Below are positions 1 through 64,000 of a stretch of DNA of 64,000 nt, in pieces; position 1 is the first letter of the stretch; every line of letters begins with the position of its first letter. This DNA is from Granulicella sp. Lineage in GTDB: Bacteria > Acidobacteriota > Terriglobia > Terriglobales > Acidobacteriaceae. The stretch spans positions 1,066 through 65,065 of the forward strand of contig JANYLK010000030.1 of assembly GCA_025357875.1 (NCBI GenBank). The letters are read 5' to 3'. The notes under the pieces are model-generated. The model saw only the letters and a program-made list of their open reading frames with translations. It was not told the origin of the DNA and ran no database searches. Made by a program: the position numbers and the translations under genes.

Positions 1-881
1 ATTATCAAATGGTCACGTAGCGACACTATTGGGCTATGTGGCACTACTAACAATTCTGCAACTCTTGCCACTACTTTTTTATAAGCGAATTCCGGACTTG
101 ACACGACTGGAGGCACCCTTATGATGGCCTGCAGACCGCCCCGAGTGCACGTGAGCTGACCACTGTGCCAGCTCGACGAAAATATCGAACTTGAGTTCTT
201 CCCCAGCAGGCATCTTCAAAACCAACTGTCGGGTCTTGAGTTCCTCGTTCACTCCAGGCTTGGTAGCCGCAACATTATGGGGAAGATGTGAGTACCGGAT
301 TGACGAGGGCAAGCGTGTGGAACATTGGTTCAAATGGAACCTGATGTCCCTTATGCAGCAACTCGGGACCGGAACAACTCCGGCAGCCTCACTGGACTCA
401 AGTTCTCCGCTCGTATGAAATAGAAGTCAGTTGTAAATCTTTGCGGGGTGCCCATCGACCGCGACAACATACTGACGGTGAAGCTTCCTTCCGATCGCGC
501 TGAAGATGATCCGAAATGTCATGGCGGAGATAGCGCAAGTGCCGTACCGTAACAGAACAAAATACGACAGTCTCGCGACGAACTACTGGTAGATACGGAG
601 GCCTAAGAAATTCGGAATGGAGGGCATGATTATGGAAACCATTTCGACGATTCGCAAGTAACTCCATGCATAGTCAGCCGCGTCTAGACCGCGTTCCCTC
701 GATCGGTGAAGCCAAGATCGAATCTTCGCAGCGTAACCTCTCGCTTACCGAAATTTCTTGGGACTTTGCCTGTGAACTGTCGAGGCCGCTGTGAATCGAT
801 CTTGACTTTTGATCCACAACTCAATACCGGTTCGGGGGACAGTAAGCGCGATGGCTCCCCTTTTCCTAAGCAATCCCGGAG

Positions 882-1595
882 TTAGGCAGAGCGCCCTAAA
901 TGTTCTGGCGGAACTAAATTCAGATAGCCATTCGTCGGTGGGATAAGTGCATCATCCTGCGAGCCACCAGCGTTGCTTCGGATGAGTGTAAAAATGTCTA
1001 ATACTGTAGCAATACTGCGGATGTTCCCTGCAACGCTCATAACCTCTTCGATACCGGTATGTCTGTGTGCCAGGGTCTCAAGGCGTTCACTCACATTGCG
1101 TAGTTTTTCAGCTTCCGACAGAATATCCTCGAAAGGTCCGAAGTAGCAGGTACCTGTCGTGGAGGTGCTTGTTACTGTCGTGTCCAACTTCGCTTTCACT
1201 TCAAGCTGAAGGGGTGCACCTTCTATCAACCGCACCGTTGCCGCCTCCCCAAGGAGGGTAAGAAATAGTCCGAGCAGCTGTGCAATCAGAATGGTTCCAA
1301 CCTCCCCGCCTTCATCCGTATCCATTTGGAATTCAACTTCGGCGAGACCGCGCAAACCTCCATTCGCCGTTATCTGCACCGCACTGAGCCTTGGAGACTG
1401 CGACTTAGCCAGAGATACAGCCCGAGAGGCGAGCGCCTGAAAGCCGTCGACCCCTACGGGTGCGCAGAGCTGGCGACGGAGCTTCTCATAGACGCGAAGA
1501 GTGGCAAGCTCAGTGTGTGCGGAACACGGATCAGCATCAATTTCGGAGGCAATGAGCCTGCGGGCCCAATCGCGAATCATTGGTGGAGGAAGCAT
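882..1595 (-). CDS. Uncharacterised helical protein, paralog of the 1942-2361 gene, with an extra C-terminal helical domain
   Basis: 237-aa ATG ORF with aggagag upstream. It shares RVxxKLRRxL, GxxGFxxLxxRA, LAKxxSPxL and LIAxLLGL..GE..T.RL with the divergent neighbour. Confidence 0.75.
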   Translation of the reverse strand: MLPPPMIRDWARRLIASEIDADPCSAHTELATLRVYEKLRRQLCAPVGVDGFQALASRAVSLAKSQSPRLSAVQITANGGLRGLAEVEFQMDTDEGGEVGTILIAQLLGLFLTLLGEAATVRLIEGAPLQLEVKAKLDTTVTSTSTTGTCYFGPFEDILSEAEKLRNVSERLETLAHRHTGIEEVMSVAGNIRSIATVLDIFTLIRSNAGGSQDDALIPPTNGYLNLVPPEHLGRSA

Positions 1596-1780
1596 TAGTT
1601 CTCTCCTTGCGTGCTACGCCTCACTTTGAATGTGAGGATTTCATCGCGACAATACTTCTAGCCAGTTGCTTTGGCAATGATAATCCCGGCGCATTTGCAC
1701 GCTGACGCCACACAGACCAACCTATCTGAAATATTCTTTGGAAGCCGAGCACTATTGACCAATATGACTCGCCGTTCGTC

Positions 1781-1856
1781 GTTCTGCGCCGTAGTCGAGA
1801 TTACGGCTGTATATCAGTGTTCTGCGCCGTAGTCGAGATTACGGCTGTATATCAGT
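1781..1856. repeat. Perfect tandem duplication of a 38-bp unit (2 copies)
   Basis: gttctgcgccgtagtcgagattacggctgtatatcagt at 1781-1818 and 1819-1856. Each unit contains the near-palindrome gccgta-gtcgagat-tacggc. Confidence 0.95.
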
Positions 1857-1941
1857 CATTTTAGAGTTGGAAGTGATCTGCTTTGATCAGTCAGCGGATT
1901 CTCTGCGGAGTACACTCTGTGTTATACAAGACGGTTAGTAG

Positions 1942-2361
1942 ATGGTAAGAAGCGCAGATATTCCGACGACACGCGATCTTGCCCAGCAACTTCTGGCTTA
2001 CGAAGGGGCTGAGGCAGGTCCTTCCATGGCCGATGTGCACGCGGTGTCTCGGGTGTGTGACAAGCTCCGCCGACCTTTGACTACGCTGGCTGGGGCAGCG
2101 GGATTTCGTTCGCTCCTGGCGCGCGCGTTGACCTTGGCAAAGCAGGAGTCTCCTGTCCTTGGCGCATGGGAAGTTAAGCCGGACGGCTCGCTGAAGGGCC
2201 TGAATGGCGAAGCGGCGCAGTCGGGTGCCGTGCTCATTGCGCACTTACTCGGGCTGATGATCACATTCATCGGCGAGTCTCTCACGCTCCGACTCCTCCA
2301 TGATGTGTGGCTGGATCTACCCCGTTCTGAAATTAAACCTGGAAGGAAAGAATCAGAATGA
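1942..2361 (+). CDS. Uncharacterised small helical protein, first gene of the KaiC-like operon
   Basis: 139-aa ORF. Its stop overlaps the KaiC-like start (ATGA overlap at 2358-2361), and it is a paralog of 882-1595. Confidence 0.8.
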   Translation: MVRSADIPTTRDLAQQLLAYEGAEAGPSMADVHAVSRVCDKLRRPLTTLAGAAGFRSLLARALTLAKQESPVLGAWEVKPDGSLKGLNGEAAQSGAVLIAHLLGLMITFIGESLTLRLLHDVWLDLPRSEIKPGRKESE

Positions 2362-3863
2362 ATGAGCAGAGCAGGGTCAAAATAAACCAGTTGCCGACCG
2401 GAGTACCCGGACTGGATGAGATACTCGGCGGCGGCCTGCCCGAATTTTCCTTCAACATCATCGCCGGATCGCCCGGATGCGGTAAAACCACCTTGGCGCA
2501 TCAGTTCATCTTCGCCAACGCCACGGTGGAGCGGCCTGCCATTTACTTCACCGTACTGGGCGAACCTGCGCTGAAAATGCTGCGCTACCAGCAGCAGTTC
2601 ACCTTCTTCGATGCATCGAAGCTGAACAACGCCGTGCGCTTCGTTAACCTGAGTCAGGAACTCGTCGATCGCGGACTACAAGGCGTCCTGGAGGAGATAT
2701 CTAGACAGGTGGAAGCCGCCAACCCAAGTATTGTGGTCGTGGACTCCTTCCGCACCGTGCTCCGCAGCGAGATGCACAACGGCAAGGACATGGCTGTGCA
2801 AACGTTTGTACAGCAATTGGCGCTGCTACTCACCAGTTGGGAGGCCACCACGTTCCTGATTGGCGAGTATTCCGAATCGGAGGTGCGCGACAATCCCGTC
2901 TTCACTGTTTCCGACGGTCTGTTCTGGCTTTTTCAGCAAGTCGATCGAAACTCTGTTGTGCGCAAGATGCAGGTTATGAAGCTGCGAGGACAGGCTTCGG
3001 TGCCGGGTCTGCACACCTTCCGCATCACCGAAGCCGGGCTGCAGGCTTTCTCGCGCACCCTTGGCCTGTTAGGCCAAAGGAAAACAGCCAGGAGTATCAA
3101 GCGCCTTTCCATGGGGATTCCGGCGTTAGACGAGATGATGGGTGGAGGCATTCCCGAAGGAGACAGCCTATTGATCGCCGGGTCATCCGGGACGGGAAAA
3201 TCACTGATGGCGACGCAATTCCTTGCGGCAGGCATACGTGCGGGCGAGCCGGGCATTGCAGCGGTATTTGAGGAGCGGCCTAACGAATACACAGCACGCG
3301 CCTCGGAATTCGGACTCGACCTTCAAACGCCGCTTGCCGATGGCAGCCTCGAAGTGATCTACCTGCGACCGCTGGACCTGTCGGTGGACGAGATGATGCA
3401 GGAAATCCTTGATGCCGTCAAAAGGACGGGAGCAAAGCGTTTGGTGATCGATTCCCTGGCCGGCTTCGAGATGGCATTGGCACCCGCCTTCCGCGCCGAC
3501 TTTCGCGAATCGCTCTATCGTATGATCTTCGCCCTCACAGCTATCGGCATCACCGTTCTCAGCACCCTGGAGATGCCGGAGACATTCACCGAGTTGCTTT
3601 TCAGCAGCTATTCCATCTCGTTTCTCACCGACGATATTATTCGGATGCGTTATGTTGAGATCGATGGTGAGCTCAGCCAGATTATGATGGTGGTGAAAAT
3701 GCGCAGGGGTGCGCACAGCCGGGAGATCCGCCAATATCAGATCACCACCGAGGGAATTGTCATCGGGGCGCGCTTGAAGAACTACGTAGACCTCATCACC
3801 GGAATCCCACAACCGCTCGCGGTCTTGCACTCGGAAGATTTGCTGCTCAACCGGAAGATTTAA
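2358..3863 (+). CDS. KaiC-like (RAD55/KaiC family) double-domain RecA-superfamily ATPase
   Basis: Two repeats of the LxxGIPGLDEMxGGG motif, two Walker A motifs (GSPGCGKT, GSSGTGKS), two Walker B motifs (VVVDS, LVIDS), and KLRG / KMRRG motifs. 501 aa. Confidence 0.9.
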   Translation: MNEQSRVKINQLPTGVPGLDEILGGGLPEFSFNIIAGSPGCGKTTLAHQFIFANATVERPAIYFTVLGEPALKMLRYQQQFTFFDASKLNNAVRFVNLSQELVDRGLQGVLEEISRQVEAANPSIVVVDSFRTVLRSEMHNGKDMAVQTFVQQLALLLTSWEATTFLIGEYSESEVRDNPVFTVSDGLFWLFQQVDRNSVVRKMQVMKLRGQASVPGLHTFRITEAGLQAFSRTLGLLGQRKTARSIKRLSMGIPALDEMMGGGIPEGDSLLIAGSSGTGKSLMATQFLAAGIRAGEPGIAAVFEERPNEYTARASEFGLDLQTPLADGSLEVIYLRPLDLSVDEMMQEILDAVKRTGAKRLVIDSLAGFEMALAPAFRADFRESLYRMIFALTAIGITVLSTLEMPETFTELLFSSYSISFLTDDIIRMRYVEIDGELSQIMMVVKMRRGAHSREIRQYQITTEGIVIGARLKNYVDLITGIPQPLAVLHSEDLLLNRKI

Positions 3864-3875
3864 TATAGAGGTACG

Positions 3876-5108
3876 GTGGCAACCGAAAAGGTCGATTACG
3901 CCGAGAAGGAAGTGGACCTGCCGGCCCTCTGTCGCGCCGCGGCCGACTTTTCGCCTACGCCAATGGCTGCGTTGAGCGGTCCCCAACACACACTCCGCTA
4001 CGTCAACCTGGCCTTTTGCCTGCTTACCGGCAAATCGAAAGATGAATTGATCGGAACCGCCTTCTCCGGCATTGCTCCCTCCGCGAACCAATGCACGTTA
4101 CTGCTAGACCGGGTTGCCAAGACAGGGCTTGCCGATAGCCATACTGGCCAGGAGCATCCTGGTATCCACCCGCACTACTGGTCGTACGCGATGTGGCCGT
4201 TGCTCGGGGCGAACCATAACCACCTTGGCATCATGGTCCAGGTAACTCAGGCGGTCCGATTTCATGAGGATGCGGTCGTCATGAATCAGGCGTTGCTCCT
4301 GGGCTCGGTGCGTCAGCACGAGTTGAGGGAAGCAGCGGAACTGCTGAACGTGCAACTTCAGGCCGCAATCACCCGGGGAAAGAAGGCGGAAACCGCGCTG
4401 ATCGGCAGCGAGAAGCTGGCATCTGCCGGACGCATGGCTGCTGTGCTCGCGCATGAGATTAACAACCCTCTTGAAGCGGTGATGAACTTGTTGTTCCTCG
4501 CCCAATCTACAGGCGAAATACCTTTGGTCATCCGTCGGTATTTGGAGTCGGCTGACGGTGAGTTGAAGCGGATTGCCCACATCACCCGGCAGACGCTTGG
4601 TTTCTATCGTGAGTCGTCCGCGTCGACGACTTTTCCCGTTGTGAATCTGCTTAATTCCGTCATCGACCTTCTGCAGGCAAAGATGGAGTCCACACACGTC
4701 ATTGTGGAAAAGCAGTGCGACGATCTGCTGCAAATCACCGCGAACTTCGGCGAACTGCGGCAAGTGATCTCAAACTTATTGCTCAACAGCCTCGATGCGC
4801 TTGGCAAAGGAGGCAGGGTCACGCTGCGGGCTTCCAAGTCGCTAAACCCCATGGATGGAAGCCCGCGCATTCGGATTACTGTCGCCGATAATGGCCAGGG
4901 TATCAGCGCGGCGGCACTGCCGAGGATATTTGAGCCATTTTTCACGACCAAGGGCTCGACAGGAAATGGCCTGGGCTTATGGGTAACCAGGCAGCTCATC
5001 GAGAAACACGGGGGCTCCATTTGGGTTCGTTCGCGCACATCCGAGCCGCAGGGAACAACGTTTTCCATGGTTTTGCCAGTGCGTGCCCATGACACAACTT
5101 CAATGTGA
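3876..5108 (+). CDS. PAS-domain sensor histidine kinase (soluble)
   Basis: H-box AHEINNPL, N-box NLLLNSLDA, G1 DNGQGI, F-box IFEPFFTTK, G2 GNGLGL. N-terminal PAS-like segment (YVNLAFCLLTGKSKDELIG). No TM helix seen. Confidence 0.92.
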   Translation: MATEKVDYAEKEVDLPALCRAAADFSPTPMAALSGPQHTLRYVNLAFCLLTGKSKDELIGTAFSGIAPSANQCTLLLDRVAKTGLADSHTGQEHPGIHPHYWSYAMWPLLGANHNHLGIMVQVTQAVRFHEDAVVMNQALLLGSVRQHELREAAELLNVQLQAAITRGKKAETALIGSEKLASAGRMAAVLAHEINNPLEAVMNLLFLAQSTGEIPLVIRRYLESADGELKRIAHITRQTLGFYRESSASTTFPVVNLLNSVIDLLQAKMESTHVIVEKQCDDLLQITANFGELRQVISNLLLNSLDALGKGGRVTLRASKSLNPMDGSPRIRITVADNGQGISAAALPRIFEPFFTTKGSTGNGLGLWVTRQLIEKHGGSIWVRSRTSEPQGTTFSMVLPVRAHDTTSM

Positions 5109-5138
5109 TCGCGACTGGGGCTTCCCACATTGAAGGAG

Positions 5139-5180
5139 ATTTTCGAGCTGTTCTTCACGACAAAAGGCTTGATCGGGACT
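5139..5180 (+). pseudogene. Short relic of a second histidine kinase C-terminus (F-box)
   Basis: Translates as IFELFFTTKGLIGT, echoing IFEPFFTTKGSTG of the upstream kinase. The rest of the ORF has no kinase features. Confidence 0.45.
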
Positions 5181-6057
5181 GAACACGTGGAGACAAACAA
5201 CTCATCCATGGTAAAGAGTAGATCGTCGTTCGTGCCCAATACTGCGGCGCGTAGCCAGCCAACCGCTGTGTCCTATGTCGTTCAACCTAGTCTCGAGGCA
5301 CGGTGGGTTAGCCGTTCATCGCTCAGCTGATCAGTCGAGAAACGATTGCATGATTTCGTCGTTCCTGAACCAAGCCAAGCGTCAAAGGATCGAATTTGTC
5401 TTTCCATGGTTTGCAATGGTCGTAAGTTCTTTGCTAAGGACGCGAACTGTGCGAAAGACTTGTCTCAATAACCTATTCGCGATCGTAAAGGAAAGCCTCT
5501 TACCATCGGCGGCGCCCCCGGAGTATCCAGCGTACTGAGAGCCTTCTCACCAGTTGAGGTAATAGAAGGCTCTTGAGATCGAGACGCGTACTCCCTTCGC
5601 GGGAGCGAGCAATCATGTCAAAGGCCTCCGGGATGAAAAGCGTCGCGTTAGACCGATTGGGGATATGCTACCGCCCTTTGCAAGGAAGGACGTGTCGCAC
5701 TCCTGTTGTTTGTGTCTGTTAGCGGGTACAGCGATTCTCCACGGATTTACAACGATGGGCGATGTAATCGGCGCTGTCGAGGTATAAGGTGCAGAGTTGT
5801 GAATAATAGGGGTTGCCACTTTAGCGGCCATCGATCGCCTCCTATCAACACGGTACTGAATCGCACATGGGCTGGTCTGGTCAATACGGACCACAACCTC
5901 AGTGATCCCCGCTTGAAAAGAAAGCGTCACAACAAAGTCAGTAGTCTTTCCTCAGAGTCCGATGGCATGACAAGCGCATGGCGCAGTGTGGCATATAGGA
6001 GAACCGCCGAATACAGGGCAGTCTTGCCGTCCTCAAATGACACAACAACTCCATTTT

Positions 6058-6317
6058 CCAGCGCGCCATGATCGCTTCTTTGATACCGGAGGCGTGGCAA
6101 AACTGTGCCAGCGCGATCTTGCCGCGAACCGGATGCATCTCCACGCCATTTCGCAGAACATCGAGCGTTGCCGCGAGCACCGATCTGAGCGCGCAGACGT
6201 TCCAGCAGCCGCTTATCCGCATCGAGACCGTGACCGTTGGCCAATGCCTGGCACGCCTCAGGCTGCAACCCCTGCACCTACGCAATCACGTTCTCGGAAA
6301 ACAGCGAGCGCCCGGTC
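6058..6317 (-). pseudogene. Decayed N-terminal fragment of a type I restriction endonuclease R subunit (HsdR-like)
   Basis: Joined across frames it reads DRALA/LFSENVIA*VQGLQPEACQALANGHGLDADKRLLERLRAQIGARG/TLDVLRNGVEM..KIALAQFCHASGIKEAIMARW. This resembles HsdR N-termini as I recall them (DRARALFP..WVQATQPKAW..L..RLRxQLDxRGTLDVLRHG). It has an in-frame TAG at 6278-6280 and about two frameshifts. Confidence 0.55.
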
Positions 6318-6447
6318 GGAAGCCTTCGATTCAGGGAAACTGCCCGGAAACATGCCTTGACAAGTATTTGGTACAAGGACGGCGCCGTAGAAACTCGGGC
6401 ACAGCAGCGCCAATCTGATTCACCGTTGCGGCCCAACGCCGTGAACC

Positions 6448-7073
6448 ATGAAAAAAACTGATAATTCAGGCACAGTCTATCTCCGCGGCGACATCTGGTG
6501 GGTTAAAACCGGGTCAACGGCCGGTCCGTTTACAAGTCTTCAAAGTCAGCCAAGCTGGCTGACGAAACCAAGCTCAGGGACAAATTGATAGCGCAGCGTC
6601 ACCGGGGCGAATTCAAGGGTGGAGCTTCCGATACGGTTACAATCGGCAAACTACTGGACGATGTGCTCAAGTCCGACATCACCGGATCTACCCGCTACGT
6701 CTGGAAGGCAGTCATCGAGAAGAACATCCGGCCCTTCTTCGGCAAAATACGCGCAGTCAAACTGACAACGGACAAGATGGACGCCTACCGCGAGAGGCGG
6801 AAGGGGGAGGAACGCACCGATGCAGCAGCGAATCGAGAAGTTTCGATCGTGCGGACGGCGTTCAACAACGCCCGCAAGCGCGCCCCTCTCAAGGTCAACG
6901 TGGTTCCCTATTTCCCCATGATCGAGGAGAAGACTATCCGCCCGGGCTACCTGGCTGATGACGTGTACGACCGTCTCCGCGACGAGTTGCCTCAGTACCT
7001 GAAGGCAATCTTTGTGTGCGCCTATGAAACCGGGATGCGCAAGAATGAACGGTTGGTCCTTGCTTTTTCCTGA
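6448..7073 (+). pseudogene. Truncated, frameshifted tyrosine recombinase / phage integrase
   Basis: ATG at 6448 gives MKKTDNSGTVYLRGDIWWVK. After a frameshift near 6508 it continues RVNGRSVYKSS...ANREVSIVRTAFN...AYETGMRKNE and stops just after the catalytic Arg box. The distal H-x-x-R and Tyr motifs are missing. Confidence 0.8.
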
Positions 7074-7092
7074 TACAAAATAGGGTTGTCGG

Positions 7093-10000
7093 TTACTGCA
7101 CAGTGAGGCTGATGGTGCCGTTGGCTGTGGTTGCACCCGAAGTTCCGGTTACCGTTACGGTGTAAGAACCCGGGGTGGTTCCGGGGGCAACAGTTGAGCT
7201 ATTTGGGGCGCTCGATCCACAGCCGGCGAAGCCCAAGGCCACTCCGATCGATAACAGCATTATGAGAAAGCCCGGCCAATTGCGCCGTCGGGGAACGCCG
7301 ACAAACATTACGAAGGCCAAGACGCTGCCCGCGGCCGAAGTTAGAAAGAGCCTGCTGCCCCTGTTCTCGGCCAATGATCCGGCGGTCGTGAAGATTGTCA
7401 GGGTCGAGGTTTGCGCGGTGGTGCCGATGAAGGAAACCGCGGAAGGAGACAGCGTGCAGGTAGCCGGGCTGTTGGCTGCAGCTGGAGTGACTGCGCAGTT
7501 GAGAGCGACCGTACCGGTGAAGCCGTTCGTCGGCGAGATGGAGATGACTGACGTATTCCCTATTACATCGCCGTGATGCACCGTAATATTATTTCCGCTG
7601 AACGCAAAGCCTGGTGTGGCAACAACGCTGAAAGAGACACCGGTCGCTGTGCTCAAGGTGCCGGAGGTTCCGGTGATTGTGATGTTCGCTGGACCACCGA
7701 TCGTCGCCGTGCCGGCGGCCGTCAGTGTCAGCACCTGCGTTCCGGCAACAGTTCCAACCGTGAAGCTGGCAGTGACTCCCGCCGGCAGGCCGTTCGCGGC
7801 AAGGGCCACGGTTCCATTGAATCCTCCCAGCGATGTCACGGTGATCGTGCTGGTCGCGCTGCTGGCCTGGGCAATGGTCAGCGTGGCCGGCGCGGCCACA
7901 AGTGTAAAGCTTGGAGGGACGTTGACGGTGAGCGCGATGATAATTGAATTAGTCAAGGTCCCAGCGGTTCCGGTGACGGTCACCGGGACAGCACCACCGG
8001 CCGACGCTGCAGCGCTGGCGCTCAGGGTGAGCGTGGTTGAGGCAGTGGCGGGATTTGTGGAGAATGATGCTGTAACGCCGCTGGGCAAACCGGTGGCCGC
8101 GAGGTTAACTCCGCCGGCAAAGCCGTTCGCGCCTGTAATCGTAATAGAATCGGTGACGCTGGTGCCTTGAACGATGGACACAGACGCCGATGCAGGAGCC
8201 AGATTGAAACTTGGCTGCAGGCTGACGGTCAACGTAATGGACGTAGCTGCGGTCAGGTTTCCGGAGGTTCCGGTGATATTGGTGGTGGCCGTGCCAACAG
8301 CCGCGGTTGCGGAAGCAGTGAAGGTGACGACACTGGTCCCGGTTGCGGGGTTGGTGCCAAAGGTCGCCGTGACGCCCGTGGGCAGTCCGGTAGATGCAAG
8401 TGTGACTGGACCTGTAAAGCCATAAGCAGCGGTAACATTGACGGTCGCAGTCCCAGACGCACCCTGCACCAAACTTAGCGAGGGAGCGGACGAAGCCAGT
8501 GTGAAGCTGGGTGCCCCGTTGACGGTGAGCGCGATGGAGGTAGATGCGCTTAGAGTTCCGGAAATCGCGTTGATGGTAATGGTCGATGTGCCAACCGCCG
8601 CGGCGCTATTGGCGGTGAATGTCAAGAGGCTGGAGCCGGTGGCGGGATTGGTCGCAAAGGCCGCCGTAACGCCGCTAGGCAAGCCGATCGCCGACAGAGT
8701 AACGCTGCCGGTAAAGCCGCCAAACGCTACCACGGAGATCGTACTATTGCCGGTGCTCCCCTGAAGGACCGCTAGAGTTGCCGGTGACGGCGACAGCGTA
8801 AAGCTGGGTGCAGTGTTGACGGTTACGGCGATGGTGGTGGTTTGCGTGACCGAACCAGAGGTGCCGGTAATCGTCACCGAGGTGGGACCGCCTGTCCCGG
8901 CCGTTGCAGCCGAGGTGAGGGTCAGCACACTGGTCCCGGTAGTGGAGGGGCTTGGGCTGAAGGAGGCTGTGACCCCTGCAGGTAGGCCACTGGCGGAAAG
9001 CGTAACGCTGCTCGCAAATGCTCCTTGATTTGTAACGGTGATGGTCGACGTAGTGCTGGCGCCCTGTGCGACCGTGAGAGAGCTGGAAGAAAAAGAGAGC
9101 GTAAAGCCAGAGCCGACCCCGCTTACCAGGATGGAAGCCGTGCTACCCGCCTGATCAGTCCCTGTGAGCGAGAGGCTGTCCGGGCCCGCAAGCGTAGGAG
9201 TAAAGCTCACCGTGGTTGTGAAGGATGCGCCTCCGCTGAGTGTGCTGGTGCAGGAGACGGACGGTATTACGGTCGCTGTCGCCATGGCGCTCGTCGATGC
9301 TACAAAAGCCAGCGACGGAGCCGGACTTCCGCCACAGTTGGTGTCGTTCAGCAGAGACGTAACTTGGCTGGTTGTTGTCGACGGACTAATCGCCGTACCC
9401 ACCGTTGAGGCCGGGACCGTTACGCTGTTCACCGTGACCTGGGCAACCGTATCGCCAGCGGTTCCCAGGGAGTTGGAATACGAGGCCAGATAAAGGTTCC
9501 CTTGCGTGTCCAGGGCCAGTGTCTTCGCTCCCTGGGGCGATACAGCATAGAGTGCCGTGGGTTTGCCGCCTGCGACAGGAATCCCGCCGAGGGTGTCTGG
9601 AAAGGCAAAGATACCGTCGCTCTGATCCGCAAAATATACGGTGTCGCCGCTCGCACTTCTCAGGACCGCCACGCCGTCCAGTTGATTGTCGAAGGTGCCG
9701 ACTGGCGACGGCGTCACGGTATAGAGCACTGTTGGCGACGAAACGTACCCGGTCGCGACTCCGTTGAAGCCCGTGCCCGCCGTAATCGGCAGTTCGTTCA
9801 GGTTGGAGGAGAAACTGGTGATTGCGTACGTCCCGAGATTCACGTAAATCGCTGAATCCGCGAAGAAGAGATTGCCTGCCGAATCGAAGGAGATGGGACC
9901 GACCAGCGGTTGGCCGGAGCTCAACGAGGGTGCGGGGGAGACTTTAGGCTCCGTGAAGATCAGTACGGGTGCGCCAGTGCCGCCCAGGCAGGTCAGGTTG

Positions 10001-12165
10001 CACTCGTAAATACTGTTACCGCCGCTGGAACCATCGCCGGCCGTCGCATAGAAAAGATCGCCCTTGGCGTCGAAGGCGAGCGAGGCTGGGTTGACAGCAC
10101 CCAAGTTGGTGGGCAGGACGCATTCCGTGGTGCTTGCTGCAGTGCAGACGGCGATAGAAGCCGTGGGCGTGGTGAATGCGGCGTAGCCGCCATTGGCAGC
10201 GCCGCCGATATATGGCAGCTTGACGATCGAGTTGACCGGCCCGTAGGGATTGCCGACGTAGATGTTGTCTTTGCTATCGACTGTCAACGCGCTTGCGCTG
10301 GCCCATGGGCCGAGTGTGGTGGCGGCTCCGGTTTGAGCGTTGAACAGAACCAGGTTTGAGCTGTTGGCCACAGCAATGGAGCCATTGCTGTTGACTGCGA
10401 AGCTGTTTCCAGCGGGATTGCCGGAGGCATACGCATAGCCGCCCAGGCTGGCACGCCAGTTGACCTGGCTCACCAACATCCGTGCGTTGGCGGGAACAGG
10501 GACCGGCGGTAACGTCGAAACCGTGAAGCTGTTGGTGACCGCCGTCGCCGCGGAGTACGTTCCGTTGCCAGCCTGCGAAGCCGTCAGAGTGCAGGTACCA
10601 GCCGCAATCAGCGACGCGGTGGCGGCACTGTTATTTACACTGCAGACGGATGCAGTGCTGGACGTGAAGGTTACCGGCAGACCAGAGCTTGCCGTGGCGT
10701 TCAGGCTCAGCGTGGTGCCAAGAGTCTGGGCGCCGGAATTGGCGAAGGTGATCGTTTGAGCAGTCGGCGAGCCGACGGTGAGGGCGATCGATGTGGTGGC
10801 GGTGATCGAGCCAAAGGTGCCCGTCACCGTGACGGGGATTGGCCCAGCAGTCGCCGCGGAACTGCTGGCGGTAAGAGTGAGCACCTGTGAACCTGCGACC
10901 GTCGAGTTGGCAAAGCTGGCGGTAACGCCACTGGGAAGGCCGCTGACGTCAAGCGTGACTGCACCGCTAAAGCCACCCTGCGTCGTGACCGAGATGACAT
11001 CTGTGGTGCTGAGTCCCTGTCCCACGGGAAGAGTAGATTTAGCAGGGGCAATTGTGAAGCCTGCGATGGTGGACCCGTACCATTTGGGCAGAGTGATCGT
11101 GCCCGCGGGCTTGTTCTGGGTAGAGTAGCCCGTGTCATTTGCCGAGGGCGCGGAGACCCTCCAGTCCCACCAGAAGACGCCCTTCATCCACGCAGTCTGG
11201 GCACTGAAGACCTGAAAAAATGCTTCATAACAATCCTGCTGCTCGGTCGGATCATACGTGCCGCCTAGACTGGCGTAGGGTGTCTCGTTGGTGCCGGGAG
11301 CACTGACATACCCAATCTCGGTAAAGATCAGCGGCTTGTTGTAGGTACTCTGCAGATTCTTGAGCGCCGATACGATGTTGAAGCCGGACTTATTGTTAGT
11401 CCACGCCGATATAAGTGCAGCAAGCGAAGGATCAGTCTGATTAGTAAGAGGAAAATAGCCATCCACGCCGATGATGTCGAGGTCCGCCCAAAAAGACACA
11501 GAGGTAAATTCGTCGCCAGCTCCGGTCGCATTCGACGCATACGTGAGCGTCAGGCTCGGATACTGGATGCGCAACTGGGTGATGATCGTCTCCCAATTGC
11601 TCTTGTACGCGGCGCCGCTAAGCGACTTGAACTCAGTGCCGATGACAAGCATCCCGACATTGTTCTGAACCGCAATCTGAGCGTAGTGCAGGATAAATGT
11701 TTGATAGCTGGCAAACCACGCAGTTGGATTGGTTGGAGCGAAGTTTCCTCGGAAGACGCCATCGAGCGAATCGACCTGAGGCTTCATCGAGACCACCAGA
11801 CCCTGGGCCTGTAGACTTCGGATCGCGCTGACAACCGCTGCGTCCGTGGGGCTTAGCGGATCGCGACTGCTGTTATAGCCAGGCGTACTGGGTGTCTCGG
11901 GAGCGATGACGTTCGATGTGGACGTCTGCTGGTACTGAGTCGCCATCACGGCCGTATAGTTGGCGCCGGTCGCACGGATGCTGCTGGCCGCGGAACTGCT
12001 ACTGAGAAATTCATTTGCCTGATACGAGATGAAGTTAAGTCCGTTGTAGGTAAAGCCGGACTGACTTTGCGCGAAGACACCTGGGGTGGACGAGGCCATC
12101 ATCAGCGTGGCGATGGCGCTGGACACGCCGAGAGAACGGATAAAAGAGTGGGAGGTTACGCGCAT
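7093..12165 (-). CDS. Large secreted multidomain glycoside hydrolase: GH113-type TIM barrel, beta-propeller-like region, tandem Ig-like repeats and C-terminal membrane tail
   Basis: Signal peptide (start placed at ATG 12165, 5 nt after the upstream stop). GH113-like motifs MKPQVD, LVIGTE, LDIIGVDGYFPL, PLIFTEIGY, GVFWWDW. Ser/Thr/Ala-rich ~100-aa repeats. Confidence 0.8.
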   Translation of the reverse strand: MRVTSHSFIRSLGVSSAIATLMMASSTPGVFAQSQSGFTYNGLNFISYQANEFLSSSSAASSIRATGANYTAVMATQYQQTSTSNVIAPETPSTPGYNSSRDPLSPTDAAVVSAIRSLQAQGLVVSMKPQVDSLDGVFRGNFAPTNPTAWFASYQTFILHYAQIAVQNNVGMLVIGTEFKSLSGAAYKSNWETIITQLRIQYPSLTLTYASNATGAGDEFTSVSFWADLDIIGVDGYFPLTNQTDPSLAALISAWTNNKSGFNIVSALKNLQSTYNKPLIFTEIGYVSAPGTNETPYASLGGTYDPTEQQDCYEAFFQVFSAQTAWMKGVFWWDWRVSAPSANDTGYSTQNKPAGTITLPKWYGSTIAGFTIAPAKSTLPVGQGLSTTDVISVTTQGGFSGAVTLDVSGLPSGVTASFANSTVAGSQVLTLTASSSAATAGPIPVTVTGTFGSITATTSIALTVGSPTAQTITFANSGAQTLGTTLSLNATASSGLPVTFTSSTASVCSVNNSAATASLIAAGTCTLTASQAGNGTYSAATAVTNSFTVSTLPPVPVPANARMLVSQVNWRASLGGYAYASGNPAGNSFAVNSNGSIAVANSSNLVLFNAQTGAATTLGPWASASALTVDSKDNIYVGNPYGPVNSIVKLPYIGGAANGGYAAFTTPTASIAVCTAASTTECVLPTNLGAVNPASLAFDAKGDLFYATAGDGSSGGNSIYECNLTCLGGTGAPVLIFTEPKVSPAPSLSSGQPLVGPISFDSAGNLFFADSAIYVNLGTYAITSFSSNLNELPITAGTGFNGVATGYVSSPTVLYTVTPSPVGTFDNQLDGVAVLRSASGDTVYFADQSDGIFAFPDTLGGIPVAGGKPTALYAVSPQGAKTLALDTQGNLYLASYSNSLGTAGDTVAQVTVNSVTVPASTVGTAISPSTTTSQVTSLLNDTNCGGSPAPSLAFVASTSAMATATVIPSVSCTSTLSGGASFTTTVSFTPTLAGPDSLSLTGTDQAGSTASILVSGVGSGFTLSFSSSSLTVAQGASTTSTITVTNQGAFASSVTLSASGLPAGVTASFSPSPSTTGTSVLTLTSAATAGTGGPTSVTITGTSGSVTQTTTIAVTVNTAPSFTLSPSPATLAVLQGSTGNSTISVVAFGGFTGSVTLSAIGLPSGVTAAFATNPATGSSLLTFTANSAAAVGTSTITINAISGTLSASTSIALTVNGAPSFTLASSAPSLSLVQGASGTATVNVTAAYGFTGPVTLASTGLPTGVTATFGTNPATGTSVVTFTASATAAVGTATTNITGTSGNLTAATSITLTVSLQPSFNLAPASASVSIVQGTSVTDSITITGANGFAGGVNLAATGLPSGVTASFSTNPATASTTLTLSASAAASAGGAVPVTVTGTAGTLTNSIIIALTVNVPPSFTLVAAPATLTIAQASSATSTITVTSLGGFNGTVALAANGLPAGVTASFTVGTVAGTQVLTLTAAGTATIGGPANITITGTSGTLSTATGVSFSVVATPGFAFSGNNITVHHGDVIGNTSVISISPTNGFTGTVALNCAVTPAAANSPATCTLSPSAVSFIGTTAQTSTLTIFTTAGSLAENRGSRLFLTSAAGSVLAFVMFVGVPRRRNWPGFLIMLLSIGVALGFAGCGSSAPNSSTVAPGTTPGSYTVTVTGTSGATTANGTISLTVQ
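7610..9108 (-). repeat. Five tandem ~300-bp (~100-aa) intragenic Ig-like repeats
   Basis: Each unit follows FTL....L.V.QG.S.T..ITV....GF.G.VTL...GLP.GVTA.F...P.T..S.LT.TA. A sixth copy follows the GH domain near 11070-10790. Confidence 0.85.
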
Positions 12166-12170
12166 TGAGT

Positions 12171-12875
12171 TCACTGTTTCACGCCTGTCAGTGTGAGGCA
12201 CCAGCTAGGTACGGCAAGCTGTTCGCCAGCGTGAAGGCCATTCCTTCCACCAACCCCGTTTACGGTTGAGCACTCCTCGTGAGCCGGGCAACCGCCTTCG
12301 CACCCGACAATCTTTGTCACCGCGATCTTGACCGCACGGACCGTAAAGCTCTGAACCGTGCCGCAGTAGCCGTCTCCGCCCCAGGAGCGGACGCAGACTG
12401 TGTCGCCAACCGACTTGCCCGTGGAGTGGGCGCCCGACGCGAGTAGCCAAGCCGCCATAGGTATGTCATCGCTGTTTTCCGCAACCAGCAGAGCCGAGCC
12501 GCCGAAGCGTGACTCAATGTTGAGGTTGGCACCGGCTGCGACAAGCGCCTTGGCAGTTTCGCCCTGATGATTTTGAACTGCAGCGATGAGCGCAGTGCGT
12601 CCTCCAGCGTCCGTCGCGTTGACGTCGGCACCGCTTGCGAGCAGCATTCTGACCGTGCTCGTCTCTCCAGCCTGCGCGGCGACAATTAGCCGAGTAAGTC
12701 CGCGTGCATCGCGCGCATCCTGGACTGCGACTGGAGGGTGGGGTGTCACAACTGCTTCCTGCGGCCGCGCGCAGGGAACGACGACGAGCAGCGCGAGAGC
12801 CGAAGTCGCAACGCTAACCCATAACCTAAACTTGCTGACAAAGAACGAACTCTGTGAAATCTTCGCAACGCGCAT
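12171..12875 (-). CDS. Secreted ankyrin-repeat protein with a Cys-rich C-terminal domain
   Basis: GGGAGA RBS, signal peptide and ankyrin repeats (LLASGADVNATDAGGRTALIAAV; LVAAGANLNIESRFGGSALLVA). The C-terminal ~80 aa contain 6 Cys. Confidence 0.85.
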   Translation of the reverse strand: MRVAKISQSSFFVSKFRLWVSVATSALALLVVVPCARPQEAVVTPHPPVAVQDARDARGLTRLIVAAQAGETSTVRMLLASGADVNATDAGGRTALIAAVQNHQGETAKALVAAGANLNIESRFGGSALLVAENSDDIPMAAWLLASGAHSTGKSVGDTVCVRSWGGDGYCGTVQSFTVRAVKIAVTKIVGCEGGCPAHEECSTVNGVGGRNGLHAGEQLAVPSWCLTLTGVKQ

Positions 12876-12981
12876 CGATCATCTCCCATGGCTGAAGGTG
12901 ACACCTGGCGTGCAAACAAATTTTGGCTGAGGCCGTCTCATCGTTTGGAGCCATTGTTATCGTTATCATCTTGCCGCAGTA

Positions 12982-13013
12982 AAGATAGGCAGCCGGAAAC
13001 GGCTTGTCAAGCC
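12982..13013 (-). promoter_or_regulatory. Sigma70-like promoter for the ankyrin-GH113 operon, with a palindrome over the -35 box
   Basis: The minus strand reads TTGACA (13010-13005), a 17-nt spacer, then TATCTT (12987-12982). GGCTTG-T-CAAGCC (13001-13013) is a perfect 6-1-6 inverted repeat. Confidence 0.55.
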
Positions 13014-13123
13014 TCTTAAAAAGGTTGCCGCTTTTCTACTCTTGGAACGGCTAAGTAGAACGATATCCTTAGTCGTCCGGTCCGACCAGAGGCCGCAAAT
13101 CCCGGAACCGCTCGCTGTCTTTC

Positions 13124-13789
13124 TTATGCCAGTAGCGCCTTCTGCTGCATGAAGCCAATGAGGCGTTGCCGTACCAGCGCGATGTGGGTCTGCATGGCAC
13201 TCTGGGCTTCCGCGCGGTTGCCCCTCTCCAACGCTTCCAGGATTGCCTTGTGAGCATCCGGAGACATGGAAGCGGAAAGATCGTATGTCTTGCGCCTGCA
13301 CAACCATATCTGGTTTTGTACATTTGCCAGGACGCGGCACAGCTCTGCGTTTCCAGTTGCCAGAGCGATCAGTCCATGAAACTTTGTATCTTCCAAAATA
13401 TGGCTTGTTCGATCGTTAGCCTTCAAAAATTTACGGGTGAGTAGAGTGCTTTTGCGCAACTCGGATAGCAACTCAGGGCTTACGACCGCTGCTCCAACGG
13501 CATAGACTTCAAGCGCCTCGCGAAGGTCGTATAGGTCCTTTACCTCCTGTTCGGTAAAGCGTCGCAAGTAGGCCCCTCGCCGCGCTTCAATTCGAATCAA
13601 ACCCCGGGTGTGCAAGCTGTTGAGCGCTTCCCGCACAGGCGACTTGCTGATACCGAGCTGGCTGGAGAGAAACTCCTCTGTCAGCCTGGTCTCCTCATCC
13701 AGATCTTCACGAAGTATGTAGGTCTTGATGCTTTCGTATGCCAGCTCGGTCAGATTTTGCGGAGCGTCTATCTTCTTCAGGGATCGCAT
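13124..13789 (-). CDS. GntR family transcriptional regulator (FCD effector domain)
   Basis: HTH (LSSQLGISKSPVREALNSL..GLI) and FCD-type C-terminus (DTKFHGLIALATGN..H..ILEALERGNRAEAQSAMQTHI). Confidence 0.9.
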   Translation of the reverse strand: MRSLKKIDAPQNLTELAYESIKTYILREDLDEETRLTEEFLSSQLGISKSPVREALNSLHTRGLIRIEARRGAYLRRFTEQEVKDLYDLREALEVYAVGAAVVSPELLSELRKSTLLTRKFLKANDRTSHILEDTKFHGLIALATGNAELCRVLANVQNQIWLCRRKTYDLSASMSPDAHKAILEALERGNRAEAQSAMQTHIALVRQRLIGFMQQKALLA

Positions 13790-13879
13790 AAGGTCTCACT
13801 GAATTTTACCCAATCGTCAGACGTCCGACCCAGCTCGCACTGTAGTATGTGAAATATAAATTTTGTTTTACCGACCCCT

Positions 13880-15091
13880 ATGCCCCCAATTGCTTACCTG
13901 GAATGTTCTCGTTGCGATGCCAGACTTTCTGCCCAGTTGCCGCAAACCGTGTGCACGCAGTGCGCCGATTTTCCGGCCGGCGCGCTCTACGTTCGCTATG
14001 ATCTTTCGCACCTTCGAGGGTTGGCGGCGCGTGATGTAATTGCCAAGGACGCCTCCTCGTCCACTTGGGCGGGGATGTGGCGCTATCGTTCTGTGCTTCC
14101 TGAAGTTCAGCCGGTGACGCTCGGCGAGGGATGGACGCCGATGTTGCCCAGCAAGCGGTTTCCAGGAGTGTTCCTCAAGGAGGAAGGGGCCAATCCTACC
14201 GGCACCTTCAAAGCTCGCGGACTGGCGCTGGCTGTGACGATGGCACAGCACTATGGCTTGCGCAAACTGGCTGTTCCTTCCGCGGGAAATGCGGCGGGCG
14301 CACTTGCGGCATACGCGGCTGCAGCTGGAATTGAAGCGCATATATTCATGCCACGCGACGTGCCCTTCGCAAACTATGTGGAGGCAATCGCCTACGGTGC
14401 CAATGTCACGCTGGTGGACGGCTTGATCTCAGATTGCGCCCGCATGGTTACCGAACGCAAGGAGCAGGAGAATTGGTTTGATGTTTCCACACTGAAGGAA
14501 CCGTTTCGCATCGAGGGCAAGAAGACGATGGGATACGAACTCGTCGAGCAATTGGGATGGGAGTATCCCGATGCGGTCTTCTATCCGACTGGCGGCGGCG
14601 TCGGCCTGATCGGGATGTGGAAGGCTTTTGATGAGTTGGAACAACTTGGCTGGGTCAAGCCGGGCAAGCGACCCAAAATGATAGCGGTGCAATCTTCCGG
14701 CTGTGCGCCCGTTGTTCGTGCCTTCGAGGACGGGGCCGGTGCCAGCAATATGTGGCAGAATGCTGCCACCTTTGCATCTGGCCTGCGCGTTCCAAAACCG
14801 TACGGGGATTACATCATGCTCGAAATTCTGCGCAAATCCGATGGGATTGCGCTGGCTGTGAGCGATGACGAGATACTTGCTTCCATTCTCGATTGGGCAC
14901 GCAACGAAGGCATCTTCCTGTCGCCGGAAGGCGCCGCGGCTACCGCTGCCTATGACCAGTTGCTGGCGAATGGATTTCTCAAAGCCTCGGATCGTGTAGT
15001 CCTGTTCAACACCGGAGCCGGCCTGAAATACACGGACGTGACAGCAGCAGCAATGAGCCTGCAGAGGCCGGTTGCGGAGTTGCAGCTCTGA
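13880..15091 (+). CDS. thrC: Threonine synthase-like PLP enzyme (fold type II)
   Basis: N-terminal CxxC..CxxC ribbon, TLGEGWTP, PLP lysine motif NPTGTFKARG, SAGNAA, PTGGGVG, EGIFLSPEGAA and NTGAGLKY. Its true substrate is uncertain. Confidence 0.75.
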   Translation: MPPIAYLECSRCDARLSAQLPQTVCTQCADFPAGALYVRYDLSHLRGLAARDVIAKDASSSTWAGMWRYRSVLPEVQPVTLGEGWTPMLPSKRFPGVFLKEEGANPTGTFKARGLALAVTMAQHYGLRKLAVPSAGNAAGALAAYAAAAGIEAHIFMPRDVPFANYVEAIAYGANVTLVDGLISDCARMVTERKEQENWFDVSTLKEPFRIEGKKTMGYELVEQLGWEYPDAVFYPTGGGVGLIGMWKAFDELEQLGWVKPGKRPKMIAVQSSGCAPVVRAFEDGAGASNMWQNAATFASGLRVPKPYGDYIMLEILRKSDGIALAVSDDEILASILDWARNEGIFLSPEGAAATAAYDQLLANGFLKASDRVVLFNTGAGLKYTDVTAAAMSLQRPVAELQL

Positions 15092-15143
15092 ATGTCACGC
15101 GCCACAACGTAATACTGTGAATTAGGTAACCTGTCTTCCAATC

Positions 15144-16538
15144 ATGCCCAGCAAAATCGAAAACACTCCCGGCAAAAACGTCAGGCGCGCTTCGATCCTC
15201 GCTGTGGGTGGCATTCTGCTGTGGATTGGCGGCTTAGCCTTTAGCCTACTCAGCCATCCCATGCCCGGGGCGGTTTTGCGCTCCATCGCCATTGTTCTGT
15301 TTGCGGCGGCTACGCTCTTTCGGTCTTCGTTGATGCTGTGGACATTTCTCGCGATGCTTGCCGGCGTGGAGTTTGGTCTCGATGCGCCGCGATTCGCCGT
15401 GCAGACACATTTTCTCGGAGATCTGTTTCTGCGCCTGATTCGCATGATTGTGGCGCCGCTGCTGTTCGCCAGCATCACAACTGGAATCGCGGCGCACGGC
15501 GAACTAAAGTCTATCGGGCGGGTCGCGGTGAAGGCACTCGTCTATTTTGAAGTCGTCACCACGCTCGGCCTGATCATCGGCGCAATCGCAATGAACATCT
15601 CCGGCGCGGGCTGGGGAATCGTATTACCTCCTGCAACAGGCGACGCTGCGCCCGTAGTGCAGACGTTGCATACCTGGCAGCAGACCATCGTGAACCTGTT
15701 TCCGGAGAATATCGCACAGGCCGTTGCGCAGAATCAAATTTTGCAAGTTGCGATCTTCTCTGTGATATTTGGCGCCGCACTGGCCATGCTGTCGCAGCAG
15801 AAACGGGCTCCGCTGCTTTCGGTACTGCAATCGCTTGCAGACACAATGTTTCAGTTAACACGGATCATCATGTATCTTGCGCCACTCGCCGCCGGTGCCG
15901 CTCTGGCTTACACGGTGGCGAGCATGGGCTTTGGCGCGCTGCTTTCACTTGGAAAGCTTGTTCTCACGTATTACGCTGCGCTCGCGGTTTTCAGTTTGCT
16001 TGTCCTTATTCCGATACTGCTCATCTCTCGCATTCCGATTCGAAGGTTCATTGCCGCCGTGGGAGAGCCGGCTGCGATCGGGTTCGCCACCACTACGTCC
16101 GAAGCAGCTTTACCACTGGCGATGGAGCGAATGGAAGAGTTTGGCGTGCCGCGCTGGATTGTGTCATTCGTCATCCCCACTGGCTACAGTTTCAACATGG
16201 ATGGCTCCAGCGTCTATCTTTCAATGGCCGCGATCTTTGTAGCGCAGGCCGCGGGTATTCACATGGGCCTTGGTCAGCAGATTGCCATGCTGGGTACGTT
16301 ATTGCTGGCCAGCAAAGGAATGGCCGGCGTACCCCGCGCGACCCTGGTGGTGCTGCTCGCGACGGCCAGCGCGATCCATCTTCCTACTGCCCCGATCCTC
16401 TTGATCCTCGGGATCGATACTCTAATGGACATGGGCCGCACGATGATGAACGTCGTTGGGAACTGCATGGCCAGCGCCGTCGTTGCCCGCTCAGAGGGTG
16501 CCTTGCCCGATCTTTGGGAGACGCCTCTAGCCTCCTAG
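15144..16538 (+). CDS. Dicarboxylate/amino acid:cation symporter (DAACS, GltP/DctA family)
   Basis: FLRLIRMIVAPL, TTTSEAALP, VIPTGYSFNMDGSS, SKGMAGVP and DMGRTMMNVVGN motifs. Confidence 0.92.
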   Translation: MPSKIENTPGKNVRRASILAVGGILLWIGGLAFSLLSHPMPGAVLRSIAIVLFAAATLFRSSLMLWTFLAMLAGVEFGLDAPRFAVQTHFLGDLFLRLIRMIVAPLLFASITTGIAAHGELKSIGRVAVKALVYFEVVTTLGLIIGAIAMNISGAGWGIVLPPATGDAAPVVQTLHTWQQTIVNLFPENIAQAVAQNQILQVAIFSVIFGAALAMLSQQKRAPLLSVLQSLADTMFQLTRIIMYLAPLAAGAALAYTVASMGFGALLSLGKLVLTYYAALAVFSLLVLIPILLISRIPIRRFIAAVGEPAAIGFATTTSEAALPLAMERMEEFGVPRWIVSFVIPTGYSFNMDGSSVYLSMAAIFVAQAAGIHMGLGQQIAMLGTLLLASKGMAGVPRATLVVLLATASAIHLPTAPILLILGIDTLMDMGRTMMNVVGNCMASAVVARSEGALPDLWETPLAS

Positions 16539-19500
16539 AAGATGAACTTGCCGCTGATTTGAAGCTGACGTGAAGAGCCGCCATCGCTGGTGGCAAAGCG
16601 GGTTGAGGAGATCTGGCCGAAGGTAGAGGATTGCACGTTTCCCGAAGGTTGGCCGAAGTTTGGATGGTTGAGAATATCGAATGCATCGGCGCGAATCGTA
16701 AATGTCAATCCCTCGAAGATCTTCGTCTCCTTCTCACCTGAGAGATCAATGTCTGCGAATCCAGGACCGGTAAAAGCGTTCCGATGCAAGGCACCGAGGC
16801 CGGTATAGGCGCTGGGCGCGGTGGCGGTCGTGGCAGAGGCTTGCGTCCCCTGAATTTGAAGAGAGCACGCCGGAGTATAGTTCGTTATGTCGCAAACTGT
16901 GCCGCCGAAGTTCAAGCCCGTACCCTGGAATAACGTGACGTTGGTTAGTCCAGGCAGTTGCTTCTTCACCCTGGCGATGGGGCCAATCTGGGTAGGACGA
17001 ACTAGGCCGGTCACGCCGTTGTAGCTTGAACTGCCCGCCACAATATTGACCGGATTGCCGGTTTGATACTGGACAATCGTCGACAAGCGGTAACCGGATA
17101 CGAACCGGTTGCCTTTGAATGGCAATGCGTAAATCGCGGTTCCTGCGAAGTGATGGCGCACATCGAAGTCAGACAAGCCATGATTTCCGCGGGGGTTGTT
17201 GCTGTCCGGAAGTACCAGACCGCCTTGCGACCCCAGTGAGTTGAGGTCCATCGACTTCGTCCATTCGTAATTGACGTTGAACTGAAGACCATGACTCATG
17301 TTCTTGCTCAGTACGGCCCACAGCGCGTTGTAGCTCGATTTGCCGATACTGTTTCTCTGGGAGATATTGGAAGCGATAGCCTTACCAGCACCGATCGGGC
17401 TGGTGGCGGATAGGGTCAGGAAGGGATGAACCTGCGTAAGGTTGGTCGCACCTACAGGCCCGACTACCTGGTTAGCGTTGGTCGTAATGAGCAGGTGCCT
17501 ACCGACAGACCCGTCATAGTACAGTGAGCCGACGATACCCCAGGGCAGTGCCTGCTGGATGTTCAAGTTGAAGCTTTCAATGTACGCATTTTTGAAGTGG
17601 GGGTTGACCATACTGATCGCGAGGCCAGCCGCGGCTGCCGAGTTATAGATCGAGGAGACCGGAATCGCAGCGCCGTTATAGGTGACGGCAGTGCTGAATG
17701 GAGGATTGGATCCCAGCGCCGAGACAAATGCAACCGGTTGGTCGACCAGATAGGCATAGCCTCCACGCACCACAGTCTTGCCGTCGCCAAAGGCATCGTA
17801 AGCAAATCCCACTCGAGGCTCGACATTGTAGTTCTGTCCGTATTCAGCGTTGGCCGCCAGACCATTGGTGCCGACACGAGTGAGGGTTACGTTGTCGGTA
17901 TTAAAGATCGCATAGCGGTTTGCACCCTCTACCGGCGTTCCGTTCCACTCGAAACGCAGGCCATACTCGAGCGTAAGAGCGGGTGTCAGTTTGAAGTTGT
18001 CCTGCGCGAATACTCCCAGAGAATCCGCATAGTTGCGGGTCGAGACGGTGTTGGGCTGGATGCTGAAGACGGTGGCCATGTCCTGCTCAAAAAGATTGGC
18101 TTGAGTCTTGGCCTGCGCGTCAGCCGCGTTCACGGTCGAGGTAGTCAGGGACGACGTATAGGTCAGCGAGCCGATGTTAGCGGCGAAGCTGGCAAGGAGG
18201 TAACGACGAAACTCTCCGCCAAACCTGAGGCTGTGCCTGCCTTCGAGCAAGCTCAGCGTATCCGCAAAGACACCAGTGGTGGTGTTTCGTCCCTGCGGGA
18301 AACCCGAAGGGCCACCGAACACCAGTCCAATATCAGACAGCGAGATCTGAGGAATACCGACGGGGCCGCTTAGGCCATCCCCGATATGAACGCTGGTTGG
18401 GTCGATAGGGCTGGCCGGCTGGAAGGCGATGGCGATACGGTTGAAACCCAGGCGCGCTTCATTGACAAGCTTGGAGTTGAAGATATGAGTCTCGCTGAGG
18501 GTGCCTATCTGACGATGCGCGGCGCGTTGATCTCCAAATCCGGGAATGGTGTCACCCTGTAAGGCCGGCTCAGTGCGTTTGTCCTTCTGAAACGCATAGA
18601 AACCATGCAGCGAATCAGTCGGAGTGAATTGATGCGATATGTCCCCGGTGTATTGATCGATCTGCACTGGACCAGGGGTGAACGAAACATAGTTATTTCC
18701 GCTGTTGGGGAGCGGAATGAGTGCCAGAAGGGCGTTCGCCGCAGGCATGTTGGCAGCCGCAATCGCGGCTCGCTGGTTTGGCGAATAAACTGTAACCCCT
18801 GCCGAATTCACAAATGTCGAGGCGCTGTTTGAAAGCACGGTGCTGTTCTGTAGGATGCCTTGGTGCTGACGCAAGCCCTCGTAGCTGAAGAAGAAAAAGG
18901 TGTGGTCCTTCCATACCGGACCGCCTACGGACCCGCCGAAGTTGTTCCGCTTCAGGGGTGCCTTCAGGCTGGGAACGCCAAGCGAGAGGCCGGTCTGCGG
19001 GCTGACCGATCGATTGAAGTAGTTGCGGGCGTCCAGAGCTTCGTTCCGGAAGTAGTCGAAGACTTCGCCATGGAATTTGTTGGTTCCTGAACGCGTGGCC
19101 ACGATAACGAGTGAGCCATCGCTACGCCCGTATTCCGCGCTGAAGGTGGAGTTATTAATCTTGAATTCAGAGGTCGTGCTGATCGACGGCTGAAACGTGA
19201 TTTGATTCTGGCTTATGTCGTTGAGGTTGATGCCATTGATCTGAAAGTTTACGGAGTCTTCGCGATTGCCGGCGGTGATGAAGGAGTTTGCCCCCAGACC
19301 GCGGCTGGCAGAGGTGAGACTGCCCGAGGTCGGAGCAACCACACCTCCGGGCGTCAGCACGGTGAGATCGAGAAAATGGCGGCCGTTCAACGGCAGTTCC
19401 TGGACTGTATTTCTGTCAATCACCTGCCCTACAGTCATGGTCGAAGCCTCGATCTGCGAGGCCGTGCTCTCTACTTGTACGGTCGCACCAGTCGAGGCGA

Positions 19501-19825
19501 GCGCGAGCTTGAGGTTGACTATGGCTTTTGTATCAACATTCAGAGTCACCTTTTCGACCGTCACCAGATTAAATCCCGCAGCCGTAGCCGACACCTTATA
19601 GTCCCCTTGTTGCAACGATGGGGCCACATAAATGCCTGCACCGTCCGTGGACATGATGCGGTCCAGCCCGGTCGCCAGGGAATGCACGACCACCTGCGAA
19701 TTCGGTACAACCGCGCCACTTGGGTCTGTAACGGTTCCCGACAAGGTTGCGGTCGATTGCCCCGCCGCGCTGATGGCGAAGACTGCTGCCATGGCTACCG
19801 GGTAGAGAGATCGGATGAGTTTCAT
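16535..19825 (-). CDS. Oar-like TonB-dependent receptor with N-terminal carboxypeptidase-regulatory-like domain
   Basis: Signal peptide, LSGTVTDPSGAVVP, LPLNGRHFLDL..LTPG, TRSGTNKFHG and a C-terminal beta-strand RQLQISGKFIF. 1096 aa. Confidence 0.9.
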   Translation of the reverse strand: MKLIRSLYPVAMAAVFAISAAGQSTATLSGTVTDPSGAVVPNSQVVVHSLATGLDRIMSTDGAGIYVAPSLQQGDYKVSATAAGFNLVTVEKVTLNVDTKAIVNLKLALASTGATVQVESTASQIEASTMTVGQVIDRNTVQELPLNGRHFLDLTVLTPGGVVAPTSGSLTSASRGLGANSFITAGNREDSVNFQINGINLNDISQNQITFQPSISTTSEFKINNSTFSAEYGRSDGSLVIVATRSGTNKFHGEVFDYFRNEALDARNYFNRSVSPQTGLSLGVPSLKAPLKRNNFGGSVGGPVWKDHTFFFFSYEGLRQHQGILQNSTVLSNSASTFVNSAGVTVYSPNQRAAIAAANMPAANALLALIPLPNSGNNYVSFTPGPVQIDQYTGDISHQFTPTDSLHGFYAFQKDKRTEPALQGDTIPGFGDQRAAHRQIGTLSETHIFNSKLVNEARLGFNRIAIAFQPASPIDPTSVHIGDGLSGPVGIPQISLSDIGLVFGGPSGFPQGRNTTTGVFADTLSLLEGRHSLRFGGEFRRYLLASFAANIGSLTYTSSLTTSTVNAADAQAKTQANLFEQDMATVFSIQPNTVSTRNYADSLGVFAQDNFKLTPALTLEYGLRFEWNGTPVEGANRYAIFNTDNVTLTRVGTNGLAANAEYGQNYNVEPRVGFAYDAFGDGKTVVRGGYAYLVDQPVAFVSALGSNPPFSTAVTYNGAAIPVSSIYNSAAAAGLAISMVNPHFKNAYIESFNLNIQQALPWGIVGSLYYDGSVGRHLLITTNANQVVGPVGATNLTQVHPFLTLSATSPIGAGKAIASNISQRNSIGKSSYNALWAVLSKNMSHGLQFNVNYEWTKSMDLNSLGSQGGLVLPDSNNPRGNHGLSDFDVRHHFAGTAIYALPFKGNRFVSGYRLSTIVQYQTGNPVNIVAGSSSYNGVTGLVRPTQIGPIARVKKQLPGLTNVTLFQGTGLNFGGTVCDITNYTPACSLQIQGTQASATTATAPSAYTGLGALHRNAFTGPGFADIDLSGEKETKIFEGLTFTIRADAFDILNHPNFGQPSGNVQSSTFGQISSTRFATSDGGSSRQLQISGKFIF

Positions 19826-20088
19826 TGGGTCTCCTCTAGATGCGTAAATGCGTTACCGCACTATCCCGGGAGGGACACATGCAAAAGACGAAAGCCAGGT
19901 CGGTGGCAGTCGAGCTAAAATCTCGTAACGATGCGTTCAAGCTATATCAAATATTGAAAACGGAAAAGTCTTTAATTGTCAGCAAGTTGTCATTTTCGCT
20001 GTCGTCGGCGTTTTGTGTAGTGGTACAAACAATACGTTCGATGGCATGTAGGTGAGATGGTTGATAACGACACTTCAAGAGGAGCACC

Positions 20089-21885
20089 ATGACGCGGTCA
20101 CGCCGAGAATTTATTGCAAAAAGCTCACTGGGAATGATGGGGGTTGCAATGTCCGCGAACACCGCGGCCGCCGACCAGACGCCGCTTCCACCAGGCGCTC
20201 CACCTGCCTTTGGAACGTCTGCGCCGGTCGGACCGATGGTGTCAGTGCAGACATTCAGCGAGGCCGAAAAACTGGTGCAGGTAGAGATGACGCCGAAGGA
20301 CCTCATGCAGGCCGCGAGCAATTGGCAGCAATCGCTGGCATCCGTGTATGAGCGCCGGGTTGGACCGCGCAAGCTTCACATCGAGGACACGTTCTCGCCG
20401 GCAACAGTGTGGAATCCTACGCTGCCGGGGAAGGCTAGTGGGCCCGTAAAGGATGAGTTTTCAGTTCGTGCTGATCACGTGCCAGATCTTCCCGCGAAAG
20501 ATGAGGACATCGCGTTCGCGCCGGTCAGTTTACTTTCCGCATGGATCAAGTCGCGACAAATTACTTCGGAGCGGCTCACCAACATCTATCTCAAACGCCT
20601 GGAAACTTTCGATCCACAACTGCACTGTGTGATTACGCTGACGCGTGAGCATGCGCTGAAACAAGCGCAGGCAGCAGATGCGGAGATTGCCGCGGGCAAG
20701 TATCGAGGAGCGTTACACGGAATTCCGTGGGGCGCAAAAGATCTACTCGATACGGCGGGAATTCCAACAACCTACGGCGCGGAGCCTTACCGTCATCGAA
20801 TACCCGAGAAGGATGCAGCGGTGACAGCGCGGCTGAATGAAGCGGGCGCGGTGCTGGTAGCGAAATTGAGTCTTGGTGCGCTGGCGCTGAATGATGTCTG
20901 GTTTGGCGGGCAGACGATGAATCCCTGGCTGCTTGAGGAAGGCTCGTCTGGTTCCAGCGCTGGGCCCGGCGCGGCGGTTGCGGCGGGGCTGGTGGGCTTC
21001 GCGATCGGGAGCGAAACGCAAGGCAGCATCGTGAGTCCGTCCATGCGTTGCGGCGTCACCGGCTTGAGGCCGACCTACGGCCGCGTACCACGCACGGGCG
21101 CGATGACTCTCAGTTGGACCTGTGACAAGCTCGGACCCATGGCGCGATCGGTCGAGGACACGATGCTGGTGCTTCATGCCATCAGCGGGCCTGATACGGG
21201 GGATGTGGCGAGCGTACCCTGCAAGCTGGCGTTTAACGGGGGTGCCGACATTGCCCACCTTCGCGTCGGTTACATTCCTGCATGGATGAAGACAGCACCG
21301 GCAACAGAGGTAGATCGTGCGGCGCTTGAGACCGTGAAGAAACTGGGGATGAAATTGGTTGAGGTTTCGCTGCCGGACTGGCCATACGACTCGCTCAACA
21401 TCATTTTGTTTGCCGAGGCTGCCGCCGCCTTCGAAGATCTAACGCTGAGCCATAAGGTAGACGACTTGAAAATGCAGGTGCCCGATGCCTGGCCGAATAC
21501 GTTTCGCCAATCGCGGTTCTTATCAGCGGTAGATTTTGTGCAGGCCGACAGGTTGCGACGTAAGGTCGCGATCGAGATGGAAAGAGTCTTTTCGGAGGTC
21601 GATTTGCTGCTCGTGCCTTCGCTGCGCGACGAGTTTCTTGTGATCACAAACTTTACCGGTCATCCGTCTCTCACTCTGCGGGCAGGGTTCGTAGAAGTAT
21701 CAGAGGCTCGGAGCGATTGGGCGCCAGATCCAAATAAGCCGACACCAAAGTTTGCGAATCCGAGGCGGGTTCCCCATGGTGTGACACTCGTTGGGCGACT
21801 CTTCGAAGAAGGAACTCTTGCGGAGGCGGGCATGGCGATGGAGCAGGAATTCAACGTGGCAGTAGCGAGGCCTTCGGGCTTCTAG
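20089..21885 (+). CDS. Amidase signature family enzyme with a Tat signal peptide
   Basis: SRREFI twin-arginine motif and GAGGAG RBS. Catalytic motifs GAKDLL, GSSGSSAG and GSETQGSI.SP. Confidence 0.9.
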   Translation: MTRSRREFIAKSSLGMMGVAMSANTAAADQTPLPPGAPPAFGTSAPVGPMVSVQTFSEAEKLVQVEMTPKDLMQAASNWQQSLASVYERRVGPRKLHIEDTFSPATVWNPTLPGKASGPVKDEFSVRADHVPDLPAKDEDIAFAPVSLLSAWIKSRQITSERLTNIYLKRLETFDPQLHCVITLTREHALKQAQAADAEIAAGKYRGALHGIPWGAKDLLDTAGIPTTYGAEPYRHRIPEKDAAVTARLNEAGAVLVAKLSLGALALNDVWFGGQTMNPWLLEEGSSGSSAGPGAAVAAGLVGFAIGSETQGSIVSPSMRCGVTGLRPTYGRVPRTGAMTLSWTCDKLGPMARSVEDTMLVLHAISGPDTGDVASVPCKLAFNGGADIAHLRVGYIPAWMKTAPATEVDRAALETVKKLGMKLVEVSLPDWPYDSLNIILFAEAAAAFEDLTLSHKVDDLKMQVPDAWPNTFRQSRFLSAVDFVQADRLRRKVAIEMERVFSEVDLLLVPSLRDEFLVITNFTGHPSLTLRAGFVEVSEARSDWAPDPNKPTPKFANPRRVPHGVTLVGRLFEEGTLAEAGMAMEQEFNVAVARPSGF

Positions 21886-22057
21886 TACCGTTTCCGACAA
21901 GACCTGAGTGATACACTGAGCCTTGGCTTGGGTACTAGCTCCGCAAGGTCCAGGGTTCATCCCTCCCTTGCACCAGCCCAGACTATTCGCCGGATTTTCC
22001 GGTGCAGGCGCCTCATAACGCCACATCCTAGTTCTCCGAGGTCTCAAAGCAATCCCG

Positions 22058-22348
22058 ATGATTTATTTCCTGGTTGTTCTTCATGTCATCGTCTGTCTGT
22101 TCCTGATCGGCGTAGTCCTTCTGCAGCAGGGCAAGTCGGCCGATCTGGCTGGAGCATTTGGCGGTCAAGGTTCGCAGACGGCCTTTGGTCCACGCGGCGC
22201 AGCCAATCTGCTCACCAAGCTAACTACCTGGAGCGCCATTCTTTTCATGGTGATTTCGATCTCGCTCACTGTCTTGCTCGCGCGGTCCAGCGGCGACCGT
22301 TCCGTTCTCTCGGGAACACCGACGCAGCATACGACGCCCAAGAAGTAG
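22058..22348 (+). CDS. secG: Preprotein translocase subunit SecG
   Basis: Two TM helices flanking [34 protein letters not shown]. Confidence 0.95.
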
Positions 22349-22472
22349 CGCCTTCACCGGTCCGTTTCAGCGCCAGAAGACCCTTTCCGGGGGGGCTCCT
22401 TCGTTTAAATCACGAGGGACTAGTACGACTGCCAGGCGCGCTACCCTGCCCAACCAACCAGGCGGACTCACG

Positions 22473-23105
22473 ATGATCCATGAAATCCTCCCCGTCGGCG
22501 TGCTGCAATGCAACTGCTCCATCCTTGGTGACGAGACCTCCGGCGAAGCCATTGTCGTCGATCCGGGCGATGAGATTACTCGCATTCTCGGCATCCTCGC
22601 ACGGCACAAACTGACGGTGAAACAGATTCTCATCACCCACGCGCACATCGATCACATCGCTGGAGCCGCTCGTCTAAAAGCCGTCACTGGCGCGCCAATT
22701 TTCTACAACCAGCTCGACCTTCCGTTGATAAAGATGATGGACATTCAGGCCGGGTGGATCGGGGCACCCACACCCGAGGTTCATCCGCCCGATGACACCT
22801 TGGAGGACGGTCGAGTGATTGCGATCGTAGGACTCTCCGGCAGCATTCTGCATACTCCGGGCCACACCAAGGGCAGTGTCTGTTTCTATATGCCGGAGGA
22901 GAACCTGCTGCTTGCAGGGGACACGCTCTTCGCTGGTTCCGTTGGCCGTACCGACCTACCGGGCGGCGACGGCCGAACACTGATCCGATCCATACAAGAG
23001 AAGCTGCTGGTGTTGCCCGACTCCACTATAGTCGTACCGGGGCATGGTCAAACGACGTCAATCGGCCAAGAACGAGCATTAAACCCGTTTTTTGCGAAGC
23101 ATTAG
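22473..23105 (+). CDS. MBL-fold metallo-hydrolase (glyoxalase II-like)
   Basis: THAHIDH, TPGHTKG, GDTLFAGSVGRTD and PGHG motifs. Confidence 0.92.
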   Translation: MIHEILPVGVLQCNCSILGDETSGEAIVVDPGDEITRILGILARHKLTVKQILITHAHIDHIAGAARLKAVTGAPIFYNQLDLPLIKMMDIQAGWIGAPTPEVHPPDDTLEDGRVIAIVGLSGSILHTPGHTKGSVCFYMPEENLLLAGDTLFAGSVGRTDLPGGDGRTLIRSIQEKLLVLPDSTIVVPGHGQTTSIGQERALNPFFAKH

Positions 23106-23215
23106 TGTGCGTTTATTTTGTTCATCTTAATACATTTACTGAATGTGTTGGATGAGCCAATTCCTGGTAATGTTTATTAGTTGAGTTCATCAAAAATTTT
23201 AGCTAACTAGCCTGT

Positions 23216-24391
23216 TCAAATCTCAGCTATGGCCCTTGATATGCCTGCTTCGAAGTCGTTCAGCGGCCCGATCAGACTGAGCACAACACGCGTTCTCTCG
23301 GACATCCCGTAGAATCCACCGGGATGCAGAACGACACCAAGCTCCCGCACCAATCGCTCCGCGCAGTCGATCTCACCTACACATCCAGGCAGCGACAGCA
23401 CGGCACTCCACCCTGCATCGACCTCAAACAATTGCAGCCGACCGGGCGCTTTATCGGCAATCTGGCGCAGAACAGCCAGGTTTGCTATAGCGCGTTCAAG
23501 TATCTGCGCCTGGATCAGCCCGCGTGCGGCAAGCCACGAAGGCATGGCCAATTGTACCGGCGCGTTCATCGAAAGAAACGTGTCTGCCACAATCTCGAGA
23601 CGACCCAATGCCTCATTGCGCAAGTGATCCGGACCGAGCGTGGCGATCCACGCAGCCTTCATCTGTGGCAAGCCGGCGATCTTGCTCAGGCCGCTGAGCA
23701 CGAAGGTCAATACGGGATGTTCGGCGCACGCGAAGCTACTCGAGGACGTTGATTCTCGAAGCGGGTAATCGAGAAACACCTCATCCACAATCAGTGCGAG
23801 TCCGCGCCGCGCACACAAGGCTTCTAGCAATTCCCTTTCGCGTGGACTGGTCCAGTGGCCGGTGGGATTGTTTGGATGGACGACGATCACCGCCCGCGTA
23901 CGCGGTGTGATTGACCGCTCCAACTCGGCGAAGTCGATCCACCAACCGTGGTCGTAAAACAGCGGATAAGGCCGCAGCCGCACATCGTCGAGGTCGGCCA
24001 GAAAGTCAAACAGAGGATAGCTTGGCTGTGCGACCAGCACCTCGTCGCCAGGATCACATAGCAGGCGAAACAGGAAGCTATAGCTCTCGCTGGTGCTTGT
24101 GGTGAGGACAAGATTGGCCGTAGAGACCTCAGCGCCGTGGTCCGCGTAGTACTTCGAGACTGCCTCGCGCGCAATCGCCAACCCACGCGGGTCGGGATCA
24201 TAGACCAGCGCACGAGCGTCCACCATCGGGCCCAGCAGCGCATCCACATCATAGGAAAACCCACAACGCGTGGGGTTCGATATGGTCAGGTCATAGAGTC
24301 TCCGCCTCGACACATGCGCTTCACGCACCGCCGCAGCGTAACTGCTCTCACTTCGGTCCCACGAAGTGCGCGAAGAAAATCGGGTCACCAT
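23216..24391 (-). CDS. PLP-dependent aminotransferase, class I/II
   Basis: VHPNNPTG, IVDEVF and SGLSKIAG (PLP Lys) motifs. Confidence 0.9.
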   Translation of the reverse strand: MVTRFSSRTSWDRSESSYAAAVREAHVSRRRLYDLTISNPTRCGFSYDVDALLGPMVDARALVYDPDPRGLAIAREAVSKYYADHGAEVSTANLVLTTSTSESYSFLFRLLCDPGDEVLVAQPSYPLFDFLADLDDVRLRPYPLFYDHGWWIDFAELERSITPRTRAVIVVHPNNPTGHWTSPRERELLEALCARRGLALIVDEVFLDYPLRESTSSSSFACAEHPVLTFVLSGLSKIAGLPQMKAAWIATLGPDHLRNEALGRLEIVADTFLSMNAPVQLAMPSWLAARGLIQAQILERAIANLAVLRQIADKAPGRLQLFEVDAGWSAVLSLPGCVGEIDCAERLVRELGVVLHPGGFYGMSERTRVVLSLIGPLNDFEAGISRAIAEI

Positions 24392-24413
24392 TCCATGCTA
24401 GTCGCTGACGCCA

Positions 24414-25811
24414 CTACAGCTTGTATGCCTTCCGCACAAGATTGACTGCCAGGTCCTGCACCACTTCAAACGCCTCAGGTTCGTCAAGTCGATGTTCAGC
24501 AACGAGTCTGGCAAGAAACGCGCAATCGACGCGCCGGGCAACATCGTGCCGCGCCGGAATCGACAGGAACGCGCGCGTGTCATCATTGAAGCCGACAGTG
24601 TTATAGAAACCCGCCGTCTCCATTGCCGTCTCACGGTATCGCATCATTCCCTCAGGCGAATCCAGGAACCACCATGGTGGCCCAAGCTTCACCGATGGAA
24701 AATGTCCGGCGATCGGCGCAAGTTCGCGGGAAAAGGTGGTCTCATCCAGCGTGAATAGTATCAGCGTAAAGTTCGCCTCATTGCCGTACTTCGATAGCAG
24801 AGGACGTAGCGCGCGAACATATTCTGTCGGCGAGGGGATGTCGGCACCTTTGTCGCGGCCAAATTTGTCGTAGACCCCCTTGTTGTAGTTGCGCACCGAA
24901 CCCGGATGGAGCTGCATGGTCAAGCCGTCCTCCACGCTCATCCCTGCCATCTCCGTCAGCATTTGAGCCTGAAAGAGTTCCACATCGCCCGTCTGCATTC
25001 GGCCAGTAAAGATGCGGTGGTAGAGCCGTTCGGCATCCTGCGTCGAGAGGTCCGCGGTGAGGGCCGTCAGGTGGCCGTGATCCGTGGCGGTGGCACCATT
25101 CTTCTTGAAGTATGCACGGCGCGAGCGCAGAGCCATAAGGTAGCCCTTCCAATTTGAGACGTCCTCACCGGCAACCTCGCCCAGCTTTTTCAGGTTCTCC
25201 TGGAAGCCCGTATACTCGGCATCCACTACAGCATCTGGGCGGAACGTCGGCAGAACGCGACCCTTCCATCCAGAGGCTTTGATGGCCTGATGGAATTCTA
25301 GCGAATCGAATGCCGCGTCCGTTGTGGAGAGTGCCTCGATGTTGAAGCGATCAAACAGCGCGCGTGGAAGAAACTCTGACGTCTCCAGCTTCCTTACGAT
25401 GATCTCGTAGTATTCATCCGCATTCGCCGGCGAAAGACGCTCCGTCAGGCCGAAGAGCTGGTCGAACGAGTAATCAAGCCAGAGCCTGGTCGGCGTGCCG
25501 CGAAACAAGTAGTAGTGCTTTGCGAAGATGCGCCACACATCGCGCGGATCAGCGCTTTCTTTGCTATCTACTTGCGGAATTCCCAATGACTCCAGCGAAA
25601 CGCCTTGCGAATAAAGCATTCGGAAGATGTAATGATCGGGCTGAATGAATAGCGCGGCAGGATTTGGGAACGGCTTGTTCTCCGCGAACCAACGCGGGTC
25701 CGTGTGGCCATGCGGTGAGATGATGGGTAGGTCGCGAACGGTGTCATACAGCTTAATTGCTATGGCGCGTGCAGTCGTTTCGGCAGGAAAAAGCCGGTTT
25801 GCATCCAGCAT
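24414..25811 (-). CDS. uxaC: Glucuronate (uronate) isomerase
   Basis: LPIISPHGHTDP, QPDHYIFRML, TDHGH, GPPWWFLDS, GFNDDTRAFLSIPARHD. Confidence 0.95.
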   Translation of the reverse strand: MLDANRLFPAETTARAIAIKLYDTVRDLPIISPHGHTDPRWFAENKPFPNPAALFIQPDHYIFRMLYSQGVSLESLGIPQVDSKESADPRDVWRIFAKHYYLFRGTPTRLWLDYSFDQLFGLTERLSPANADEYYEIIVRKLETSEFLPRALFDRFNIEALSTTDAAFDSLEFHQAIKASGWKGRVLPTFRPDAVVDAEYTGFQENLKKLGEVAGEDVSNWKGYLMALRSRRAYFKKNGATATDHGHLTALTADLSTQDAERLYHRIFTGRMQTGDVELFQAQMLTEMAGMSVEDGLTMQLHPGSVRNYNKGVYDKFGRDKGADIPSPTEYVRALRPLLSKYGNEANFTLILFTLDETTFSRELAPIAGHFPSVKLGPPWWFLDSPEGMMRYRETAMETAGFYNTVGFNDDTRAFLSIPARHDVARRVDCAFLARLVAEHRLDEPEAFEVVQDLAVNLVRKAYKL

Positions 25812-26003
25812 GGGGTCCCTTGCTCCTTTAATTCGTTGCTACTCCGGTGTTTTAAAATCGTCGCTGACGGTGGTACATGAATTCCACAACGCGCAATCCG
25901 GTTTGTGCGCCGACTCGAAAGTTTACTGGGTGGCTTAAGCCGGGTCAAATGACGGCTCGAATCCCGCAAGAGAAAATCTATGCAGAGTTGCACTCGCCGA
26001 CGA

Positions 26004-26465
26004 TCAAAAGGCCTCAGCGGACGCAGCCGCACGTTTCGGCTGATCGAGTAATCCATACCGGACGAAAGTAAACGTCACGGTATAGGTAAGCCATATAACA
26101 AAAGCAAAATCGTAGACCAGTCCAAACCCCTGGTCTGCAAAAAAAATCGAGGCTAGCATTACGACCACACCTGACAAGCCAATCCGCCCCGCGCGTCCAC
26201 GACGTTTCCGCCGCCTACTCCACGGCAAGGTAAGGGCAAAAAGGCATGCGGTGAATGCGATCGTCGCGCCGACTATAAGGGCAATCTTAAAGATTCCCAA
26301 ACCCTCCATTCCGCGATCTAGTTGTGGGTGGTCGGTTGCGAATTCCGGCAAGAATCGCATGCAGGAATAGAAGCCGGCCGCTCCGCCAAGAGGCAGCGCG
26401 GCTGATGCATAGACAATTCGGGCTGGCAAACTGACTGCATTCATCCATTGAGCATAGCGCAGCAT
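26004..26465 (-). CDS. Small integral membrane protein (about 4 TM), possibly the last gene of the hopanoid operon
   Basis: Four hydrophobic segments with a basic RRRKRRGR loop. The start is uncertain (26465 ATG; the ORF extends to 26519). Confidence 0.55.
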   Translation of the reverse strand: MLRYAQWMNAVSLPARIVYASAALPLGGAAGFYSCMRFLPEFATDHPQLDRGMEGLGIFKIALIVGATIAFTACLFALTLPWSRRRKRRGRAGRIGLSGVVVMLASIFFADQGFGLVYDFAFVIWLTYTVTFTFVRYGLLDQPKRAAASAEAF

Positions 26466-26502
26466 TTGCGGACGAGTGGAGACCTGCCGAACGTCGCCAT
26501 CT

Positions 26503-27807
26503 TTAGGGCTTGATAACAATCTTCATCGATCCGGCTTGCGGATGTGATGCCAGATTGATTGCTGCCGCTGCATCCTCAAGCGAGAACCTGTGCGAGATAA
26601 GCCGCGTTAGTTCGAAGCTCCCGTCCCTGTAACCATCGAACACGAGTCGCGCAACCTCATCATTGATCGCAGCCGACGCGGAGTATGACCCCATAAGTGT
26701 CTTCTCATCCATGCATACGGCGGCAGGATCGAATGGCGCCTCGCCATGCTGCGTTGACGCAAACAGCATCACTCGCCCGCCCGGCCGAATCGCACCCATC
26801 GCAGTCGCAATCAGCGCATCCGCGCCCACTGCTACGAGCGCGACGTCGGCGCCTCGTCCCTCCGTCACAGCCTTGGCCGCGGCTACAACGTCACCACTCC
26901 CGTCCAGTGGATGGTTCAACCCAAACGTCGTGGCAATTGCGTGTCGCTCCGGATATAGATCGCTGGTCAGCACCGTTGCGCCCGTCCTCCGTGCAAGCGC
27001 CGCTAGCAATATCCCAATTGGCCCTTGTCCAATCACCAGTATCGTCTCGTCCGGTTGAAGCTTAAGCAGCCGCACAGCCTTGAAGCAGGTATTCACCGGC
27101 TCGATAAACGCAGCTTGTTCGAATGGTATGTCGTCGGGAATCTTGATCAGGCCCGCCGTCTTCCCCTCCCTGCCAACAATCCAATCCATCACGCGGATGT
27201 ACTCGGCGAAGCCTCCGCCGGCCGGCGCAAAGCCTGCGGTACAACCTACCTTTTTGTAAGTCTCGCACTGCGCAAAGGTCTGCTTGCGGCAGTAGTAGCA
27301 CCGGCCGCAGGGGATGTGATGATAGGCCATCACGCGGTCACCGATCGCAAAGTCCTGAACGCCGTCGCCGACCATCGCAATCGTCCCAGCCATCTCGTGC
27401 CCGAAGATGCGCGGAGCAGAGTGCGAACCTGAATGAATCTTCTTCAAATCCGTCCCGCAGATCCCACAGGTATCAATGCGCACCAACACTTCGCCCACGC
27501 CAATCGCCCCATCGGCGTTGAGTGGCATTGGCACCGTCTCCACACGCACATCGTTGATCCCGCGATAAACTGCGGCGCGCATGGTTGCCGGAATCGTCGG
27601 CAAGGTGACTACTGGCTTCGCGCCGATTCGCGCAGTCCCGATCGGAGTGGCACTGATGGCATTTGCGTCGATATTCGCGGCACTGATTTCCGCACCGCTG
27701 ATGCGTCCTGTGCATATCGAGGGAGCACTGATTGACGCGGTGCGAATCTGCTGTCCTGTGCTCGATGCTGCATGCAACGCTTCGGGACCGCTTGAATCGT
27801 TCGACAT
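26503..27807 (-). CDS. Zn-dependent medium-chain alcohol/polyol dehydrogenase
   Basis: CGICGTD, GHE, structural Zn site CxxCxxCx7C (CGRCYYCRKQTFAQC), IEP and GQGPIG. It has a 70-aa N-terminal extension and starts 7 nt after the hpnG stop. Confidence 0.9.
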   Translation of the reverse strand: MSNDSSGPEALHAASSTGQQIRTASISAPSICTGRISGAEISAANIDANAISATPIGTARIGAKPVVTLPTIPATMRAAVYRGINDVRVETVPMPLNADGAIGVGEVLVRIDTCGICGTDLKKIHSGSHSAPRIFGHEMAGTIAMVGDGVQDFAIGDRVMAYHHIPCGRCYYCRKQTFAQCETYKKVGCTAGFAPAGGGFAEYIRVMDWIVGREGKTAGLIKIPDDIPFEQAAFIEPVNTCFKAVRLLKLQPDETILVIGQGPIGILLAALARRTGATVLTSDLYPERHAIATTFGLNHPLDGSGDVVAAAKAVTEGRGADVALVAVGADALIATAMGAIRPGGRVMLFASTQHGEAPFDPAAVCMDEKTLMGSYSASAAINDEVARLVFDGYRDGSFELTRLISHRFSLEDAAAAINLASHPQAGSMKIVIKP

Positions 27808-27814
27808 TCTTCTC

Positions 27815-28495
27815 TCAGTCTCTATTTCTGTACCAGTCTAGCTCGACTTGAAGTGCCTTTGTCAGCGCGGCCAGGGCTTTCCCGCTATTCCGTCCTAGCG
27901 CGATAACCTTGCCCCACATCATGGGTCGCAATGCCACATGCAGAGCGAACGCACCCTCCTGGAACTGACCTTCCGAGGTCGCAAATTTGGAAAGCCCATC
28001 TAGTTCGAAGTCCGCAGCATCTGACACAGCCTTGATCGCCCGGAAGTGAAGGCCGTGCATGCGTGCCAGACGTGCAACAACCGCCGCTTCCATATCAACC
28101 GCATCCGCGTTATACAAGCTGCGGAGCCGAGTTTTTTCGCTCACGCTGGCAACCGCATCCGCAGTCACCAAGATCTGCTTGAACTGTGGATCATCGAATC
28201 TTTCGCCAGTGGTGCTGTTGATGACATTACCCGCACGAACGATCTCCGCCACACCGAGCGCCGGATTGCATGCACCCGCAAGGCCTGCGGAGATTAGCGC
28301 TGTCACCGGCATCGCGGCCATTGCAGCTTCAACGGCGAGCGTCGCACGCTTTGCTCCCATTCCGGCGCAAGCGACGACCCCATAGCCGTTGGTGTAGACC
28401 ACGACTCGGCCGGGAAGCTGCCGCTTCTCCCAGCCCTTCACCAGCGCAGCTACCTCACGAGGAAGCGCCGTGATGATCGCCGGACATTCCTTCAC
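27815..28495 (-). CDS. hpnG: Hopanoid-associated nucleoside phosphorylase (HpnG-like)
   Basis: PNP/MTAN-family motifs (ITALPREV, CAGMG, ISAGLAGA, AVDMEAA, IKAVSD). The GTG start at 28495 overlaps the hpnA TGA. The gene sits in the shc/hpnH operon. Confidence 0.8.
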   Translation of the reverse strand: MKECPAIITALPREVAALVKGWEKRQLPGRVVVYTNGYGVVACAGMGAKRATLAVEAAMAAMPVTALISAGLAGACNPALGVAEIVRAGNVINSTTGERFDDPQFKQILVTADAVASVSEKTRLRSLYNADAVDMEAAVVARLARMHGLHFRAIKAVSDAADFELDGLSKFATSEGQFQEGAFALHVALRPMMWGKVIALGRNSGKALAALTKALQVELDWYRNRD

Positions 28496-29502
28496 AGAGG
28501 CTTTCGTTTTAGCGGCGGCGCATACCCATTTGCGAGGAACCACTCGATGGCGGCACGCATCGCGTTGTAGACGGGCAGCACACGGAAGCCGAGGTCGCGC
28601 TCTGCCTTCCCAGACGACGCGAACATGCATTTACGTCCCATACGGACAGCCTCAACTGTCGCACGCGGTTCTTTCCCACGCAGCTTGCCTGTGATCGTTT
28701 CATCGAAGAACGCGAAGGCCATCGCTAGCGCATGCGGCACCTTGATCCTCGGCGATGGCAGTCCAGTAATCGCAGACATGCGATCGAGAATTTGCTTGAG
28801 CGTTAGATTCTCGCCCCCAAGAATGTAACGCTCGCCTGGCGTTCCGCTTTCCAGTGCAACCAAGTGCATGCGCGCAACTTCCGACACATCCACAAGGTTT
28901 AGGCCGGTATCGACGTACGCAGGGAATTTGCGATTGAGAAAGTCCACAGTTATCCGGCCTGTCGGAGTTGGCTTCGCATCGCCGGCGCCAATCGGCGTTG
29001 TGGGATTGAGAATCATTACATGCTGGCCTGCTTGCGCAGCCTCGATCGCCACCTGTTCGGCCATAAACTTCGAGCGTTTGTACGGCCCGATCATGTCGGC
29101 AAGCGAGACCGCCGTACTTTCATCCACGATGGTGCCGTCGGTCTTGAATCCCATGGTAGCGACGCTGGACGTGTAGACAACTTTGGCGACGCCCTCCTCT
29201 CGCGCAATTCGCAAAAGCTCGCGCGTGCCATCTACGTTAGCCGAGTACATCTCCTTCGGATCGCGCACCCAAAGCCGATAGTCCGCAGCCACATGCACCA
29301 AAGCATCACATCCGCGCAGTGCCGTGCGCGACGATTCCGGGTTACGCAGGTCCCCGACAACGACTTCAGCCGCCAGCCCTTCAATTGCCGCCAGTTTGCT
29401 TGTCGATCGAGCGAGCAGGCGCAGTTCCGCTCCCTCTGAGGCATATGCGTGCGCCACATGATTTCCGACAAATCCCGTCGATCCAGTAAGAAAAACTTTC
29501 AT
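28492..29502 (-). CDS. hpnA: Hopanoid-associated NAD-dependent epimerase/dehydratase (HpnA)
   Basis: Extended SDR motifs TGSTGFVG, HVAADYRLW, YKRSK, NPTTPIG and PAYVDTGLNLVDV, in hopanoid operon context. Confidence 0.9.
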   Translation of the reverse strand: MKVFLTGSTGFVGNHVAHAYASEGAELRLLARSTSKLAAIEGLAAEVVVGDLRNPESSRTALRGCDALVHVAADYRLWVRDPKEMYSANVDGTRELLRIAREEGVAKVVYTSSVATMGFKTDGTIVDESTAVSLADMIGPYKRSKFMAEQVAIEAAQAGQHVMILNPTTPIGAGDAKPTPTGRITVDFLNRKFPAYVDTGLNLVDVSEVARMHLVALESGTPGERYILGGENLTLKQILDRMSAITGLPSPRIKVPHALAMAFAFFDETITGKLRGKEPRATVEAVRMGRKCMFASSGKAERDLGFRVLPVYNAMRAAIEWFLANGYAPPLKRKPL

Positions 29503-29601
29503 AATGGGCGCTCGCCTACGCAGACAACGGCAGGGCCCGGATGCACATCGGTAGGTATACTCGTCGGCAATCCATCATCGTGCGGAGCGCCGGGCACGCC
29601 C

Positions 29602-30048
29602 TTAGTCCAGCTTCTCCGGCTCGATCTGGATATTTTTCTCGCCGGCTGCCTTCTTCTCCCAGTATTTCTTCACCCATGCGTCGAATGTCTTCCCAGCCGC
29701 CGTGTCACGCCCTGTAAACGCAAGCGCCGCAATATCGGAGTAGGCGATGTTTAATCTGCCGCCCTGGTTCGATGGCATGATTCGTACAACCGAATCTGCT
29801 AGTGTCGAGCCGGTCCGCCGGTCATAAAGATACCCCTGTATCTGGGTTCCATCCTTGCGCGTGACTGTGATGTCTCCGCGATAATCGAACGCTTTTTCGA
29901 GTGCGTCGCATACTTCAGCATCACTGGCAAGCGTAGGCACCCAACCCTCAAGCTGTTCGCGCTCACGCCCCGCAGCAACTTCAATCTCGTCGGGACTCTC
30001 ATGCGATAGCTGATCCAGCTTTGCTGCTTCCTGAATTTGGGTCGACAT
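29602..30048 (-). CDS. Uncharacterised 148-aa protein inside the hopanoid operon
   Basis: ATG at 30048, 2 nt after the hpnH stop, with GGAG upstream. The frame looks globular and beta-rich. Confidence 0.8.
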   Translation of the reverse strand: MSTQIQEAAKLDQLSHESPDEIEVAAGREREQLEGWVPTLASDAEVCDALEKAFDYRGDITVTRKDGTQIQGYLYDRRTGSTLADSVVRIMPSNQGGRLNIAYSDIAALAFTGRDTAAGKTFDAWVKKYWEKKAAGEKNIQIEPEKLD

Positions 30049-30050
30049 AA

Positions 30051-31190
30051 TTAGTCTCCTGAGATTTCTTGCAGCGCTGGACTCGCGGCGTTCGCCGTTG
30101 GTTCCGCAATCTGAACCAGCGGTGCCGTGTGGGCTGGCTTCCATTCGTTCAAGAGCTTCATCGCACCATCATCGGCATAGGTGTCGAAGAAGATCGCCTT
30201 CGCGGTCTGCAGCAGCCCTTTGATCGAGCCAAAGGTGTAATTGACTCCGCTCGCCTCGTAACCCGAATGCACCATGCAGTTCGCGCACTTCGGATTGCCG
30301 GATTCAGTGCCGTAATTCTGCCACTCGACCGTCTCCATGAGTTCCTGAAAGGTATCGGCGTAGCCATCCTGCAGCAGGTAGCAAGGCTTCTGCCATCCAA
30401 AGATTGAGAACGTCGGCATCCCCCACGGCGTGCACGTCAGGTGCTTTTTGCCCATCAGAAATTCCATAAACATAGGAGAAGCATTGAAGCGCCAGGTCTT
30501 CTTGCGATTGGAAAGAATGGAACGGAAGAGTTTCTTCGATCGCGCGCGTCCGAGAAAATGCTTCTGATCCGGCGCCTTGTCATACGTATATCCCGGCGAC
30601 ACCATCATGCTCTCGACGCCAACCTCCATCAGTTCGTCGAAGTGCGCGCGAACGCTATTCGGGTCGGCTCCGTCGAAGAGTGTGGTGTTGGTCGTGACGC
30701 GAAAACCCGCGGCGACCGCGGCTCGTACGCCCTCCATCGCAATGTCGTATCCACCCTCGCGGCACACAGAGAAGTCGTGATGCTCGCGCTGTCCATCCAC
30801 ATGCACCGAGAAGGAGAGATACTTGCTCGGCGTAAACAGGTGCAGCTTCTCTTTCAACAAAAGAGCGTTGGTGCACATGTAAACGTACTTCTTCCGCGCC
30901 ACCAGGCCAGCAACAATCTCCGGCATCTGCGGATGCAACAGGGGCTCGCCGCCCGGAATCGCGACCATCGGCGTGCCACATTCCTCAGCAGCCCTGAAGC
31001 ACTCTTCCGGCGTCAACTCAGCCTTCAGGATGTGGGCCGGATATTGGATCTTGCCGCATCCGGCGCACGCCAGGTTGCAGCGAAACAGCGGCTCCAGCAT
31101 CAGCACCAGGGGATACTTTTTGCGTCCCTTGAGCTTCTGCTTCAGCACGTAACTTGCGACGGTCCACGCTTGCGAGACAGGTACTGCCAT
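30051..31190 (-). CDS. hpnH: Adenosyl-hopene transferase HpnH (radical SAM)
   Basis: PLVLMLEPLFRCNLACAGCGK (CxxxCxxC), GGEPLLHP and a C-terminal KCANCMVHSGYE typical of HpnH. Start at ATG 31190. Confidence 0.93.
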   Translation of the reverse strand: MAVPVSQAWTVASYVLKQKLKGRKKYPLVLMLEPLFRCNLACAGCGKIQYPAHILKAELTPEECFRAAEECGTPMVAIPGGEPLLHPQMPEIVAGLVARKKYVYMCTNALLLKEKLHLFTPSKYLSFSVHVDGQREHHDFSVCREGGYDIAMEGVRAAVAAGFRVTTNTTLFDGADPNSVRAHFDELMEVGVESMMVSPGYTYDKAPDQKHFLGRARSKKLFRSILSNRKKTWRFNASPMFMEFLMGKKHLTCTPWGMPTFSIFGWQKPCYLLQDGYADTFQELMETVEWQNYGTESGNPKCANCMVHSGYEASGVNYTFGSIKGLLQTAKAIFFDTYADDGAMKLLNEWKPAHTAPLVQIAEPTANAASPALQEISGD

Positions 31191-31275
31191 TGAGGTTTCT
31201 CCTTTTCGACTGATGCTGCTTGCCACTGCACAACACACCCGCCAGCAACATATCTATCAGCACCCAACAAAATTC

Positions 31276-33306
31276 CTACGCTGCTGCAGCTTCCCGCTCC
31301 ATCATGCGCTTGTAGGTCGTCAAAGCAAGCAGTGGGAAATAATCGCGATACAGGTGATACGCCAGATAGAACACACGGGGAAAGCCTGTCCCGGTGTAGA
31401 TAGCTTCGCCGTTACGTTCTTCGGCAGACTCGTCCCATGTTCCCAGCGGCGACTGCTTCGAGATCAGCCACCGAATACCCTTTGCCACTGAGTCCGAACG
31501 AGTGTCTCCCGCAGCGAGTAGGCCGAGCACTGCCCACGCGGTCTGTGAAGGCGTACTCGGCCCAATCCCTCGCTGCAAAGGATCGTCGTAGCTTCCACAG
31601 GTCTCGCCCCATCCGCCGTCCGCATTCTGCACCATGCGAATCCACTCCGCCGCATTCACAATCGCTGGCTCGTGGCTCCAGACGCCCATGGCCTCCAGTC
31701 CGCGCAGTACCAGGAAAGTCCCGTACAAGTAGTTGACACCCCAGCGTCCGAACCAACTTCCATCGGGTTCCTGCTCGTCGAGCACGAATTGGATCGCCTT
31801 CTCCACTCGCTTGTCGCGTCGCGTGAAGCCGTAGTTCGCCAGCATCTCCAGAATGCGCCCGGTAATATCGACGGTCGGCGGATCAAGCATCGCATTGTGA
31901 TCGGCGAATGGAATGTACTGGAAGATCATCTTCGTGTTGTCGCGGTCGAAGCTCGCCCATCCGCCATTCCTGCACTGCATTGCGAAGATCCAGTCCAGCG
32001 CTCGTTGCGAGACCTCGTGCTGATAACGCTCCTGCGGATTACGCACCTGATTTAACGCCAGCAACACTTGCGCGGAGTCGTCCACGTCAGGATAAAACTC
32101 GTTATTGAATTCGAATGCCCATCCACCCGGAGTAACATTTTTCACGCTCACAGCCCAATCACCCTTATGCCGAACTTCCTTAGACAACAGCCAGTCTACG
32201 GCCTTCAACAGTCGCGGATCGTCTTTGGGAACTCCGGCCTCGCCCAGCGCGTAGACGGCCTGCGCCGTGTCCCATACCGGAGACATGCAAGGCTGCATTC
32301 GGAAGGTCGGCGTCGGGTATTTCAACTCGCCGTCGGGATTATCAATGCCGAGTTTCTCGAACTCGTCCATTGCGCGAATGAATTGCGGATCGTCCGGCGT
32401 ATACCCCAGACAGGCAAGCGCAACAATCGCATTCAGCATGGCAGGATAGATCGCGCCTAGCCCATCGGACATCTCGAAACGTTCGAGCAACCACTGCTCC
32501 GCCTTCTCCAGCGCGATCTTGCGCAGAGGCCGAATGTGAATGCGTTCAAACCAGTGCGTAATCCGATCAACCCCGAGAAAGAAATTCCGCCAGCTAATCG
32601 GATGCTTGCGGTCCCACCGCAAGTGAAGGTCTGCATTTTCGCGTCCACCCACGAAAAGTTCGTCGATTCCCTGTTCTGGGGTCAATTTCTTGAATGGCTT
32701 CTTCGCGTAGATGATCGAGAGAGGGACAAGAATCGCGCGCGACCACGCTGAGATTTCGTAAATATTGAAGTAGAACCAGTTCGGAAACAGGACGATCTCT
32801 GGCGGAACAGCAGGCACCGCGTCGTAGTCGTACTGGCCCAGCGCGCAGAGGTAGATCTTGCTGAAGGTGTTGCACTCCGTGACGCCGCCGTTCGCGAGGA
32901 TCCAGGTCCGCGCTTTGACGAGTACCGAATGCTCCGCCGACCAGCCCATCAGCTTCAACGCGAAATACGCCTTCACGCCGAGAGAGATATTTGACGGCCC
33001 GCCGGGGTAGATACTCCACCCACCATCCTCATTCTGGTGGCGCAAAATTTCGTTGACCGCGCGTTCCATTTTACCGCGGTCACCCGTGCCTAGCAGCGTA
33101 TGCATGAAGATGTAGTCCGACTCAAGCATCGAGTCAGCTTCCAGCTCACCGCACCAGTAACCGTCGGGATGTTGCAGCCCCAGCAGCCAATCCGTTGCGT
33201 GCGCGATGCCCAACGCTACCTCGCTCAGGCCAACGTCCATACGGCCATAGCGCGGCTGCACGGGCTTTGCGGGCGCCGCCTTCGGATTTCGTGGAAATGT
33301 ACTCAT
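31276..33306 (-). CDS. shc: Squalene-hopene cyclase
   Basis: DxDD motif (YPDVDDSA) and multiple QW motifs (QHPDGYW, QNEDGGW, QCRNGGW, QEPDGSW, QNADGGW). Confidence 0.97.
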   Translation of the reverse strand: MSTFPRNPKAAPAKPVQPRYGRMDVGLSEVALGIAHATDWLLGLQHPDGYWCGELEADSMLESDYIFMHTLLGTGDRGKMERAVNEILRHQNEDGGWSIYPGGPSNISLGVKAYFALKLMGWSAEHSVLVKARTWILANGGVTECNTFSKIYLCALGQYDYDAVPAVPPEIVLFPNWFYFNIYEISAWSRAILVPLSIIYAKKPFKKLTPEQGIDELFVGGRENADLHLRWDRKHPISWRNFFLGVDRITHWFERIHIRPLRKIALEKAEQWLLERFEMSDGLGAIYPAMLNAIVALACLGYTPDDPQFIRAMDEFEKLGIDNPDGELKYPTPTFRMQPCMSPVWDTAQAVYALGEAGVPKDDPRLLKAVDWLLSKEVRHKGDWAVSVKNVTPGGWAFEFNNEFYPDVDDSAQVLLALNQVRNPQERYQHEVSQRALDWIFAMQCRNGGWASFDRDNTKMIFQYIPFADHNAMLDPPTVDITGRILEMLANYGFTRRDKRVEKAIQFVLDEQEPDGSWFGRWGVNYLYGTFLVLRGLEAMGVWSHEPAIVNAAEWIRMVQNADGGWGETCGSYDDPLQRGIGPSTPSQTAWAVLGLLAAGDTRSDSVAKGIRWLISKQSPLGTWDESAEERNGEAIYTGTGFPRVFYLAYHLYRDYFPLLALTTYKRMMEREAAAA

Positions 33307-33417
33307 CTATTTCAAACTCTCTGGTAAATCTCCAGGCCAGATCGAACTCTTCCCTGGCAGACCGGTAATTGCAACTCGCAAGCTTCTGTCCAGCACCGGC
33401 TCGCGTAACGTTGCGCT

Positions 33418-34431
33418 CTAATGCTGAATCGGCGGCGCTGATGCAATTGCCTGAACGATCTCTGGAGGAAGCCCGAAGCGAACATTCTCCGGCATCACTT
33501 CCACTTCGTCGACCGACCCATACCCCATGTCCTGCAAATAATTCACCACATCCTGAACCAGCACCTCAGGAGCAGAGGCTCCCGCTGTAACCGCGACCGT
33601 GTTAACCCCCTCAAGCCACTCCGGCTGGATCGATTCCGCGGAGTCAATCAGGTACGAATTTGTGTCCAGATTTTTCGACACTTCAACCAGCCGATTCGAG
33701 TTCGAACTGTTCTTCGAACCAACCACCAGCACGAGGTCGGCGCCATGCGCCACATTCTTCACTGCAACCTGGCGATTCTCTGTCGCATAGCAGATGTCCT
33801 GCGCGGCCGGCCCGGCGATGTTCGGGAACTTTCGCTTCAGGGCGTTGATCATGATCCCCGCCTCGTCCAGCGAGAGCGTCGTCTGGGTCAGATACGCGAC
33901 CTTGTTCGGGTCGGGAACCACCAACGCATCGACCTCTCTAACCGTGGAAACCACCTGGGTCACGGTCGGCGCCTCACCCTGCGTGCCCTCAACTTCTTCA
34001 TGATCGCGATGGCCAACCAACACCAGCGAATAGCCCTGCTTGGAGAATTTGATCGCCTCCAGATGCACCTTCGTCACCAAGGGGCAGGTCGCATCAATCA
34101 CCTTCAGATTGCGCTCCTTGGCACGCTCCCGTACTGCCGGCGACACACCGTGAGCCGAGTAAATCACTCGAGCGCCTTCTGGAACTTCGTCTAACTCATT
34201 GACGAAGATGGCACCCTTCTTCGCTAGGTCGGTCACAACATAGCTGTTATGAACGATTTCCTTGCGTACATAGATCGGGGCGCCAAACGTCTCGAGCGCA
34301 ATCCGCACAATATCGATGGCGCGCACAACTCCCGCGCAGAAGCCCCGAGGCTTCAAAAGCAGAACCCTTTTCGTGGAGTTCGCGGTGTCTTTTTGAGCAA
34401 GGCTAGGAGAGCCTGTAGCAATAGTATTCAC
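33418..34431 (-). CDS. ispH: 4-hydroxy-3-methylbut-2-enyl diphosphate reductase
   Basis: PRGFCAGV, SAHGVS, DATCPLVTKVH, ICYATENRQ and GSKNSSNS. The start is uncertain (GTG 34431 chosen). Confidence 0.95.
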   Translation of the reverse strand: MNTIATGSPSLAQKDTANSTKRVLLLKPRGFCAGVVRAIDIVRIALETFGAPIYVRKEIVHNSYVVTDLAKKGAIFVNELDEVPEGARVIYSAHGVSPAVRERAKERNLKVIDATCPLVTKVHLEAIKFSKQGYSLVLVGHRDHEEVEGTQGEAPTVTQVVSTVREVDALVVPDPNKVAYLTQTTLSLDEAGIMINALKRKFPNIAGPAAQDICYATENRQVAVKNVAHGADLVLVVGSKNSSNSNRLVEVSKNLDTNSYLIDSAESIQPEWLEGVNTVAVTAGASAPEVLVQDVVNYLQDMGYGSVDEVEVMPENVRFGLPPEIVQAIASAPPIQH

Positions 34432-34606
34432 AGGTTTAGTATACCGTGTCCGGGCTTCCGGCGACACCTCTCAGGTACCCGCCAAGGTGCCGTCAGACGC
34501 AATCTTTACCACTCTAAATTTCAGGCATTCCGGGAGCCCGAGTCGAGTCGGCAGACCAATCACGCCGACGGGATTCAAACCCGAATTCCGCCAGCGTGTC
34601 AGTCAA

Positions 34607-34765
34607 TTATGCCTTTGCCTTCTCGTCGCAGCCTGGGTGTCCGCAGTGGCAGGTCAGGGTTGTCATGTTCTTCGCATCCTCGCAATGTGTGGAACAAAAC
34701 TTCTTACCTGCGGGGGCGATACAAGAACAAGCCATTTGAGCGCATTTAGTCGGTGTGTTTGTCAT
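34607..34765 (-). CDS. Metallothionein-like Cys/His-rich small protein (52 aa)
   Basis: Strong GGGAGG RBS. The sequence MTNTPTKCAQMACSCIAPAGKKFCSTHCEDAKNMTTLTCHCGHPGCDEKAKA has 8 Cys and 3 His, with FCSxxC and CGHPGC as in SmtA/BmtA-type proteins. Confidence 0.75.
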   Translation of the reverse strand: MTNTPTKCAQMACSCIAPAGKKFCSTHCEDAKNMTTLTCHCGHPGCDEKAKA

Positions 34766-34906
34766 TCGTTCCTCCCAAAGTGAGAGCAAATACGTGCAGC
34801 CTAAGCGACAACATCATATACCTGAGGTCGATCACCCGGCATCCCTTATCTAGAAAATGTCTCCAGGGCTGCACTCCCTACATACATCACCACTTTCGCT
34901 CCATAT

Positions 34907-35323
34907 CTACTGGCAGGTGAGCGTCCCACTCCCACCCACGAAACCCATTCCTGTGCCGGGTCCCACCACCGCCGGGGCGGGCGTGTTCGGATCGGTCGGA
35001 TGCACCGCAATCACTACCACTGTGCCCTTGAATCCAACGCAGTGGGCAAGTCCGCTATTGTCGATCGTCACTTCCGTGGGCACCGGTATCGTCGTAAACC
35101 CGCTGAAAGACCAGTTGACTGCAAGCGGAGCCAGCATAGTTGGAGGGGCCGAAAAAGTTCCCGTCGCTACGAACTGCACTCCTGCCACCGATCCATTGTC
35201 CTGAACCGCCGCAGGGCTTACAGTAACTCCGGTAAGCGTGCGATTGAAGGGACCTGCGCAGCCGCAACAAAATGCCAGACCGCAAACAAAGCTGACCTTG
35301 AACCACGAAACGTTACTCGGCAT
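34907..35323 (-). CDS. Putative lipoprotein with a single Ig-like domain
   Basis: Hydrophobic N-terminus ending in a lipobox-like CCGC, then LTGVTVSPA..VQFVATGTFS. GGAGGA RBS upstream. Confidence 0.65.
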   Translation of the reverse strand: MPSNVSWFKVSFVCGLAFCCGCAGPFNRTLTGVTVSPAAVQDNGSVAGVQFVATGTFSAPPTMLAPLAVNWSFSGFTTIPVPTEVTIDNSGLAHCVGFKGTVVVIAVHPTDPNTPAPAVVGPGTGMGFVGGSGTLTCQ

Positions 35324-35411
35324 AGATCCTCCGTCGAACAGATCAGCCTATGCTTCCCGATAGCGACAAAGCAAATCAATTCGAAAATCAGAGTCGGCCG
35401 TGCTCCCTGCA

Positions 35412-37142
35412 TCAACGGCTGGACGACAGCAGGTTACGCGCATGTTCCAGACTGGTATCGGTCAGCTTCGCGCCGCTCAGCATCCGCGCCACCTCACGCG
35501 CCCGCTCGTCCTCTTCCATCCGTCGGATGCTCGTACGCGTCCGCCCGCCTTTGTCCGCCTTCTCAATGAGGAAATGCTGATCCGCGAACGCCGCTATCTG
35601 TGGTAGGTGCGTGATGCACACCACCTGCTGCCTCTTCGAAAGCGTCTTAAGTTTGCGCCCCACCGCCTCTGCTGCCCGCCCACCAATGCCGATGTCGATC
35701 TCATCAAAAACCAGCATCCGCGGCGTAGGCAGCGCTCGCAGCATGGGAGAGGCCGCTTTCTTCCGCCCGTGTCCAGCAGCCCCAGCCGCAAAGCTTTCCT
35801 CCACCGTCACCTTCAGCGCCAGCATCACGCGCGACATCTCGCCACCCGACGCAATCTGGTCCAAAGACTTGAGCGGCTCGCCCGCATTGGTCGCAATCAG
35901 GTAGTCAATCCGATCCCACCCATGCGCACTCCATCCGCCAGTCTCCTGCTCAGCCGTCACCTGAACCTTGAACCGCACCGACATTGCTAGATCGTTGATC
36001 TGCGCCGTTGCCAGCTTCTCCAGCCGCCCAGCCGCCGCAGTTCGCTTGGCCGTCAAGTCTGTCGCCGCCACTTTGTAGGCCGCCGCGTCGTGCTCCTGCT
36101 GAACTCGCAATTCAGCGAGCAGCTCATCGCGGTTCTCAACCTCGGCAAGCCTGCGCGCCGCATCTTCGCCAAAGCGAATCACCTCAATAAGCGTCTGTCC
36201 ATACTTCCGTTTCAGCCGATCGAGCGCTGCCAGCCGGTCCTCAATCTCCTCCAAGCGCTCCGGAGAGGCGTGAACCCTATCCGCAAAATCCCGAACGCTC
36301 GCGCTCACGTCCTCGACCGTTGCCTTCGCCGCGGCTAATTGCTGGGCCGGCTCAGCAAACCGCGCATCGTAGCGGGCCAGTTCCTCCACATGCTTCAGCG
36401 CCGCGGTCAGCGTAGTCTCGGCCGCACCCTCCGACTCGTACAGCAATTCATGGGCACTCATCGCCGCCGTGTACAGCTTCTCGGCGTTTGCGAGCACGCG
36501 TTTCTCCGCCTCCAACTGCGCGTCTTCGTCCTCCGCCACCAGTTCCGCCTGCGCAATCTCTTTCGCCTGAAACCGCCAAAGGTCCGCCATGCGCAGCCTG
36601 TCCTGCTCCGACGCCTGCAATTCATCCAGCCTCAAAGTTGTCGTTCGCCACGCCGCAAACGCCGCAGCAACGTCTTCCGTTGCGATCCCGCCAAACCGAT
36701 CCAGCAGCGCCCTTTGCTGCGCCTGATCGAACGACCCCAGCGTCTCGCCCTGCGTATGAATCAGCCCCAACTCCGGAGCCAACTCGCGCAGCACGGCAAC
36801 CGTTGCTGGCTGATTATTGATGAACACACGCCCCTTACCGCCGGCAGCAATCTCCCGCCGCAATAGGATGTCATCCGAGAACGCGCCCGCATCGATTCCG
36901 TTTGCGTCCAGAATCGCAGCCGCACCCGGGGTCGACTCAAACACGCATCCCAGCACTGCCTTCTCCGCGCCATGCCGGACAACATCGCTGGAAGCTTTTC
37001 CGCCCAGCAAAAGCGCCAACGCATCGATCAAGATAGACTTGCCGGCTCCCGTCTCCCCCGTGAGTAGGTTCAACCCCGGCCCGAAGCTGGCCACCGCCTG
37101 GTCGATCACCGCATAATTTTCCGCCCGCAACTCCAGCAGCAT
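35412..37142 (-). CDS. recN: DNA repair protein RecN
   Basis: MLLELRAENYAVID, Walker A TGETGAGKS, signature ASGGEMSR, Walker B LVFDEID..IGG and ITHLPQIA. Confidence 0.96.
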   Translation of the reverse strand: MLLELRAENYAVIDQAVASFGPGLNLLTGETGAGKSILIDALALLLGGKASSDVVRHGAEKAVLGCVFESTPGAAAILDANGIDAGAFSDDILLRREIAAGGKGRVFINNQPATVAVLRELAPELGLIHTQGETLGSFDQAQQRALLDRFGGIATEDVAAAFAAWRTTTLRLDELQASEQDRLRMADLWRFQAKEIAQAELVAEDEDAQLEAEKRVLANAEKLYTAAMSAHELLYESEGAAETTLTAALKHVEELARYDARFAEPAQQLAAAKATVEDVSASVRDFADRVHASPERLEEIEDRLAALDRLKRKYGQTLIEVIRFGEDAARRLAEVENRDELLAELRVQQEHDAAAYKVAATDLTAKRTAAAGRLEKLATAQINDLAMSVRFKVQVTAEQETGGWSAHGWDRIDYLIATNAGEPLKSLDQIASGGEMSRVMLALKVTVEESFAAGAAGHGRKKAASPMLRALPTPRMLVFDEIDIGIGGRAAEAVGRKLKTLSKRQQVVCITHLPQIAAFADQHFLIEKADKGGRTRTSIRRMEEDERAREVARMLSGAKLTDTSLEHARNLLSSSR

Positions 37143-37288
37143 GATTGCCTCATCCACAGATGTATCGCGAGGATAGCAAACGGTCGCCGCATTCGCTCGC
37201 ACACTAGACACCCGAATCAAATTTGCGGGAACCAACCTCGCTTCCCTCACCCGGTCACCCCGCCCACAACGCCTTACAATCATGGGTA

Positions 37289-38101
37289 ATGATGTTGCAT
37301 AACGTACCCTCCCCGCTTGCACTCGTCGCGTTTTTCTTTCAGGACGACGCCTCCGCGCCCTCTGCTCCGCTGGCCGCATCCAGCAACGCGATCGTCGAGA
37401 TGGTCCGCAACTCCGGCCCGGTCGCCTTCGCCGTTCTAATCATCCTGCTGGCCGCAAGCATCTTTTCGTGGTCGATCATCTTTTCCAAATGGAGACGCTT
37501 CAGCCAAGCCCGCACGCAGAGCAAGGGGTTCCTGCGCACCTTTCGCAAGTCCGGACGCCTCTCTGAAATCTCCACGGTCGCCGACCAGTTCCAACCCAGC
37601 CCTCTGGTCTCCGTCTTCAACGAGATCAATGACGAGTATCAGCGCCAGAGCGGTGGCCGGGGCATGCCACGTAATCCCGCTGCACTCGAGCGCGCTGCCC
37701 AGACTGCATCCTCCGAAGCGCTTACCGCGATGGAGTCGCGAATGTCGTGGCTCGCGACGATCGCCAACGGAGCCACCTTCGTCGGCCTCTTCGGCACCGT
37801 CTGGGGCATCATCGACGCATTCCATGGCCTTGGAGTCGCCGGCAATGCAACCCTCCGCGCGGTCGCGCCGGGCATCTCTGAAGCCCTTATCACTACCGCC
37901 GCCGGACTTGCGGTCGCGATTCCCGCGCTGGTCGGATACAACCAGCTCACCGCGCAACTCCGCGACTTCGCAGGGCGTATGGACGACTTCGGCCGCGAAC
38001 TCCTCAACGCAATCGAAAACGCGGCCATGCTGACTCCTCAAGCTCCGCTGGCCTCACCTCCTGAAGAGTTAGCCGCCCAGCCCCGTCGGAGGACGTTTTA
38101 G
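37289..38101 (+). CDS. tolQ: TolQ (MotA/TolQ/ExbB proton channel)
   Basis: Three TM segments; GLFGTVWGII and PGISEALITTAAGL. First gene of the tol-pal cluster; start approximate. Confidence 0.9.
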   Translation: MMLHNVPSPLALVAFFFQDDASAPSAPLAASSNAIVEMVRNSGPVAFAVLIILLAASIFSWSIIFSKWRRFSQARTQSKGFLRTFRKSGRLSEISTVADQFQPSPLVSVFNEINDEYQRQSGGRGMPRNPAALERAAQTASSEALTAMESRMSWLATIANGATFVGLFGTVWGIIDAFHGLGVAGNATLRAVAPGISEALITTAAGLAVAIPALVGYNQLTAQLRDFAGRMDDFGRELLNAIENAAMLTPQAPLASPPEELAAQPRRRTF

Positions 38102-38103
38102 CC

Positions 38104-38565
38104 ATGGCTTTCTCCACTCAAAGCAGAGGCCAGATCCGCACCCAAACTGCGCTCGCCGACATCAACATTACCCCGCTGGTCGACGTGGTGCTGGTGCTCC
38201 TGCTCATCTTCATGTTGACCGCGCCGGTGCTTCAGTCCGGCATCAGTGTCGCGGTGCCGCACACACGCTCCGTCAACCAACTCACTCAGCAGCGCACCGT
38301 CGTAACCATCGACAGGAATCAAAACGTCTTCCTCCAGGCTGGAAGCCGCAACGGCGGTGCGGACACGCCGATCAATCTTGAAAATCTGACCGCACAACTG
38401 CGCAGCGTAGGCACCGCCGACCCGACAACCCGCACCATTTACGTTCAAGCCGACGAGCGCGTTCCGTTCGGCGCCTTCGCCTCAGTCATGGATGCAGTTA
38501 AACGAGCAGGCATCACCAACATCAGCATCGTGACCCAGCCGATCCAATCCAAGACGGCAAACTAG
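38104..38565 (+). CDS. tolR: TolR (ExbD/TolR)
   Basis: ADINITPLVDVVLVLLLIFM and QADERVPFG motifs. Confidence 0.92.
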   Translation: MAFSTQSRGQIRTQTALADINITPLVDVVLVLLLIFMLTAPVLQSGISVAVPHTRSVNQLTQQRTVVTIDRNQNVFLQAGSRNGGADTPINLENLTAQLRSVGTADPTTRTIYVQADERVPFGAFASVMDAVKRAGITNISIVTQPIQSKTAN

Positions 38566-38590
38566 GCCACGAATAATAAGCGCCCTCAAG

Positions 38591-39388
38591 ATGACAGCTC
38601 AAACCACATCTCGCGGCTCGAGCGGCGACCCATTCAGTGGAGGCGTCGCCGGTTCCTTCCTGCTCCACGCGTCCGCAGTCGCACTCCTTCTCGGCTGGGC
38701 ATGGTTCTCCCACTCCGGGCAGAATTGGGGGAACAACGCCGCTACCGCAGGCGCGATCCAAGCCACCATGGTCAACGCGCTACCACTACCGCCCAAGCAG
38801 CCCGCCGATCCGAACAACGTCCTCGCCTCTGAAACACCCTCACCTGCGCCCCTTGCTCCCAAGCCGAAGACAGTTGAAGCTCCCCGACCTGACGCGATCC
38901 CTGTTCCCACCATCACGCCAAAGCCCGCGAAGCTCGCTGACAAGACCACGCCCGCGCCGCCGTTGCATCCGCAGGCGGTCAAGGTCGACCCGAACAAGGC
39001 GCAGACCGGCGAGACTACAGGCGTCAAGATCGCGATGAGCAGCACGCAGACCCGTGCCGGGACCACCAGCGTCGGGGTCGCCGATTCCAACTTCGGCACA
39101 CGATTTGGCTGGTACGTCGACCAGATCAAGCAAAAGGTGGCGTCACAGTGGTACACCAACATGCTCGACCCCCAGGCGACCGGCCACCGCGTCTACATCA
39201 CCTTTCAGGTGGAACGGGACGGGTCGGTTTCAGAGATCCAGATAGCCCAGCGCAGCGGAGACAATACGCTCGACCAAACCGCGCTAAACGCTGTCCGCCA
39301 CATTGACACCTTCGGACCTCTGCCCGAGGCGTACACCGGAACCCACATCAACGTCACGTACTACTTTGATCCTCCCCCCCACCCGTAA
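38591..39388 (+). CDS. tolA: TolA/TonB-family energy transducer
   Basis: N-terminal TM with SxxxH, a Pro-rich linker and a TonB_C-like domain (YVDQIKQKVASQW..SG...DQTALNAV). Lies between tolR and tolB. Confidence 0.8.
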   Translation: MTAQTTSRGSSGDPFSGGVAGSFLLHASAVALLLGWAWFSHSGQNWGNNAATAGAIQATMVNALPLPPKQPADPNNVLASETPSPAPLAPKPKTVEAPRPDAIPVPTITPKPAKLADKTTPAPPLHPQAVKVDPNKAQTGETTGVKIAMSSTQTRAGTTSVGVADSNFGTRFGWYVDQIKQKVASQWYTNMLDPQATGHRVYITFQVERDGSVSEIQIAQRSGDNTLDQTALNAVRHIDTFGPLPEAYTGTHINVTYYFDPPPHP

Positions 39389-40821
39389 TGGCCTCGACAA
39401 ACAAAGATTCATCGCACGCGTTTACCATAGAGACAATGGATAGCAACACCCGCACACTTCGCCAGCATCCCAGACTCCTCCGATACCCCGTCGTTCTTGC
39501 ATTGGCGCTGGCTGCAGCTCTTACGGTGCTCGTCCCTCGTGCTGAAGCCCAGGACAATATCTTTACCGGGACTAACTCCGGCGCAGGCTCGATCCGCATC
39601 GCCGTCGCCGACTTCAAGCCGCTTGCCGCCGATGCGCAGACGATCGCGCTCCGCCAAACGTTCGACGCAACTCTCTACGCCGACCTCGCCAGCGCCGGCA
39701 TCTTCGACATTGTCTCCAAGAGCCTTATGCCATCCGGCTCACCGGGAACTCCCGCCGAGATTCAACTACCCGGATATGCCAATGCGCCTGCGAGCGCTTC
39801 CTTCGTTGCCTTCGGCTCACTGACAGTGGCCGGTGGCAGACTGGTTACGAACGGTTTTCTCTTCGACGCGAAAAATCTCCAGTACCCGCAGGTTCTTGCC
39901 AAGCAATACAACGAAGAGCCTAGCGAGGACTCTTCCCGCCAGGTTGCCCACCGGTTCGCAGACGAGATCATCCTGCGTCTCGGCGGAGGCACCCCCGGCA
40001 TCTCCCAAACCAAAATCGTTTACGTCAAGAAGGCCGGCGCAGACAAAGACATCTGGATGATGGATTATGACGGTGCCAATCAGCACCAGATCACTCACCT
40101 CGGCACCTCTGCGATGTCGCCACGCATCTCGCCGGATAACTCGCGCCTCGCTTTTGCCTCGCTCGGCAAATACGGATTCCAACTCAAGATGTATTCGCTC
40201 CTGCTTGGCCGATATGTCAATTTTCCCGGTGGATCAGGCAGCGGTGCATCTCCAGCTTGGGCGCCCAGCGGCAATGAGATTGCATACTCCGCCGCTCCCA
40301 ACGGTGCATTCGATATCTGGATCGCCGATTCCAATGGCAACCTCGCTCGCCGCATCACCAGCTTCCGCGGAGGAAATGTCTCCCCTACTTACAATCCGAA
40401 GACCGGCGATCAGATGGCCTTCATCAGCGGACGCACCGGCCTTCCCCAGCTCTACATCATGAACTCCGACGGCTCCAGCGTGCAGCAAATGACCGACGGC
40501 GGCTACGCGTCATCACCCTCGTGGTCGCCTAACGGCCAATTCGTCGCCTTCGCGTGGGACCGCAAGTACGGCCCCGGAGCACCCGGTGGACAGGATATTT
40601 ACGTGATGGAGGTTGCCACCAAGAAGTGGATCCAGCTCACGCACGACTCCGGCCGATGCGACTTCCCCTCATGGTCGCCCGACGGTCGCCACATCGCCTA
40701 TGCGGACTCTTCCGACGGACGAGCTGAACACAACAGAATTTGGACGATGCTGGCTGACGGTAGCCAACGCCGGCCACTCACGGGCCCGGGCGCCGATATG
40801 CCCAACTGGAGCTGGAAATGA
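39388..40821 (+). CDS. tolB: Tol-Pal beta-propeller protein TolB
   Basis: IRIAVADF, AHRFADEI and repeated PxWSPDG (PD40) motifs. Confidence 0.93.
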   Translation: MASTNKDSSHAFTIETMDSNTRTLRQHPRLLRYPVVLALALAAALTVLVPRAEAQDNIFTGTNSGAGSIRIAVADFKPLAADAQTIALRQTFDATLYADLASAGIFDIVSKSLMPSGSPGTPAEIQLPGYANAPASASFVAFGSLTVAGGRLVTNGFLFDAKNLQYPQVLAKQYNEEPSEDSSRQVAHRFADEIILRLGGGTPGISQTKIVYVKKAGADKDIWMMDYDGANQHQITHLGTSAMSPRISPDNSRLAFASLGKYGFQLKMYSLLLGRYVNFPGGSGSGASPAWAPSGNEIAYSAAPNGAFDIWIADSNGNLARRITSFRGGNVSPTYNPKTGDQMAFISGRTGLPQLYIMNSDGSSVQQMTDGGYASSPSWSPNGQFVAFAWDRKYGPGAPGGQDIYVMEVATKKWIQLTHDSGRCDFPSWSPDGRHIAYADSSDGRAEHNRIWTMLADGSQRRPLTGPGADMPNWSWK

Positions 40822-40929
40822 CGTTCAGCATAGTTGTGACGCTGGTACGTCTTAGTCAACCTTCTGTCGACACCGCTGAATTTCAGTAACATCAAAAGTG
40901 ACGCAACCGTACGACCGTAGGAGAAGCCA

Positions 40930-41736
40930 ATGACATCAGCACGATCTTTCCAACCGCAAACTATTCGGACCATTTCGGTTCAAGCAGCGCTGTTGTTGAC
41001 CATCGCTCTGGCAACCGTCACCGGGTGCAGCCACAAGAACAAGACTCAGATCAATCCAGCGAGCCTTGGGCCCACAGTTTCTACAGCAACTACACCGGCG
41101 CCCACAGCTACATTTTCGGCCGACCCGCTCGCCATCGATCTTGGCCAGTCAGTCGTGCTCAATTGGCGCACCACCGACGCTACAGCGGTATCCATCGATG
41201 GCATTGGTAAGGTCAACGCCAATGGCACTCAGACAGTATCGCCGTCCACCTCTACCAACTTTCATCTCGTTGCAACTGGCGACGGTGGCACTGTTGAAGC
41301 TAACGTCCGAGTCACGGTTCGCATTCCTGTCGCTCCCACTGTCCCTACTGACACCACAAACCAGGGTTCGACGGCCGACATGGGCTCCGACGCAGTCTTC
41401 CATCAGAACGTCGCCGACATGTTCTTCGACTACGACAGCTATACCCTTCGCCCAGATGGCGAGACGTCCGCCGCCAAGGCCGCTGCCTACCTCGTTGCCC
41501 ATCCCGACATCCGCGTCGTCCTTGGCGGGTATTGCGACGATCGCGGATCGGCTGAATACAATCTCGCCCTCGGCGAAAACCGCGCCAACGCTGCCAAGAC
41601 CGCATTAGTAAACGCAGGAGTCGCGGCCAGCCGCGTCCGCGTCGTCAGCTACGGCAAGGAGAAACAGTTCTGCACCGACGAGGATGAGGCTTGCTGGCAG
41701 CAGAATCGTCGCGCCCAGTTCTCGCTTGACCGCTAA
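40930..41736 (+). CDS. pal: Peptidoglycan-associated lipoprotein Pal with an extra Ig-like domain
   Basis: Lipobox VTGC and OmpA-like motifs FFDYDS, GYCDDRGSAEYNLALGENRA, SYGKE and QQNRRA. Confidence 0.93.
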   Translation: MTSARSFQPQTIRTISVQAALLLTIALATVTGCSHKNKTQINPASLGPTVSTATTPAPTATFSADPLAIDLGQSVVLNWRTTDATAVSIDGIGKVNANGTQTVSPSTSTNFHLVATGDGGTVEANVRVTVRIPVAPTVPTDTTNQGSTADMGSDAVFHQNVADMFFDYDSYTLRPDGETSAAKAAAYLVAHPDIRVVLGGYCDDRGSAEYNLALGENRANAAKTALVNAGVAASRVRVVSYGKEKQFCTDEDEACWQQNRRAQFSLDR

Positions 41737-41797
41737 AGTTCTGTCAACAGCTTGTCCGCAGCGTAGAGCCGGACAACTCTACCAGAGGTAACAATTC

Positions 41798-42799
41798 ATG
41801 ATTAGACACCGCGCCCTAAAGCTCACCGGCCTGGCCGCCAGCATTTGTGCATTTGCCCTTGTTGCGACACCCGCCTTCGCCGTCAACAAGGACATGGTGC
41901 AGCTCCAGACCCAGATACAGGACCTGCAGGAATCTGTAGCCCACCTTCAGCAGTCCAACGACGAGCGCATGGGCGTGATGAAAGATCTTGTGCAGCAGAC
42001 TGCCGATTCGGTCAACAAGATGTCATCGGTGATGGGGACCCTCCAACAACAAATGCATACGCAGCAGGAAGCCGCGACCGGCAAGCTGGACCAGGTCTCC
42101 GGCCAGGTGCAGTCGCTCAACGATTCGCTCGATGAGGTCAAGGCTCGGCTCAATGGCATGGAGAAGGCTCTGCAGTCCGTGCAGGGCCAGCAGCAATCCA
42201 TCAACGCCGCATTGCAGAACCTTGGCCCTTCCGCAGGCTCGGCGCCGACCATATCTTCAGGTGGCGCAGGTCTTGTGGAACCATCCGCAGCGCCGGCTCC
42301 TCCCCCCACAGTGGCGGGAAGCCGTAAGCCATCTGCCGACATTGTGTTCCCCACGACCCAGGGCCCTCCTGCAACGGGCCCATCTGGATCAGCGCCGGCA
42401 GACGTGTCAGGCATTTATAAAAATGCTCTCAGCGATTACATGGCAGCCAAATATGCGCTCGCCACGTCCGAGTTTGGTGACCTCATCCACTCTTACCCAA
42501 GCGATCCACTCGCCGGAAACTCTTACTACTACATGGGCGAGATCGACTACCGCGCAGGCAAATATGCTGCCTCCGTCAAGGACTACGACCACGTCCTCGA
42601 CCAATACCCCGGCAACCCCAAGATTCCCGTGTCCCACCTCCACAAGGGGCAGGCTTTACTGGCTCTCAAAGACCGCGACGCCGGCATCGCCGAGTTCCGC
42701 GCCCTCATCCAGCGGTTCCCTAACTCCCCCGAAGCCGCACAAGCCCGCAGCAAACTAAATGGAATGGGCTTGCGGCCAAACGCTTCTCGTACCGAGTAA
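41798..42799 (+). CDS. cpoB: Tol-Pal system protein CpoB (YbgF)
   Basis: Signal peptide, coiled coil and TPR region (YPSDPLAGNSYYYMGE; YPGNPKIPVSHLHKG). Follows pal. Confidence 0.88.
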   Translation: MIRHRALKLTGLAASICAFALVATPAFAVNKDMVQLQTQIQDLQESVAHLQQSNDERMGVMKDLVQQTADSVNKMSSVMGTLQQQMHTQQEAATGKLDQVSGQVQSLNDSLDEVKARLNGMEKALQSVQGQQQSINAALQNLGPSAGSAPTISSGGAGLVEPSAAPAPPPTVAGSRKPSADIVFPTTQGPPATGPSGSAPADVSGIYKNALSDYMAAKYALATSEFGDLIHSYPSDPLAGNSYYYMGEIDYRAGKYAASVKDYDHVLDQYPGNPKIPVSHLHKGQALLALKDRDAGIAEFRALIQRFPNSPEAAQARSKLNGMGLRPNASRTE

Positions 42800-42901
42800 G
42801 CGCCGCCGTTGCAGTCCAAAGCCTCCGCTCGCTCGTCTAACCTACAAGGCAGAGGGTCGCAATCGTGTTGAGTGCATCCTGTCTGGAGAAATGGCAACCG
42901 A

Positions 42902-43372
42902 GTGAAAGAGCCCATCCGCAAATTGGACGAACACGGCAGCGGAAATGGCAAGCCGATACGGCTGGTCGTGGCGGCACTGATCCTGCGCACTCCGGCCGGA
43001 GCTGATGGCAGCGTCACCGAAATTCTTGTCTGTCAACGCAGGCCCGACCAACCAATGAGTCTCAAGTGGGAGTTTCCCGGGGGTAAGATCGAAGCCGGCG
43101 AAACCGCCAAACAGGCCCTCAGCCGCGAACTGGAGGAGGAACTGGGCATCGCCGCCGTGATCGGTCCCCGGGTCGCCCAGATCCGCCATCGCTATCGCAA
43201 CGGAGGCACCATTGATTTGCAGTTTTTCACCGTCCGGCAATTCGACGGTGAGCTCAGCAATCGCATCTTCAACGCGATGGTGTGGGCACCGCTCAGCGCT
43301 CTGCCTACCTACGACTTCCTTGCCGCCGACCTCGGCTTGATCCGCGATCTCTCCGAAGGCAAGCTGCTTTAG
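42902..43372 (+). CDS. NUDIX hydrolase (MutT-like)
   Basis: Nudix box GGKIEAGETAKQALSRELEEELG and WEFPGG. Start approximate. Confidence 0.9.
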   Translation: MKEPIRKLDEHGSGNGKPIRLVVAALILRTPAGADGSVTEILVCQRRPDQPMSLKWEFPGGKIEAGETAKQALSRELEEELGIAAVIGPRVAQIRHRYRNGGTIDLQFFTVRQFDGELSNRIFNAMVWAPLSALPTYDFLAADLGLIRDLSEGKLL

Positions 43373-43393
43373 ACACTCCGTGCTGCGGGAGAC

Positions 43394-44647
43394 CTACCCG
43401 CCCGTCACCTGGTTCCACATCGCCACCAGTGACAACACAATCACGATCCCTGCCGTAGCCCATGCGACCCAGTTGAACCAACGTGAGTTGGTGTGCGCGC
43501 CCATCAACTCGGTATTGTTGATCAGCTTCAGCATGAAGATCATGATCACCGGCAATAGTATTCCGTTCAGCACCTGCGAAAGGATGACAATCTTCACCAG
43601 TGGGAAACTTGGAATCAGGACAACGCCCGCGCCCAACGCGATCAGCAGAGTGAAAAACCAGTAGAAGAACGGGGCTTCCTTGAATCCCTTGTCCAGCCCG
43701 CTCTCGAAGCCCATCCCCTCGCACACCGTGTAGGCGGTTGAGAGTGGCAAGATCGACGCAGCAAACACAGAAGCATTGAACAATCCCGCCGCAAACAAAA
43801 TGAAAGCAAAGTCGCCCGCAAGCGGCTTCATCGCACCCGCCGCGTCGGACGGCACCGCGATGTCCCGCATACCGTGGACGTACAGCGTCGCCGCGCAGGC
43901 CACGATAATGAACCATGCCACCAGATCGGTAAATAAGCAACCTATGATTACATCCAGCCTCGACGCCTTATACTGGCGGATCGTGATTCCCTTCTCCACC
44001 ACAGAGGACTGCAGGTAAAACTGCATCCACGGCGCAATCGTTGTTCCGATTACACCGATCAAAAGGTAGACGTAGTCCTTATTTTTCCACGCCGAACGGG
44101 ACGGCAGAGTTACCGTCGCTCGCATCGCCTCGTGCCAGTTTGGCTGGCTTAGCACTCCCGCCACGATGTACGCAATGTAGAAGACGCTCGCTACTAGAAA
44201 TACCTTTTCCACACTCTTGTAGTCGCCCTTCACCACCAGAAGCCAAACAATCGCAGCGCAGATCGGCACGCTCAAATACTTGCTGACGTGGAAGAGTTGC
44301 ATGGAGCCCGCAATGCCGGAAAACTCCGCCACCACGTTGCCGTAGTTCACAATCACCAACAGGATCATCATGACAAAGGTCATGCGCAGACCGAACTCTT
44401 CGCGGATCAAATCGCTCAGACCCTTGCCGGTCACCACACCCATGCGTGCGCACATCTCCTGCACCACGATTAAGGCCAGAGTGATCGGAATAATCGTCCA
44501 TAGCAGCGTGTAGCCGAACTGCGCTCCCGCCTGCGAATACGTCAAGATGCCGCCGGAATCGTTGTCCACATTGGCCGTAATAAATCCCGGCCCAAGCACA
44601 GCGAGAAACAGAAGCAGACGGACTCGCCATACCTTCCACAGCTTCAT
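43394..44647 (-). CDS. NRAMP-family divalent cation transporter, non-canonical (Mg-transporter-like) clade
   Basis: About 11 TM. TM1 motif is DNDSGG instead of DPGN, and TM6 is GTTIAPW instead of AxxMPH. Confidence 0.85.
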   Translation of the reverse strand: MKLWKVWRVRLLLFLAVLGPGFITANVDNDSGGILTYSQAGAQFGYTLLWTIIPITLALIVVQEMCARMGVVTGKGLSDLIREEFGLRMTFVMMILLVIVNYGNVVAEFSGIAGSMQLFHVSKYLSVPICAAIVWLLVVKGDYKSVEKVFLVASVFYIAYIVAGVLSQPNWHEAMRATVTLPSRSAWKNKDYVYLLIGVIGTTIAPWMQFYLQSSVVEKGITIRQYKASRLDVIIGCLFTDLVAWFIIVACAATLYVHGMRDIAVPSDAAGAMKPLAGDFAFILFAAGLFNASVFAASILPLSTAYTVCEGMGFESGLDKGFKEAPFFYWFFTLLIALGAGVVLIPSFPLVKIVILSQVLNGILLPVIMIFMLKLINNTELMGAHTNSRWFNWVAWATAGIVIVLSLVAMWNQVTGG

Positions 44648-44788
44648 CCGGCCACCTCTACTCTCAACTCGTCGTTCATCAAAAACACTTTCCCATCGAG
44701 GGTCAAGAGGCCGAACTGCATCTCACAAAACATAGCCCTGGTTGCCCGCAGCTTCCTTGTCGGTGGGTAAAAATCTTTGTAAATCATC

Positions 44789-46108
44789 TCAGTTATTCGT
44801 CCGCAGTTGTGCAATCACCTGCTCGGCATAAATCACTCCAGCGAGCTTCTTCTTCGTGTCCAGAACCGGCAGTGCGCGCAGGTTGTATTTATCGAATAGC
44901 TCGGCGACCTTCTTCGCACTTGCATGGATATCGCATGCCACAATGTGCTCGTCGGTCAGACCGGCCAGCGGACTATGCGGCTGCGCCAGCAATACCGTGA
45001 CCAATGGCACAACACCTCGCAGTACCTCCTGCTCATCCACGATGAAGATGTGAGTCAGCGTCTGCAGATCGCCTTCAAAGTCACGCAGCGCGGCAACTGC
45101 ATCGTCCACCGTAGCGCCCTGACCAAGCGAGATGTAGTCTTTCGTCATCTCGCCGGCGGCCGAGTCTCCCGAGAATTCAAGGAGTTCCTCGACGTTTTGG
45201 CGTTCCTCGGGATCCATCTCCCCCAAAATCGCCTCCGACCGCTCGTCCGGCAGTTCGGCCAGAAAGTCCGCAGCGGCAGCCGGGTCCATCTCTTCCACGA
45301 TGCCCGCAATGCGCTCCGAGTCCAGCGACTCGGTCAGCGCCTTTTGCATCCTTGGTTCAACCTCTTCGAGGGCCTCTGCTGCTATTCCTTCATCGAGCGA
45401 CGTGAACAGCGCCTGCCGTTCCGCCGGAGCAAGTTCTTCTAGGATGTCGGCAAGGTCCGACGGATGCATCTTCGCTAGCCGGTCCTGCTCGATCTTCAAT
45501 CGAACCCGGCGCGAAGGATCGCGGTCGATCAGGTCGACAAAATCCCACGGAATTACGCTGGTCCGAAAACGGCCCGAAGCGCGCTCCACTGCCGAGGCCG
45601 GCAGTCCTTTCAGGAGCCTGCGAATAGCGCCTCGTGTGCCCACCTCCACTTCAGCGATCCGCAACGACAGGGTACAGTGCTCGGACAGCTCTTTAACTCC
45701 GCAATCCGTACCATCCAATCCGCCGTCTCCTACGGCTTCCCACACCAGTTCCACATCGTTTACCCGCACCACCTTGTGCCCATGCACGTCGATGATTTGC
45801 TGGTCGAGCAGATCGCGCTCCAGCATCAGGAAGGAATCACCCTCCGGCATCAGCTTGGGTGTCGCTGCTCCCCGCATTCGGAGGCTGCCGGCAGAGGTCA
45901 TCTCCAGGTCGGCCACGGCGGCCATCGAATGCCGAGCCGTCCGACTGGCGCCGGCAAGCTTGAGCACCAGCGCACGGACGTGGTTCGCATCCTCCGGAGG
46001 GCACACCGCAAATTCGCGCACGTGTCCCAGTACGTGCCCGCTCGCGTCCTTGACGGGCGCGCCCATCAGCTCCGAAACACTCGTCATCTGGTGTGCATGT
46101 TTGGTCAT
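44789..46108 (-). CDS. Soluble PRC-barrel + MgtE N-domain + CBS-pair protein (no membrane domain)
   Basis: DLLDQQIIDVHGHKVVRVND, MHPSDLADILEEL, EMDPAAAADFLAEL, AAGEMTKDY and FDKYNLRALPV. It ends after the CBS pair. Confidence 0.85.
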   Translation of the reverse strand: MTKHAHQMTSVSELMGAPVKDASGHVLGHVREFAVCPPEDANHVRALVLKLAGASRTARHSMAAVADLEMTSAGSLRMRGAATPKLMPEGDSFLMLERDLLDQQIIDVHGHKVVRVNDVELVWEAVGDGGLDGTDCGVKELSEHCTLSLRIAEVEVGTRGAIRRLLKGLPASAVERASGRFRTSVIPWDFVDLIDRDPSRRVRLKIEQDRLAKMHPSDLADILEELAPAERQALFTSLDEGIAAEALEEVEPRMQKALTESLDSERIAGIVEEMDPAAAADFLAELPDERSEAILGEMDPEERQNVEELLEFSGDSAAGEMTKDYISLGQGATVDDAVAALRDFEGDLQTLTHIFIVDEQEVLRGVVPLVTVLLAQPHSPLAGLTDEHIVACDIHASAKKVAELFDKYNLRALPVLDTKKKLAGVIYAEQVIAQLRTNN

Positions 46109-46252
46109 ACGGTGCAGTTCGCCTTAATTGGTCAGGTAGATCCCGTATCCGCATCCTACCCCAGCAGGCTGTACTGCTGCCTGCTCGAAACTGATTTGCA
46201 ACGCCCGTCACCCACATCGACAACTACCTTGGGCGGAAATCGCCCAGACACC

Positions 46253-46281
46253 TTGACATTCGAGAAATCCACAAGCAAACT
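46253..46281 (+). promoter_or_regulatory. Possible sigma70-like promoter for rsbW-rsbV
   Basis: TTGACA, 17 nt, then CAAACT (weak -10), about 50 nt before the start. Confidence 0.35.
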
Positions 46282-46332
46282 GCCATCATTGCCTCGGTAT
46301 GTCCTGGATGTCGGCAGGCGTCCCACCAAAGG

Positions 46333-46779
46333 ATGAGATTGCCAGATTCCACCACAAGCCGCGCATCCCTCACACTCGGGTCAACCATCGATAGTGTTGA
46401 AGTAGTAGAAAGGACCGCCGAAGACTTCGCAGCACGCGCTGGCTTCGACGAGGATACTGTGCCAAACATCGCAATGGCAGTGCGCGAAGCCGCCGTCAAC
46501 GCCGTCCTGCACGGCAATGCGTACGATCCGACAAAGCACATCACAGCCTCCTTCGAAGCAAACTCAGACTCACTTATTGTTCGCATCGCGGACCAGGGGC
46601 CAGGTCTCGATCCAGACACCGTCCCCGATCCTCTTGCCCCGGAAAATATCCTCCGAGGCTCCGGGCGCGGCATCTTTCTCATCAGAGCTTTTATGGATGA
46701 GGTACACTTTCGCCAGTTGCATCCCGGCACCGAACTCACTCTCATCAAACACCGAATACCGGCCCAGCCGCCGGCCTAA
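46333..46779 (+). CDS. Anti-sigma factor Ser/Thr kinase (RsbW-like)
   Basis: AVREAAVNAVLHGN, IADQGPG and GSGRGIFLI (GHKL motifs). Confidence 0.88.
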   Translation: MRLPDSTTSRASLTLGSTIDSVEVVERTAEDFAARAGFDEDTVPNIAMAVREAAVNAVLHGNAYDPTKHITASFEANSDSLIVRIADQGPGLDPDTVPDPLAPENILRGSGRGIFLIRAFMDEVHFRQLHPGTELTLIKHRIPAQPPA

Positions 46780-46808
46780 TCCCAAAAGATCTTAAAGGAG
46801 ACATACGT

Positions 46809-47153
46809 ATGAGCATGAAAGTTGCAACCCGCCAGGTAGACGGAGTCACCATCCTCGACCTCAGTGGCCGCATTACCCTGGGAGAAGGCAGTGTTACATT
46901 GCGCGATACCGTCCACGACGCGACCGCTAAAGGATCCAAGCACATCCTGCTCAACCTGGAGAACATCAGCTACATAGACAGCTCCGGCATCGGCGAGCTG
47001 GTCAGCGCATTTACGTCGGTCAAGAATTCGGGCGGCGAGTTGAAGCTTCTGAACCTCACCAAGAAGGTCCACGACTTGCTGCAGATCACCAAGCTCTACA
47101 CGGTCTTCGACATCTGGGATAACGAGGCTTCAGCCGTTAGCGCCTTCAAATAG
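46809..47153 (+). CDS. Anti-sigma factor antagonist (STAS, RsbV/SpoIIAA-like)
   Basis: ILDLSGRI, YIDSSGIGELV (phospho-Ser) and LLQITKL. Confidence 0.92.
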   Translation: MSMKVATRQVDGVTILDLSGRITLGEGSVTLRDTVHDATAKGSKHILLNLENISYIDSSGIGELVSAFTSVKNSGGELKLLNLTKKVHDLLQITKLYTVFDIWDNEASAVSAFK

Positions 47154-47217
47154 CACGAAGCGATTCTCTTCGCTCTTGCGCCAGCCTATGCCTGCACAAA
47201 ATTATTCGCAGCAATAG

Positions 47218-47248
47218 AAAGGCCGCCCAGATGAATCGGGCGGCCTTT
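47218..47248. terminator. Bidirectional intrinsic terminator between the STAS gene and lemA
   Basis: aaaggccgccc, 9-nt loop, gggcggccttt: an 11-bp stem between convergent genes. Confidence 0.85.
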
Positions 47249-47265
47249 GTGTTGTCTCTTGTAAT

Positions 47266-47850
47266 TTACTTGGAGAAGTCCACAGTCGGCGCAGTCGAGT
47301 TCGCCGGATTGCCCTTAAAGTATTCATCCCGATAGTGATACCCCGCCATCCCCGCCCAGATGCTGTTGGGGAACTGCTTCACGTAGACGTTGTAATCCTC
47401 GAGCGTCTTGTTATATCGCTGCCGCTCCACTGCAATGCGATTCTCCGTTCCCGCCAACTCGTCTGTGAGACGCGTGAACTGCTCATTGCCCTTGAGATTT
47501 GGATACGCCTCCTGCAGTCGAAACAGCGGGACGATTGCCGCGCTCAGTTGTTGGTTGGCCTGAATGCTGCCAGGCCGGTTTCCTGCCGCCGCCAACACTC
47601 CGGCACGCGCATTCGCGATGTTAGTCAGCACAGTTGACTCTTCCGCAACGTAGCCCTTGACGCTGGCCACCAGGTTCGGAATCAGGTCCAGCCGCCGCTG
47701 CTGCTGCACATCTACCTGCGCATAAGCCTGATCGACGGCCTCATTTTTCGCGACCAGCGTGTTCTTTGTGCTCACGTAGCTTCCGCCAACAAACAGCAGG
47801 ACCACCACGATCAATGCCAGTACGCCCAGTCCAACCCACAAACCTTTCAT
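47266..47850 (-). CDS. lemA: LemA family protein
   Basis: N-terminal TM, QRRLDLIPNLV.SVKGY, EAYPNLK, ELAGTENRIAVERQRYN and FPNSI. Confidence 0.93.
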   Translation of the reverse strand: MKGLWVGLGVLALIVVVLLFVGGSYVSTKNTLVAKNEAVDQAYAQVDVQQQRRLDLIPNLVASVKGYVAEESTVLTNIANARAGVLAAAGNRPGSIQANQQLSAAIVPLFRLQEAYPNLKGNEQFTRLTDELAGTENRIAVERQRYNKTLEDYNVYVKQFPNSIWAGMAGYHYRDEYFKGNPANSTAPTVDFSK

Positions 47851-47920
47851 AATCCCTCTACTTTCCGTTTGACTTTACAGTCATTACGTCAGATTCCGTA
47901 TCCCTGTTCCCTATATCTTC

Positions 47921-48736
47921 TCAGAAGTCGCCACTTGCGCCACCTCCACCGGAACTTCCGCCACCAAAGCCGCCAAAACCGCCGCCCTCGCCTCCACCGC
48001 CGCCGCCGAACCCGCCACCGCCGCGGCCCCCACCGACGCCGAGGATGTTGAACAGGATGAAGAACAGCATCCCTATATGCCCGGTGCGGATTAGCACTCC
48101 AAGCACCACCACCACAACCCCGCCGAACAACAGCACCTGGAAGAGGCTCAACTGTACCTGTGGCTGCTCTCGACGGTACGTGTGAACCTCAGGCGACCCG
48201 CTTGCGTCCTCGGTCAGCGCCACTCCTGCGTCCGCCGCGATGTCGTGCGCGAGGTCATGAACCCCGAGCGAGATCCCCTGGTTGTAGTCATCCGTGTGGA
48301 GAAACGGCGCCATCTCTCGACCGATATCCCCCACCTTTGCATCGTTCAGCAGCCCTTCCAAACCGTAACCAACTTCAATCCGATATTTCCTGGGGCTCAA
48401 CGAAACAACCAGCAGGACGCCGCGGTCGGTGCCTTTCTTTCCCACCTTCCACTTGTCTTCCAGCGCGGTCGCAAACTCCTCAATCGACGGAACCGCGCCT
48501 GATTTGTCCGCGTCTATCGACTTCACAGTGACCACGGCAATTTGCGCGTGCGCGTTATGATCCACCTGCGTGCACAGATCTTCCAGCGCTTGCTTAGTCT
48601 CCGGCGTCAATACTCCGGCAAAATCGCTGACATAGCCGGACGGGTCGGGCAAAGAGGCCACGGCCTCCGCACGCATAGCTCGTACAGGGACTACAGCCAA
48701 AACTAATAAGATCAACCAACGCAAATTCCGAAGCAT
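47921..48736 (-). CDS. TPM domain protein (YgcG family) with Gly-rich tail
   Basis: YVSDFAGVL, RIEVGYGLEG and a terminal GGSSGGGGASGDF. Next to lemA. Start moved to ATG 48736. Confidence 0.9.
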   Translation of the reverse strand: MLRNLRWLILLVLAVVPVRAMRAEAVASLPDPSGYVSDFAGVLTPETKQALEDLCTQVDHNAHAQIAVVTVKSIDADKSGAVPSIEEFATALEDKWKVGKKGTDRGVLLVVSLSPRKYRIEVGYGLEGLLNDAKVGDIGREMAPFLHTDDYNQGISLGVHDLAHDIAADAGVALTEDASGSPEVHTYRREQPQVQLSLFQVLLFGGVVVVVLGVLIRTGHIGMLFFILFNILGVGGGRGGGGFGGGGGGEGGGFGGFGGGSSGGGGASGDF

Positions 48737-48758
48737 TTCCCACCATTCTAACGCGCGC

Positions 48759-48791
48759 AAAAGAGCAGAGGAGCCCGCAGGCTCCCTTGCT
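48759..48791 (-). terminator. Intrinsic terminator downstream of the DUF4142 gene
   Basis: Minus strand: agca..ggagcc-tgcg-ggctcc..tgct followed by ctttt. Confidence 0.6.
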
Positions 48792-48809
48792 ATCTACGCG
48801 GAGCTGCTC

Positions 48810-49526
48810 CTATTTCGATGCAGTTGTAGCTGTTGGACGTGGCGGACGCGGTGGCAGCGTAATTCCCTGGTCTTTCGCGACGTTTCCTATCAGGCCAAGA
48901 TGTTGATGCATCATCCCCATCCCCTTCACCACTTCCGAAGCAAGCTCCTGATCGGCTGCCACCGACGCTTCCATATGAAAGGCGTGCAGATCCGCATAGT
49001 GCGTCTTCGCCATAAAGGTCAGATATTCTGTGTCGAAATCCTTGCCCGAAAGCCCGTTTAACTTGTCGTACTCCGTCTGCGCGTCCTTATTGATCTTCCT
49101 GGGCAGCATCACTCCCAACGAATCCGCGACCGAGCCCATCTCCCTGTTCATCGTGGTGTGGTCATCGACCATCTTTTGCGCTAGTTCTTTCACTCCAGGG
49201 CCACCCTTTTCCGCCGCAAGCGATCCCAGTTTCACATCTGCTAACCCATTCTCCGCAGCAGTACGCAGGAACTGCTTGTCCATCATCTGCTGACCTGTCT
49301 GTCCCGGAGCGCCGAGCGAATCTCGCATCGATCCAGCCGGACTCGTCTGCGCGCCGGTCGGGGGCGTCGAACCGGACTGGTTGGTCGGCTGGTTCATCCC
49401 CTGAGGCGACTGAGGGTACTGCCCGGGACTTGGGTTCGCGGGCGGTTCCATCTGAGCAAGCAGGACTGAAGGTGCCAGCACTACCAACGATGCAACCACC
49501 GCAAAACACACGCGTTTCGTATTCAT
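48810..49526 (-). CDS. DUF4142 domain secreted protein
   Basis: Signal peptide, Pro/Gln-rich linker, DKQFLRTAAENGLADVKLG, AQKMVDDH and LSGKDFDTEYL. Confidence 0.85.
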   Translation of the reverse strand: MNTKRVCFAVVASLVVLAPSVLLAQMEPPANPSPGQYPQSPQGMNQPTNQSGSTPPTGAQTSPAGSMRDSLGAPGQTGQQMMDKQFLRTAAENGLADVKLGSLAAEKGGPGVKELAQKMVDDHTTMNREMGSVADSLGVMLPRKINKDAQTEYDKLNGLSGKDFDTEYLTFMAKTHYADLHAFHMEASVAADQELASEVVKGMGMMHQHLGLIGNVAKDQGITLPPRPPRPTATTASK

Positions 49527-49786
49527 CGAATGAAATCCTCCATCTGACCTACATTGCAATGCTGCTTCTCAAAATGCCGAGCTTACCAGTACTACTTAGT
49601 CCGCGCTGCCTAAGTTGTCCGGTTGGGGAAAACTTGATAGCGGAGTACCTGATTCGCGACGCCGCTCCAATTCCCGTCACTGGAGCGTTATCCTATCCCC
49701 ATACGCTGCGAAGTGGCAACACCTTCTTGCGTAGCGTTCCACCCCATCACGATCTCATCCAAAACCGCTAGGAGTCCTGCCCAGCA

Positions 49787-52039
49787 ATGCCTGACTTTGC
49801 CGCCGTGCCCGAAAAATCGATGCAATCCTCCCAGCCGCCAGTAGCTCGCCGCGAACCCAAGCCGACCACGCTCCATGGCGTGACCCTCCAGGACGACTAC
49901 GGATGGATGCGGGATAAAAGTTCGCCAGAGACGCTCGCCTATCTCGAAGCCGAGAATGCATACACCGCCGCCGCCATGGCGACGACTGCCAACCTGCAGG
50001 CGAAGCTTTATTCCGAGATGCTCTCTCACGTCAAGGAGACAGACGAATCCATTCCCTACCGCCTAGGTGGATGGTTTTATTCGACTCGCACGCTCGAAGG
50101 CTGCCAGTATGCCATTCACTGCCGCCGCCAAGCAACCAATGCCGACCAGAACTCAAAGATCGATCCGTCGCAGCCAGAGCAGGTAATCCTTGACGTCAAT
50201 GCGCTGGCCGAAGGCAAGGCCTTCATGTCGGTCGGAAGTATGGCAATCAGCCCAGACGGCAACCTACTTGCCTACTCAACCGACCCCACCGGATACCGCC
50301 AATACACGTTACATATTCGCGACCTCCGCACCAAAGCCGATCTCTTTGATACCGCCGAGCGCGTCGGCACGCTGGTCTGGGCCGCAGACTCGCGCACGCT
50401 CTTCTACTCGACCGAGGACGAAACCACCAAGCGCCAGGACCACATCTTTCGCCACACCCTAGGCTCCGCCGCTGCCGATGACACTGTCGTTCTCTATGAG
50501 CAAGACGAGCGCTTCAATCTGGGCATAGGCCGCACCCGCGATGGCCTCTACCTGATGATTGAAGCCGGCAGCCACACCACGAATGAATACCGCTGCCTAG
50601 ACTCCGCCAACCCCACCGGCGAGTTCAGTCTCATCGCCCCCCGCCTATACGACCAGGAGTATTACCCCGACCACCGCGACGGTTTGTTCTTCATCCGCGT
50701 CAACGACACTGGCAAGAACTTCCGCGTCGTCACCGCTCGTCCATCGGCACCCGGACGCGCGCATTGGGGCGAGTTGATCGCCCTCGACCCCATTCACCCG
50801 CTGGAAGACTTCGACCTCTTCCAATCCTTCGCCGTAACCACGCGCCGCAAGCTAGGCCTGCCCATCCTAGAAGTCCTTCGCTTTAAGGACGCAACTCCCC
50901 ACCACATTCCGGTTGCCCCATCCTTAGCGGCATCATCGCTAATGGTGGGATCCACATCGTCCACACAACCAACTTTCGCATCACCCATAGCCATCGCCTT
51001 TCCAGAGCCAACCTACTCCGCCGGGTCGCACGTCAACCGCATTTTCTCCACCGACGTCTACCGCTACAGCTACCAGTCGCTGGTCTCACCGCCCTCAGTC
51101 TACGAATACAACATAGCCCGCGACTCCGACGAGACACCCATCGGCCAATCGAAGCTGCTCAAGCAGCAGGAAGTCCCTGGAGGCTTCGATCCTGCCCTCT
51201 ACGCCTCCGAACGCATCTGGATTGAAGCGCCGGATGCAGTCTCGCAAACCGGCTCCATCCCAGTGCCCACGTCCATCGTCTACCGCCGTGATACTTTCCA
51301 TCGCGACGGCACCAACCCGCTCTACATCTATGGATACGGCTCCTACGGCTACCCGCTGCCCGTAGGATTCTCGCCCACACGCCTCTCGCTACTCGATCGT
51401 GGCGTTGTCATGGTCTACGCGCACATTCGCGGTGGCGGCGAACTCGGCGACGCTTGGCACGACGCTGGCAAGATGGCCGTGAAGCGCAACACCTTCACCG
51501 ATTTCATCGCAGTCACCGAGCAGCTAATCGCGCAGAAATACGGCGCAGCCAACCGCGTCGCCATCGAAGGAGGCAGTGCTGGCGGACTGCTCATGGGCGC
51601 AGTCGTCAACATGCGCCCCGACTTATTCAGCGTCGTCCTCTCCCATGTCCCCTTCGTCGACATCATGAACACCATGCTCGACGCCACCCTTCCGCTCACC
51701 GTGGCCGAGTACGAAGAATGGGGCAACCCCAACGAGCCCGAAGCCTTCGCCACCATGCTCAGCTACTCGCCCTACGACAACCTTGAAAAGCTATCGGGCG
51801 CGCCCATTCCAGCGATGTTGGTAAAGACCAGCCTGAACGACTCGCAGGTCATGTATTGGGAGCCTGCAAAATACATCGCGCGTCTTCGCACTCTGAAGAA
51901 GAACCACACCCCGCTCCTCCTCCACATCAACATGGATGCAGGCCACGGTGGAGCCTCGGGCCGCTACGACTACCTGAAAGAAATCGCCTTCGACTACGCG
52001 TTCCTGCTCACCCAATTAGGTGTCGTCACCACACCATAA
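49787..52039 (+). CDS. ptrB: Oligopeptidase B (S9A serine peptidase)
   Basis: DDYGWMR, YGYGSYG, HIRGGGELG, catalytic GGSAGG, NDSQV and AGHGGASGR. Confidence 0.92.
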   Translation: MPDFAAVPEKSMQSSQPPVARREPKPTTLHGVTLQDDYGWMRDKSSPETLAYLEAENAYTAAAMATTANLQAKLYSEMLSHVKETDESIPYRLGGWFYSTRTLEGCQYAIHCRRQATNADQNSKIDPSQPEQVILDVNALAEGKAFMSVGSMAISPDGNLLAYSTDPTGYRQYTLHIRDLRTKADLFDTAERVGTLVWAADSRTLFYSTEDETTKRQDHIFRHTLGSAAADDTVVLYEQDERFNLGIGRTRDGLYLMIEAGSHTTNEYRCLDSANPTGEFSLIAPRLYDQEYYPDHRDGLFFIRVNDTGKNFRVVTARPSAPGRAHWGELIALDPIHPLEDFDLFQSFAVTTRRKLGLPILEVLRFKDATPHHIPVAPSLAASSLMVGSTSSTQPTFASPIAIAFPEPTYSAGSHVNRIFSTDVYRYSYQSLVSPPSVYEYNIARDSDETPIGQSKLLKQQEVPGGFDPALYASERIWIEAPDAVSQTGSIPVPTSIVYRRDTFHRDGTNPLYIYGYGSYGYPLPVGFSPTRLSLLDRGVVMVYAHIRGGGELGDAWHDAGKMAVKRNTFTDFIAVTEQLIAQKYGAANRVAIEGGSAGGLLMGAVVNMRPDLFSVVLSHVPFVDIMNTMLDATLPLTVAEYEEWGNPNEPEAFATMLSYSPYDNLEKLSGAPIPAMLVKTSLNDSQVMYWEPAKYIARLRTLKKNHTPLLLHINMDAGHGGASGRYDYLKEIAFDYAFLLTQLGVVTTP
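50911..50951. repeat. REP-like palindrome inside the ptrB coding sequence
   Basis: ggttg-c-cccatcc-ttagcg-gcatcat-cgctaa-tggtggg-at: a 13-bp imperfect stem, in a low-complexity loop of the protein. Confidence 0.5.
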
Positions 52040-52052
52040 CTGCTCAACGCGG

Positions 52053-52092
52053 TTGTCAGTCTGAGCACAGCCAAGAATCCCCGCACTTTGCC
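52053..52092. repeat. Degenerate intergenic REP-like element
   Basis: ttgtcagtctgagcacagccaagaatccccgcactttgcc resembles the TGTCATTCTGAGCGxAGCGAAGAATCCC repeats I recall from acidobacterial genomes. Only one copy is in this window. Confidence 0.3.
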
Positions 52093-52127
52093 TCTAGCGC
52101 TCCGCTGCGCCGATAATCGAGGGCGTC

Positions 52128-54035
52128 CTACCCAGCCGCCGCTTCTTCTTCCACCTTATCGCCCTCACCGGGCGCCAAAAACAGATTCATCTCCAGCCCA
52201 TGCTGCCGCGTGTAAAGGTCGTAATATCGTCCACCCAACTGGTAAAGCGACTCATGCGTCCCGCGCTCCTGAATCAACCCAGCCTCGATCACCAATATCT
52301 GGTCTGCCCGCCGAATCGTCGACAGCCGATGCGCAATCACAAACGTCGTCCGTCCTTGCATCAGGTGATTCAACCCACCCTGAATCATCGCCTCCGACTC
52401 CGAATCCAGCGAGCTAGTCGCCTCATCCAGAATCAGGATCCGTGGGTCCGCCAGGATCGCCCGCGCAATCGACAGTCGCTGCCTCTGCCCGCCAGAAAGC
52501 TTAACTCCGCGCTCTCCCACAATCGTTTCGTAACCATCAGGAAACTTCTCAGCAAACTCATCCACCCGTGCAATCCGACACGCCTCCATCAGCTGCTCTT
52601 CCGTCGCCTCAGGACGCGAGAACTTCACATTCTCGCGAATCGTACCGTCAAACAGAAAAGTCTCCTGCAACACCACTCCAAGCTGCTGCCTGTAGCTGCT
52701 CAAGCGGATCGAGGTTAGATCCTGCCCGTCGATCAATATTTGCCCACTCGTCGCATTGTGGAATCCGCAGATTAGCGAGATGATCGTCGACTTGCCCGAT
52801 CCGGACGAACCCACCAGCGCAGTTACCTTTCCTGGCTTGGACTCGAAGCTGATGCCGTGCAGCACCGGCTTGCCTGCCTCATACTCGAATCGCACATCCT
52901 CAAACGCAACGTCGCCGCGAATATGTCCGGCCGAGTTCGTCCGCCCCGGCTCAGAATCCTCTTCGCGTTCACTCAATATTTCATTCGTCCGATCAAGTCC
53001 CGCCAGCGCCTCGGTCAACTGCGTGCCAATATTCACCAGTTGCACAATCGGCGCAATCATGAACGCTAGCAGCATCGTGAACTTCACGTACATGCCTACA
53101 TCCAGCCGCCCAGCCTGGTTCTCGTGCGCGCCCAGGTACATGATCAGTCCGCCCACAACACCCAGCACCATGGTCGATGACAAGGTCATAAGAGACTGCG
53201 CGGTCAGTGAGCTGATCACATTATCCAGCAATCGCTTCACGCCTGCCGCGAATACATTCGCCTCGCTCGCCTCCGCGTGATATCCCTTCACCACGCGTAC
53301 TCCGCCCAGCGATTCGGTCAACCGTCCCGTCACCTCGGCATTGATCTTCGCTCGTTCTCGGAAGATCGGCCGAATCGTTTTGAATGCGCGCTGCAGAATC
53401 ACCCCAAACACAAGCAGAATCGCAAAGGTCAGCAGAGTCATGCGCACATTGGTGTGGATCAAAATCCCCAGCGCGATGAATGCGGTCAACACGCCGCCCA
53501 CAAAATCCAGCAGCCCAGTACCCACAAGGTTGCGCACACCCTCCACGTCGGACATGATCCGAGCCACCAGCGTGCCCGTCCGATTCTCGTCATAGAACGC
53601 CACAGGCAGCCGGCCAATATGCGCCTGTACCTTCATGCGAAGTTCCGAGATCAGCCTCTGCCCCTCAGTCGAGAGCAACTGCGTCAACGCATAGGACGAA
53701 ATTGCCTGCAGGAACACTGCCCCAGCGACTGCCCCGATAATCCGCGGCAGCTCATCCATCTTCCCTTTGCGCATCACATCGTTGATGAAAGGCTGAGAAG
53801 AGAGTGGCAGCACAAAGCTGCACGCCCGGTTCACCACCATAAGGCAGAAGCTTCCTGCGATCAGCCACTTCCGCGGCTTCATCAGCGCTATTACTTCCGG
53901 AAGCACCTTTTTCAGCTCAGGCTTGGGCCGTTTCGCCGTCAGATCCGCGACAACCGCGCGCCCTGTACCCCGGCTCGGCCGGTCCCCCGCGGGCATACCA
54001 CTGCCCATACCGTGTGATCCAAACGAAGAAGACAT
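52128..54035 (-). CDS. ABC exporter, fused permease + ATPase (MsbA/Mdl-like)
   Basis: Six-TM domain, GSSGSGKS, LSGGQRQR, ILDEATSSLD and IAHRLSTI. Confidence 0.93.
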   Translation of the reverse strand: MSSSFGSHGMGSGMPAGDRPSRGTGRAVVADLTAKRPKPELKKVLPEVIALMKPRKWLIAGSFCLMVVNRACSFVLPLSSQPFINDVMRKGKMDELPRIIGAVAGAVFLQAISSYALTQLLSTEGQRLISELRMKVQAHIGRLPVAFYDENRTGTLVARIMSDVEGVRNLVGTGLLDFVGGVLTAFIALGILIHTNVRMTLLTFAILLVFGVILQRAFKTIRPIFRERAKINAEVTGRLTESLGGVRVVKGYHAEASEANVFAAGVKRLLDNVISSLTAQSLMTLSSTMVLGVVGGLIMYLGAHENQAGRLDVGMYVKFTMLLAFMIAPIVQLVNIGTQLTEALAGLDRTNEILSEREEDSEPGRTNSAGHIRGDVAFEDVRFEYEAGKPVLHGISFESKPGKVTALVGSSGSGKSTIISLICGFHNATSGQILIDGQDLTSIRLSSYRQQLGVVLQETFLFDGTIRENVKFSRPEATEEQLMEACRIARVDEFAEKFPDGYETIVGERGVKLSGGQRQRLSIARAILADPRILILDEATSSLDSESEAMIQGGLNHLMQGRTTFVIAHRLSTIRRADQILVIEAGLIQERGTHESLYQLGGRYYDLYTRQHGLEMNLFLAPGEGDKVEEEAAAG

Positions 54036-54097
54036 ACTTATTGGAGTGTACCGCGTGCTCGAGAGTTTCAGGCATTCTCAGCCATCCGCCGCAGTAA

Positions 54098-54481
54098 CTA
54101 GGCCGCCAGCTTCCCACCTCGCCGCGCCGCAATAAACGACCGCACGCACAGCCCTACGAACACAAGGCAGATCGCCGCCATGGCAACCTGGGACTCGACC
54201 GCCGCCGGATGCGCCAGCGGTGCTCCGTGCGCCCTCACCGTCTCGACAACCGCCATCACTCCGGCTCCCAAAAATCCAAGCAGCCCCGCCGTCACTGCGA
54301 CGTGCATCCAAAGCATCCGCCGCTTCGCGTCCTGCGTGTGCGCAAGAATGCCCGACCAGGCCAGCACCAGGCCGAAGTACGCCGGGATCAACGCCGTCGG
54401 GTGCACAGCCCCGGTAGCAAAAAATCCCCACGCACCAATCGCAATCAACAAAATCCCAAACCCAATCGTCAGCTTCGCCAT
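54098..54481 (-). CDS. Small 4-TM membrane protein (TMEM14-like pattern)
   Basis: Start ATG 54481 with GAGGAA RBS. Four short hydrophobic helices; TALIPAYFG motif. Confidence 0.7.
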   Translation of the reverse strand: MAKLTIGFGILLIAIGAWGFFATGAVHPTALIPAYFGLVLAWSGILAHTQDAKRRMLWMHVAVTAGLLGFLGAGVMAVVETVRAHGAPLAHPAAVESQVAMAAICLVFVGLCVRSFIAARRGGKLAA

Positions 54482-54524
54482 CACTTCCTCACTCTTTCTT
54501 CCTTCTCGCAAATCTTTACGAAGA

Positions 54525-55442
54525 CTACGCAGCTGCCGCGCTCTTCATGGCAACCAGAACCTCGTCCGTCGTCCATTCATTGGTCGGATACCAAGCCCAT
54601 ACCCTACCATCCTTACCAATCAACGCCGTCGACATTGAGTGATTCAGTGACCCCGCATCCCCCGGCGTAACCCCCACGTCGAAGAACTGCTCCATAGCAC
54701 TTAGCTCATCCTCCAGCGGCGCGGCAAAGTCCCAATGCGCGAACGCCTCTCTTCCGCCACCGGTATAAATTCCGCCATAGCTCTTCAGAATCGCCGGTGT
54801 ATCAAACTTCGGATCGAAGCTGATGCTCAACAGATGCGTCCCCTTGTACATCGCCGGACTCGCCGCCAACACCCTGTCGATCTCCGCGAAATTCTTGTTC
54901 ATCCGAGGACAAAACTCCGCTAGCGGACAGCGCGTGTAGATAAACGTCAGCAACACAACACGTCCCTTGAACTGCCCAACATGAATCGCCCGCCCATCCT
55001 GATTCAGCAGCTTGAAGTCGGGCACCACATCGCCCGCGGTTGGCACGTGATATTGCACCGTGGGCTTGTAGTCCGGTTTCGCCTGTGCCGTCACCACAAT
55101 CTCATCCAACTGCGGATCCTCGTAACCGTCCGAAGTCTTTCGCACCAGCAGCTTCGCAGTGATACGGTCACCCGGATGCAACTCGCTGATGATCCCTGCG
55201 TCCTTCAATTTGTAGGACATCGTCATCGCCTCCATGAAGCCGGGGACCGCCTCATGGTTGAGCAGAATGCTTCCCTTCGCCCCATCAACGCTCATGATCT
55301 TCCCACGAATCGAAAACGTCTTCACCTCACCCGCAGCCGCACTTCCAGCCCCGCCTGGTACGCCGTTGCCCGACTGTCGACAACCAACCGCGAACCCAAG
55401 CATCAACGCCAGGCACATCCCACCTCGCCACGCAAATCGCAT
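54525..55442 (-). CDS. Lipoprotein: CusF-like copper-binding domain fused to an SCO/SenC domain
   Basis: Lipobox AVGC, CusF-like LNHEAVPGFMEAMTM, and SCO motifs FIYTRCPLAEFCP, SISFDP..DTP and NHS. Confidence 0.85.
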   Translation of the reverse strand: MRFAWRGGMCLALMLGFAVGCRQSGNGVPGGAGSAAAGEVKTFSIRGKIMSVDGAKGSILLNHEAVPGFMEAMTMSYKLKDAGIISELHPGDRITAKLLVRKTSDGYEDPQLDEIVVTAQAKPDYKPTVQYHVPTAGDVVPDFKLLNQDGRAIHVGQFKGRVVLLTFIYTRCPLAEFCPRMNKNFAEIDRVLAASPAMYKGTHLLSISFDPKFDTPAILKSYGGIYTGGGREAFAHWDFAAPLEDELSAMEQFFDVGVTPGDAGSLNHSMSTALIGKDGRVWAWYPTNEWTTDEVLVAMKSAAAA

Positions 55443-55532
55443 TCCACACTCCTGACCTCAATGATACCGGCCCCCTCGTCCGGACCGTATTTCGAACCTT
55501 TTTTCCGCCGCGTCAAGGCGTATAAAAGGCGT

Positions 55533-58313
55533 ATGCAAATATCCGCTGCGCTGCCTCCTCAAATCACGTCAGCGCTGCAACGCGGCTCGATCATCCTCAC
55601 CAGTAACCAGCGTGCCGCCCGAACCCTGCGCCACACCTTCGACTTGCAGCAATACGCCGCCGGCGTCGGCTACTGGGAGCCCCCGGCGATCTTCGCATGG
55701 GATGTTTGGCTCGATCATCTATGGAATCAACTTCTCCTCGAAGGCCATGTAGCCGACCTTTTGCTCAACCCCACCCAGGAGCAAAACCTATGGCGTGCAA
55801 TCATCGCGGCAGACACCACCACCGCCAGCCTTCGCCCCGTTGAAGCGCTCGCCGGAACTGCCTTCCACGCCTGGCAACTGCTGCACGCCTATCGAGGCCG
55901 CCGCCTTCTACAAACCTATCCAGGCAACGCGGACACCCGCGCCTTCGCCCGCTGGGCTACCGAATTCGAGCGCCGCTGCAACAAATCCAAATATTTCTCC
56001 CAAGCTCAGCTCCCGGAATTCCTTTGTACCGCCATTGCCGCGGGTCACATAACCCATCAATCCGACCTCCTGCTTGTAGGCTTCGACTCACAAACGCCCG
56101 CGCAAATCGAGCTGCTCGAAGCCCTCCGCACTTCTAGCGTTTCCATCGAACATCTCGACCAGTCACCGCTGGCAGCCACCCTCATCCTCGCCAACGCCCC
56201 CAACGAGCATGCCGAACTCAGCGCCTGCGCCCAATGGATACGCAACCGCCTCACGCATCAACCGGATTCGCGCATCGCCGTCATCGTCCCCGCGATCGAA
56301 TCGTCCCGCGCTCAGATAGATCGCGTCTTCCGCCAGATCCTTGCCCCTGAACTCAATTCCGTGGCATCCGCTTCCGGCACAGGTCCCTACGAATTTTCGC
56401 TCGGCATCCCGCTCGCACACACCCCGCTAGTCGCTACCGCGCTTGACACGTTGCGCTGGACCCTCGGCCCACTGCCGCTCGAACGCATCTGCGCCCTGCT
56501 GCTCTCCCCGCATTTCGCAACCGATAATCCGGACTCATCCTCCGAGTTCCTCGCGCGCGCGGAGTTCGACGCTTTCGTTCTTCGCGATCAGCCTCTACTC
56601 CAACCCGAGATGTCGTTCGACGTCCTCTACAAGCTCATCTCAGATTCAAGGCATCGCGCTGGCCTGCTGATCTTCCTGAAGCACCTCGCAGCCCTGCGCC
56701 CACTCTTCTCCGCACACAAGGATCTCGCCAGCACCAGGCGAGCGCACGCCGACTGGGCCGCCACCATCCACGACTTACTCGACGCCGCCGGTTGGGCCAT
56801 TCCCAGCCATCTCGACAGCATCGAATTCCAGACCCGCCGCAAGTGGGAGAGCGCCCTCGACGAACTCGCCACACTCGACTTCGACGGTGTACCCGTCACC
56901 TTCGCCGATGCTCTCGCAGCGCTCGAACGCATTGCCTCCGGAACTCTCTTCGCCCCTGAATCCCGCCACGCCCCGGCCCAGATCATGGGGCCGCTCGAAT
57001 TAGCCGGCTCTAGCTTCGACGCAGTCTGGTTCCTTCGAGCTAACGACCTTGAATGGCCATCCACGCCCGCCACCAATCCCCTGCTGCCGTGGTTTCTGCA
57101 ACGAGAACTTGCGATGCCGGGTGCCGAACCCGCTCGCGACGCTATCCATTTCCGCCGAATCACGGAGCGCATCGCGGCCAGCGCTCCCACAGTTTTCTTC
57201 AGCTACGCGCAGCAATCCGCCGACGGCCGGCAACGCGCCTCCTCCACTCTTGCTGGGCTCAACCTCGAACATCGCGATGCTTCTTTGATCGCTCCCGAAG
57301 CCCCAACCCACGCGCCCATTGAACTCGATTCGGTAGTCGACGACACGCCCATCCATCCTCCGCCAGACGGCGTCCTGCAAGGCGGCGCGGGCATTCTCCA
57401 ATCACAGGCCGCATGCGGCTTTCGCGCCTTCGCCGAGAAGCGCCTCTTCTCCTCTGCACTCGAATCTGCATCGCTTGGCCTCGATCCTCGCGAACGTGGC
57501 AGTCTCGTCCACGCCGTTCTGGAAAACCTTTGGGCTGAAGTCAAAAACCAGGCCACGCTAAAAGCGATGCCCCGCGAAGAGCGTGTCGCGCAGCTCAACC
57601 GTTCCATCGATATTGCCTTCGCTAGGAACTACGCACGCCCGGCCGCTGGCTGGCCCCGCGCCTACATCGACGCCGAGCGCCAGCGCCTGCTCAGCCTTCT
57701 GCTCGATTGGCTCCAGTTTGAGGCCGATCACCGCAAGCCCTTCGTCGTCACGCAGCGCGAAGAGAAGCTCAGTGATGTTTCGATCGGTCCCCTCCGCCTC
57801 GACATCCGCGTCGACCGTATCGACACCAACCTCAACGCCGGTGAGCCCGGCGGTGACATCATCCTCGACTACAAGACCGGTGCCGCCACTCCGCGGGACT
57901 GGCTGGGCCCGCGCCCCGACGCGCCGCAGCTTCCGCTCTACGCCGTCGTCGCCAACAACACGGACCTTGCCGCTGTCGTTTTCGCCACCGTCCGTCCCGG
58001 CACTCTTATGGGTATCGCCGGCTACGAAGCCGGAGGCAATGGCCAAAGCGGTATCCTCCCCAAACCCGCGAAGCTCAATGCAGTCAGTCTCGCCGCGCAG
58101 GTGGACGAGTGGCGTGGGGTCCTCACCTCGCTCGCCGAGCAGTTCCACGACGGCGACGCCAGCGTCCTGCCCAAGCACTATCCGCAGACATGCCAGTACT
58201 GCGAGCAGCGCTTGCTCTGCCGCCTCAATCCGTCGGCCCTCGACCCCGACATCCTTGAAGAGACCGAAGAAGAGTCCGATGCCTTCGCCACGCAGGAGTC
58301 TGACTTTGTCTAA
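55533..58313 (+). CDS. addB: AddB-like subunit: inactive helicase fold + PD-(D/E)XK nuclease with Fe-S cysteines
   Basis: No Walker A. RVDRID..IILDYKTG and PQLPLYA nuclease motifs. Cys in ACGFRAF and CQYCx5C. Start ATG 55533. Confidence 0.85.
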   Translation: MQISAALPPQITSALQRGSIILTSNQRAARTLRHTFDLQQYAAGVGYWEPPAIFAWDVWLDHLWNQLLLEGHVADLLLNPTQEQNLWRAIIAADTTTASLRPVEALAGTAFHAWQLLHAYRGRRLLQTYPGNADTRAFARWATEFERRCNKSKYFSQAQLPEFLCTAIAAGHITHQSDLLLVGFDSQTPAQIELLEALRTSSVSIEHLDQSPLAATLILANAPNEHAELSACAQWIRNRLTHQPDSRIAVIVPAIESSRAQIDRVFRQILAPELNSVASASGTGPYEFSLGIPLAHTPLVATALDTLRWTLGPLPLERICALLLSPHFATDNPDSSSEFLARAEFDAFVLRDQPLLQPEMSFDVLYKLISDSRHRAGLLIFLKHLAALRPLFSAHKDLASTRRAHADWAATIHDLLDAAGWAIPSHLDSIEFQTRRKWESALDELATLDFDGVPVTFADALAALERIASGTLFAPESRHAPAQIMGPLELAGSSFDAVWFLRANDLEWPSTPATNPLLPWFLQRELAMPGAEPARDAIHFRRITERIAASAPTVFFSYAQQSADGRQRASSTLAGLNLEHRDASLIAPEAPTHAPIELDSVVDDTPIHPPPDGVLQGGAGILQSQAACGFRAFAEKRLFSSALESASLGLDPRERGSLVHAVLENLWAEVKNQATLKAMPREERVAQLNRSIDIAFARNYARPAAGWPRAYIDAERQRLLSLLLDWLQFEADHRKPFVVTQREEKLSDVSIGPLRLDIRVDRIDTNLNAGEPGGDIILDYKTGAATPRDWLGPRPDAPQLPLYAVVANNTDLAAVVFATVRPGTLMGIAGYEAGGNGQSGILPKPAKLNAVSLAAQVDEWRGVLTSLAEQFHDGDASVLPKHYPQTCQYCEQRLLCRLNPSALDPDILEETEEESDAFATQESDFV

Positions 58314-61300
58314 GATTCTTTCTTTCCTTCCCCTTTTCGATTCGACCCTTACGATCGAAGCACACCCGCCGCCCTCGCCGACCGCGCTTGTCCCACCCGA
58401 TACCGCCGCTCGTGCCGAAGCCCTAGACATTCGCCGTTCCTTCATCGTCGAAGCCCCCGCCGGCTCGGGCAAGACCGGCCTGCTCATCCAGCGCTTCCTC
58501 AAGCTGCTCACGGACGAAACCGTTACCGCGCCAGAGCAAGTGCTTGCGATCACATTCACCCTCGCAGCCACGGCAGAGATGCGCGACCGCGTTATTGCGC
58601 ACCTGGAATCAGTCCGCAGAGGCTCCGGCTCCGCCACCGCATCCCCCTTCGATTGCCAAACTCGCGAGCTTGCCGCCGAAGTGTTGGAGCGTGACCGCCA
58701 ACTCGACTGGTCGCTGCTCGATCATCCGCAACGCCTCAACATACGCACCATTGACTCCGTCTGCGCCCAGATCGCGCGCACTCTGCCGGTACTCTCCGGC
58801 AGCGGCGGCCACCTCACTCCGGCCGACGACGCCAACCCTCTTCACCGCGAAGCCGCACGCCGCACTTTACTCCTGCTCGGCAACGAAGACGCAGAATGCA
58901 ACACCGCTCTGCGCAATCTCCTGCTCCATCGCGACGGCAACCTCGACGACTGCGAAGCACTTATCGCCAACATGCTCAGCCTGCGCGATCAGTGGGGCAA
59001 ACTTGTTCCGCTTGCCCAGCGCGAGCTCGGCGATGCTTACCTCGACGGCGAAGTTCTGCCGCGCCTCGAACTCGCCCTCGATCACGTCATCTGCTCGCAG
59101 CTCTCTCGCCTCGAACAGGTCTTTCCTTCCAACGTGCTCGCCGAACTCACCACCCTCGCCGCTGAACTAGGTACATTCGATGGCTACAACGGAGCCCCTT
59201 CTCCCATCGCTGCCTGCTGCGGCCTTAACCAGCCTCCAAAGGCCGTCGCCGCCCACCTTGAGCACTGGCGGGCACTCGTCCACGTCCTACTTACTGGCGG
59301 CAAAGCATGGCGCAAAGGCTTCAACGTAAACAACGTCGGATTCGAGCATGAAAAGCACCACAAAGCCCAACTCAAGGCAATCATCGACCAGTTGAGTGAT
59401 CGCGATGACCTGCTCGAGGTGCTCTGTACCGTTCGCGGCCTTCCTCCCGCCCAATACCCCCCAGACCAATGGGCTGTCGCCAAGTCTCTGTTCCGCATCC
59501 TAAGGCACGCCCTCGTCGAGCTTCAACTCGTCTTCGCCGCCCACAATCGATGCGACTTTACGGAGCTCAGCCTGCTTGCCCGCCATGCGCTCAACGAGGA
59601 CTCCGGCGCGGACGACCTCGCCGCAGCTCTCGGCGCACAACTCCAGCATCTGCTCGTCGACGAGATGCAGGATACCTCCACCGGTCAGTACGACCTCATC
59701 GAGATGCTCACCAAGTCCTGGGATGGCTCTTCGCAGACCGTCTTCCTGGTCGGCGATCCACGCCAGTCCATCTATCTTTTCCGCCAGGCCCGCGTCGAGC
59801 GCTTCATGCGCGCAACCCGAACCGGTCTTCTCGGCACGCTGCCCCTCACTCGCCTTCAACTTACCGCGAACTTCCGCTCGCAGCACGACCTTGTCGCTCG
59901 CTTCAACGATGACTTCGCCCTCATCTTCCCGCAGCCCGTAGCCGCCGACCCCTACGCACTGCCCTACTCGGCCGCCGACTCCACTGTTCCCGCATCGCCG
60001 GACGCGCGCGCCCTGGTGTGGCATCCCCATTCACTGCCGTACGTGCCTCGTACAAACTTAGCGACAGCCGGAATGTTTCCCACGATTGCCCAGCTACGCC
60101 ACCATCAGGCTGCCCTCGACGCCCGCGAAATCCGTCGTGTAGCCCAGCAGTGGTTCTCTAAACCCCTGCCTACGGGCCGCACCAAGCCGTGGACTCTAGC
60201 TGTCCTCGTTCGCAGCCGCAGTCACCTCGTCGAGATCGTCGCCGAGTTTGAGAACAACAAACTCGGTAAGCTTCCCTACCGTGCGGTCGAAATCACGCCA
60301 CTCAACGAGCGCCAGGAAATCCTCGACCTCACGGCGCTTACCCGAGCCCTTCTTCACCCCGCCGACCGCGTCGTCGCACTCGCCGTACTCCGCGCCCCCT
60401 GGTGTGGCCTCTCGCTCGCAGACCTGCACACACTTACCGGATCGGACGACCCAAGCACCAAGCGCCAGTCCATACGTCGGCTGATTGCCGACCGCGGGCA
60501 CTTGCTGCCCGATGATTCCCTGCGCGGGCTATCCCGCGTCCACGCCGTTCTCGAGGCAGCAGTTGCCCAGCGTTCTCGACTCACCACATCTCAACTTGTC
60601 GAACGCGCATGGCGCTCGCTTGGCGGGGATGCGTGGCTCAGCTCGACTGAGCTAGTCAATGCTCGCCGCTTCTTCCAACTGCTTGACTCGCTCGAAGCTC
60701 CCGGCGGCATCGATCCTGCGCTGCTCGACCTGCGCCTGCAAAAGCTCTACGCCGAACCCAACTCCATCCCTGACGGCATTCCCAGCGTCGAACTCCTCAC
60801 CATGCACAACGCCAAGGGCCGGGAGTGGGATGTGGTATTCCTCCCCGCGCTCGAACGCATGCCAGGCACAAACAAGACGCGCCTGCTGAATTGGGCGGAG
60901 GTCGGCTCACCCGACGATCTGGAGGACGACGCCGCTCATGTGATGCTCGCCCCCATCGCGGGTCGCGGCGAACAATCAAAGGCGCTCAACACGTGGCTCA
61001 GGAGCGTCGAATTCGCCCGGGAAGCCGCCGAACGCAAACGCCTCTTCTACGTCGCCTGCACGCGCGCTCGCGAAGAGCTACACATCTTCGCCACTCCGGA
61101 AACCAAGGTCAACGGCGCCCTCAATCCCCATTGGCTCAGCCTGCTGAATTCTGCGTGGCCCGCCGCCAAACCGCACTTCCAACTCCCCGCCGCCGACGCC
61201 CAAAAGAAGCCAGCCGCGCCCGTCGACACCCCAGCGCTGGCCCTCGCCGCCGCAGCGGAAGACTGGCCGCGTCCCATGCTCCAGCGCCTTCCTCTCTCAT

Positions 61301-62025
61301 TTAATCCGGAGACCCGCTTCGTTGAAGCGCGCACCCACAAGCTCCCCTACGGAGACCCCGATGCCGGCGCCAGCTCGGCACATGCCCCATTCTCCCGCCC
61401 TGAAGGCTCGTTTGCCGCACGCTCCTTTGGAAACGCAGTCCATGCTTTCCTCGACGTTCTCTCCAATCGCATTCTCAACAGCAGCACTGCATCTGCCCTC
61501 CTCGCCGAACTCCTGTCGTGGACTCCGCGCATCGCTGCCATGCTGCGCGCCGATGGCCTTCCTCGCGCAACCGTCGACAAACTCACCCGCGAGGCTCGCA
61601 CCGCTCTCGAGAACACCTTGCGCGATTCAGACGGTCTCTGGCTGCTCGCCCCGCAAACCCACTCCGCAAGCGAATTCGCCATAACGTCCTGGCGTGACTC
61701 GCCCGACATCGATGGCCAATCACCCATACGCCCCACTTCAATTCGAATCGACCGCGTCTATCACGCCGGCCCCGAGCCCCACGCGCCAGGTGATGATTTC
61801 CTTTGGATCGTCGACTACAAGACCACCACGCATAGCGCAGCAGGCCTCGACGCATTTCTCAACGAGCAGCGAACAGTCTACGGCCGACAGCTCGAAACGT
61901 ACGCCCGCATCGTAGCTCCGGCGCGCTCCATCTCTCTCGACAAAGTTCGTCTCGCTCTTTACTTTCCCACGCTGCCCCGCCTTGTCTGGTGGAAGTCCTT
62001 ACCCACGACCAACAACCAGCCCTAA
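58306..62025 (+). CDS. addA: AddA-like UvrD/REP helicase-nuclease
   Basis: TTG start with AGGAG RBS, overlapping the addB end. APAGSGKT, LLVDEMQDTS, VGDPRQSIYLFR, NFRS, TMHNAKG.EW, LFYVACTRA, IDR..VDYKT and QLETY. Confidence 0.9.
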   Translation: MSKILSFLPLFDSTLTIEAHPPPSPTALVPPDTAARAEALDIRRSFIVEAPAGSGKTGLLIQRFLKLLTDETVTAPEQVLAITFTLAATAEMRDRVIAHLESVRRGSGSATASPFDCQTRELAAEVLERDRQLDWSLLDHPQRLNIRTIDSVCAQIARTLPVLSGSGGHLTPADDANPLHREAARRTLLLLGNEDAECNTALRNLLLHRDGNLDDCEALIANMLSLRDQWGKLVPLAQRELGDAYLDGEVLPRLELALDHVICSQLSRLEQVFPSNVLAELTTLAAELGTFDGYNGAPSPIAACCGLNQPPKAVAAHLEHWRALVHVLLTGGKAWRKGFNVNNVGFEHEKHHKAQLKAIIDQLSDRDDLLEVLCTVRGLPPAQYPPDQWAVAKSLFRILRHALVELQLVFAAHNRCDFTELSLLARHALNEDSGADDLAAALGAQLQHLLVDEMQDTSTGQYDLIEMLTKSWDGSSQTVFLVGDPRQSIYLFRQARVERFMRATRTGLLGTLPLTRLQLTANFRSQHDLVARFNDDFALIFPQPVAADPYALPYSAADSTVPASPDARALVWHPHSLPYVPRTNLATAGMFPTIAQLRHHQAALDAREIRRVAQQWFSKPLPTGRTKPWTLAVLVRSRSHLVEIVAEFENNKLGKLPYRAVEITPLNERQEILDLTALTRALLHPADRVVALAVLRAPWCGLSLADLHTLTGSDDPSTKRQSIRRLIADRGHLLPDDSLRGLSRVHAVLEAAVAQRSRLTTSQLVERAWRSLGGDAWLSSTELVNARRFFQLLDSLEAPGGIDPALLDLRLQKLYAEPNSIPDGIPSVELLTMHNAKGREWDVVFLPALERMPGTNKTRLLNWAEVGSPDDLEDDAAHVMLAPIAGRGEQSKALNTWLRSVEFAREAAERKRLFYVACTRAREELHIFATPETKVNGALNPHWLSLLNSAWPAAKPHFQLPAADAQKKPAAPVDTPALALAAAAEDWPRPMLQRLPLSFNPETRFVEARTHKLPYGDPDAGASSAHAPFSRPEGSFAARSFGNAVHAFLDVLSNRILNSSTASALLAELLSWTPRIAAMLRADGLPRATVDKLTREARTALENTLRDSDGLWLLAPQTHSASEFAITSWRDSPDIDGQSPIRPTSIRIDRVYHAGPEPHAPGDDFLWIVDYKTTTHSAAGLDAFLNEQRTVYGRQLETYARIVAPARSISLDKVRLALYFPTLPRLVWWKSLPTTNNQP

Positions 62026-62693
62026 GGTACTGGACTATTGCGGTGGCGCACATCCTTGCCGCGCACCCAGAAGATGACGTCCTCCGCGATGTTGGTCGCG
62101 TGGTCGCCCACCCGCTCCAAATTTCGCGCGATGATCAGCGCATTCAAACTCTGCGGCGTCAACTCCGGCTTATCTTTGATCAGCGTACTCAGAGCATAAA
62201 ACGCCGCGTCGTTCATCTCGTCGACCTGGTCATCCAGCAAAAGCACCGAATGCGCCAACTCGGCGTCCGCTTCGATAAACGCTTGCAGTGCCTTGCGCAC
62301 CATCGCCGACGACAGAGACGCCAGCTTTGGAATGTCGACGGGTAAATCAATATTTGCGAACGCGCCCATCTCGCGCACTCTCACCGCGATATTCACCGCC
62401 TGGTCGCCCACGCGTTCCAGGTCTGCGTTGATGCGGATGACTGATAGGATGAATCGCAGGTCAATCGCCATCGGCTGTTCCATCGCCAGCAGATCAAGCG
62501 CCATCTGATCGATCTCTCGCTCCAGCCGATTGATTAGCGGCTCCGATTGAAAGACCATCTCGCAGATCGAGAGATCACGCGTGCTATACGCTTCGATCGA
62601 CCGCTGGATCGCCTGTTCCGCCATGCCGGCCATAATCAAAAGCCGCTCTTTTAGATCGTCGAGGTTCTGCTGAAACTTGATGCGCGTAGCCAT
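62022..62693 (-). CDS. phoU: Phosphate signalling regulator PhoU
   Basis: Duplicated helical repeats: QPMAIDLR..DLERVGDQAVNIA and RNLERVGDHATNIAE. Confidence 0.95.
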   Translation of the reverse strand: MATRIKFQQNLDDLKERLLIMAGMAEQAIQRSIEAYSTRDLSICEMVFQSEPLINRLEREIDQMALDLLAMEQPMAIDLRFILSVIRINADLERVGDQAVNIAVRVREMGAFANIDLPVDIPKLASLSSAMVRKALQAFIEADAELAHSVLLLDDQVDEMNDAAFYALSTLIKDKPELTPQSLNALIIARNLERVGDHATNIAEDVIFWVRGKDVRHRNSPVP

Positions 62694-63452
62694 CTAGCCG
62701 AACCTCCCCGTGATGTAATCTTCCGTCCGCTTGTCCTTTGGATTTGTAAAAATCTTATGCGTCGAGTCGAATTCAACCATCTTACCGTTCAGAAAAAAGC
62801 CTGTATTCTCCGCCACACGTGCGGCCTGCTGCATATTATGCGTCACAATCACGATCGTATATTGACTCTTCAGCTGAAAGATCAAATCCTCAATCTTCGA
62901 AGTCGACACCGGATCTAGTGCGGAGGCCGGCTCATCCATCAGCAACACTTCGGGATCGACCGCGAGAGCGCGAGCAATGCACATCCTCTGCTGCTGCCCG
63001 CCGGAAAGACTCGCACCCGACTTCTTTTTCAGATCGTCCTTCACCTCTTCCCACAGCGCTGCCGACTTCAAACTTCGTTCTACCGTTTCATCAAGGATCG
63101 CCCGGTTGCGGAAACCATTCAACTTTAGCCCACTCGCTACATTGTCATAAATCGACATCGTCGGAAACGGATTCGGCCTCTGAAACACCATCCCCACGCG
63201 CCGTCGAATCTCTACCGGGCTCGCATCCTTGTAGATGTCCAGATCGCCCATCTTCACCGTACCAGTAGCACGCGCGATCGGGTTAGTCTCGTGCATCCGA
63301 TTCAGGCAGCGAACGAAGGTACTCTTCCCGCATCCCGACGGTCCGATCAGCGCAGTCGCGTGGTTTGCCGGAATGTTCAGATTGATGTCCTGCAGCGTGT
63401 GCGTCGTCCCATACCACGCGTTCAGGTGCTCTACGTTGATCCCGACTCCCAC
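62694..63452 (-). CDS. pstB: Phosphate ABC transporter ATPase PstB
   Basis: [42 protein letters not shown] and [10 protein letters not shown]. Confidence 0.96.
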
Positions 63453-64000
63453 TTAGCTTGCCCCCTTCAACACACCGCGGCTTGCGTAAATCCGCACCAG
63501 CGATACTGCCACCATAATCATCACAATCAATACCAGCGAGCCTGCCCATGCGAGCCGATGAAATTCGTCGTATGGGGAAAGGGCGTAAGCGTAAATCTGA
63601 AGTGGCAGCGCTGCAATCGGCTCCGTCAACTTGTAGCTCCAGAACTGGTTGCCCAGCGCAGTAAACAGCAGCGGTGCCGTCTCGCCCGCGACTCGAGCAA
63701 ACGCCAGCATGCAGCCGGTAATGATTCCCGGCGACGCTGTCTTCAGGCTCACCGAAAGCACCGTACGCCATTTGGGCACGCCCAGTCCCAATGCCGCCTC
63801 TCGAATCGCATGAGGCACTGTTGCGAGCATCTCTTCCGTCGTGCGCGTGATTGTCGGCACCATCATCACTGCCAACGCCACTCCGCCCGCAAAAGCTGAA
63901 AAATGCTTCTGCTGCATCACAATCAGCGAGTAGATCGCAATGCCCATCACAATCGACGGCACCCCATTCAGCACGTCGGCCGTGAAACGGATTGCGGTCG
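63453..64000 (-). CDS. pstA: Phosphate ABC transporter permease PstA (5' end outside the window)
   Basis: GVPSIVMG, EAALGLG..KW and ARVAGETAPLLFT. Confidence 0.93.
   Translation of the reverse strand, partial: TAIRFTADVLNGVPSIVMGIAIYSLIVMQQKHFSAFAGGVALAVMMVPTITRTTEEMLATVPHAIREAALGLGVPKWRTVLSVSLKTASPGIITGCMLAFARVAGETAPLLFTALGNQFWSYKLTEPIAALPLQIYAYALSPYDEFHRLAWAGSLVLIVMIMVAVSLVRIYASRGVLKGAS

Follow-up and report, generated by a model that had tools for sequence, protein, structure and literature searches.

Outside the cyanobacteria, KaiC homologues do without KaiA and often lack KaiB as well, and how they are then controlled is a question that concerns both prokaryotic timekeeping and stress signalling. 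It is raised by a locus in a stretch of 64,000 nucleotides from Granulicella sp., a soil/ice acidobacterium, here called the window, in which the gene for a two-domain KaiC-like ATPase lies between genes for a small protein (S) and a histidine kinase, while a longer small protein (L) is encoded divergently (Table 1). We put forward that the ATPase of this cassette is regulated by S and L and feeds a swappable output, and rate this reading, as an explanation of the whole, at a probability of about 0.6.

Table 1. Features of the KaiC-like cassette and their positions in the window
Feature	Position	Strand	Basis
L gene, 237 aa	882-1595	-	ORF coordinates as in the earlier note
L/S divergent intergenic region	1596-1941		Block conservation, promoter-like site, duplication
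S gene, 139 aa	1942-2361	+	ORF call
Two-domain KaiC-like ATPase gene, 501 aa	2358-3863	+	ORF call
Histidine kinase gene, 410 aa, GTG start	3876-5108	+	ORF call
Whole cassette as a unit	905-5101		DNA similarity to 14 Acidobacteriaceae loci

The four-ORF arrangement described in an earlier note on this DNA was recovered in every particular: the coordinates match, the stop of S and the start of the KaiC-like gene overlap as ATGA (2358-2361), and 12 nt (3864-3875) separate the KaiC-like gene from that of the kinase. Such an arrangement is not due to chance because it recurs across 160 loci. S and L are indeed paralogues, with 41% identity across 128 aa (E 8e-18), and the reported lack of KaiB and of a receiver domain, and of a cognate response regulator, in the 64 kb holds in phmmer searches with CheY, Spo0F and KaiB (best E 0.55); the two receiver queries readily detected receivers in related loci. 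KaiB is likewise absent from about 160 related loci.

The element that is new here is the S family, whose gene precedes the KaiC-like gene as its obligate partner. A survey of gene neighbourhoods, suggested in the earlier note, finds S directly upstream of the KaiC-like gene in all evaluable loci (160/160), counted in scans from both sides, and this adjacency supports reading the small proteins as partners dedicated to the ATPase. Starting from S, the pair was found in 78 of the 78 evaluable loci among the best 80 matches in genomes; starting from KaiC in metagenomes, independently of S, the figure was again 78 of 78 (best 80 matches). The order was the same in all of four additional contexts (4/4), among them a plasmid of Paracoccus and three members without the search motif. 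The S-side scan was seeded by diverse members that have the motif TFIGExLTLR in common, and the bias this brings to the sample was countered by the motif-free members and by the scan from the KaiC side. Phylogenetic independence cannot be claimed for the 160 loci, since many belong to related Terriglobia and each scan covers its best 80 matches; the pair occurs in at least five phyla (Acidobacteriota, Planctomycetota, Verrucomicrobiota, Pseudomonadota and Abditibacteriota). Linkage is thus strict and bidirectional, and the two genes are translationally coupled: they overlap by 4 nt in 103 of 154 loci and lie at most 20 nt apart in 147 of these. The divergent paralogue is a genuine and conserved component of the module as well. 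As a conserved long form, L occurs in roughly half of the loci, and forms with a homologous C-terminal extension stand beside S, divergently or in tandem, in about 50 of them.

The kinase has a different standing. It combines HisKA and HATPase_c domains with an H-box (H193, HEINNPL) and the complete set of N, G1, F and G2 boxes (at 300, 338, 352 and 363), as is classical for two-component systems; it is soluble, since it contains no hydrophobic segment, and it is an orphan without a receiver domain of its own. The region from about residue 20 to 127 is PAS-like, scoring 20.2 bits against a Pfam cut-off of 21.8, and homologues of the kinase reach the PAS models PAS_4/PAS_9. Only PAS-family matches were obtained for the N-terminus, and none to the KaiB-like (thioredoxin-fold) KaiC-binding domain of the SasA type. 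The most distant homologues of this N-terminal domain also directly follow KaiC-like genes. As a search of a large database returned only 31 matches, mostly fragments, few cases underlie the specificity of this domain for KaiC; a search of plasmids gave no match. A kinase follows the KaiC-like gene in 51 of 126 evaluable loci. Elsewhere its place is taken by a hybrid kinase, by an HWE kinase plus a response regulator or by an upstream Crp-like regulator, and in some loci no output gene is attached after the KaiC-like gene. A response regulator is present in some related loci. The notion of small protein, ATPase and kinase as a fixed module therefore has to be given up. Since the kinase is optional, being swapped for other outputs or for none, a role of the small protein as an adaptor specific to the kinase is excluded; the invariant core is the small protein plus the KaiC-like ATPase, and the outputs are interchangeable. 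With the kinase as an exchangeable output and not part of the core, operons of this kind need to be read differently.

The pairing of a KaiC-like ATPase with a PAS-kinase in the absence of KaiA and KaiB is not new. In Pseudomonas, a double-domain KaiC-like ATPase that lacks both is encoded in one operon with a PAS-histidine kinase (Terrettaz et al., bioRxiv 10.1101/2022.01.26.477890). There it associates with itself, and two-hybrid and co-immunoprecipitation experiments show it to bind the adjacent kinase via PAS, the PAS domain alone being sufficient; as cultures age it becomes phosphorylated at one or two sites, and it aids stress resistance (bioRxiv 10.1101/2022.01.26.477890). Both systems make the pairing without KaiB, in the window with a gap of 12 nt and a junction covered by RNA. 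They differ in that the conserved neighbours in Pseudomonas are the kinase, a response regulator of a single domain (in groups I and III), an EPS sortase and CsrA/RsmA, with no small upstream partner reported, whereas in the cassettes studied here S is invariant, the kinase is optional and, in the window, no response regulator is present. The Pseudomonas result also bears on the linker at residues 136-150 of the kinase, which contains MNQALLLGSVRQHEL and had been suggested as an ATPase-docking helix. This suggestion found no support: the segment is the linker from PAS to DHp, the motif is also found in second kinases away from KaiC, and in Pseudomonas PAS suffices.

Taken together, the core would be a two-part machine, in which the double-domain ATPase, presumably a hexamer, is joined by S, made in fixed proportion to it through translational coupling; this lineage would add the second, longer paralogue L. 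The most likely role of S and L is that of regulatory subunits which bind the ATPase and set its ATPase or autophosphorylation state; this state would be read by whichever output gene adjoins. In the window this output would be the soluble kinase, probably docked via its PAS-like N-terminal domain as in Pseudomonas and signalling to a response regulator encoded elsewhere. We infer the binding of S and L, as well as the direction of regulation, from gene context, because for neither protein could similarity to KaiA, KaiB or any other protein be detected. Strict linkage and coupling would fit a substrate or effector equally well, and an alternative, which we consider unlikely, is that S and L are clients or outputs of the ATPase, either phosphorylated or remodelled as substrates or released as effectors, with the kinase or the Crp-like regulator as upstream input. 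Kinase-less loci leave S and L as the sole conserved partners, although an output is needed there too, and L ends in a disordered tail, conserved at its C-terminus, as is typical of docking or degron-like peptides. Against this, S has no motif for DNA binding or enzymatic activity, nor any other feature by which an effector could be recognised; kinase, response regulator and Crp are classic outputs; and the Pseudomonas KaiC-like protein signals to its adjacent kinase.

Regulation of the ATPase by S and L would be exerted by proteins that stand apart from described families. The S family is large, with about 2,900 clusters (50% identity), and neither Pfam (59 members searched) nor NCBIfam has a model for it. 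Neither S nor L has a fold match in the PDB (best E about 1, TM about 0.2), a profile of the S family finds no KaiA, KaiB or other match among PDB sequences, and PADLOC, PHROGs and viral folds (BFVD) likewise yielded nothing; by these searches an identity of S or L with KaiA or KaiB is ruled out. S is a small helical protein, modelled by AlphaFold as a compact bundle (pTM 0.79). In L, an S-homologous N-terminal domain is joined by a disordered linker to a helical hairpin (about aa 156-209), which the tail follows. The longer members of the family checked for informative domain fusions all proved to be of the L form. One very hydrophobic helix (about aa 95-115) could suggest that S and L are membrane anchors which tether the ATPase and the kinase: the 19-residue Kyte-Doolittle maximum is 1.89 for S and 1.83 for L, with a family median of 1.92 and values of at least 1.6 in 53 of 59 members, and one source annotates a family member as a VirB2-like pilin. 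We regard insertion as improbable, as in the model this helix is packed against the others with a pLDDT above 90, and it carries a conserved His/Gln, is followed by an invariant Glu and Arg and has only ~16 uninterrupted hydrophobic residues; the criterion is itself weak, given that the same measure is 1.69 for the soluble ATPase.

The cassette forms a discrete unit whose genomic surroundings vary. Its DNA similarity to the related Acidobacteriaceae loci begins and ends with the cassette (Table 1), and the flanks are unrelated. It is mobile-looking, with transposase or integrase remnants adjoining it and the copy on the Paracoccus plasmid bracketed by IS. Besides Paracoccus, its cultured hosts include Tunturiibacter, Granulicella and Edaphobacter. 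The genes are co-transcribed: contigs from ice metatranscriptomes cover all four genes and both gene junctions, one of them crossing from the KaiC-like gene into the kinase gene at 3808-4057, unlike the flanking DNA at 6142-8000, for which no such contigs were found. In some genomes, individual parts of the cassette can be dispensed with or are in decay, since L of the window has lost its stop codon relative to its relatives (TGA to TTA, adding 11 aa) and in T. psychrotolerans, a cultured relative, the kinase is gone. Discreteness and mobility would also suit an accessory island for anti-phage defence or stress survival, the ATPase of which acts on nucleic acid or invaders, and the ATPase does have weak matches in PADLOC (mad8, 7.7e-10; IetA, 3e-5). 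We nevertheless hold this to be very unlikely: the matches concern the generic P-loop only, while S, L and the kinase have none in PADLOC-DB 2.0; identity of the ATPase across phyla amounts to 64-90%, far above what is usual for defence genes; the partners found repeatedly are kinases, response regulators and a Crp-like protein; and S421 and the catalytic pair of CII are KaiC-like.

The ATPase that S and L are proposed to regulate has tandem KaiC domains (PF06745, E 1e-76), each with one Walker A motif (GSPGCGKT at 37-44 in CI, GSSGTGKS at 275-282 in CII), and is in this respect a double-domain KaiC. CI has a single Glu, E69 (TVLGEP), in a register set by eye and not by a tool against FEETP of KaiC, along with D129; CII has the pair E305-E306 and D365. 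Alignment of CII equates S421 with S431 of KaiC, F422 with T432 and S416 with T426. Invariant in 63 orthologues are G68-E69 and D129 of CI and FEE304-306, D365, S416, S421 and F422 of CII, so that the adjacent Ser-Thr phosphosite pair of KaiC is replaced throughout by Ser-Phe. The protein stays below the NCBIfam equivalog cut-offs for KaiC (NF006799, 250.6 bits against 408; TIGR02655, 156.9 against 546). Cyanobacterial KaiA binds the C-terminal tail of KaiC; the tail of the ATPase is not conserved beyond LITGIP484 in the 63 orthologues, which argues against a KaiA-like mode of binding. The conserved phospho-acceptor would be one site, S421, and because the T432 position is Phe, a one-site on/off switch or an hourglass is predicted instead of a two-site oscillator. 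Phosphorylation of S421 and control of the kinase by the KaiC-like protein are predicted, and the cassette may be the timer or switch envisaged in the earlier note. A circadian oscillator that sustains itself, with S and L standing in for KaiA and KaiB, which they parallel in number beside a double-domain ATPase, is hardly credible, as the invariant Phe makes the ordered two-site cycle of KaiC impossible, the ATPase falls short of the KaiC equivalogs, many loci contain one small protein only and KaiB is missing from the related loci.

Cyanobacterial KaiABC, with its output through SasA/CikA-RpaA, has in common with the cassette the two-domain ATPase, the Glu pair of CII, a Ser at the S431 position, adjacent small partners and a kinase output. 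It differs in having KaiA and KaiB, to which neither S nor L is related by sequence or predicted fold, in having two Glu in CI where the window has one (by the register set by eye), in T432, and in the KaiB-like domain of SasA in place of the PAS-like N-terminus. In group I of Pseudomonas the phosphosite is an S/T-aromatic pair, in the window S-F. The KaiBC systems of purple bacteria (Rhodopseudomonas palustris, PMC4794148; Rhodobacter sphaeroides, PDB 8dba/8fwi) are hourglass timers that likewise work without KaiA and are not self-sustained, and a kinase often lies close by; they keep KaiB, whereas the window has the S/L family and no KaiB. In sequence the ATPase is closer to cyanobacterial-type KaiC (E 3e-65) than to that of R. 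sphaeroides (E 1e-40). With about 140 aa, no annotation or fold match and an inseparable genetic link to one highly conserved KaiC-like clade, the S family is a concrete and testable candidate for KaiA-free control of KaiC-like ATPases. Archaeal KaiC-like ATPases have reportedly been proposed as signal-transduction hubs, and as there, a KaiC-family ATPase is linked in operons to variable input or output proteins; the archaeal ATPases are mostly single-domain and have different partner families. Tentatively, S and L may be unrecognised and structurally novel KaiC regulators that replace KaiA and KaiB in a one-site phospho-switch or hourglass with plug-in outputs. It is possible, though we would not expect it, that this holds for a widespread non-cyanobacterial KaiC-like clade from soil, peat, ice and aquatic habitats; S and L would then be a functional replacement of KaiA/KaiB across several phyla.

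The region between L and S contains two blocks conserved among cassettes of the window type, one at about 1747-1763 with TTGACC and one at about 1877-1916 (TTTGATCA...GTACACT). At 1677-1649 on the minus strand there is a promoter-like candidate site for the L gene; promoters are not assigned because the scores of a sigma-70 scan of the region are no better than those of shuffled sequence. Specific to the window is a perfect tandem duplication of 38 nt at 1781-1856.

The invariant core of the KaiC-like module in the window consists of the ATPase and S, the 139-aa short form of a small helical protein, while L, its 237-aa long-form paralogue, often joins them as a third component and outputs are interchangeable. 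The four-ORF layout claimed in the earlier note was borne out exactly, including the ATGA in which the S stop overlaps the ATG of the ATPase gene (read in the window sequence) and the 12 nt between the ATPase stop and the kinase start. The paralogy of S and L likewise holds (41% identity over 128 aa, E 8e-18). The absence of kaiB and of a response regulator was also confirmed: receiver domains and KaiB-like ORFs were sought across the 64-kb window and none was detected (best E 0.55), although the same receiver queries readily match receivers in related loci.

Features of the KaiC-like cassette and its surroundings (window positions)
Feature	Position	Strand	Remark
Left flank	1-880		gene-poor
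L	882-1595	-	237-aa ORF
3' end of L	882-917	-	TGA in L003, a related locus; TTA in the window
Extent of DNA similarity	~905 to ~5101		
Conserved intergenic block	~1747-1763		
Tandem duplication	1781-1856		GTTCTGCGCCGTAGTCGAGATTACGGCTGTATATCAGT x2
Conserved intergenic block	~1877-1916		
S	1942-2361	+	139-aa ORF
RNA contig, S/ATPase junction	2007-2542		
KaiC-like ATPase	2358-3863	+	501-aa ORF
RNA contig, ATPase/kinase junction	3808-4057		
Kinase	3876-5108	+	410-aa ORF, GTG start
Right flank	5109-7090		gene-poor
Flank lacking RNA contigs	6142-8000		
ORF	6585-7073		162 aa
ORF	7093-12201	-	1,702 aa
Negative GC skew	22000-64000		

The linkage of S to KaiC-like genes was surveyed from both sides, as the earlier note had proposed. 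On the S side, diverse family members with the motif TFIGExLTLR were collected (best 80 loci, one genome per GTDB species) from Terriglobia, Pyrinomonadaceae, Planctomycetota, Opitutales, a betaproteobacterium, Abditibacteriaceae and others. A KaiC-like ATPase gene lies directly 3' of S in all 78 non-redundant loci with a continuing contig, its product matching the window ATPase with E values of 1e-208 to 0; in three family members without the motif, S is followed by a KaiC-like gene too. On the KaiC side, metagenome contigs were scanned independently of S with the peptide patterns GKTTLAHQ and A[IL]KMLRYQ, and among the best 80 KaiC-like loci (67-95% identity) S is found directly 5' in 78 of the 78 that could be evaluated. 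With all samples combined, S adjoins and precedes the KaiC-like gene in 160/160 loci, and KaiB is absent from all of them. In 103/154 loci the S stop overlaps the start of KaiC by 4 nt, and in 147/154 the two are at most 20 nt apart.

Three locus architectures recur among genome and metagenome loci: (i) the window type of Acidobacteriaceae with divergent L followed by S-KaiC-kinase, (ii) L, S and KaiC in tandem without a kinase in reach, and (iii) a single S and KaiC followed by a receiver-bearing hybrid kinase of about 550 aa. Among evaluable loci, KaiC is succeeded by a kinase in 28/60 from genomes and 23/66 from metagenomes, that is in only 51/126 overall, and it is on this ground that S and the ATPase are taken as the invariant core. 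Of the proposed S-ATPase-kinase module the first pairing therefore stands and the constant kinase does not; since S persists where there is no kinase, it is not a kinase-specific adaptor. In most tandem loci (L017-L058 and many of L103-L168 in our comparison set; e.g. L047, 6279-9946) a conserved Crp/Fnr-type regulator (cNMP_binding + HTH_Crp_2) is encoded just 5' in the same orientation; it may act as another kind of output, or as an input.

The best-supported reading is that a KaiC-like hexamer, with S (and L) as dedicated subunits, would act as a switch or hourglass and signal via a plug-in output, in the window the PAS kinase and presumably a distant response regulator. S and L could instead be clients or effectors of the ATPase; genomic context fits both roles, and we prefer that of regulators.

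The kinase itself is a complete HisKA/HATPase_c protein (H193 plus N, G1, F and G2 boxes) without a hydrophobic segment, and its N-terminus is PAS-like, albeit below threshold. The pairing of a KaiC-like ATPase with a kinase is already known. In Pseudomonas, KaiC-like ATPases are paired with PAS kinases without KaiA/KaiB; the ATPase self-associates and binds the kinase, for which the PAS domain is enough, phosphorylation shifts as cultures age, and mutants are sensitive to stress (bioRxiv 10.1101/2022.01.26.477890). The conserved neighbours there are kinase, response regulator, EPS sortase and CsrA/RsmA (bioRxiv 10.1101/2022.01.26.477890); this list holds no small helical protein, whereas S is always present in the window family. 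The new element is this obligate, fold-orphan partner family, which defines the module in place of the kinase; neither such an unannotated family nor the idea of a module so defined was found in the literature that could be searched. Few homologues of the N-terminal 135 kinase residues are detectable and all appear to reside in such cassettes, the two most distant ones with long contigs (48% and 56% identity) lying directly 3' of KaiC-like genes. The kinase linker had been put forward as an ATPase-docking helix. Its motif MN[QE]ALL..S..RQHEL is kept in KaiC-adjacent kinases of architectures (i) and (iii), but second kinases 2-4 kb away have it too, and it occupies the position of PAS-to-DHp signalling helices; nothing marks it for docking.

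In blastn comparisons with 14 related Acidobacteriaceae loci, DNA similarity is limited to the cassette, and the flanks are unrelated in every case. Those of the window contain only short, unconserved ORFs, among them one with weak phage-integrase N-terminal matches (162 aa; E 4e-4, below cut-off), and look like decayed mobile DNA; GC is 0.51 at the left edge and 0.56-0.63 elsewhere. An Edaphobacter MAG has the four genes in the company of a Y2 transposase, a phage-like gene and a Y-family polymerase. A search with tblastn led to a 310-kb plasmid of Paracoccus liaowanqingii (locus L083; NZ_CP040765.1, 4109-7227), on which S ("hypothetical protein"), the KaiC-like gene ("ATPase domain-containing protein"), an HWE kinase and a response regulator are bracketed by IS110/IS5 and IS21 elements. 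This mobility, together with weak P-loop matches, does no more than suggest that the cassette is a defence island. The cultured Tunturiibacter psychrotolerans X4BP1 (chromosomal locus L008, 6969-9962) has L, S and the KaiC-like gene but no kinase, its match to the window stopping 40 nt past the ATPase stop, and might be used as a natural kinase-free reference. Two MAGs labelled Rhodanobacteraceae (L007) and Lichenicola (L014), both Proteobacteria, hold window-type cassettes including divergent L, with S proteins 68-81% identical to the acidobacterial ones, reflecting either horizontal transfer or mis-binning. Beyond the right flank, the 1,702-aa ORF with repeated Thr/Ser/Ala-rich modules (GxTASF...LTxTA) and a C-terminal hydrophobic segment looks like a giant surface protein. 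Farther on, GC skew stays negative throughout, reaching -0.27, and most long ORFs are on the minus strand.

No Pfam, NCBIfam or PADLOC family could be assigned to S or L. All 935 matches of S in a collection of 5.8 billion proteins are unnamed or "hypothetical", and an exhaustive profile search of 50%-identity clusters gave 2,928 at E <= 1e-3 and 1,539 at E <= 1e-10; a further profile search, of 90% clusters, gave at least 3,910. Pfam models matched 0/59 diverse members, PHROGs yielded nothing, and the family profile matched no PDB sequence, KaiA and KaiB included (best E 0.47). The AlphaFold2 model of S from a 59-sequence alignment (pLDDT 85.4, pTM 0.79) comprises predicted helices 10-25, 32-69, 89-110 and 112-122 and a small hairpin at 77-85; it resembles no PDB fold significantly (best E 0.98, TM 0.2) and no viral predicted structure. 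Conserved positions of S include E21, R61, G111-E112 and W123. A role as membrane anchor, to which the hydrophobicity of an S helix points (KD19 1.89; at least 1.6 in 53/59 members), is weakened by the compact and confident model and by the 1.69 scored on this measure by the ATPase, which is itself soluble. L, likewise without a match among known folds, is a distinct long form: a disordered linker joins an S-like N-terminal domain to a helical hairpin (156-178 + 183-209), after which comes a disordered tail. The tail ends in a conserved, subfamily-specific C-terminus (...PPTNGYLN in divergent, ...KSPKPN in tandem and ...Y[LVK]M in other loci), which suggests a docking peptide. In the window, the stop of the relatives (...GYLN*) is lost and L reads on for 11 residues.

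The ATPase contains a pair of KaiC domains (PF06745, E 1e-76) as well as two Walker A motifs, and its closest solved relatives are KaiC proteins (8zn5_B, E 3e-65; about 2e-50 for S. elongatus and 1e-40 for R. sphaeroides KaiC), yet its score misses the NCBIfam thresholds that define true circadian KaiC (250.6 versus 408 bits). The clade is strongly conserved (64-90% identity across phyla). Among 63 orthologues from the loci, G68-E69 and D129 are invariant in the first domain, and F304-E305-E306, D365, S416, S421 and F422 in the second; with the register aligned by eye, the first domain carries only one Glu in place of the E77-E78 of KaiC. Alignments to solved KaiCs equate S421 with S431, F422 with T432 and S416 with T426. 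With one conserved Ser beside an invariant Phe, phosphorylation, if it occurs at all, is predicted to be single-site, which would fit a switch or an hourglass, whereas the ordered two-site cycle of KaiC does not fit. A true circadian oscillator is unlikely because of this Phe and because many loci have a single small protein. Conservation ends after LITGIP484, and since the final ~17 residues are variable, a KaiA-like grip on a conserved tail is not favoured.

Glacier, ice and sediment metagenomes contain the window sequence. Contigs from two ice metatranscriptomes cover all four genes and single ones bridge both junctions, while the DNA at 6142-8000, to the right of the cassette, has no RNA contigs at even DNA depth; this supports transcription in situ and co-transcription, subject to two caveats: the contigs are assembled, and some DNA may be carried over into metatranscriptomes. 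Between the divergent L and S genes, an exact 38-nt tandem duplication that no related locus shares lies in a length-variable spacer between two blocks conserved across window-type cassettes. Both blocks contain TTGACC/TTGATC-like elements (TTGACCAAT in many relatives), spaced 22 nt from a TAnACT element, atypical for sigma-70, and could be promoters or operator sites.

Follow-up and report, generated by a model that had tools for sequence, protein, structure and literature searches.

Geohopanes derive from bacteriohopanepolyols, which rank among the major membrane lipids of bacteria, and ever since ribosylhopane was discovered the step that converts this intermediate into bacteriohopanetetrol (BHT) has been without an assigned enzyme. 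Papers from 2025-26 still leave it unassigned (PMC12583986, PMC13459092), as the initial annotation of the present locus had assumed, and one of them, a 2026 review, calls the step non-enzymatic (PMC13459092). In the 64,000-nucleotide stretch of Granulicella sp. DNA analysed here, referred to as the window, a gene for a zinc-dependent dehydrogenase, called MDR1 below, directly follows an hpnG-like gene. The initial annotation proposed that its product either performs the missing reduction or works with HpnA to set or invert the stereochemistry of the side chain. The locus thus raises the question of what this enzyme acts on.

The gene was already listed as ug1 by Sinninghe Damsté et al. 2017 (Front Microbiol 8:968, PMC5462960), with its function given as 'not established'. 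In their 'cluster C', hpnA-hpnG is followed by ug1, a 'Zn-dependent alcohol dehydrogenase, ca. 370 AA'. The window gene is the same one: it encodes a Zn alcohol dehydrogenase immediately downstream of hpnA-hpnG, of the subdivision 1/3 Acidobacteria type, the genomes closest to it come from Acidobacteriaceae MAGs and Granulicella, and its 434 residues, compared to ca. 370, are due to an N-terminal extension. In their 'cluster A', ug2 (a Zn-binding ADH of ~350 aa) precedes hpnC-hpnD-hpnE. That study assigns ug1 and ug2 to different clusters and puts forward HpnA as the enzyme that converts ribosylhopane to BHT; the ug1-ug2 tandem, the NAD/NADP dichotomy and the occurrence in Vicinamibacteria and Armatimonadota are absent from it. 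What is new here is that ug1 is the NAD-type half of a conserved tandem with a mostly NADP-type ug2. Our search of the literature found neither a functional study of ug1 or ug2 nor an open-access paper on BHT-34R.

Gene order in the window

Gene calls and family searches confirm the order shc-hpnH-X-hpnA-hpnG-dehydrogenase and the 7-nt gap in front of the dehydrogenase that had been read from the sequence initially (Table 1). The genes are closely packed. The ATG of X lies 2 nt past the hpnH stop, with the same 2-nt gap in the related locus L001, the GTG start of hpnG overlaps the TGA stop of hpnA as GTGA, and the MDR1 ATG at 27807 is 7 nt downstream of the hpnG stop (27815-27817). A metatranscriptome contig bridges this last junction (27726-27981). 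A scan for promoters and terminators returned sites no more numerous than in shuffled sequence. The shc gene is 70-91% identical across the Acidobacteriaceae loci, and the real start of hpnH is probably Met17 (~31190), the residue at which the TIGR03470 match starts.

Table 1. Features of the locus, all on the reverse strand of the window.
Feature	Position	Strand	Basis or remark
ispH	33418-34467	(-)	NF002189, 459 bits
shc, squalene-hopene cyclase	31276-33306	(-)	L001 orthologue with SQHop_cyclase_N and SQHop_cyclase_C
hpnH, radical-SAM adenosylhopane synthase	30051-31238	(-)	TIGR03470, 529 bits
X ('ug3'), 148 aa	29602-30048	(-)	no Pfam or NCBIfam family
hpnA, extended SDR	28492-29502	(-)	TIGR03466, 467 bits vs cutoff 368
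hpnG-like nucleosidase/phosphorylase, 226 aa	27815-28495	(-)	PF01048, 66 bits
MDR1 ('ug1'), zinc-dependent medium-chain dehydrogenase, 434 aa	26503-27807	(-)	PF08240 and PF00107
MDR1 N-terminal 75-residue extension, ~9 pentapeptide-like units (Ile every fifth residue)	27583-27807	(-)	pattern kept in P0002-P0040
MDR1 catalytic zinc ligands Cys117; His137-Glu138; Glu236	27457-27459; 27394-27399; 27100-27102	(-)	alignment to 4cpd, 4ej6
MDR1 structural zinc lobe Cys167/170/173/181	27265-27309	(-)	motif counts in orthologues
MDR1 cofactor site GQGPIG (residues 260-265) and Asp283	26959-27030	(-)	sequence motifs
Small membrane-protein ORF downstream of MDR1	26004-26519	(-)	weak MFS_1 match

It is important to note that the name hpnG rests here on a phosphorylase-superfamily domain and on context, and that the gene misses the curated HpnG threshold (TIGR03468, 79.6 bits vs a cutoff of 187.1). 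It is the sole phosphorylase-family gene in the cluster, and its product carries an 'SDAAD' motif resembling 'SDxAD', the catalytic motif of MTA nucleosidases. Acidobacterial hpnG was named via BLAST in Sinninghe Damsté et al. 2017.

Among the matches listed for X, all 120 of 120 homologues are ~147-152 aa long, and the named ones are hypothetical proteins except for one '3D-domain protein'. The low-confidence predicted model of X has an Sm/WYL-like beta core, and a role as a sugar isomerase feeding a ketoreductase was found to be unsupported. Downstream of MDR1, the membrane-protein ORF likely starts at Met26 (146 aa). It has homologues (51-59% identical) only in loci L001, L002 and L008, and may possibly be, by inference, the 'ug5' transporter (~140 aa) of Table S1 of Sinninghe Damsté et al. 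The uxaC gene further downstream encodes a genuine glucuronate isomerase (572 bits). A hexuronate operon comprising MDR1, uxaC and an aminotransferase gene was also considered and rejected, as MDR1 precedes the two only in these same three nearest relatives.

The dehydrogenase and its cofactor site

MDR1 has the GroES-like catalytic domain (PF08240, 2e-25, 89.5 bits) and the Rossmann cofactor domain (PF00107, 3e-20, 72.8 bits) of the MDR superfamily, both over the cutoffs. The catalytic and the structural zinc ligands are kept across 166 orthologues, in columns that are invariant or nearly so; Cys117 is part of a GICGTD motif, and Cys114 is an additional conserved cysteine. Strand beta-2 closes with Thr-Ser-Asp283-Leu, and an acidic residue (Asp or Glu) occupies the position of Asp283 in essentially all 166 orthologues and in every clade. 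Judged by Asp283, MDR1 is of the predicted NAD(H)-preferring type. The initial assignment of the enzyme to the zinc MDRs of polyol-dehydrogenase type, with a cofactor site of NAD type, is borne out.

No NCBIfam equivalog cutoff is reached by MDR1, the best score being that for IolM (161 vs 450 bits), followed by TDH (143 vs 380), GatD (124.5 vs 550), L-idonate 5-DH (100 vs 469) and Ahr (71 vs 470). The family TIGR03366, 'HpnZ_proposed', was discarded: MDR1 scores under its cutoff, and the phosphonate-related name is a coincidence. The JGI label 'L-iditol 2-dehydrogenase' on the MDR1 family is an automatic name. A Foldseek search with the AF2 model (pLDDT 82.5) gives 4ej6 as the top match (E=8e-33), with butanediol DH, TDH, ketose reductase, L-arabinitol 4-DH and sorbitol DH as further top matches and HpsP (8wwd) at rank 11. 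By sequence, the best PDB match is TADH (4cpd, 130 bits), an alcohol dehydrogenase that reduces aldehydes and ketones with NADH. The orthogroup is small, with ~10 full-length 50%-identity clusters above 250 bits among 1.84 billion representatives.

The N-terminal extension bears on the start of the gene. Its frame is open in 39 of the 40 close homologues inspected, with the period-5 Ile kept while the other residues vary. Residues 1-67 of the model have a pLDDT below 50, and more distant Acidobacteriaceae proteins align only from about residue 50-75 on. Since both the frame and the Ile periodicity are conserved, the ATG at 27807 is credible; Met76 as the true start, which would widen the gap to ~230 nt, is ruled out on the same grounds. 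Apparent fusions of relatives to HpnG were considered as well: P0198, P0126 and P0143 proved to be ORFs called too long in DNA of high GC content, and in P0162 the fused domain is a nucleotidyl-transferase instead.

A tandem with ug2 and where it occurs

MDR1 is one half of a conserved tandem with ug2 (MDR2), found in at least 11 sequence clades with a median gap of ~40 nt, the usual order being hpnA-hpnG-ug1-ug2-hpnC-hpnD-hpnE. MDR2 is likewise a complete zinc enzyme of the polyol/threonine-dehydrogenase branch. While ug1 is NAD-type at the end of beta-2, ug2 is mostly NADP-type, and this contrast is kept in most clades; among solved structures MDR2 is closest to 1e3j, an NADP(H)-dependent ketose reductase, with the 'VVKR' of MDR2 aligned to the 'TARS' of 1e3j. 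In the lineage of the window the tandem is split and ug2 has been relocated, with ug1 still 7 nt downstream of hpnG, and it is because of this move that ug2 escaped the initial annotation.

Counting only related loci with sufficient flank, an hpnG homologue lies at most 600 nt upstream of MDR1 in 124 of 144, a linkage far beyond chance; for the Acidobacteriaceae clade alone the count is 115 of 121, so that the tight coupling proposed initially stands for this family. In L006, L007, L010 and L024 (Granulicella paludicola), hpnG and MDR1 form an isolated two-gene unit from which hpnA and MDR2 have been lost, and in L024 and L006 this unit is downstream of a LacI-type sugar regulator.

Hopanoid- or squalene-type genes adjoin the module in 7 of the 11 clades and are the sole neighbours that recur across clades, in two phyla: hpnA-hpnG upstream and hpnC-hpnD(-hpnE) downstream, with a single SQS_PSY gene as the neighbour in L099. 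The tandem adjoins hpnC-hpnD(-hpnE) and lacks a neighbouring hpnG in L085, L097, L027 and an Armatimonadota MAG, and probably also in L118, which has no upstream flank. Outside the Acidobacteriota-like superclusters, the module is beside hpnCDE and never beside hpnG alone. L085 is a low-GC contig.

The tandem is also present in Vicinamibacteria, where its neighbours are queF and a gene resembling proline dehydrogenase and no hpn gene lies closer than 10 kb. These bacteria are reported to be squalene makers that have hpnCDE and lack shc, hpnH and hpnG. In the divergent clades of L167, L171 and L173, no hpn genes were found in the short flanks of the tandem. Of 108 columns fixed across the hopanoid-linked clades, the Vicinamibacteria orthologues retain 93-101. 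As a test for a shift in specificity between the two groups this comparison is uninformative about the tail of the substrate, since a cyanobacterial singleton from an unrelated context keeps 88 of the 108. Because of the occurrences in Armatimonadota (beside hpnCDE) and in Vicinamibacteria, the distribution of the tandem fits the squalene genes at least as well as the side-chain genes. That the tandem occurs in lineages reported to lack the latter is a warning against assigning the pair to hopanoid synthesis by synteny alone.

The substrate of ug1 and comparison with known systems

In the reading that we favour, to which we give a probability of about 0.4, ug1 and ug2 would act as a couple on the hopanoid side chain. 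The catalytic zinc of MDR1 would bind a vicinal-diol or polyol head group and MDR1 would transfer a hydride between the carbinol carbon and NAD(H), with the NADPH-type partner MDR2 performing the complementary reduction, such that the couple finishes, relocates or inverts a hydroxyl. The substrate would be the ribose-derived C5 side chain freed by HpnG, that is, ribosylhopane or the C-34/C-35 end of BHT. The domains, zinc ligands and cofactor motifs, the likeness of MDR2 to 1e3j, the tandem with its neighbours, the hpnG linkage and the persistence of the isolated hpnG-MDR1 units support this reading, as do the nearest folds, which are those of polyol, diol and ketose enzymes including HpsP, and the metatranscriptome contig across the hpnG/MDR1 junction. 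It is further supported by the BHT-forming enzyme being unassigned, by ribonylhopane, an oxidised form of the intermediate, being a reported hopanoid, and by uxaC and the aminotransferase gene being kept in three relatives only. The tandems in Vicinamibacteria and in L167, L171 and L173, the non-supercluster modules that adjoin hpnCDE, and C. thermophilum, which yields BHT without having ug2, speak against it. No such gene is known from the hpn clusters of R. palustris, Z. mobilis and Burkholderia, which serve as models of BHT production. A more specific version, namely that ug1 and ug2 are the missing enzymes from ribosylhopane to BHT in Acidobacteriota, operating via a keto or lactone intermediate and setting or inverting C-34, we consider unlikely as it stands.

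The simplest alternative is that MDR1 alone reduces the open-chain aldehyde of ribosylhopane to BHT directly after HpnG. The step is without an assigned enzyme, the adjacency to hpnG persists, hpnG keeps MDR1 and not MDR2 when the tandem breaks, and the best PDB sequence match is TADH. However, the cofactor site is NAD-type, whereas the cell-free activity of Methylobacterium attributed to Bodlenner in 2015 is reportedly NADPH-dependent; the nearest characterised relatives use secondary alcohols and ketoses; two other candidates, the NADP-type ug2 and the SDR HpnA, which also looks NADP-dependent, are just as well placed; and orthologues exist in Vicinamibacteria, which have no hpnG. The orthogroup is small in addition, and the single-enzyme route is the least probable of those weighed here. 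The tandem could instead serve the squalene part of the pathway, acting on a secondary alcohol that arises there as an intermediate or by-product, such as hydroxysqualene, or on another squalene- or FPP-derived alcohol, in which case its placement after hpnG would follow from the layout of the supercluster. In most Acidobacteriaceae, and in Bryobacteraceae-type and cluster-3 loci, the tandem is directly upstream of hpnC-hpnD(-hpnE), as in the Armatimonadota MAG, L085, L097, L118 and L027; Vicinamibacteria have the tandem and hpnCDE without shc, hpnH and hpnG, and at least ug2 is missing from C. thermophilum, which has a foreign-type HpnD. Yet HpnC, HpnD and HpnE suffice for squalene in E. coli, ug2 is kept by acidobacteria that have lost hpnC and/or hpnE, the Vicinamibacteria tandem does not adjoin hpnCDE, and the hpnG-MDR1 unit survives away from these genes. 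There is also no obvious job for polyol-type MDRs on a hydrocarbon-like substrate, and we regard this possibility as doubtful.

On a par with it, and thus also improbable, is a couple for soluble metabolites, in which an NAD-dependent polyol dehydrogenase and an NADPH-dependent ketose reductase would turn over compatible-solute polyols, pass reducing power from NADH to NADPH or handle 5-deoxyribose-type sugars, the genes sharing no more than their location or regulation with membrane-lipid genes of the stress response. All the closest characterised relatives use small polar substrates, the JGI family name points the same way, four clades have the tandem without nearby hpn genes, and a LacI-type regulator precedes hpnG-MDR1 in two loci. 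Against this, only hopanoid and squalene neighbours recur, and the unit lies in the middle of a supercluster of co-directional genes (shc-hpnH-hpnA-hpnG-...-hpnCDE), also in loci where the identity of shc to that of the window is down to ~45%. Moreover, no conserved sugar transporter, kinase or isomerase is found alongside, uxaC being restricted to the three nearest relatives.

Taken over the candidates, the side chain is the single likeliest candidate substrate of ug1 in this organism; the probability beyond that of the couple and of MDR1 alone we assign to substrates outside the side chain. The presence expected of a ribosylhopane reductase, if and only if HpnH and HpnG give BHT, is not what is seen for ug1-ug2, because of the Vicinamibacteria tandem, C. 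thermophilum and the small orthogroup. With the tandem occurring without hpnG or in Vicinamibacteria, and BHT being made in C. thermophilum without ug2, the tandem cannot be the general BHT-forming reductase of BHT producers, and the small size of the orthogroup means that MDR1 cannot be either. Of the two roles proposed initially, that of the BHT-forming reductase is plausible and supported in part, with the general role excluded and squalene a candidate target beside the side chain; the NAD/NADP pairing agrees better with a role in stereochemistry that is shared with a second enzyme, which would be ug2 and not HpnA. In this sense ug1 is a putative, testable candidate for the BHT-forming step. 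Acidobacteria rank with the most abundant bacteria in soil, and the pair offers a concrete two-gene target both for this step and for the origin of BHT isomers. If ug1 and ug2 set or inverted C-34, the BHT stereoisomers that serve as environmental biomarkers would have a genetic basis in this pair.

Among known systems, MDR1 shares its fold with the polyol-dehydrogenase branch of the MDR enzymes (TM 0.82-0.89, normalised to the target), the members compared being sorbitol DH (1pl6, 3qe3), ketose reductase (1e3j), L-arabinitol 4-DH (3m6i), xylitol DH (7y9p), threonine DH (2dfv) and butanediol DH (6ie0). It also has in common with them the Cys-His-Glu(+Glu) catalytic zinc, the four-Cys structural zinc and the NAD-type Asp. 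It differs in being just 22-29% identical and reaching no curated equivalog threshold, in its family-specific motifs (HHxPC, TAGF-P-GGG and GSYS), and in lying among lipid genes and not sugar genes. HpnA (TIGR03466), which was a candidate for this step before, is the product of the operon's gene two places upstream of MDR1; like MDR1 it is a nucleotide-dependent oxidoreductase without an established role, although of the SDR and not the MDR family. HpnA is reported to be dispensable for BHT in B. cenocepacia and to be missing from Rhodopseudomonas.

Ribitol, the product of the TarJ system, shares its polyol skeleton with the BHT side chain, and P0162, a 36% identical relative of MDR1, carries its nucleotidyl-transferase fusion as in TarI/TarJ systems. 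TarJ-type MDRs are ribulose-5-phosphate reductases that lead from a ketopentose to ribitol, and their substrate is phosphorylated and soluble, unlike the hopanoid side chain. The closest parallel to the proposed couple is found in systems with two dehydrogenases, where a secondary alcohol beside a terminal CH2OH is oxidised by one enzyme and re-reduced by the other. HpsO and HpsP racemise dihydroxypropanesulfonate in this manner, HpsP being one half of the two-dehydrogenase racemase, and a fungal inversion pair consists of L-arabinitol 4-DH (NAD+) and L-xylulose reductase (NADPH). An NAD-type MDR1 next to an NADP-type MDR2 parallels these systems, and we use the likeness as a working analogy, claiming no membership for the acidobacterial pair.

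The hopanoid cluster and its terminal dehydrogenase

The co-directional hopanoid cluster of the window ends, after hpnG, with the gene for a zinc-dependent medium-chain dehydrogenase, here called MDR1 (see the table). The gene for X ('ug3'), a 148-residue protein, starts 2 nt past the hpnH stop, the GTG of hpnG overlaps the TGA of hpnA, and the ATG of MDR1 lies 7 nt past the hpnG stop. Within the 64,000-nt window we found neither hpnC, hpnD or hpnE nor a second dehydrogenase of the MDR1 type. The hpnG-like gene scores below the TIGR03468 cutoff, and HpnG surveys based on the TIGRFAM threshold would therefore miss acidobacterial hpnG.

Features of the window and of related loci (window positions unless a locus is named)
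Feature	Position	Strand	Remark
ispH	33418-34467	minus	co-directional hopanoid cluster
shc	31276-33306	minus	same cluster as ispH, hpnH
hpnH	30051-31238	minus	TIGR03470, 529 bits
X (148 aa)	29602-30048	minus	matches no family
hpnA	28492-29502	minus	TIGR03466, 467 bits, above cutoff
hpnG-like phosphorylase-superfamily gene	27815-28495	minus	PF01048; TIGR03468 79.6 bits vs cutoff 187
MDR1 (434 aa)	26503-27807	minus	last gene of cluster
MDR1 N-terminal extension	27583-27807	minus	residues 1-75
uxaC, glucuronate isomerase	24414-25811	minus	NF002794, 572 bits
class I/II aminotransferase	23216-24391	minus	common only to nearest relatives
KaiC-like double ATPase beside histidine kinase; three very large ORFs	2358-5108; 7093-12201; 54981-62025	plus; minus; plus	ORFs of 1702, 1110 and 1480 aa, last two overlapping
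aminotransferase-MDR1-MDR2-hpnC-hpnD-hpnE	L169 8946-16323		Armatimonadota MAG
queF, proline-dehydrogenase-like gene, MDR1, MDR2	L148 8724-12116		Vicinamibacteria
hpnG-MDR1 unit with LacI-type regulator	L024 8192-11110		Granulicella paludicola DSM 22464
hpnG-MDR1 unit with LacI-type regulator	L006 7961-11080		Acidobacteriaceae MAG
MDR1-MDR2-hpnC-hpnD	L027 471-5497		Pseudacidobacterium
solitary MDR1	L029 2307-6799		Granulicella MAG

DNA near-identical to the window is present in sediment and glacier metagenomes, and among the matches listed the genomes nearest to it come from Granulicella and Acidobacteriaceae MAGs. In ice metatranscriptomes, shc, hpnH, X and MDR1 are covered by contigs, one of which spans the hpnG/MDR1 junction, and the two genes appear to be co-transcribed there.

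A 190-nt gap with a promoter-like site separates the cluster from a bona fide uxaC and the aminotransferase gene. Because these two genes are kept 3' of MDR1 only in L001, L002 and L008, the three nearest relatives among the loci collected (tblastn), they probably form a separate unit. X lies downstream of hpnH in all Acidobacteriaceae loci covering that region, with the 2-nt spacing recurring in L001. In its low-confidence model (pLDDT 61) a small beta barrel forms the core, with weak similarity to Hfq/Sm and WYL domains; X may bind a ligand or act together with HpnH.

In MDR1 the catalytic zinc ligands are Cys117 (GICGTD), His137, Glu138 and Glu236, and Cys167/170/173/181 form the structural zinc site. 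The cofactor site has GQGPIG at 260-265, and strand beta-2 ends in Asp283, which at the sequence level marks the enzyme as NAD type. Profile matches, junctions and residues thus agree with the gene order, gap, zinc ligands and NAD-type Asp described in the initial annotation. The AlphaFold model is a standard MDR (pLDDT 82.5); its nearest solved folds are the putative dehydrogenase 4ej6, butanediol DH, threonine DH, RspB and ECK1772 (5vm2), together with ketose reductase, L-arabinitol 4-DH, HpsP and sorbitol DH. None of the curated NCBIfam equivalog cutoffs is reached.

The N-terminal extension, predicted to be disordered, repeats a pentapeptide-like unit about nine times, with an Ile in every fifth position; Pfam matched nothing in these 75 residues. 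More distant Acidobacteriaceae align only from residue ~50-75 onward. Close relatives keep the Ile pattern and the open frame although the residues vary, which makes the ATG at 27807, and with it the 7-nt gap, credible.

Conservation of hpnG-MDR1 and of the MDR1-MDR2 tandem

We collected 173 related loci, namely the best 80 GTDB species representatives, the best 80 metagenome contigs found with distant relatives as seeds, and single look-ups, and mapped genes by tblastn with flanks of up to 10 kb; being 'best 80' lists, the sets are biased toward abundant soil Acidobacteria. With enough flank, hpnG lies at most 600 nt upstream of MDR1 in 124 of 144 loci (115 of 121 in the Acidobacteriaceae clade), counts in which tblastn misses divergent hpnG at some loci, such as L132, where Pfam detects the domain. 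In most lineages a second zinc MDR, MDR2, follows 3' of MDR1 at a median of ~40 nt, and then hpnC-hpnD(-hpnE). The full order shc-hpnH-hpnA-hpnG-MDR1-MDR2-hpnC-hpnD-hpnE is present even where shc is only ~45% identical to that of the window. The window's sub-lineage has evidently split the tandem between MDR1 and MDR2, hpnG keeping MDR1.

Four genomes (L006, L007, L010, L024) keep hpnG-MDR1 as an isolated pair, directly preceded in L024 and L006 by a LacI-type regulator gene. Around these two pairs lie unrelated genes, for a TonB-type outer-membrane protein, cytochrome oxidase and glycogen phosphorylase. Among the Acidobacteriaceae exceptions, L027 has the tandem with hpnC-hpnD behind a divergent ABC-transporter gene, without hpnG, and L029 has MDR1 after a GH31 glycosidase.

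The acidic residue at the end of strand beta-2 is present in MDR1 of every clade. MDR2, whose best solved relative is whitefly ketose reductase (1e3j), has in most clades no acidic residue there but Gly/Ala/Val followed by Lys/Arg, aligned to the NADP-determining residues of 1e3j; L085 and L171 are exceptions with an acidic residue. That an NAD-type and an NADP-type enzyme, both of the polyol type, are conserved in tandem suggests that they work as a couple, oxidation falling to one and reduction to the other.

In a set of 1.84 billion representatives, only about 10 full-length 50%-identity clusters exceed 250 bits, which makes for a small MDR1 orthogroup; one of these clusters is a singleton from a heterocystous cyanobacterium in an unrelated gene context. 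From the organism names of a few NCBI-sourced proteins, tandem clades could be placed in Acidobacteriaceae/Terriglobales, Bryobacteraceae, Vicinamibacteria (three named hits) and Armatimonadota. Hopanoid or squalene-type genes adjoin the tandem in 7 of 11 clades, including the Armatimonadota MAG L169, a 39% G+C contig on which hpnH lies on the strand opposite to MDR1-MDR2-hpnC-hpnD, and L099, where a single SQS_PSY gene adjoins the tandem, with a GT2 glycosyltransferase gene after it. The L169 gene directly before MDR1 encodes 343 aa of the aminotransferase/beta-eliminating-lyase family.

The other four clades are Vicinamibacteria and three known from short flanks only. In Vicinamibacteria the block with queF (preQ1 synthase) is conserved (L148, L082, L119, L116, L154), and L148 has no hopanoid-related genes within 10 kb of the tandem. 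On its other strand, 3-6 kb off, are a pyrimidine-nucleoside phosphorylase and a large PNP_UDP_1-domain protein, by our reading AMP-nucleosidase-like. Vicinamibacteria MDR1 orthologues keep 93-101 of 108 constrained positions; since the cyanobacterial homologue in its unrelated context keeps 88, this test shows orthology but does not point to a substrate.

Candidate roles of MDR1

The gene itself is not new. Sinninghe Damsté et al. 2017 (PMC5462960) described an acidobacterial 'cluster C' with ug1 after hpnA-hpnG and a 'cluster A' in which ug2 precedes hpnC-hpnD-hpnE. Their ug1, listed as a 'Zn-dependent alcohol dehydrogenase, ca. 370 AA', is MDR1, and their ug2, a Zn-binding ADH of ~350 aa, is MDR2. 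They called both functions 'not established' and suggested HpnA for the BHT (bacteriohopanetetrol) step. That the ribosylhopane-to-BHT enzyme lacks an assignment, as the initial annotation held, agrees with papers of 2025-26, in which it is still called unknown (PMC12583986) or the step is predicted to be non-enzymatic (PMC13459092).

The case that MDR1 and MDR2 act in one process is solid, as is the genetic tie of this process to the squalene-hopanoid gene set in Acidobacteriota and also Armatimonadota. In our preferred reading, with a probability of roughly 40%, the side chain left by HpnG is the substrate of a two-dehydrogenase couple, in which MDR1 is the NAD-linked partner. This couple could oxidise or reduce at C-34/C-35, complete the tetrol or epimerise. 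The chemistry fits, a polyol enzyme being placed after the one that releases the polyol-like ribosyl head group; the hpnG-MDR1 pairing outlasts several rearrangements, with a junction apparently co-transcribed; and the step is vacant, with an oxidised form of the ribosylhopane intermediate, ribonylhopane, already known.

Against a side-chain role, other lineages have the tandem beside hpnCDE without hpnG. A role of the module in the squalene part of the pathway, tied to HpnCDE, seems unlikely to us. The tandem is also present in Vicinamibacteria (subdivision 6), reported to have no hopanoids and to lack shc and other BHP genes while having hpnC/D/E, the lack of hopanoid genes being taken from the 2017 survey. 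A soluble polyol/ketose couple merely co-located with hopanoid genes is a similarly doubtful explanation. At least one BHT producer has no such tandem, C. thermophilum being reported to make BHT without ug2. The initial proposal, that MDR1 alone reduces the ribosylhopane aldehyde, has the persistent hpnG linkage in its favour and the Vicinamibacteria orthologues against it; we consider it more improbable still. As a general bacterial BHT-forming reductase MDR1 can be ruled out. Overall, the initial interpretation is supported in part.

Comparison with known dehydrogenases

To our knowledge, the model hpn clusters (R. palustris, Z. mobilis, Burkholderia) have no such dehydrogenase gene, and the cell-free ribosylhopane-to-BHT activity of Methylobacterium is said to be NADPH-dependent. 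A 36% identical relative of 602 aa, P0162, has a nucleotidyl-transferase domain fused to the MDR, an arrangement that we take to be reminiscent of CDP-ribitol synthesis by TarI/TarJ. The TarJ-type MDR is a ribulose-5-phosphate reductase, which reduces a ketopentose to ribitol, and HpsO/HpsP are two dehydrogenases that together racemise dihydroxypropanesulfonate.
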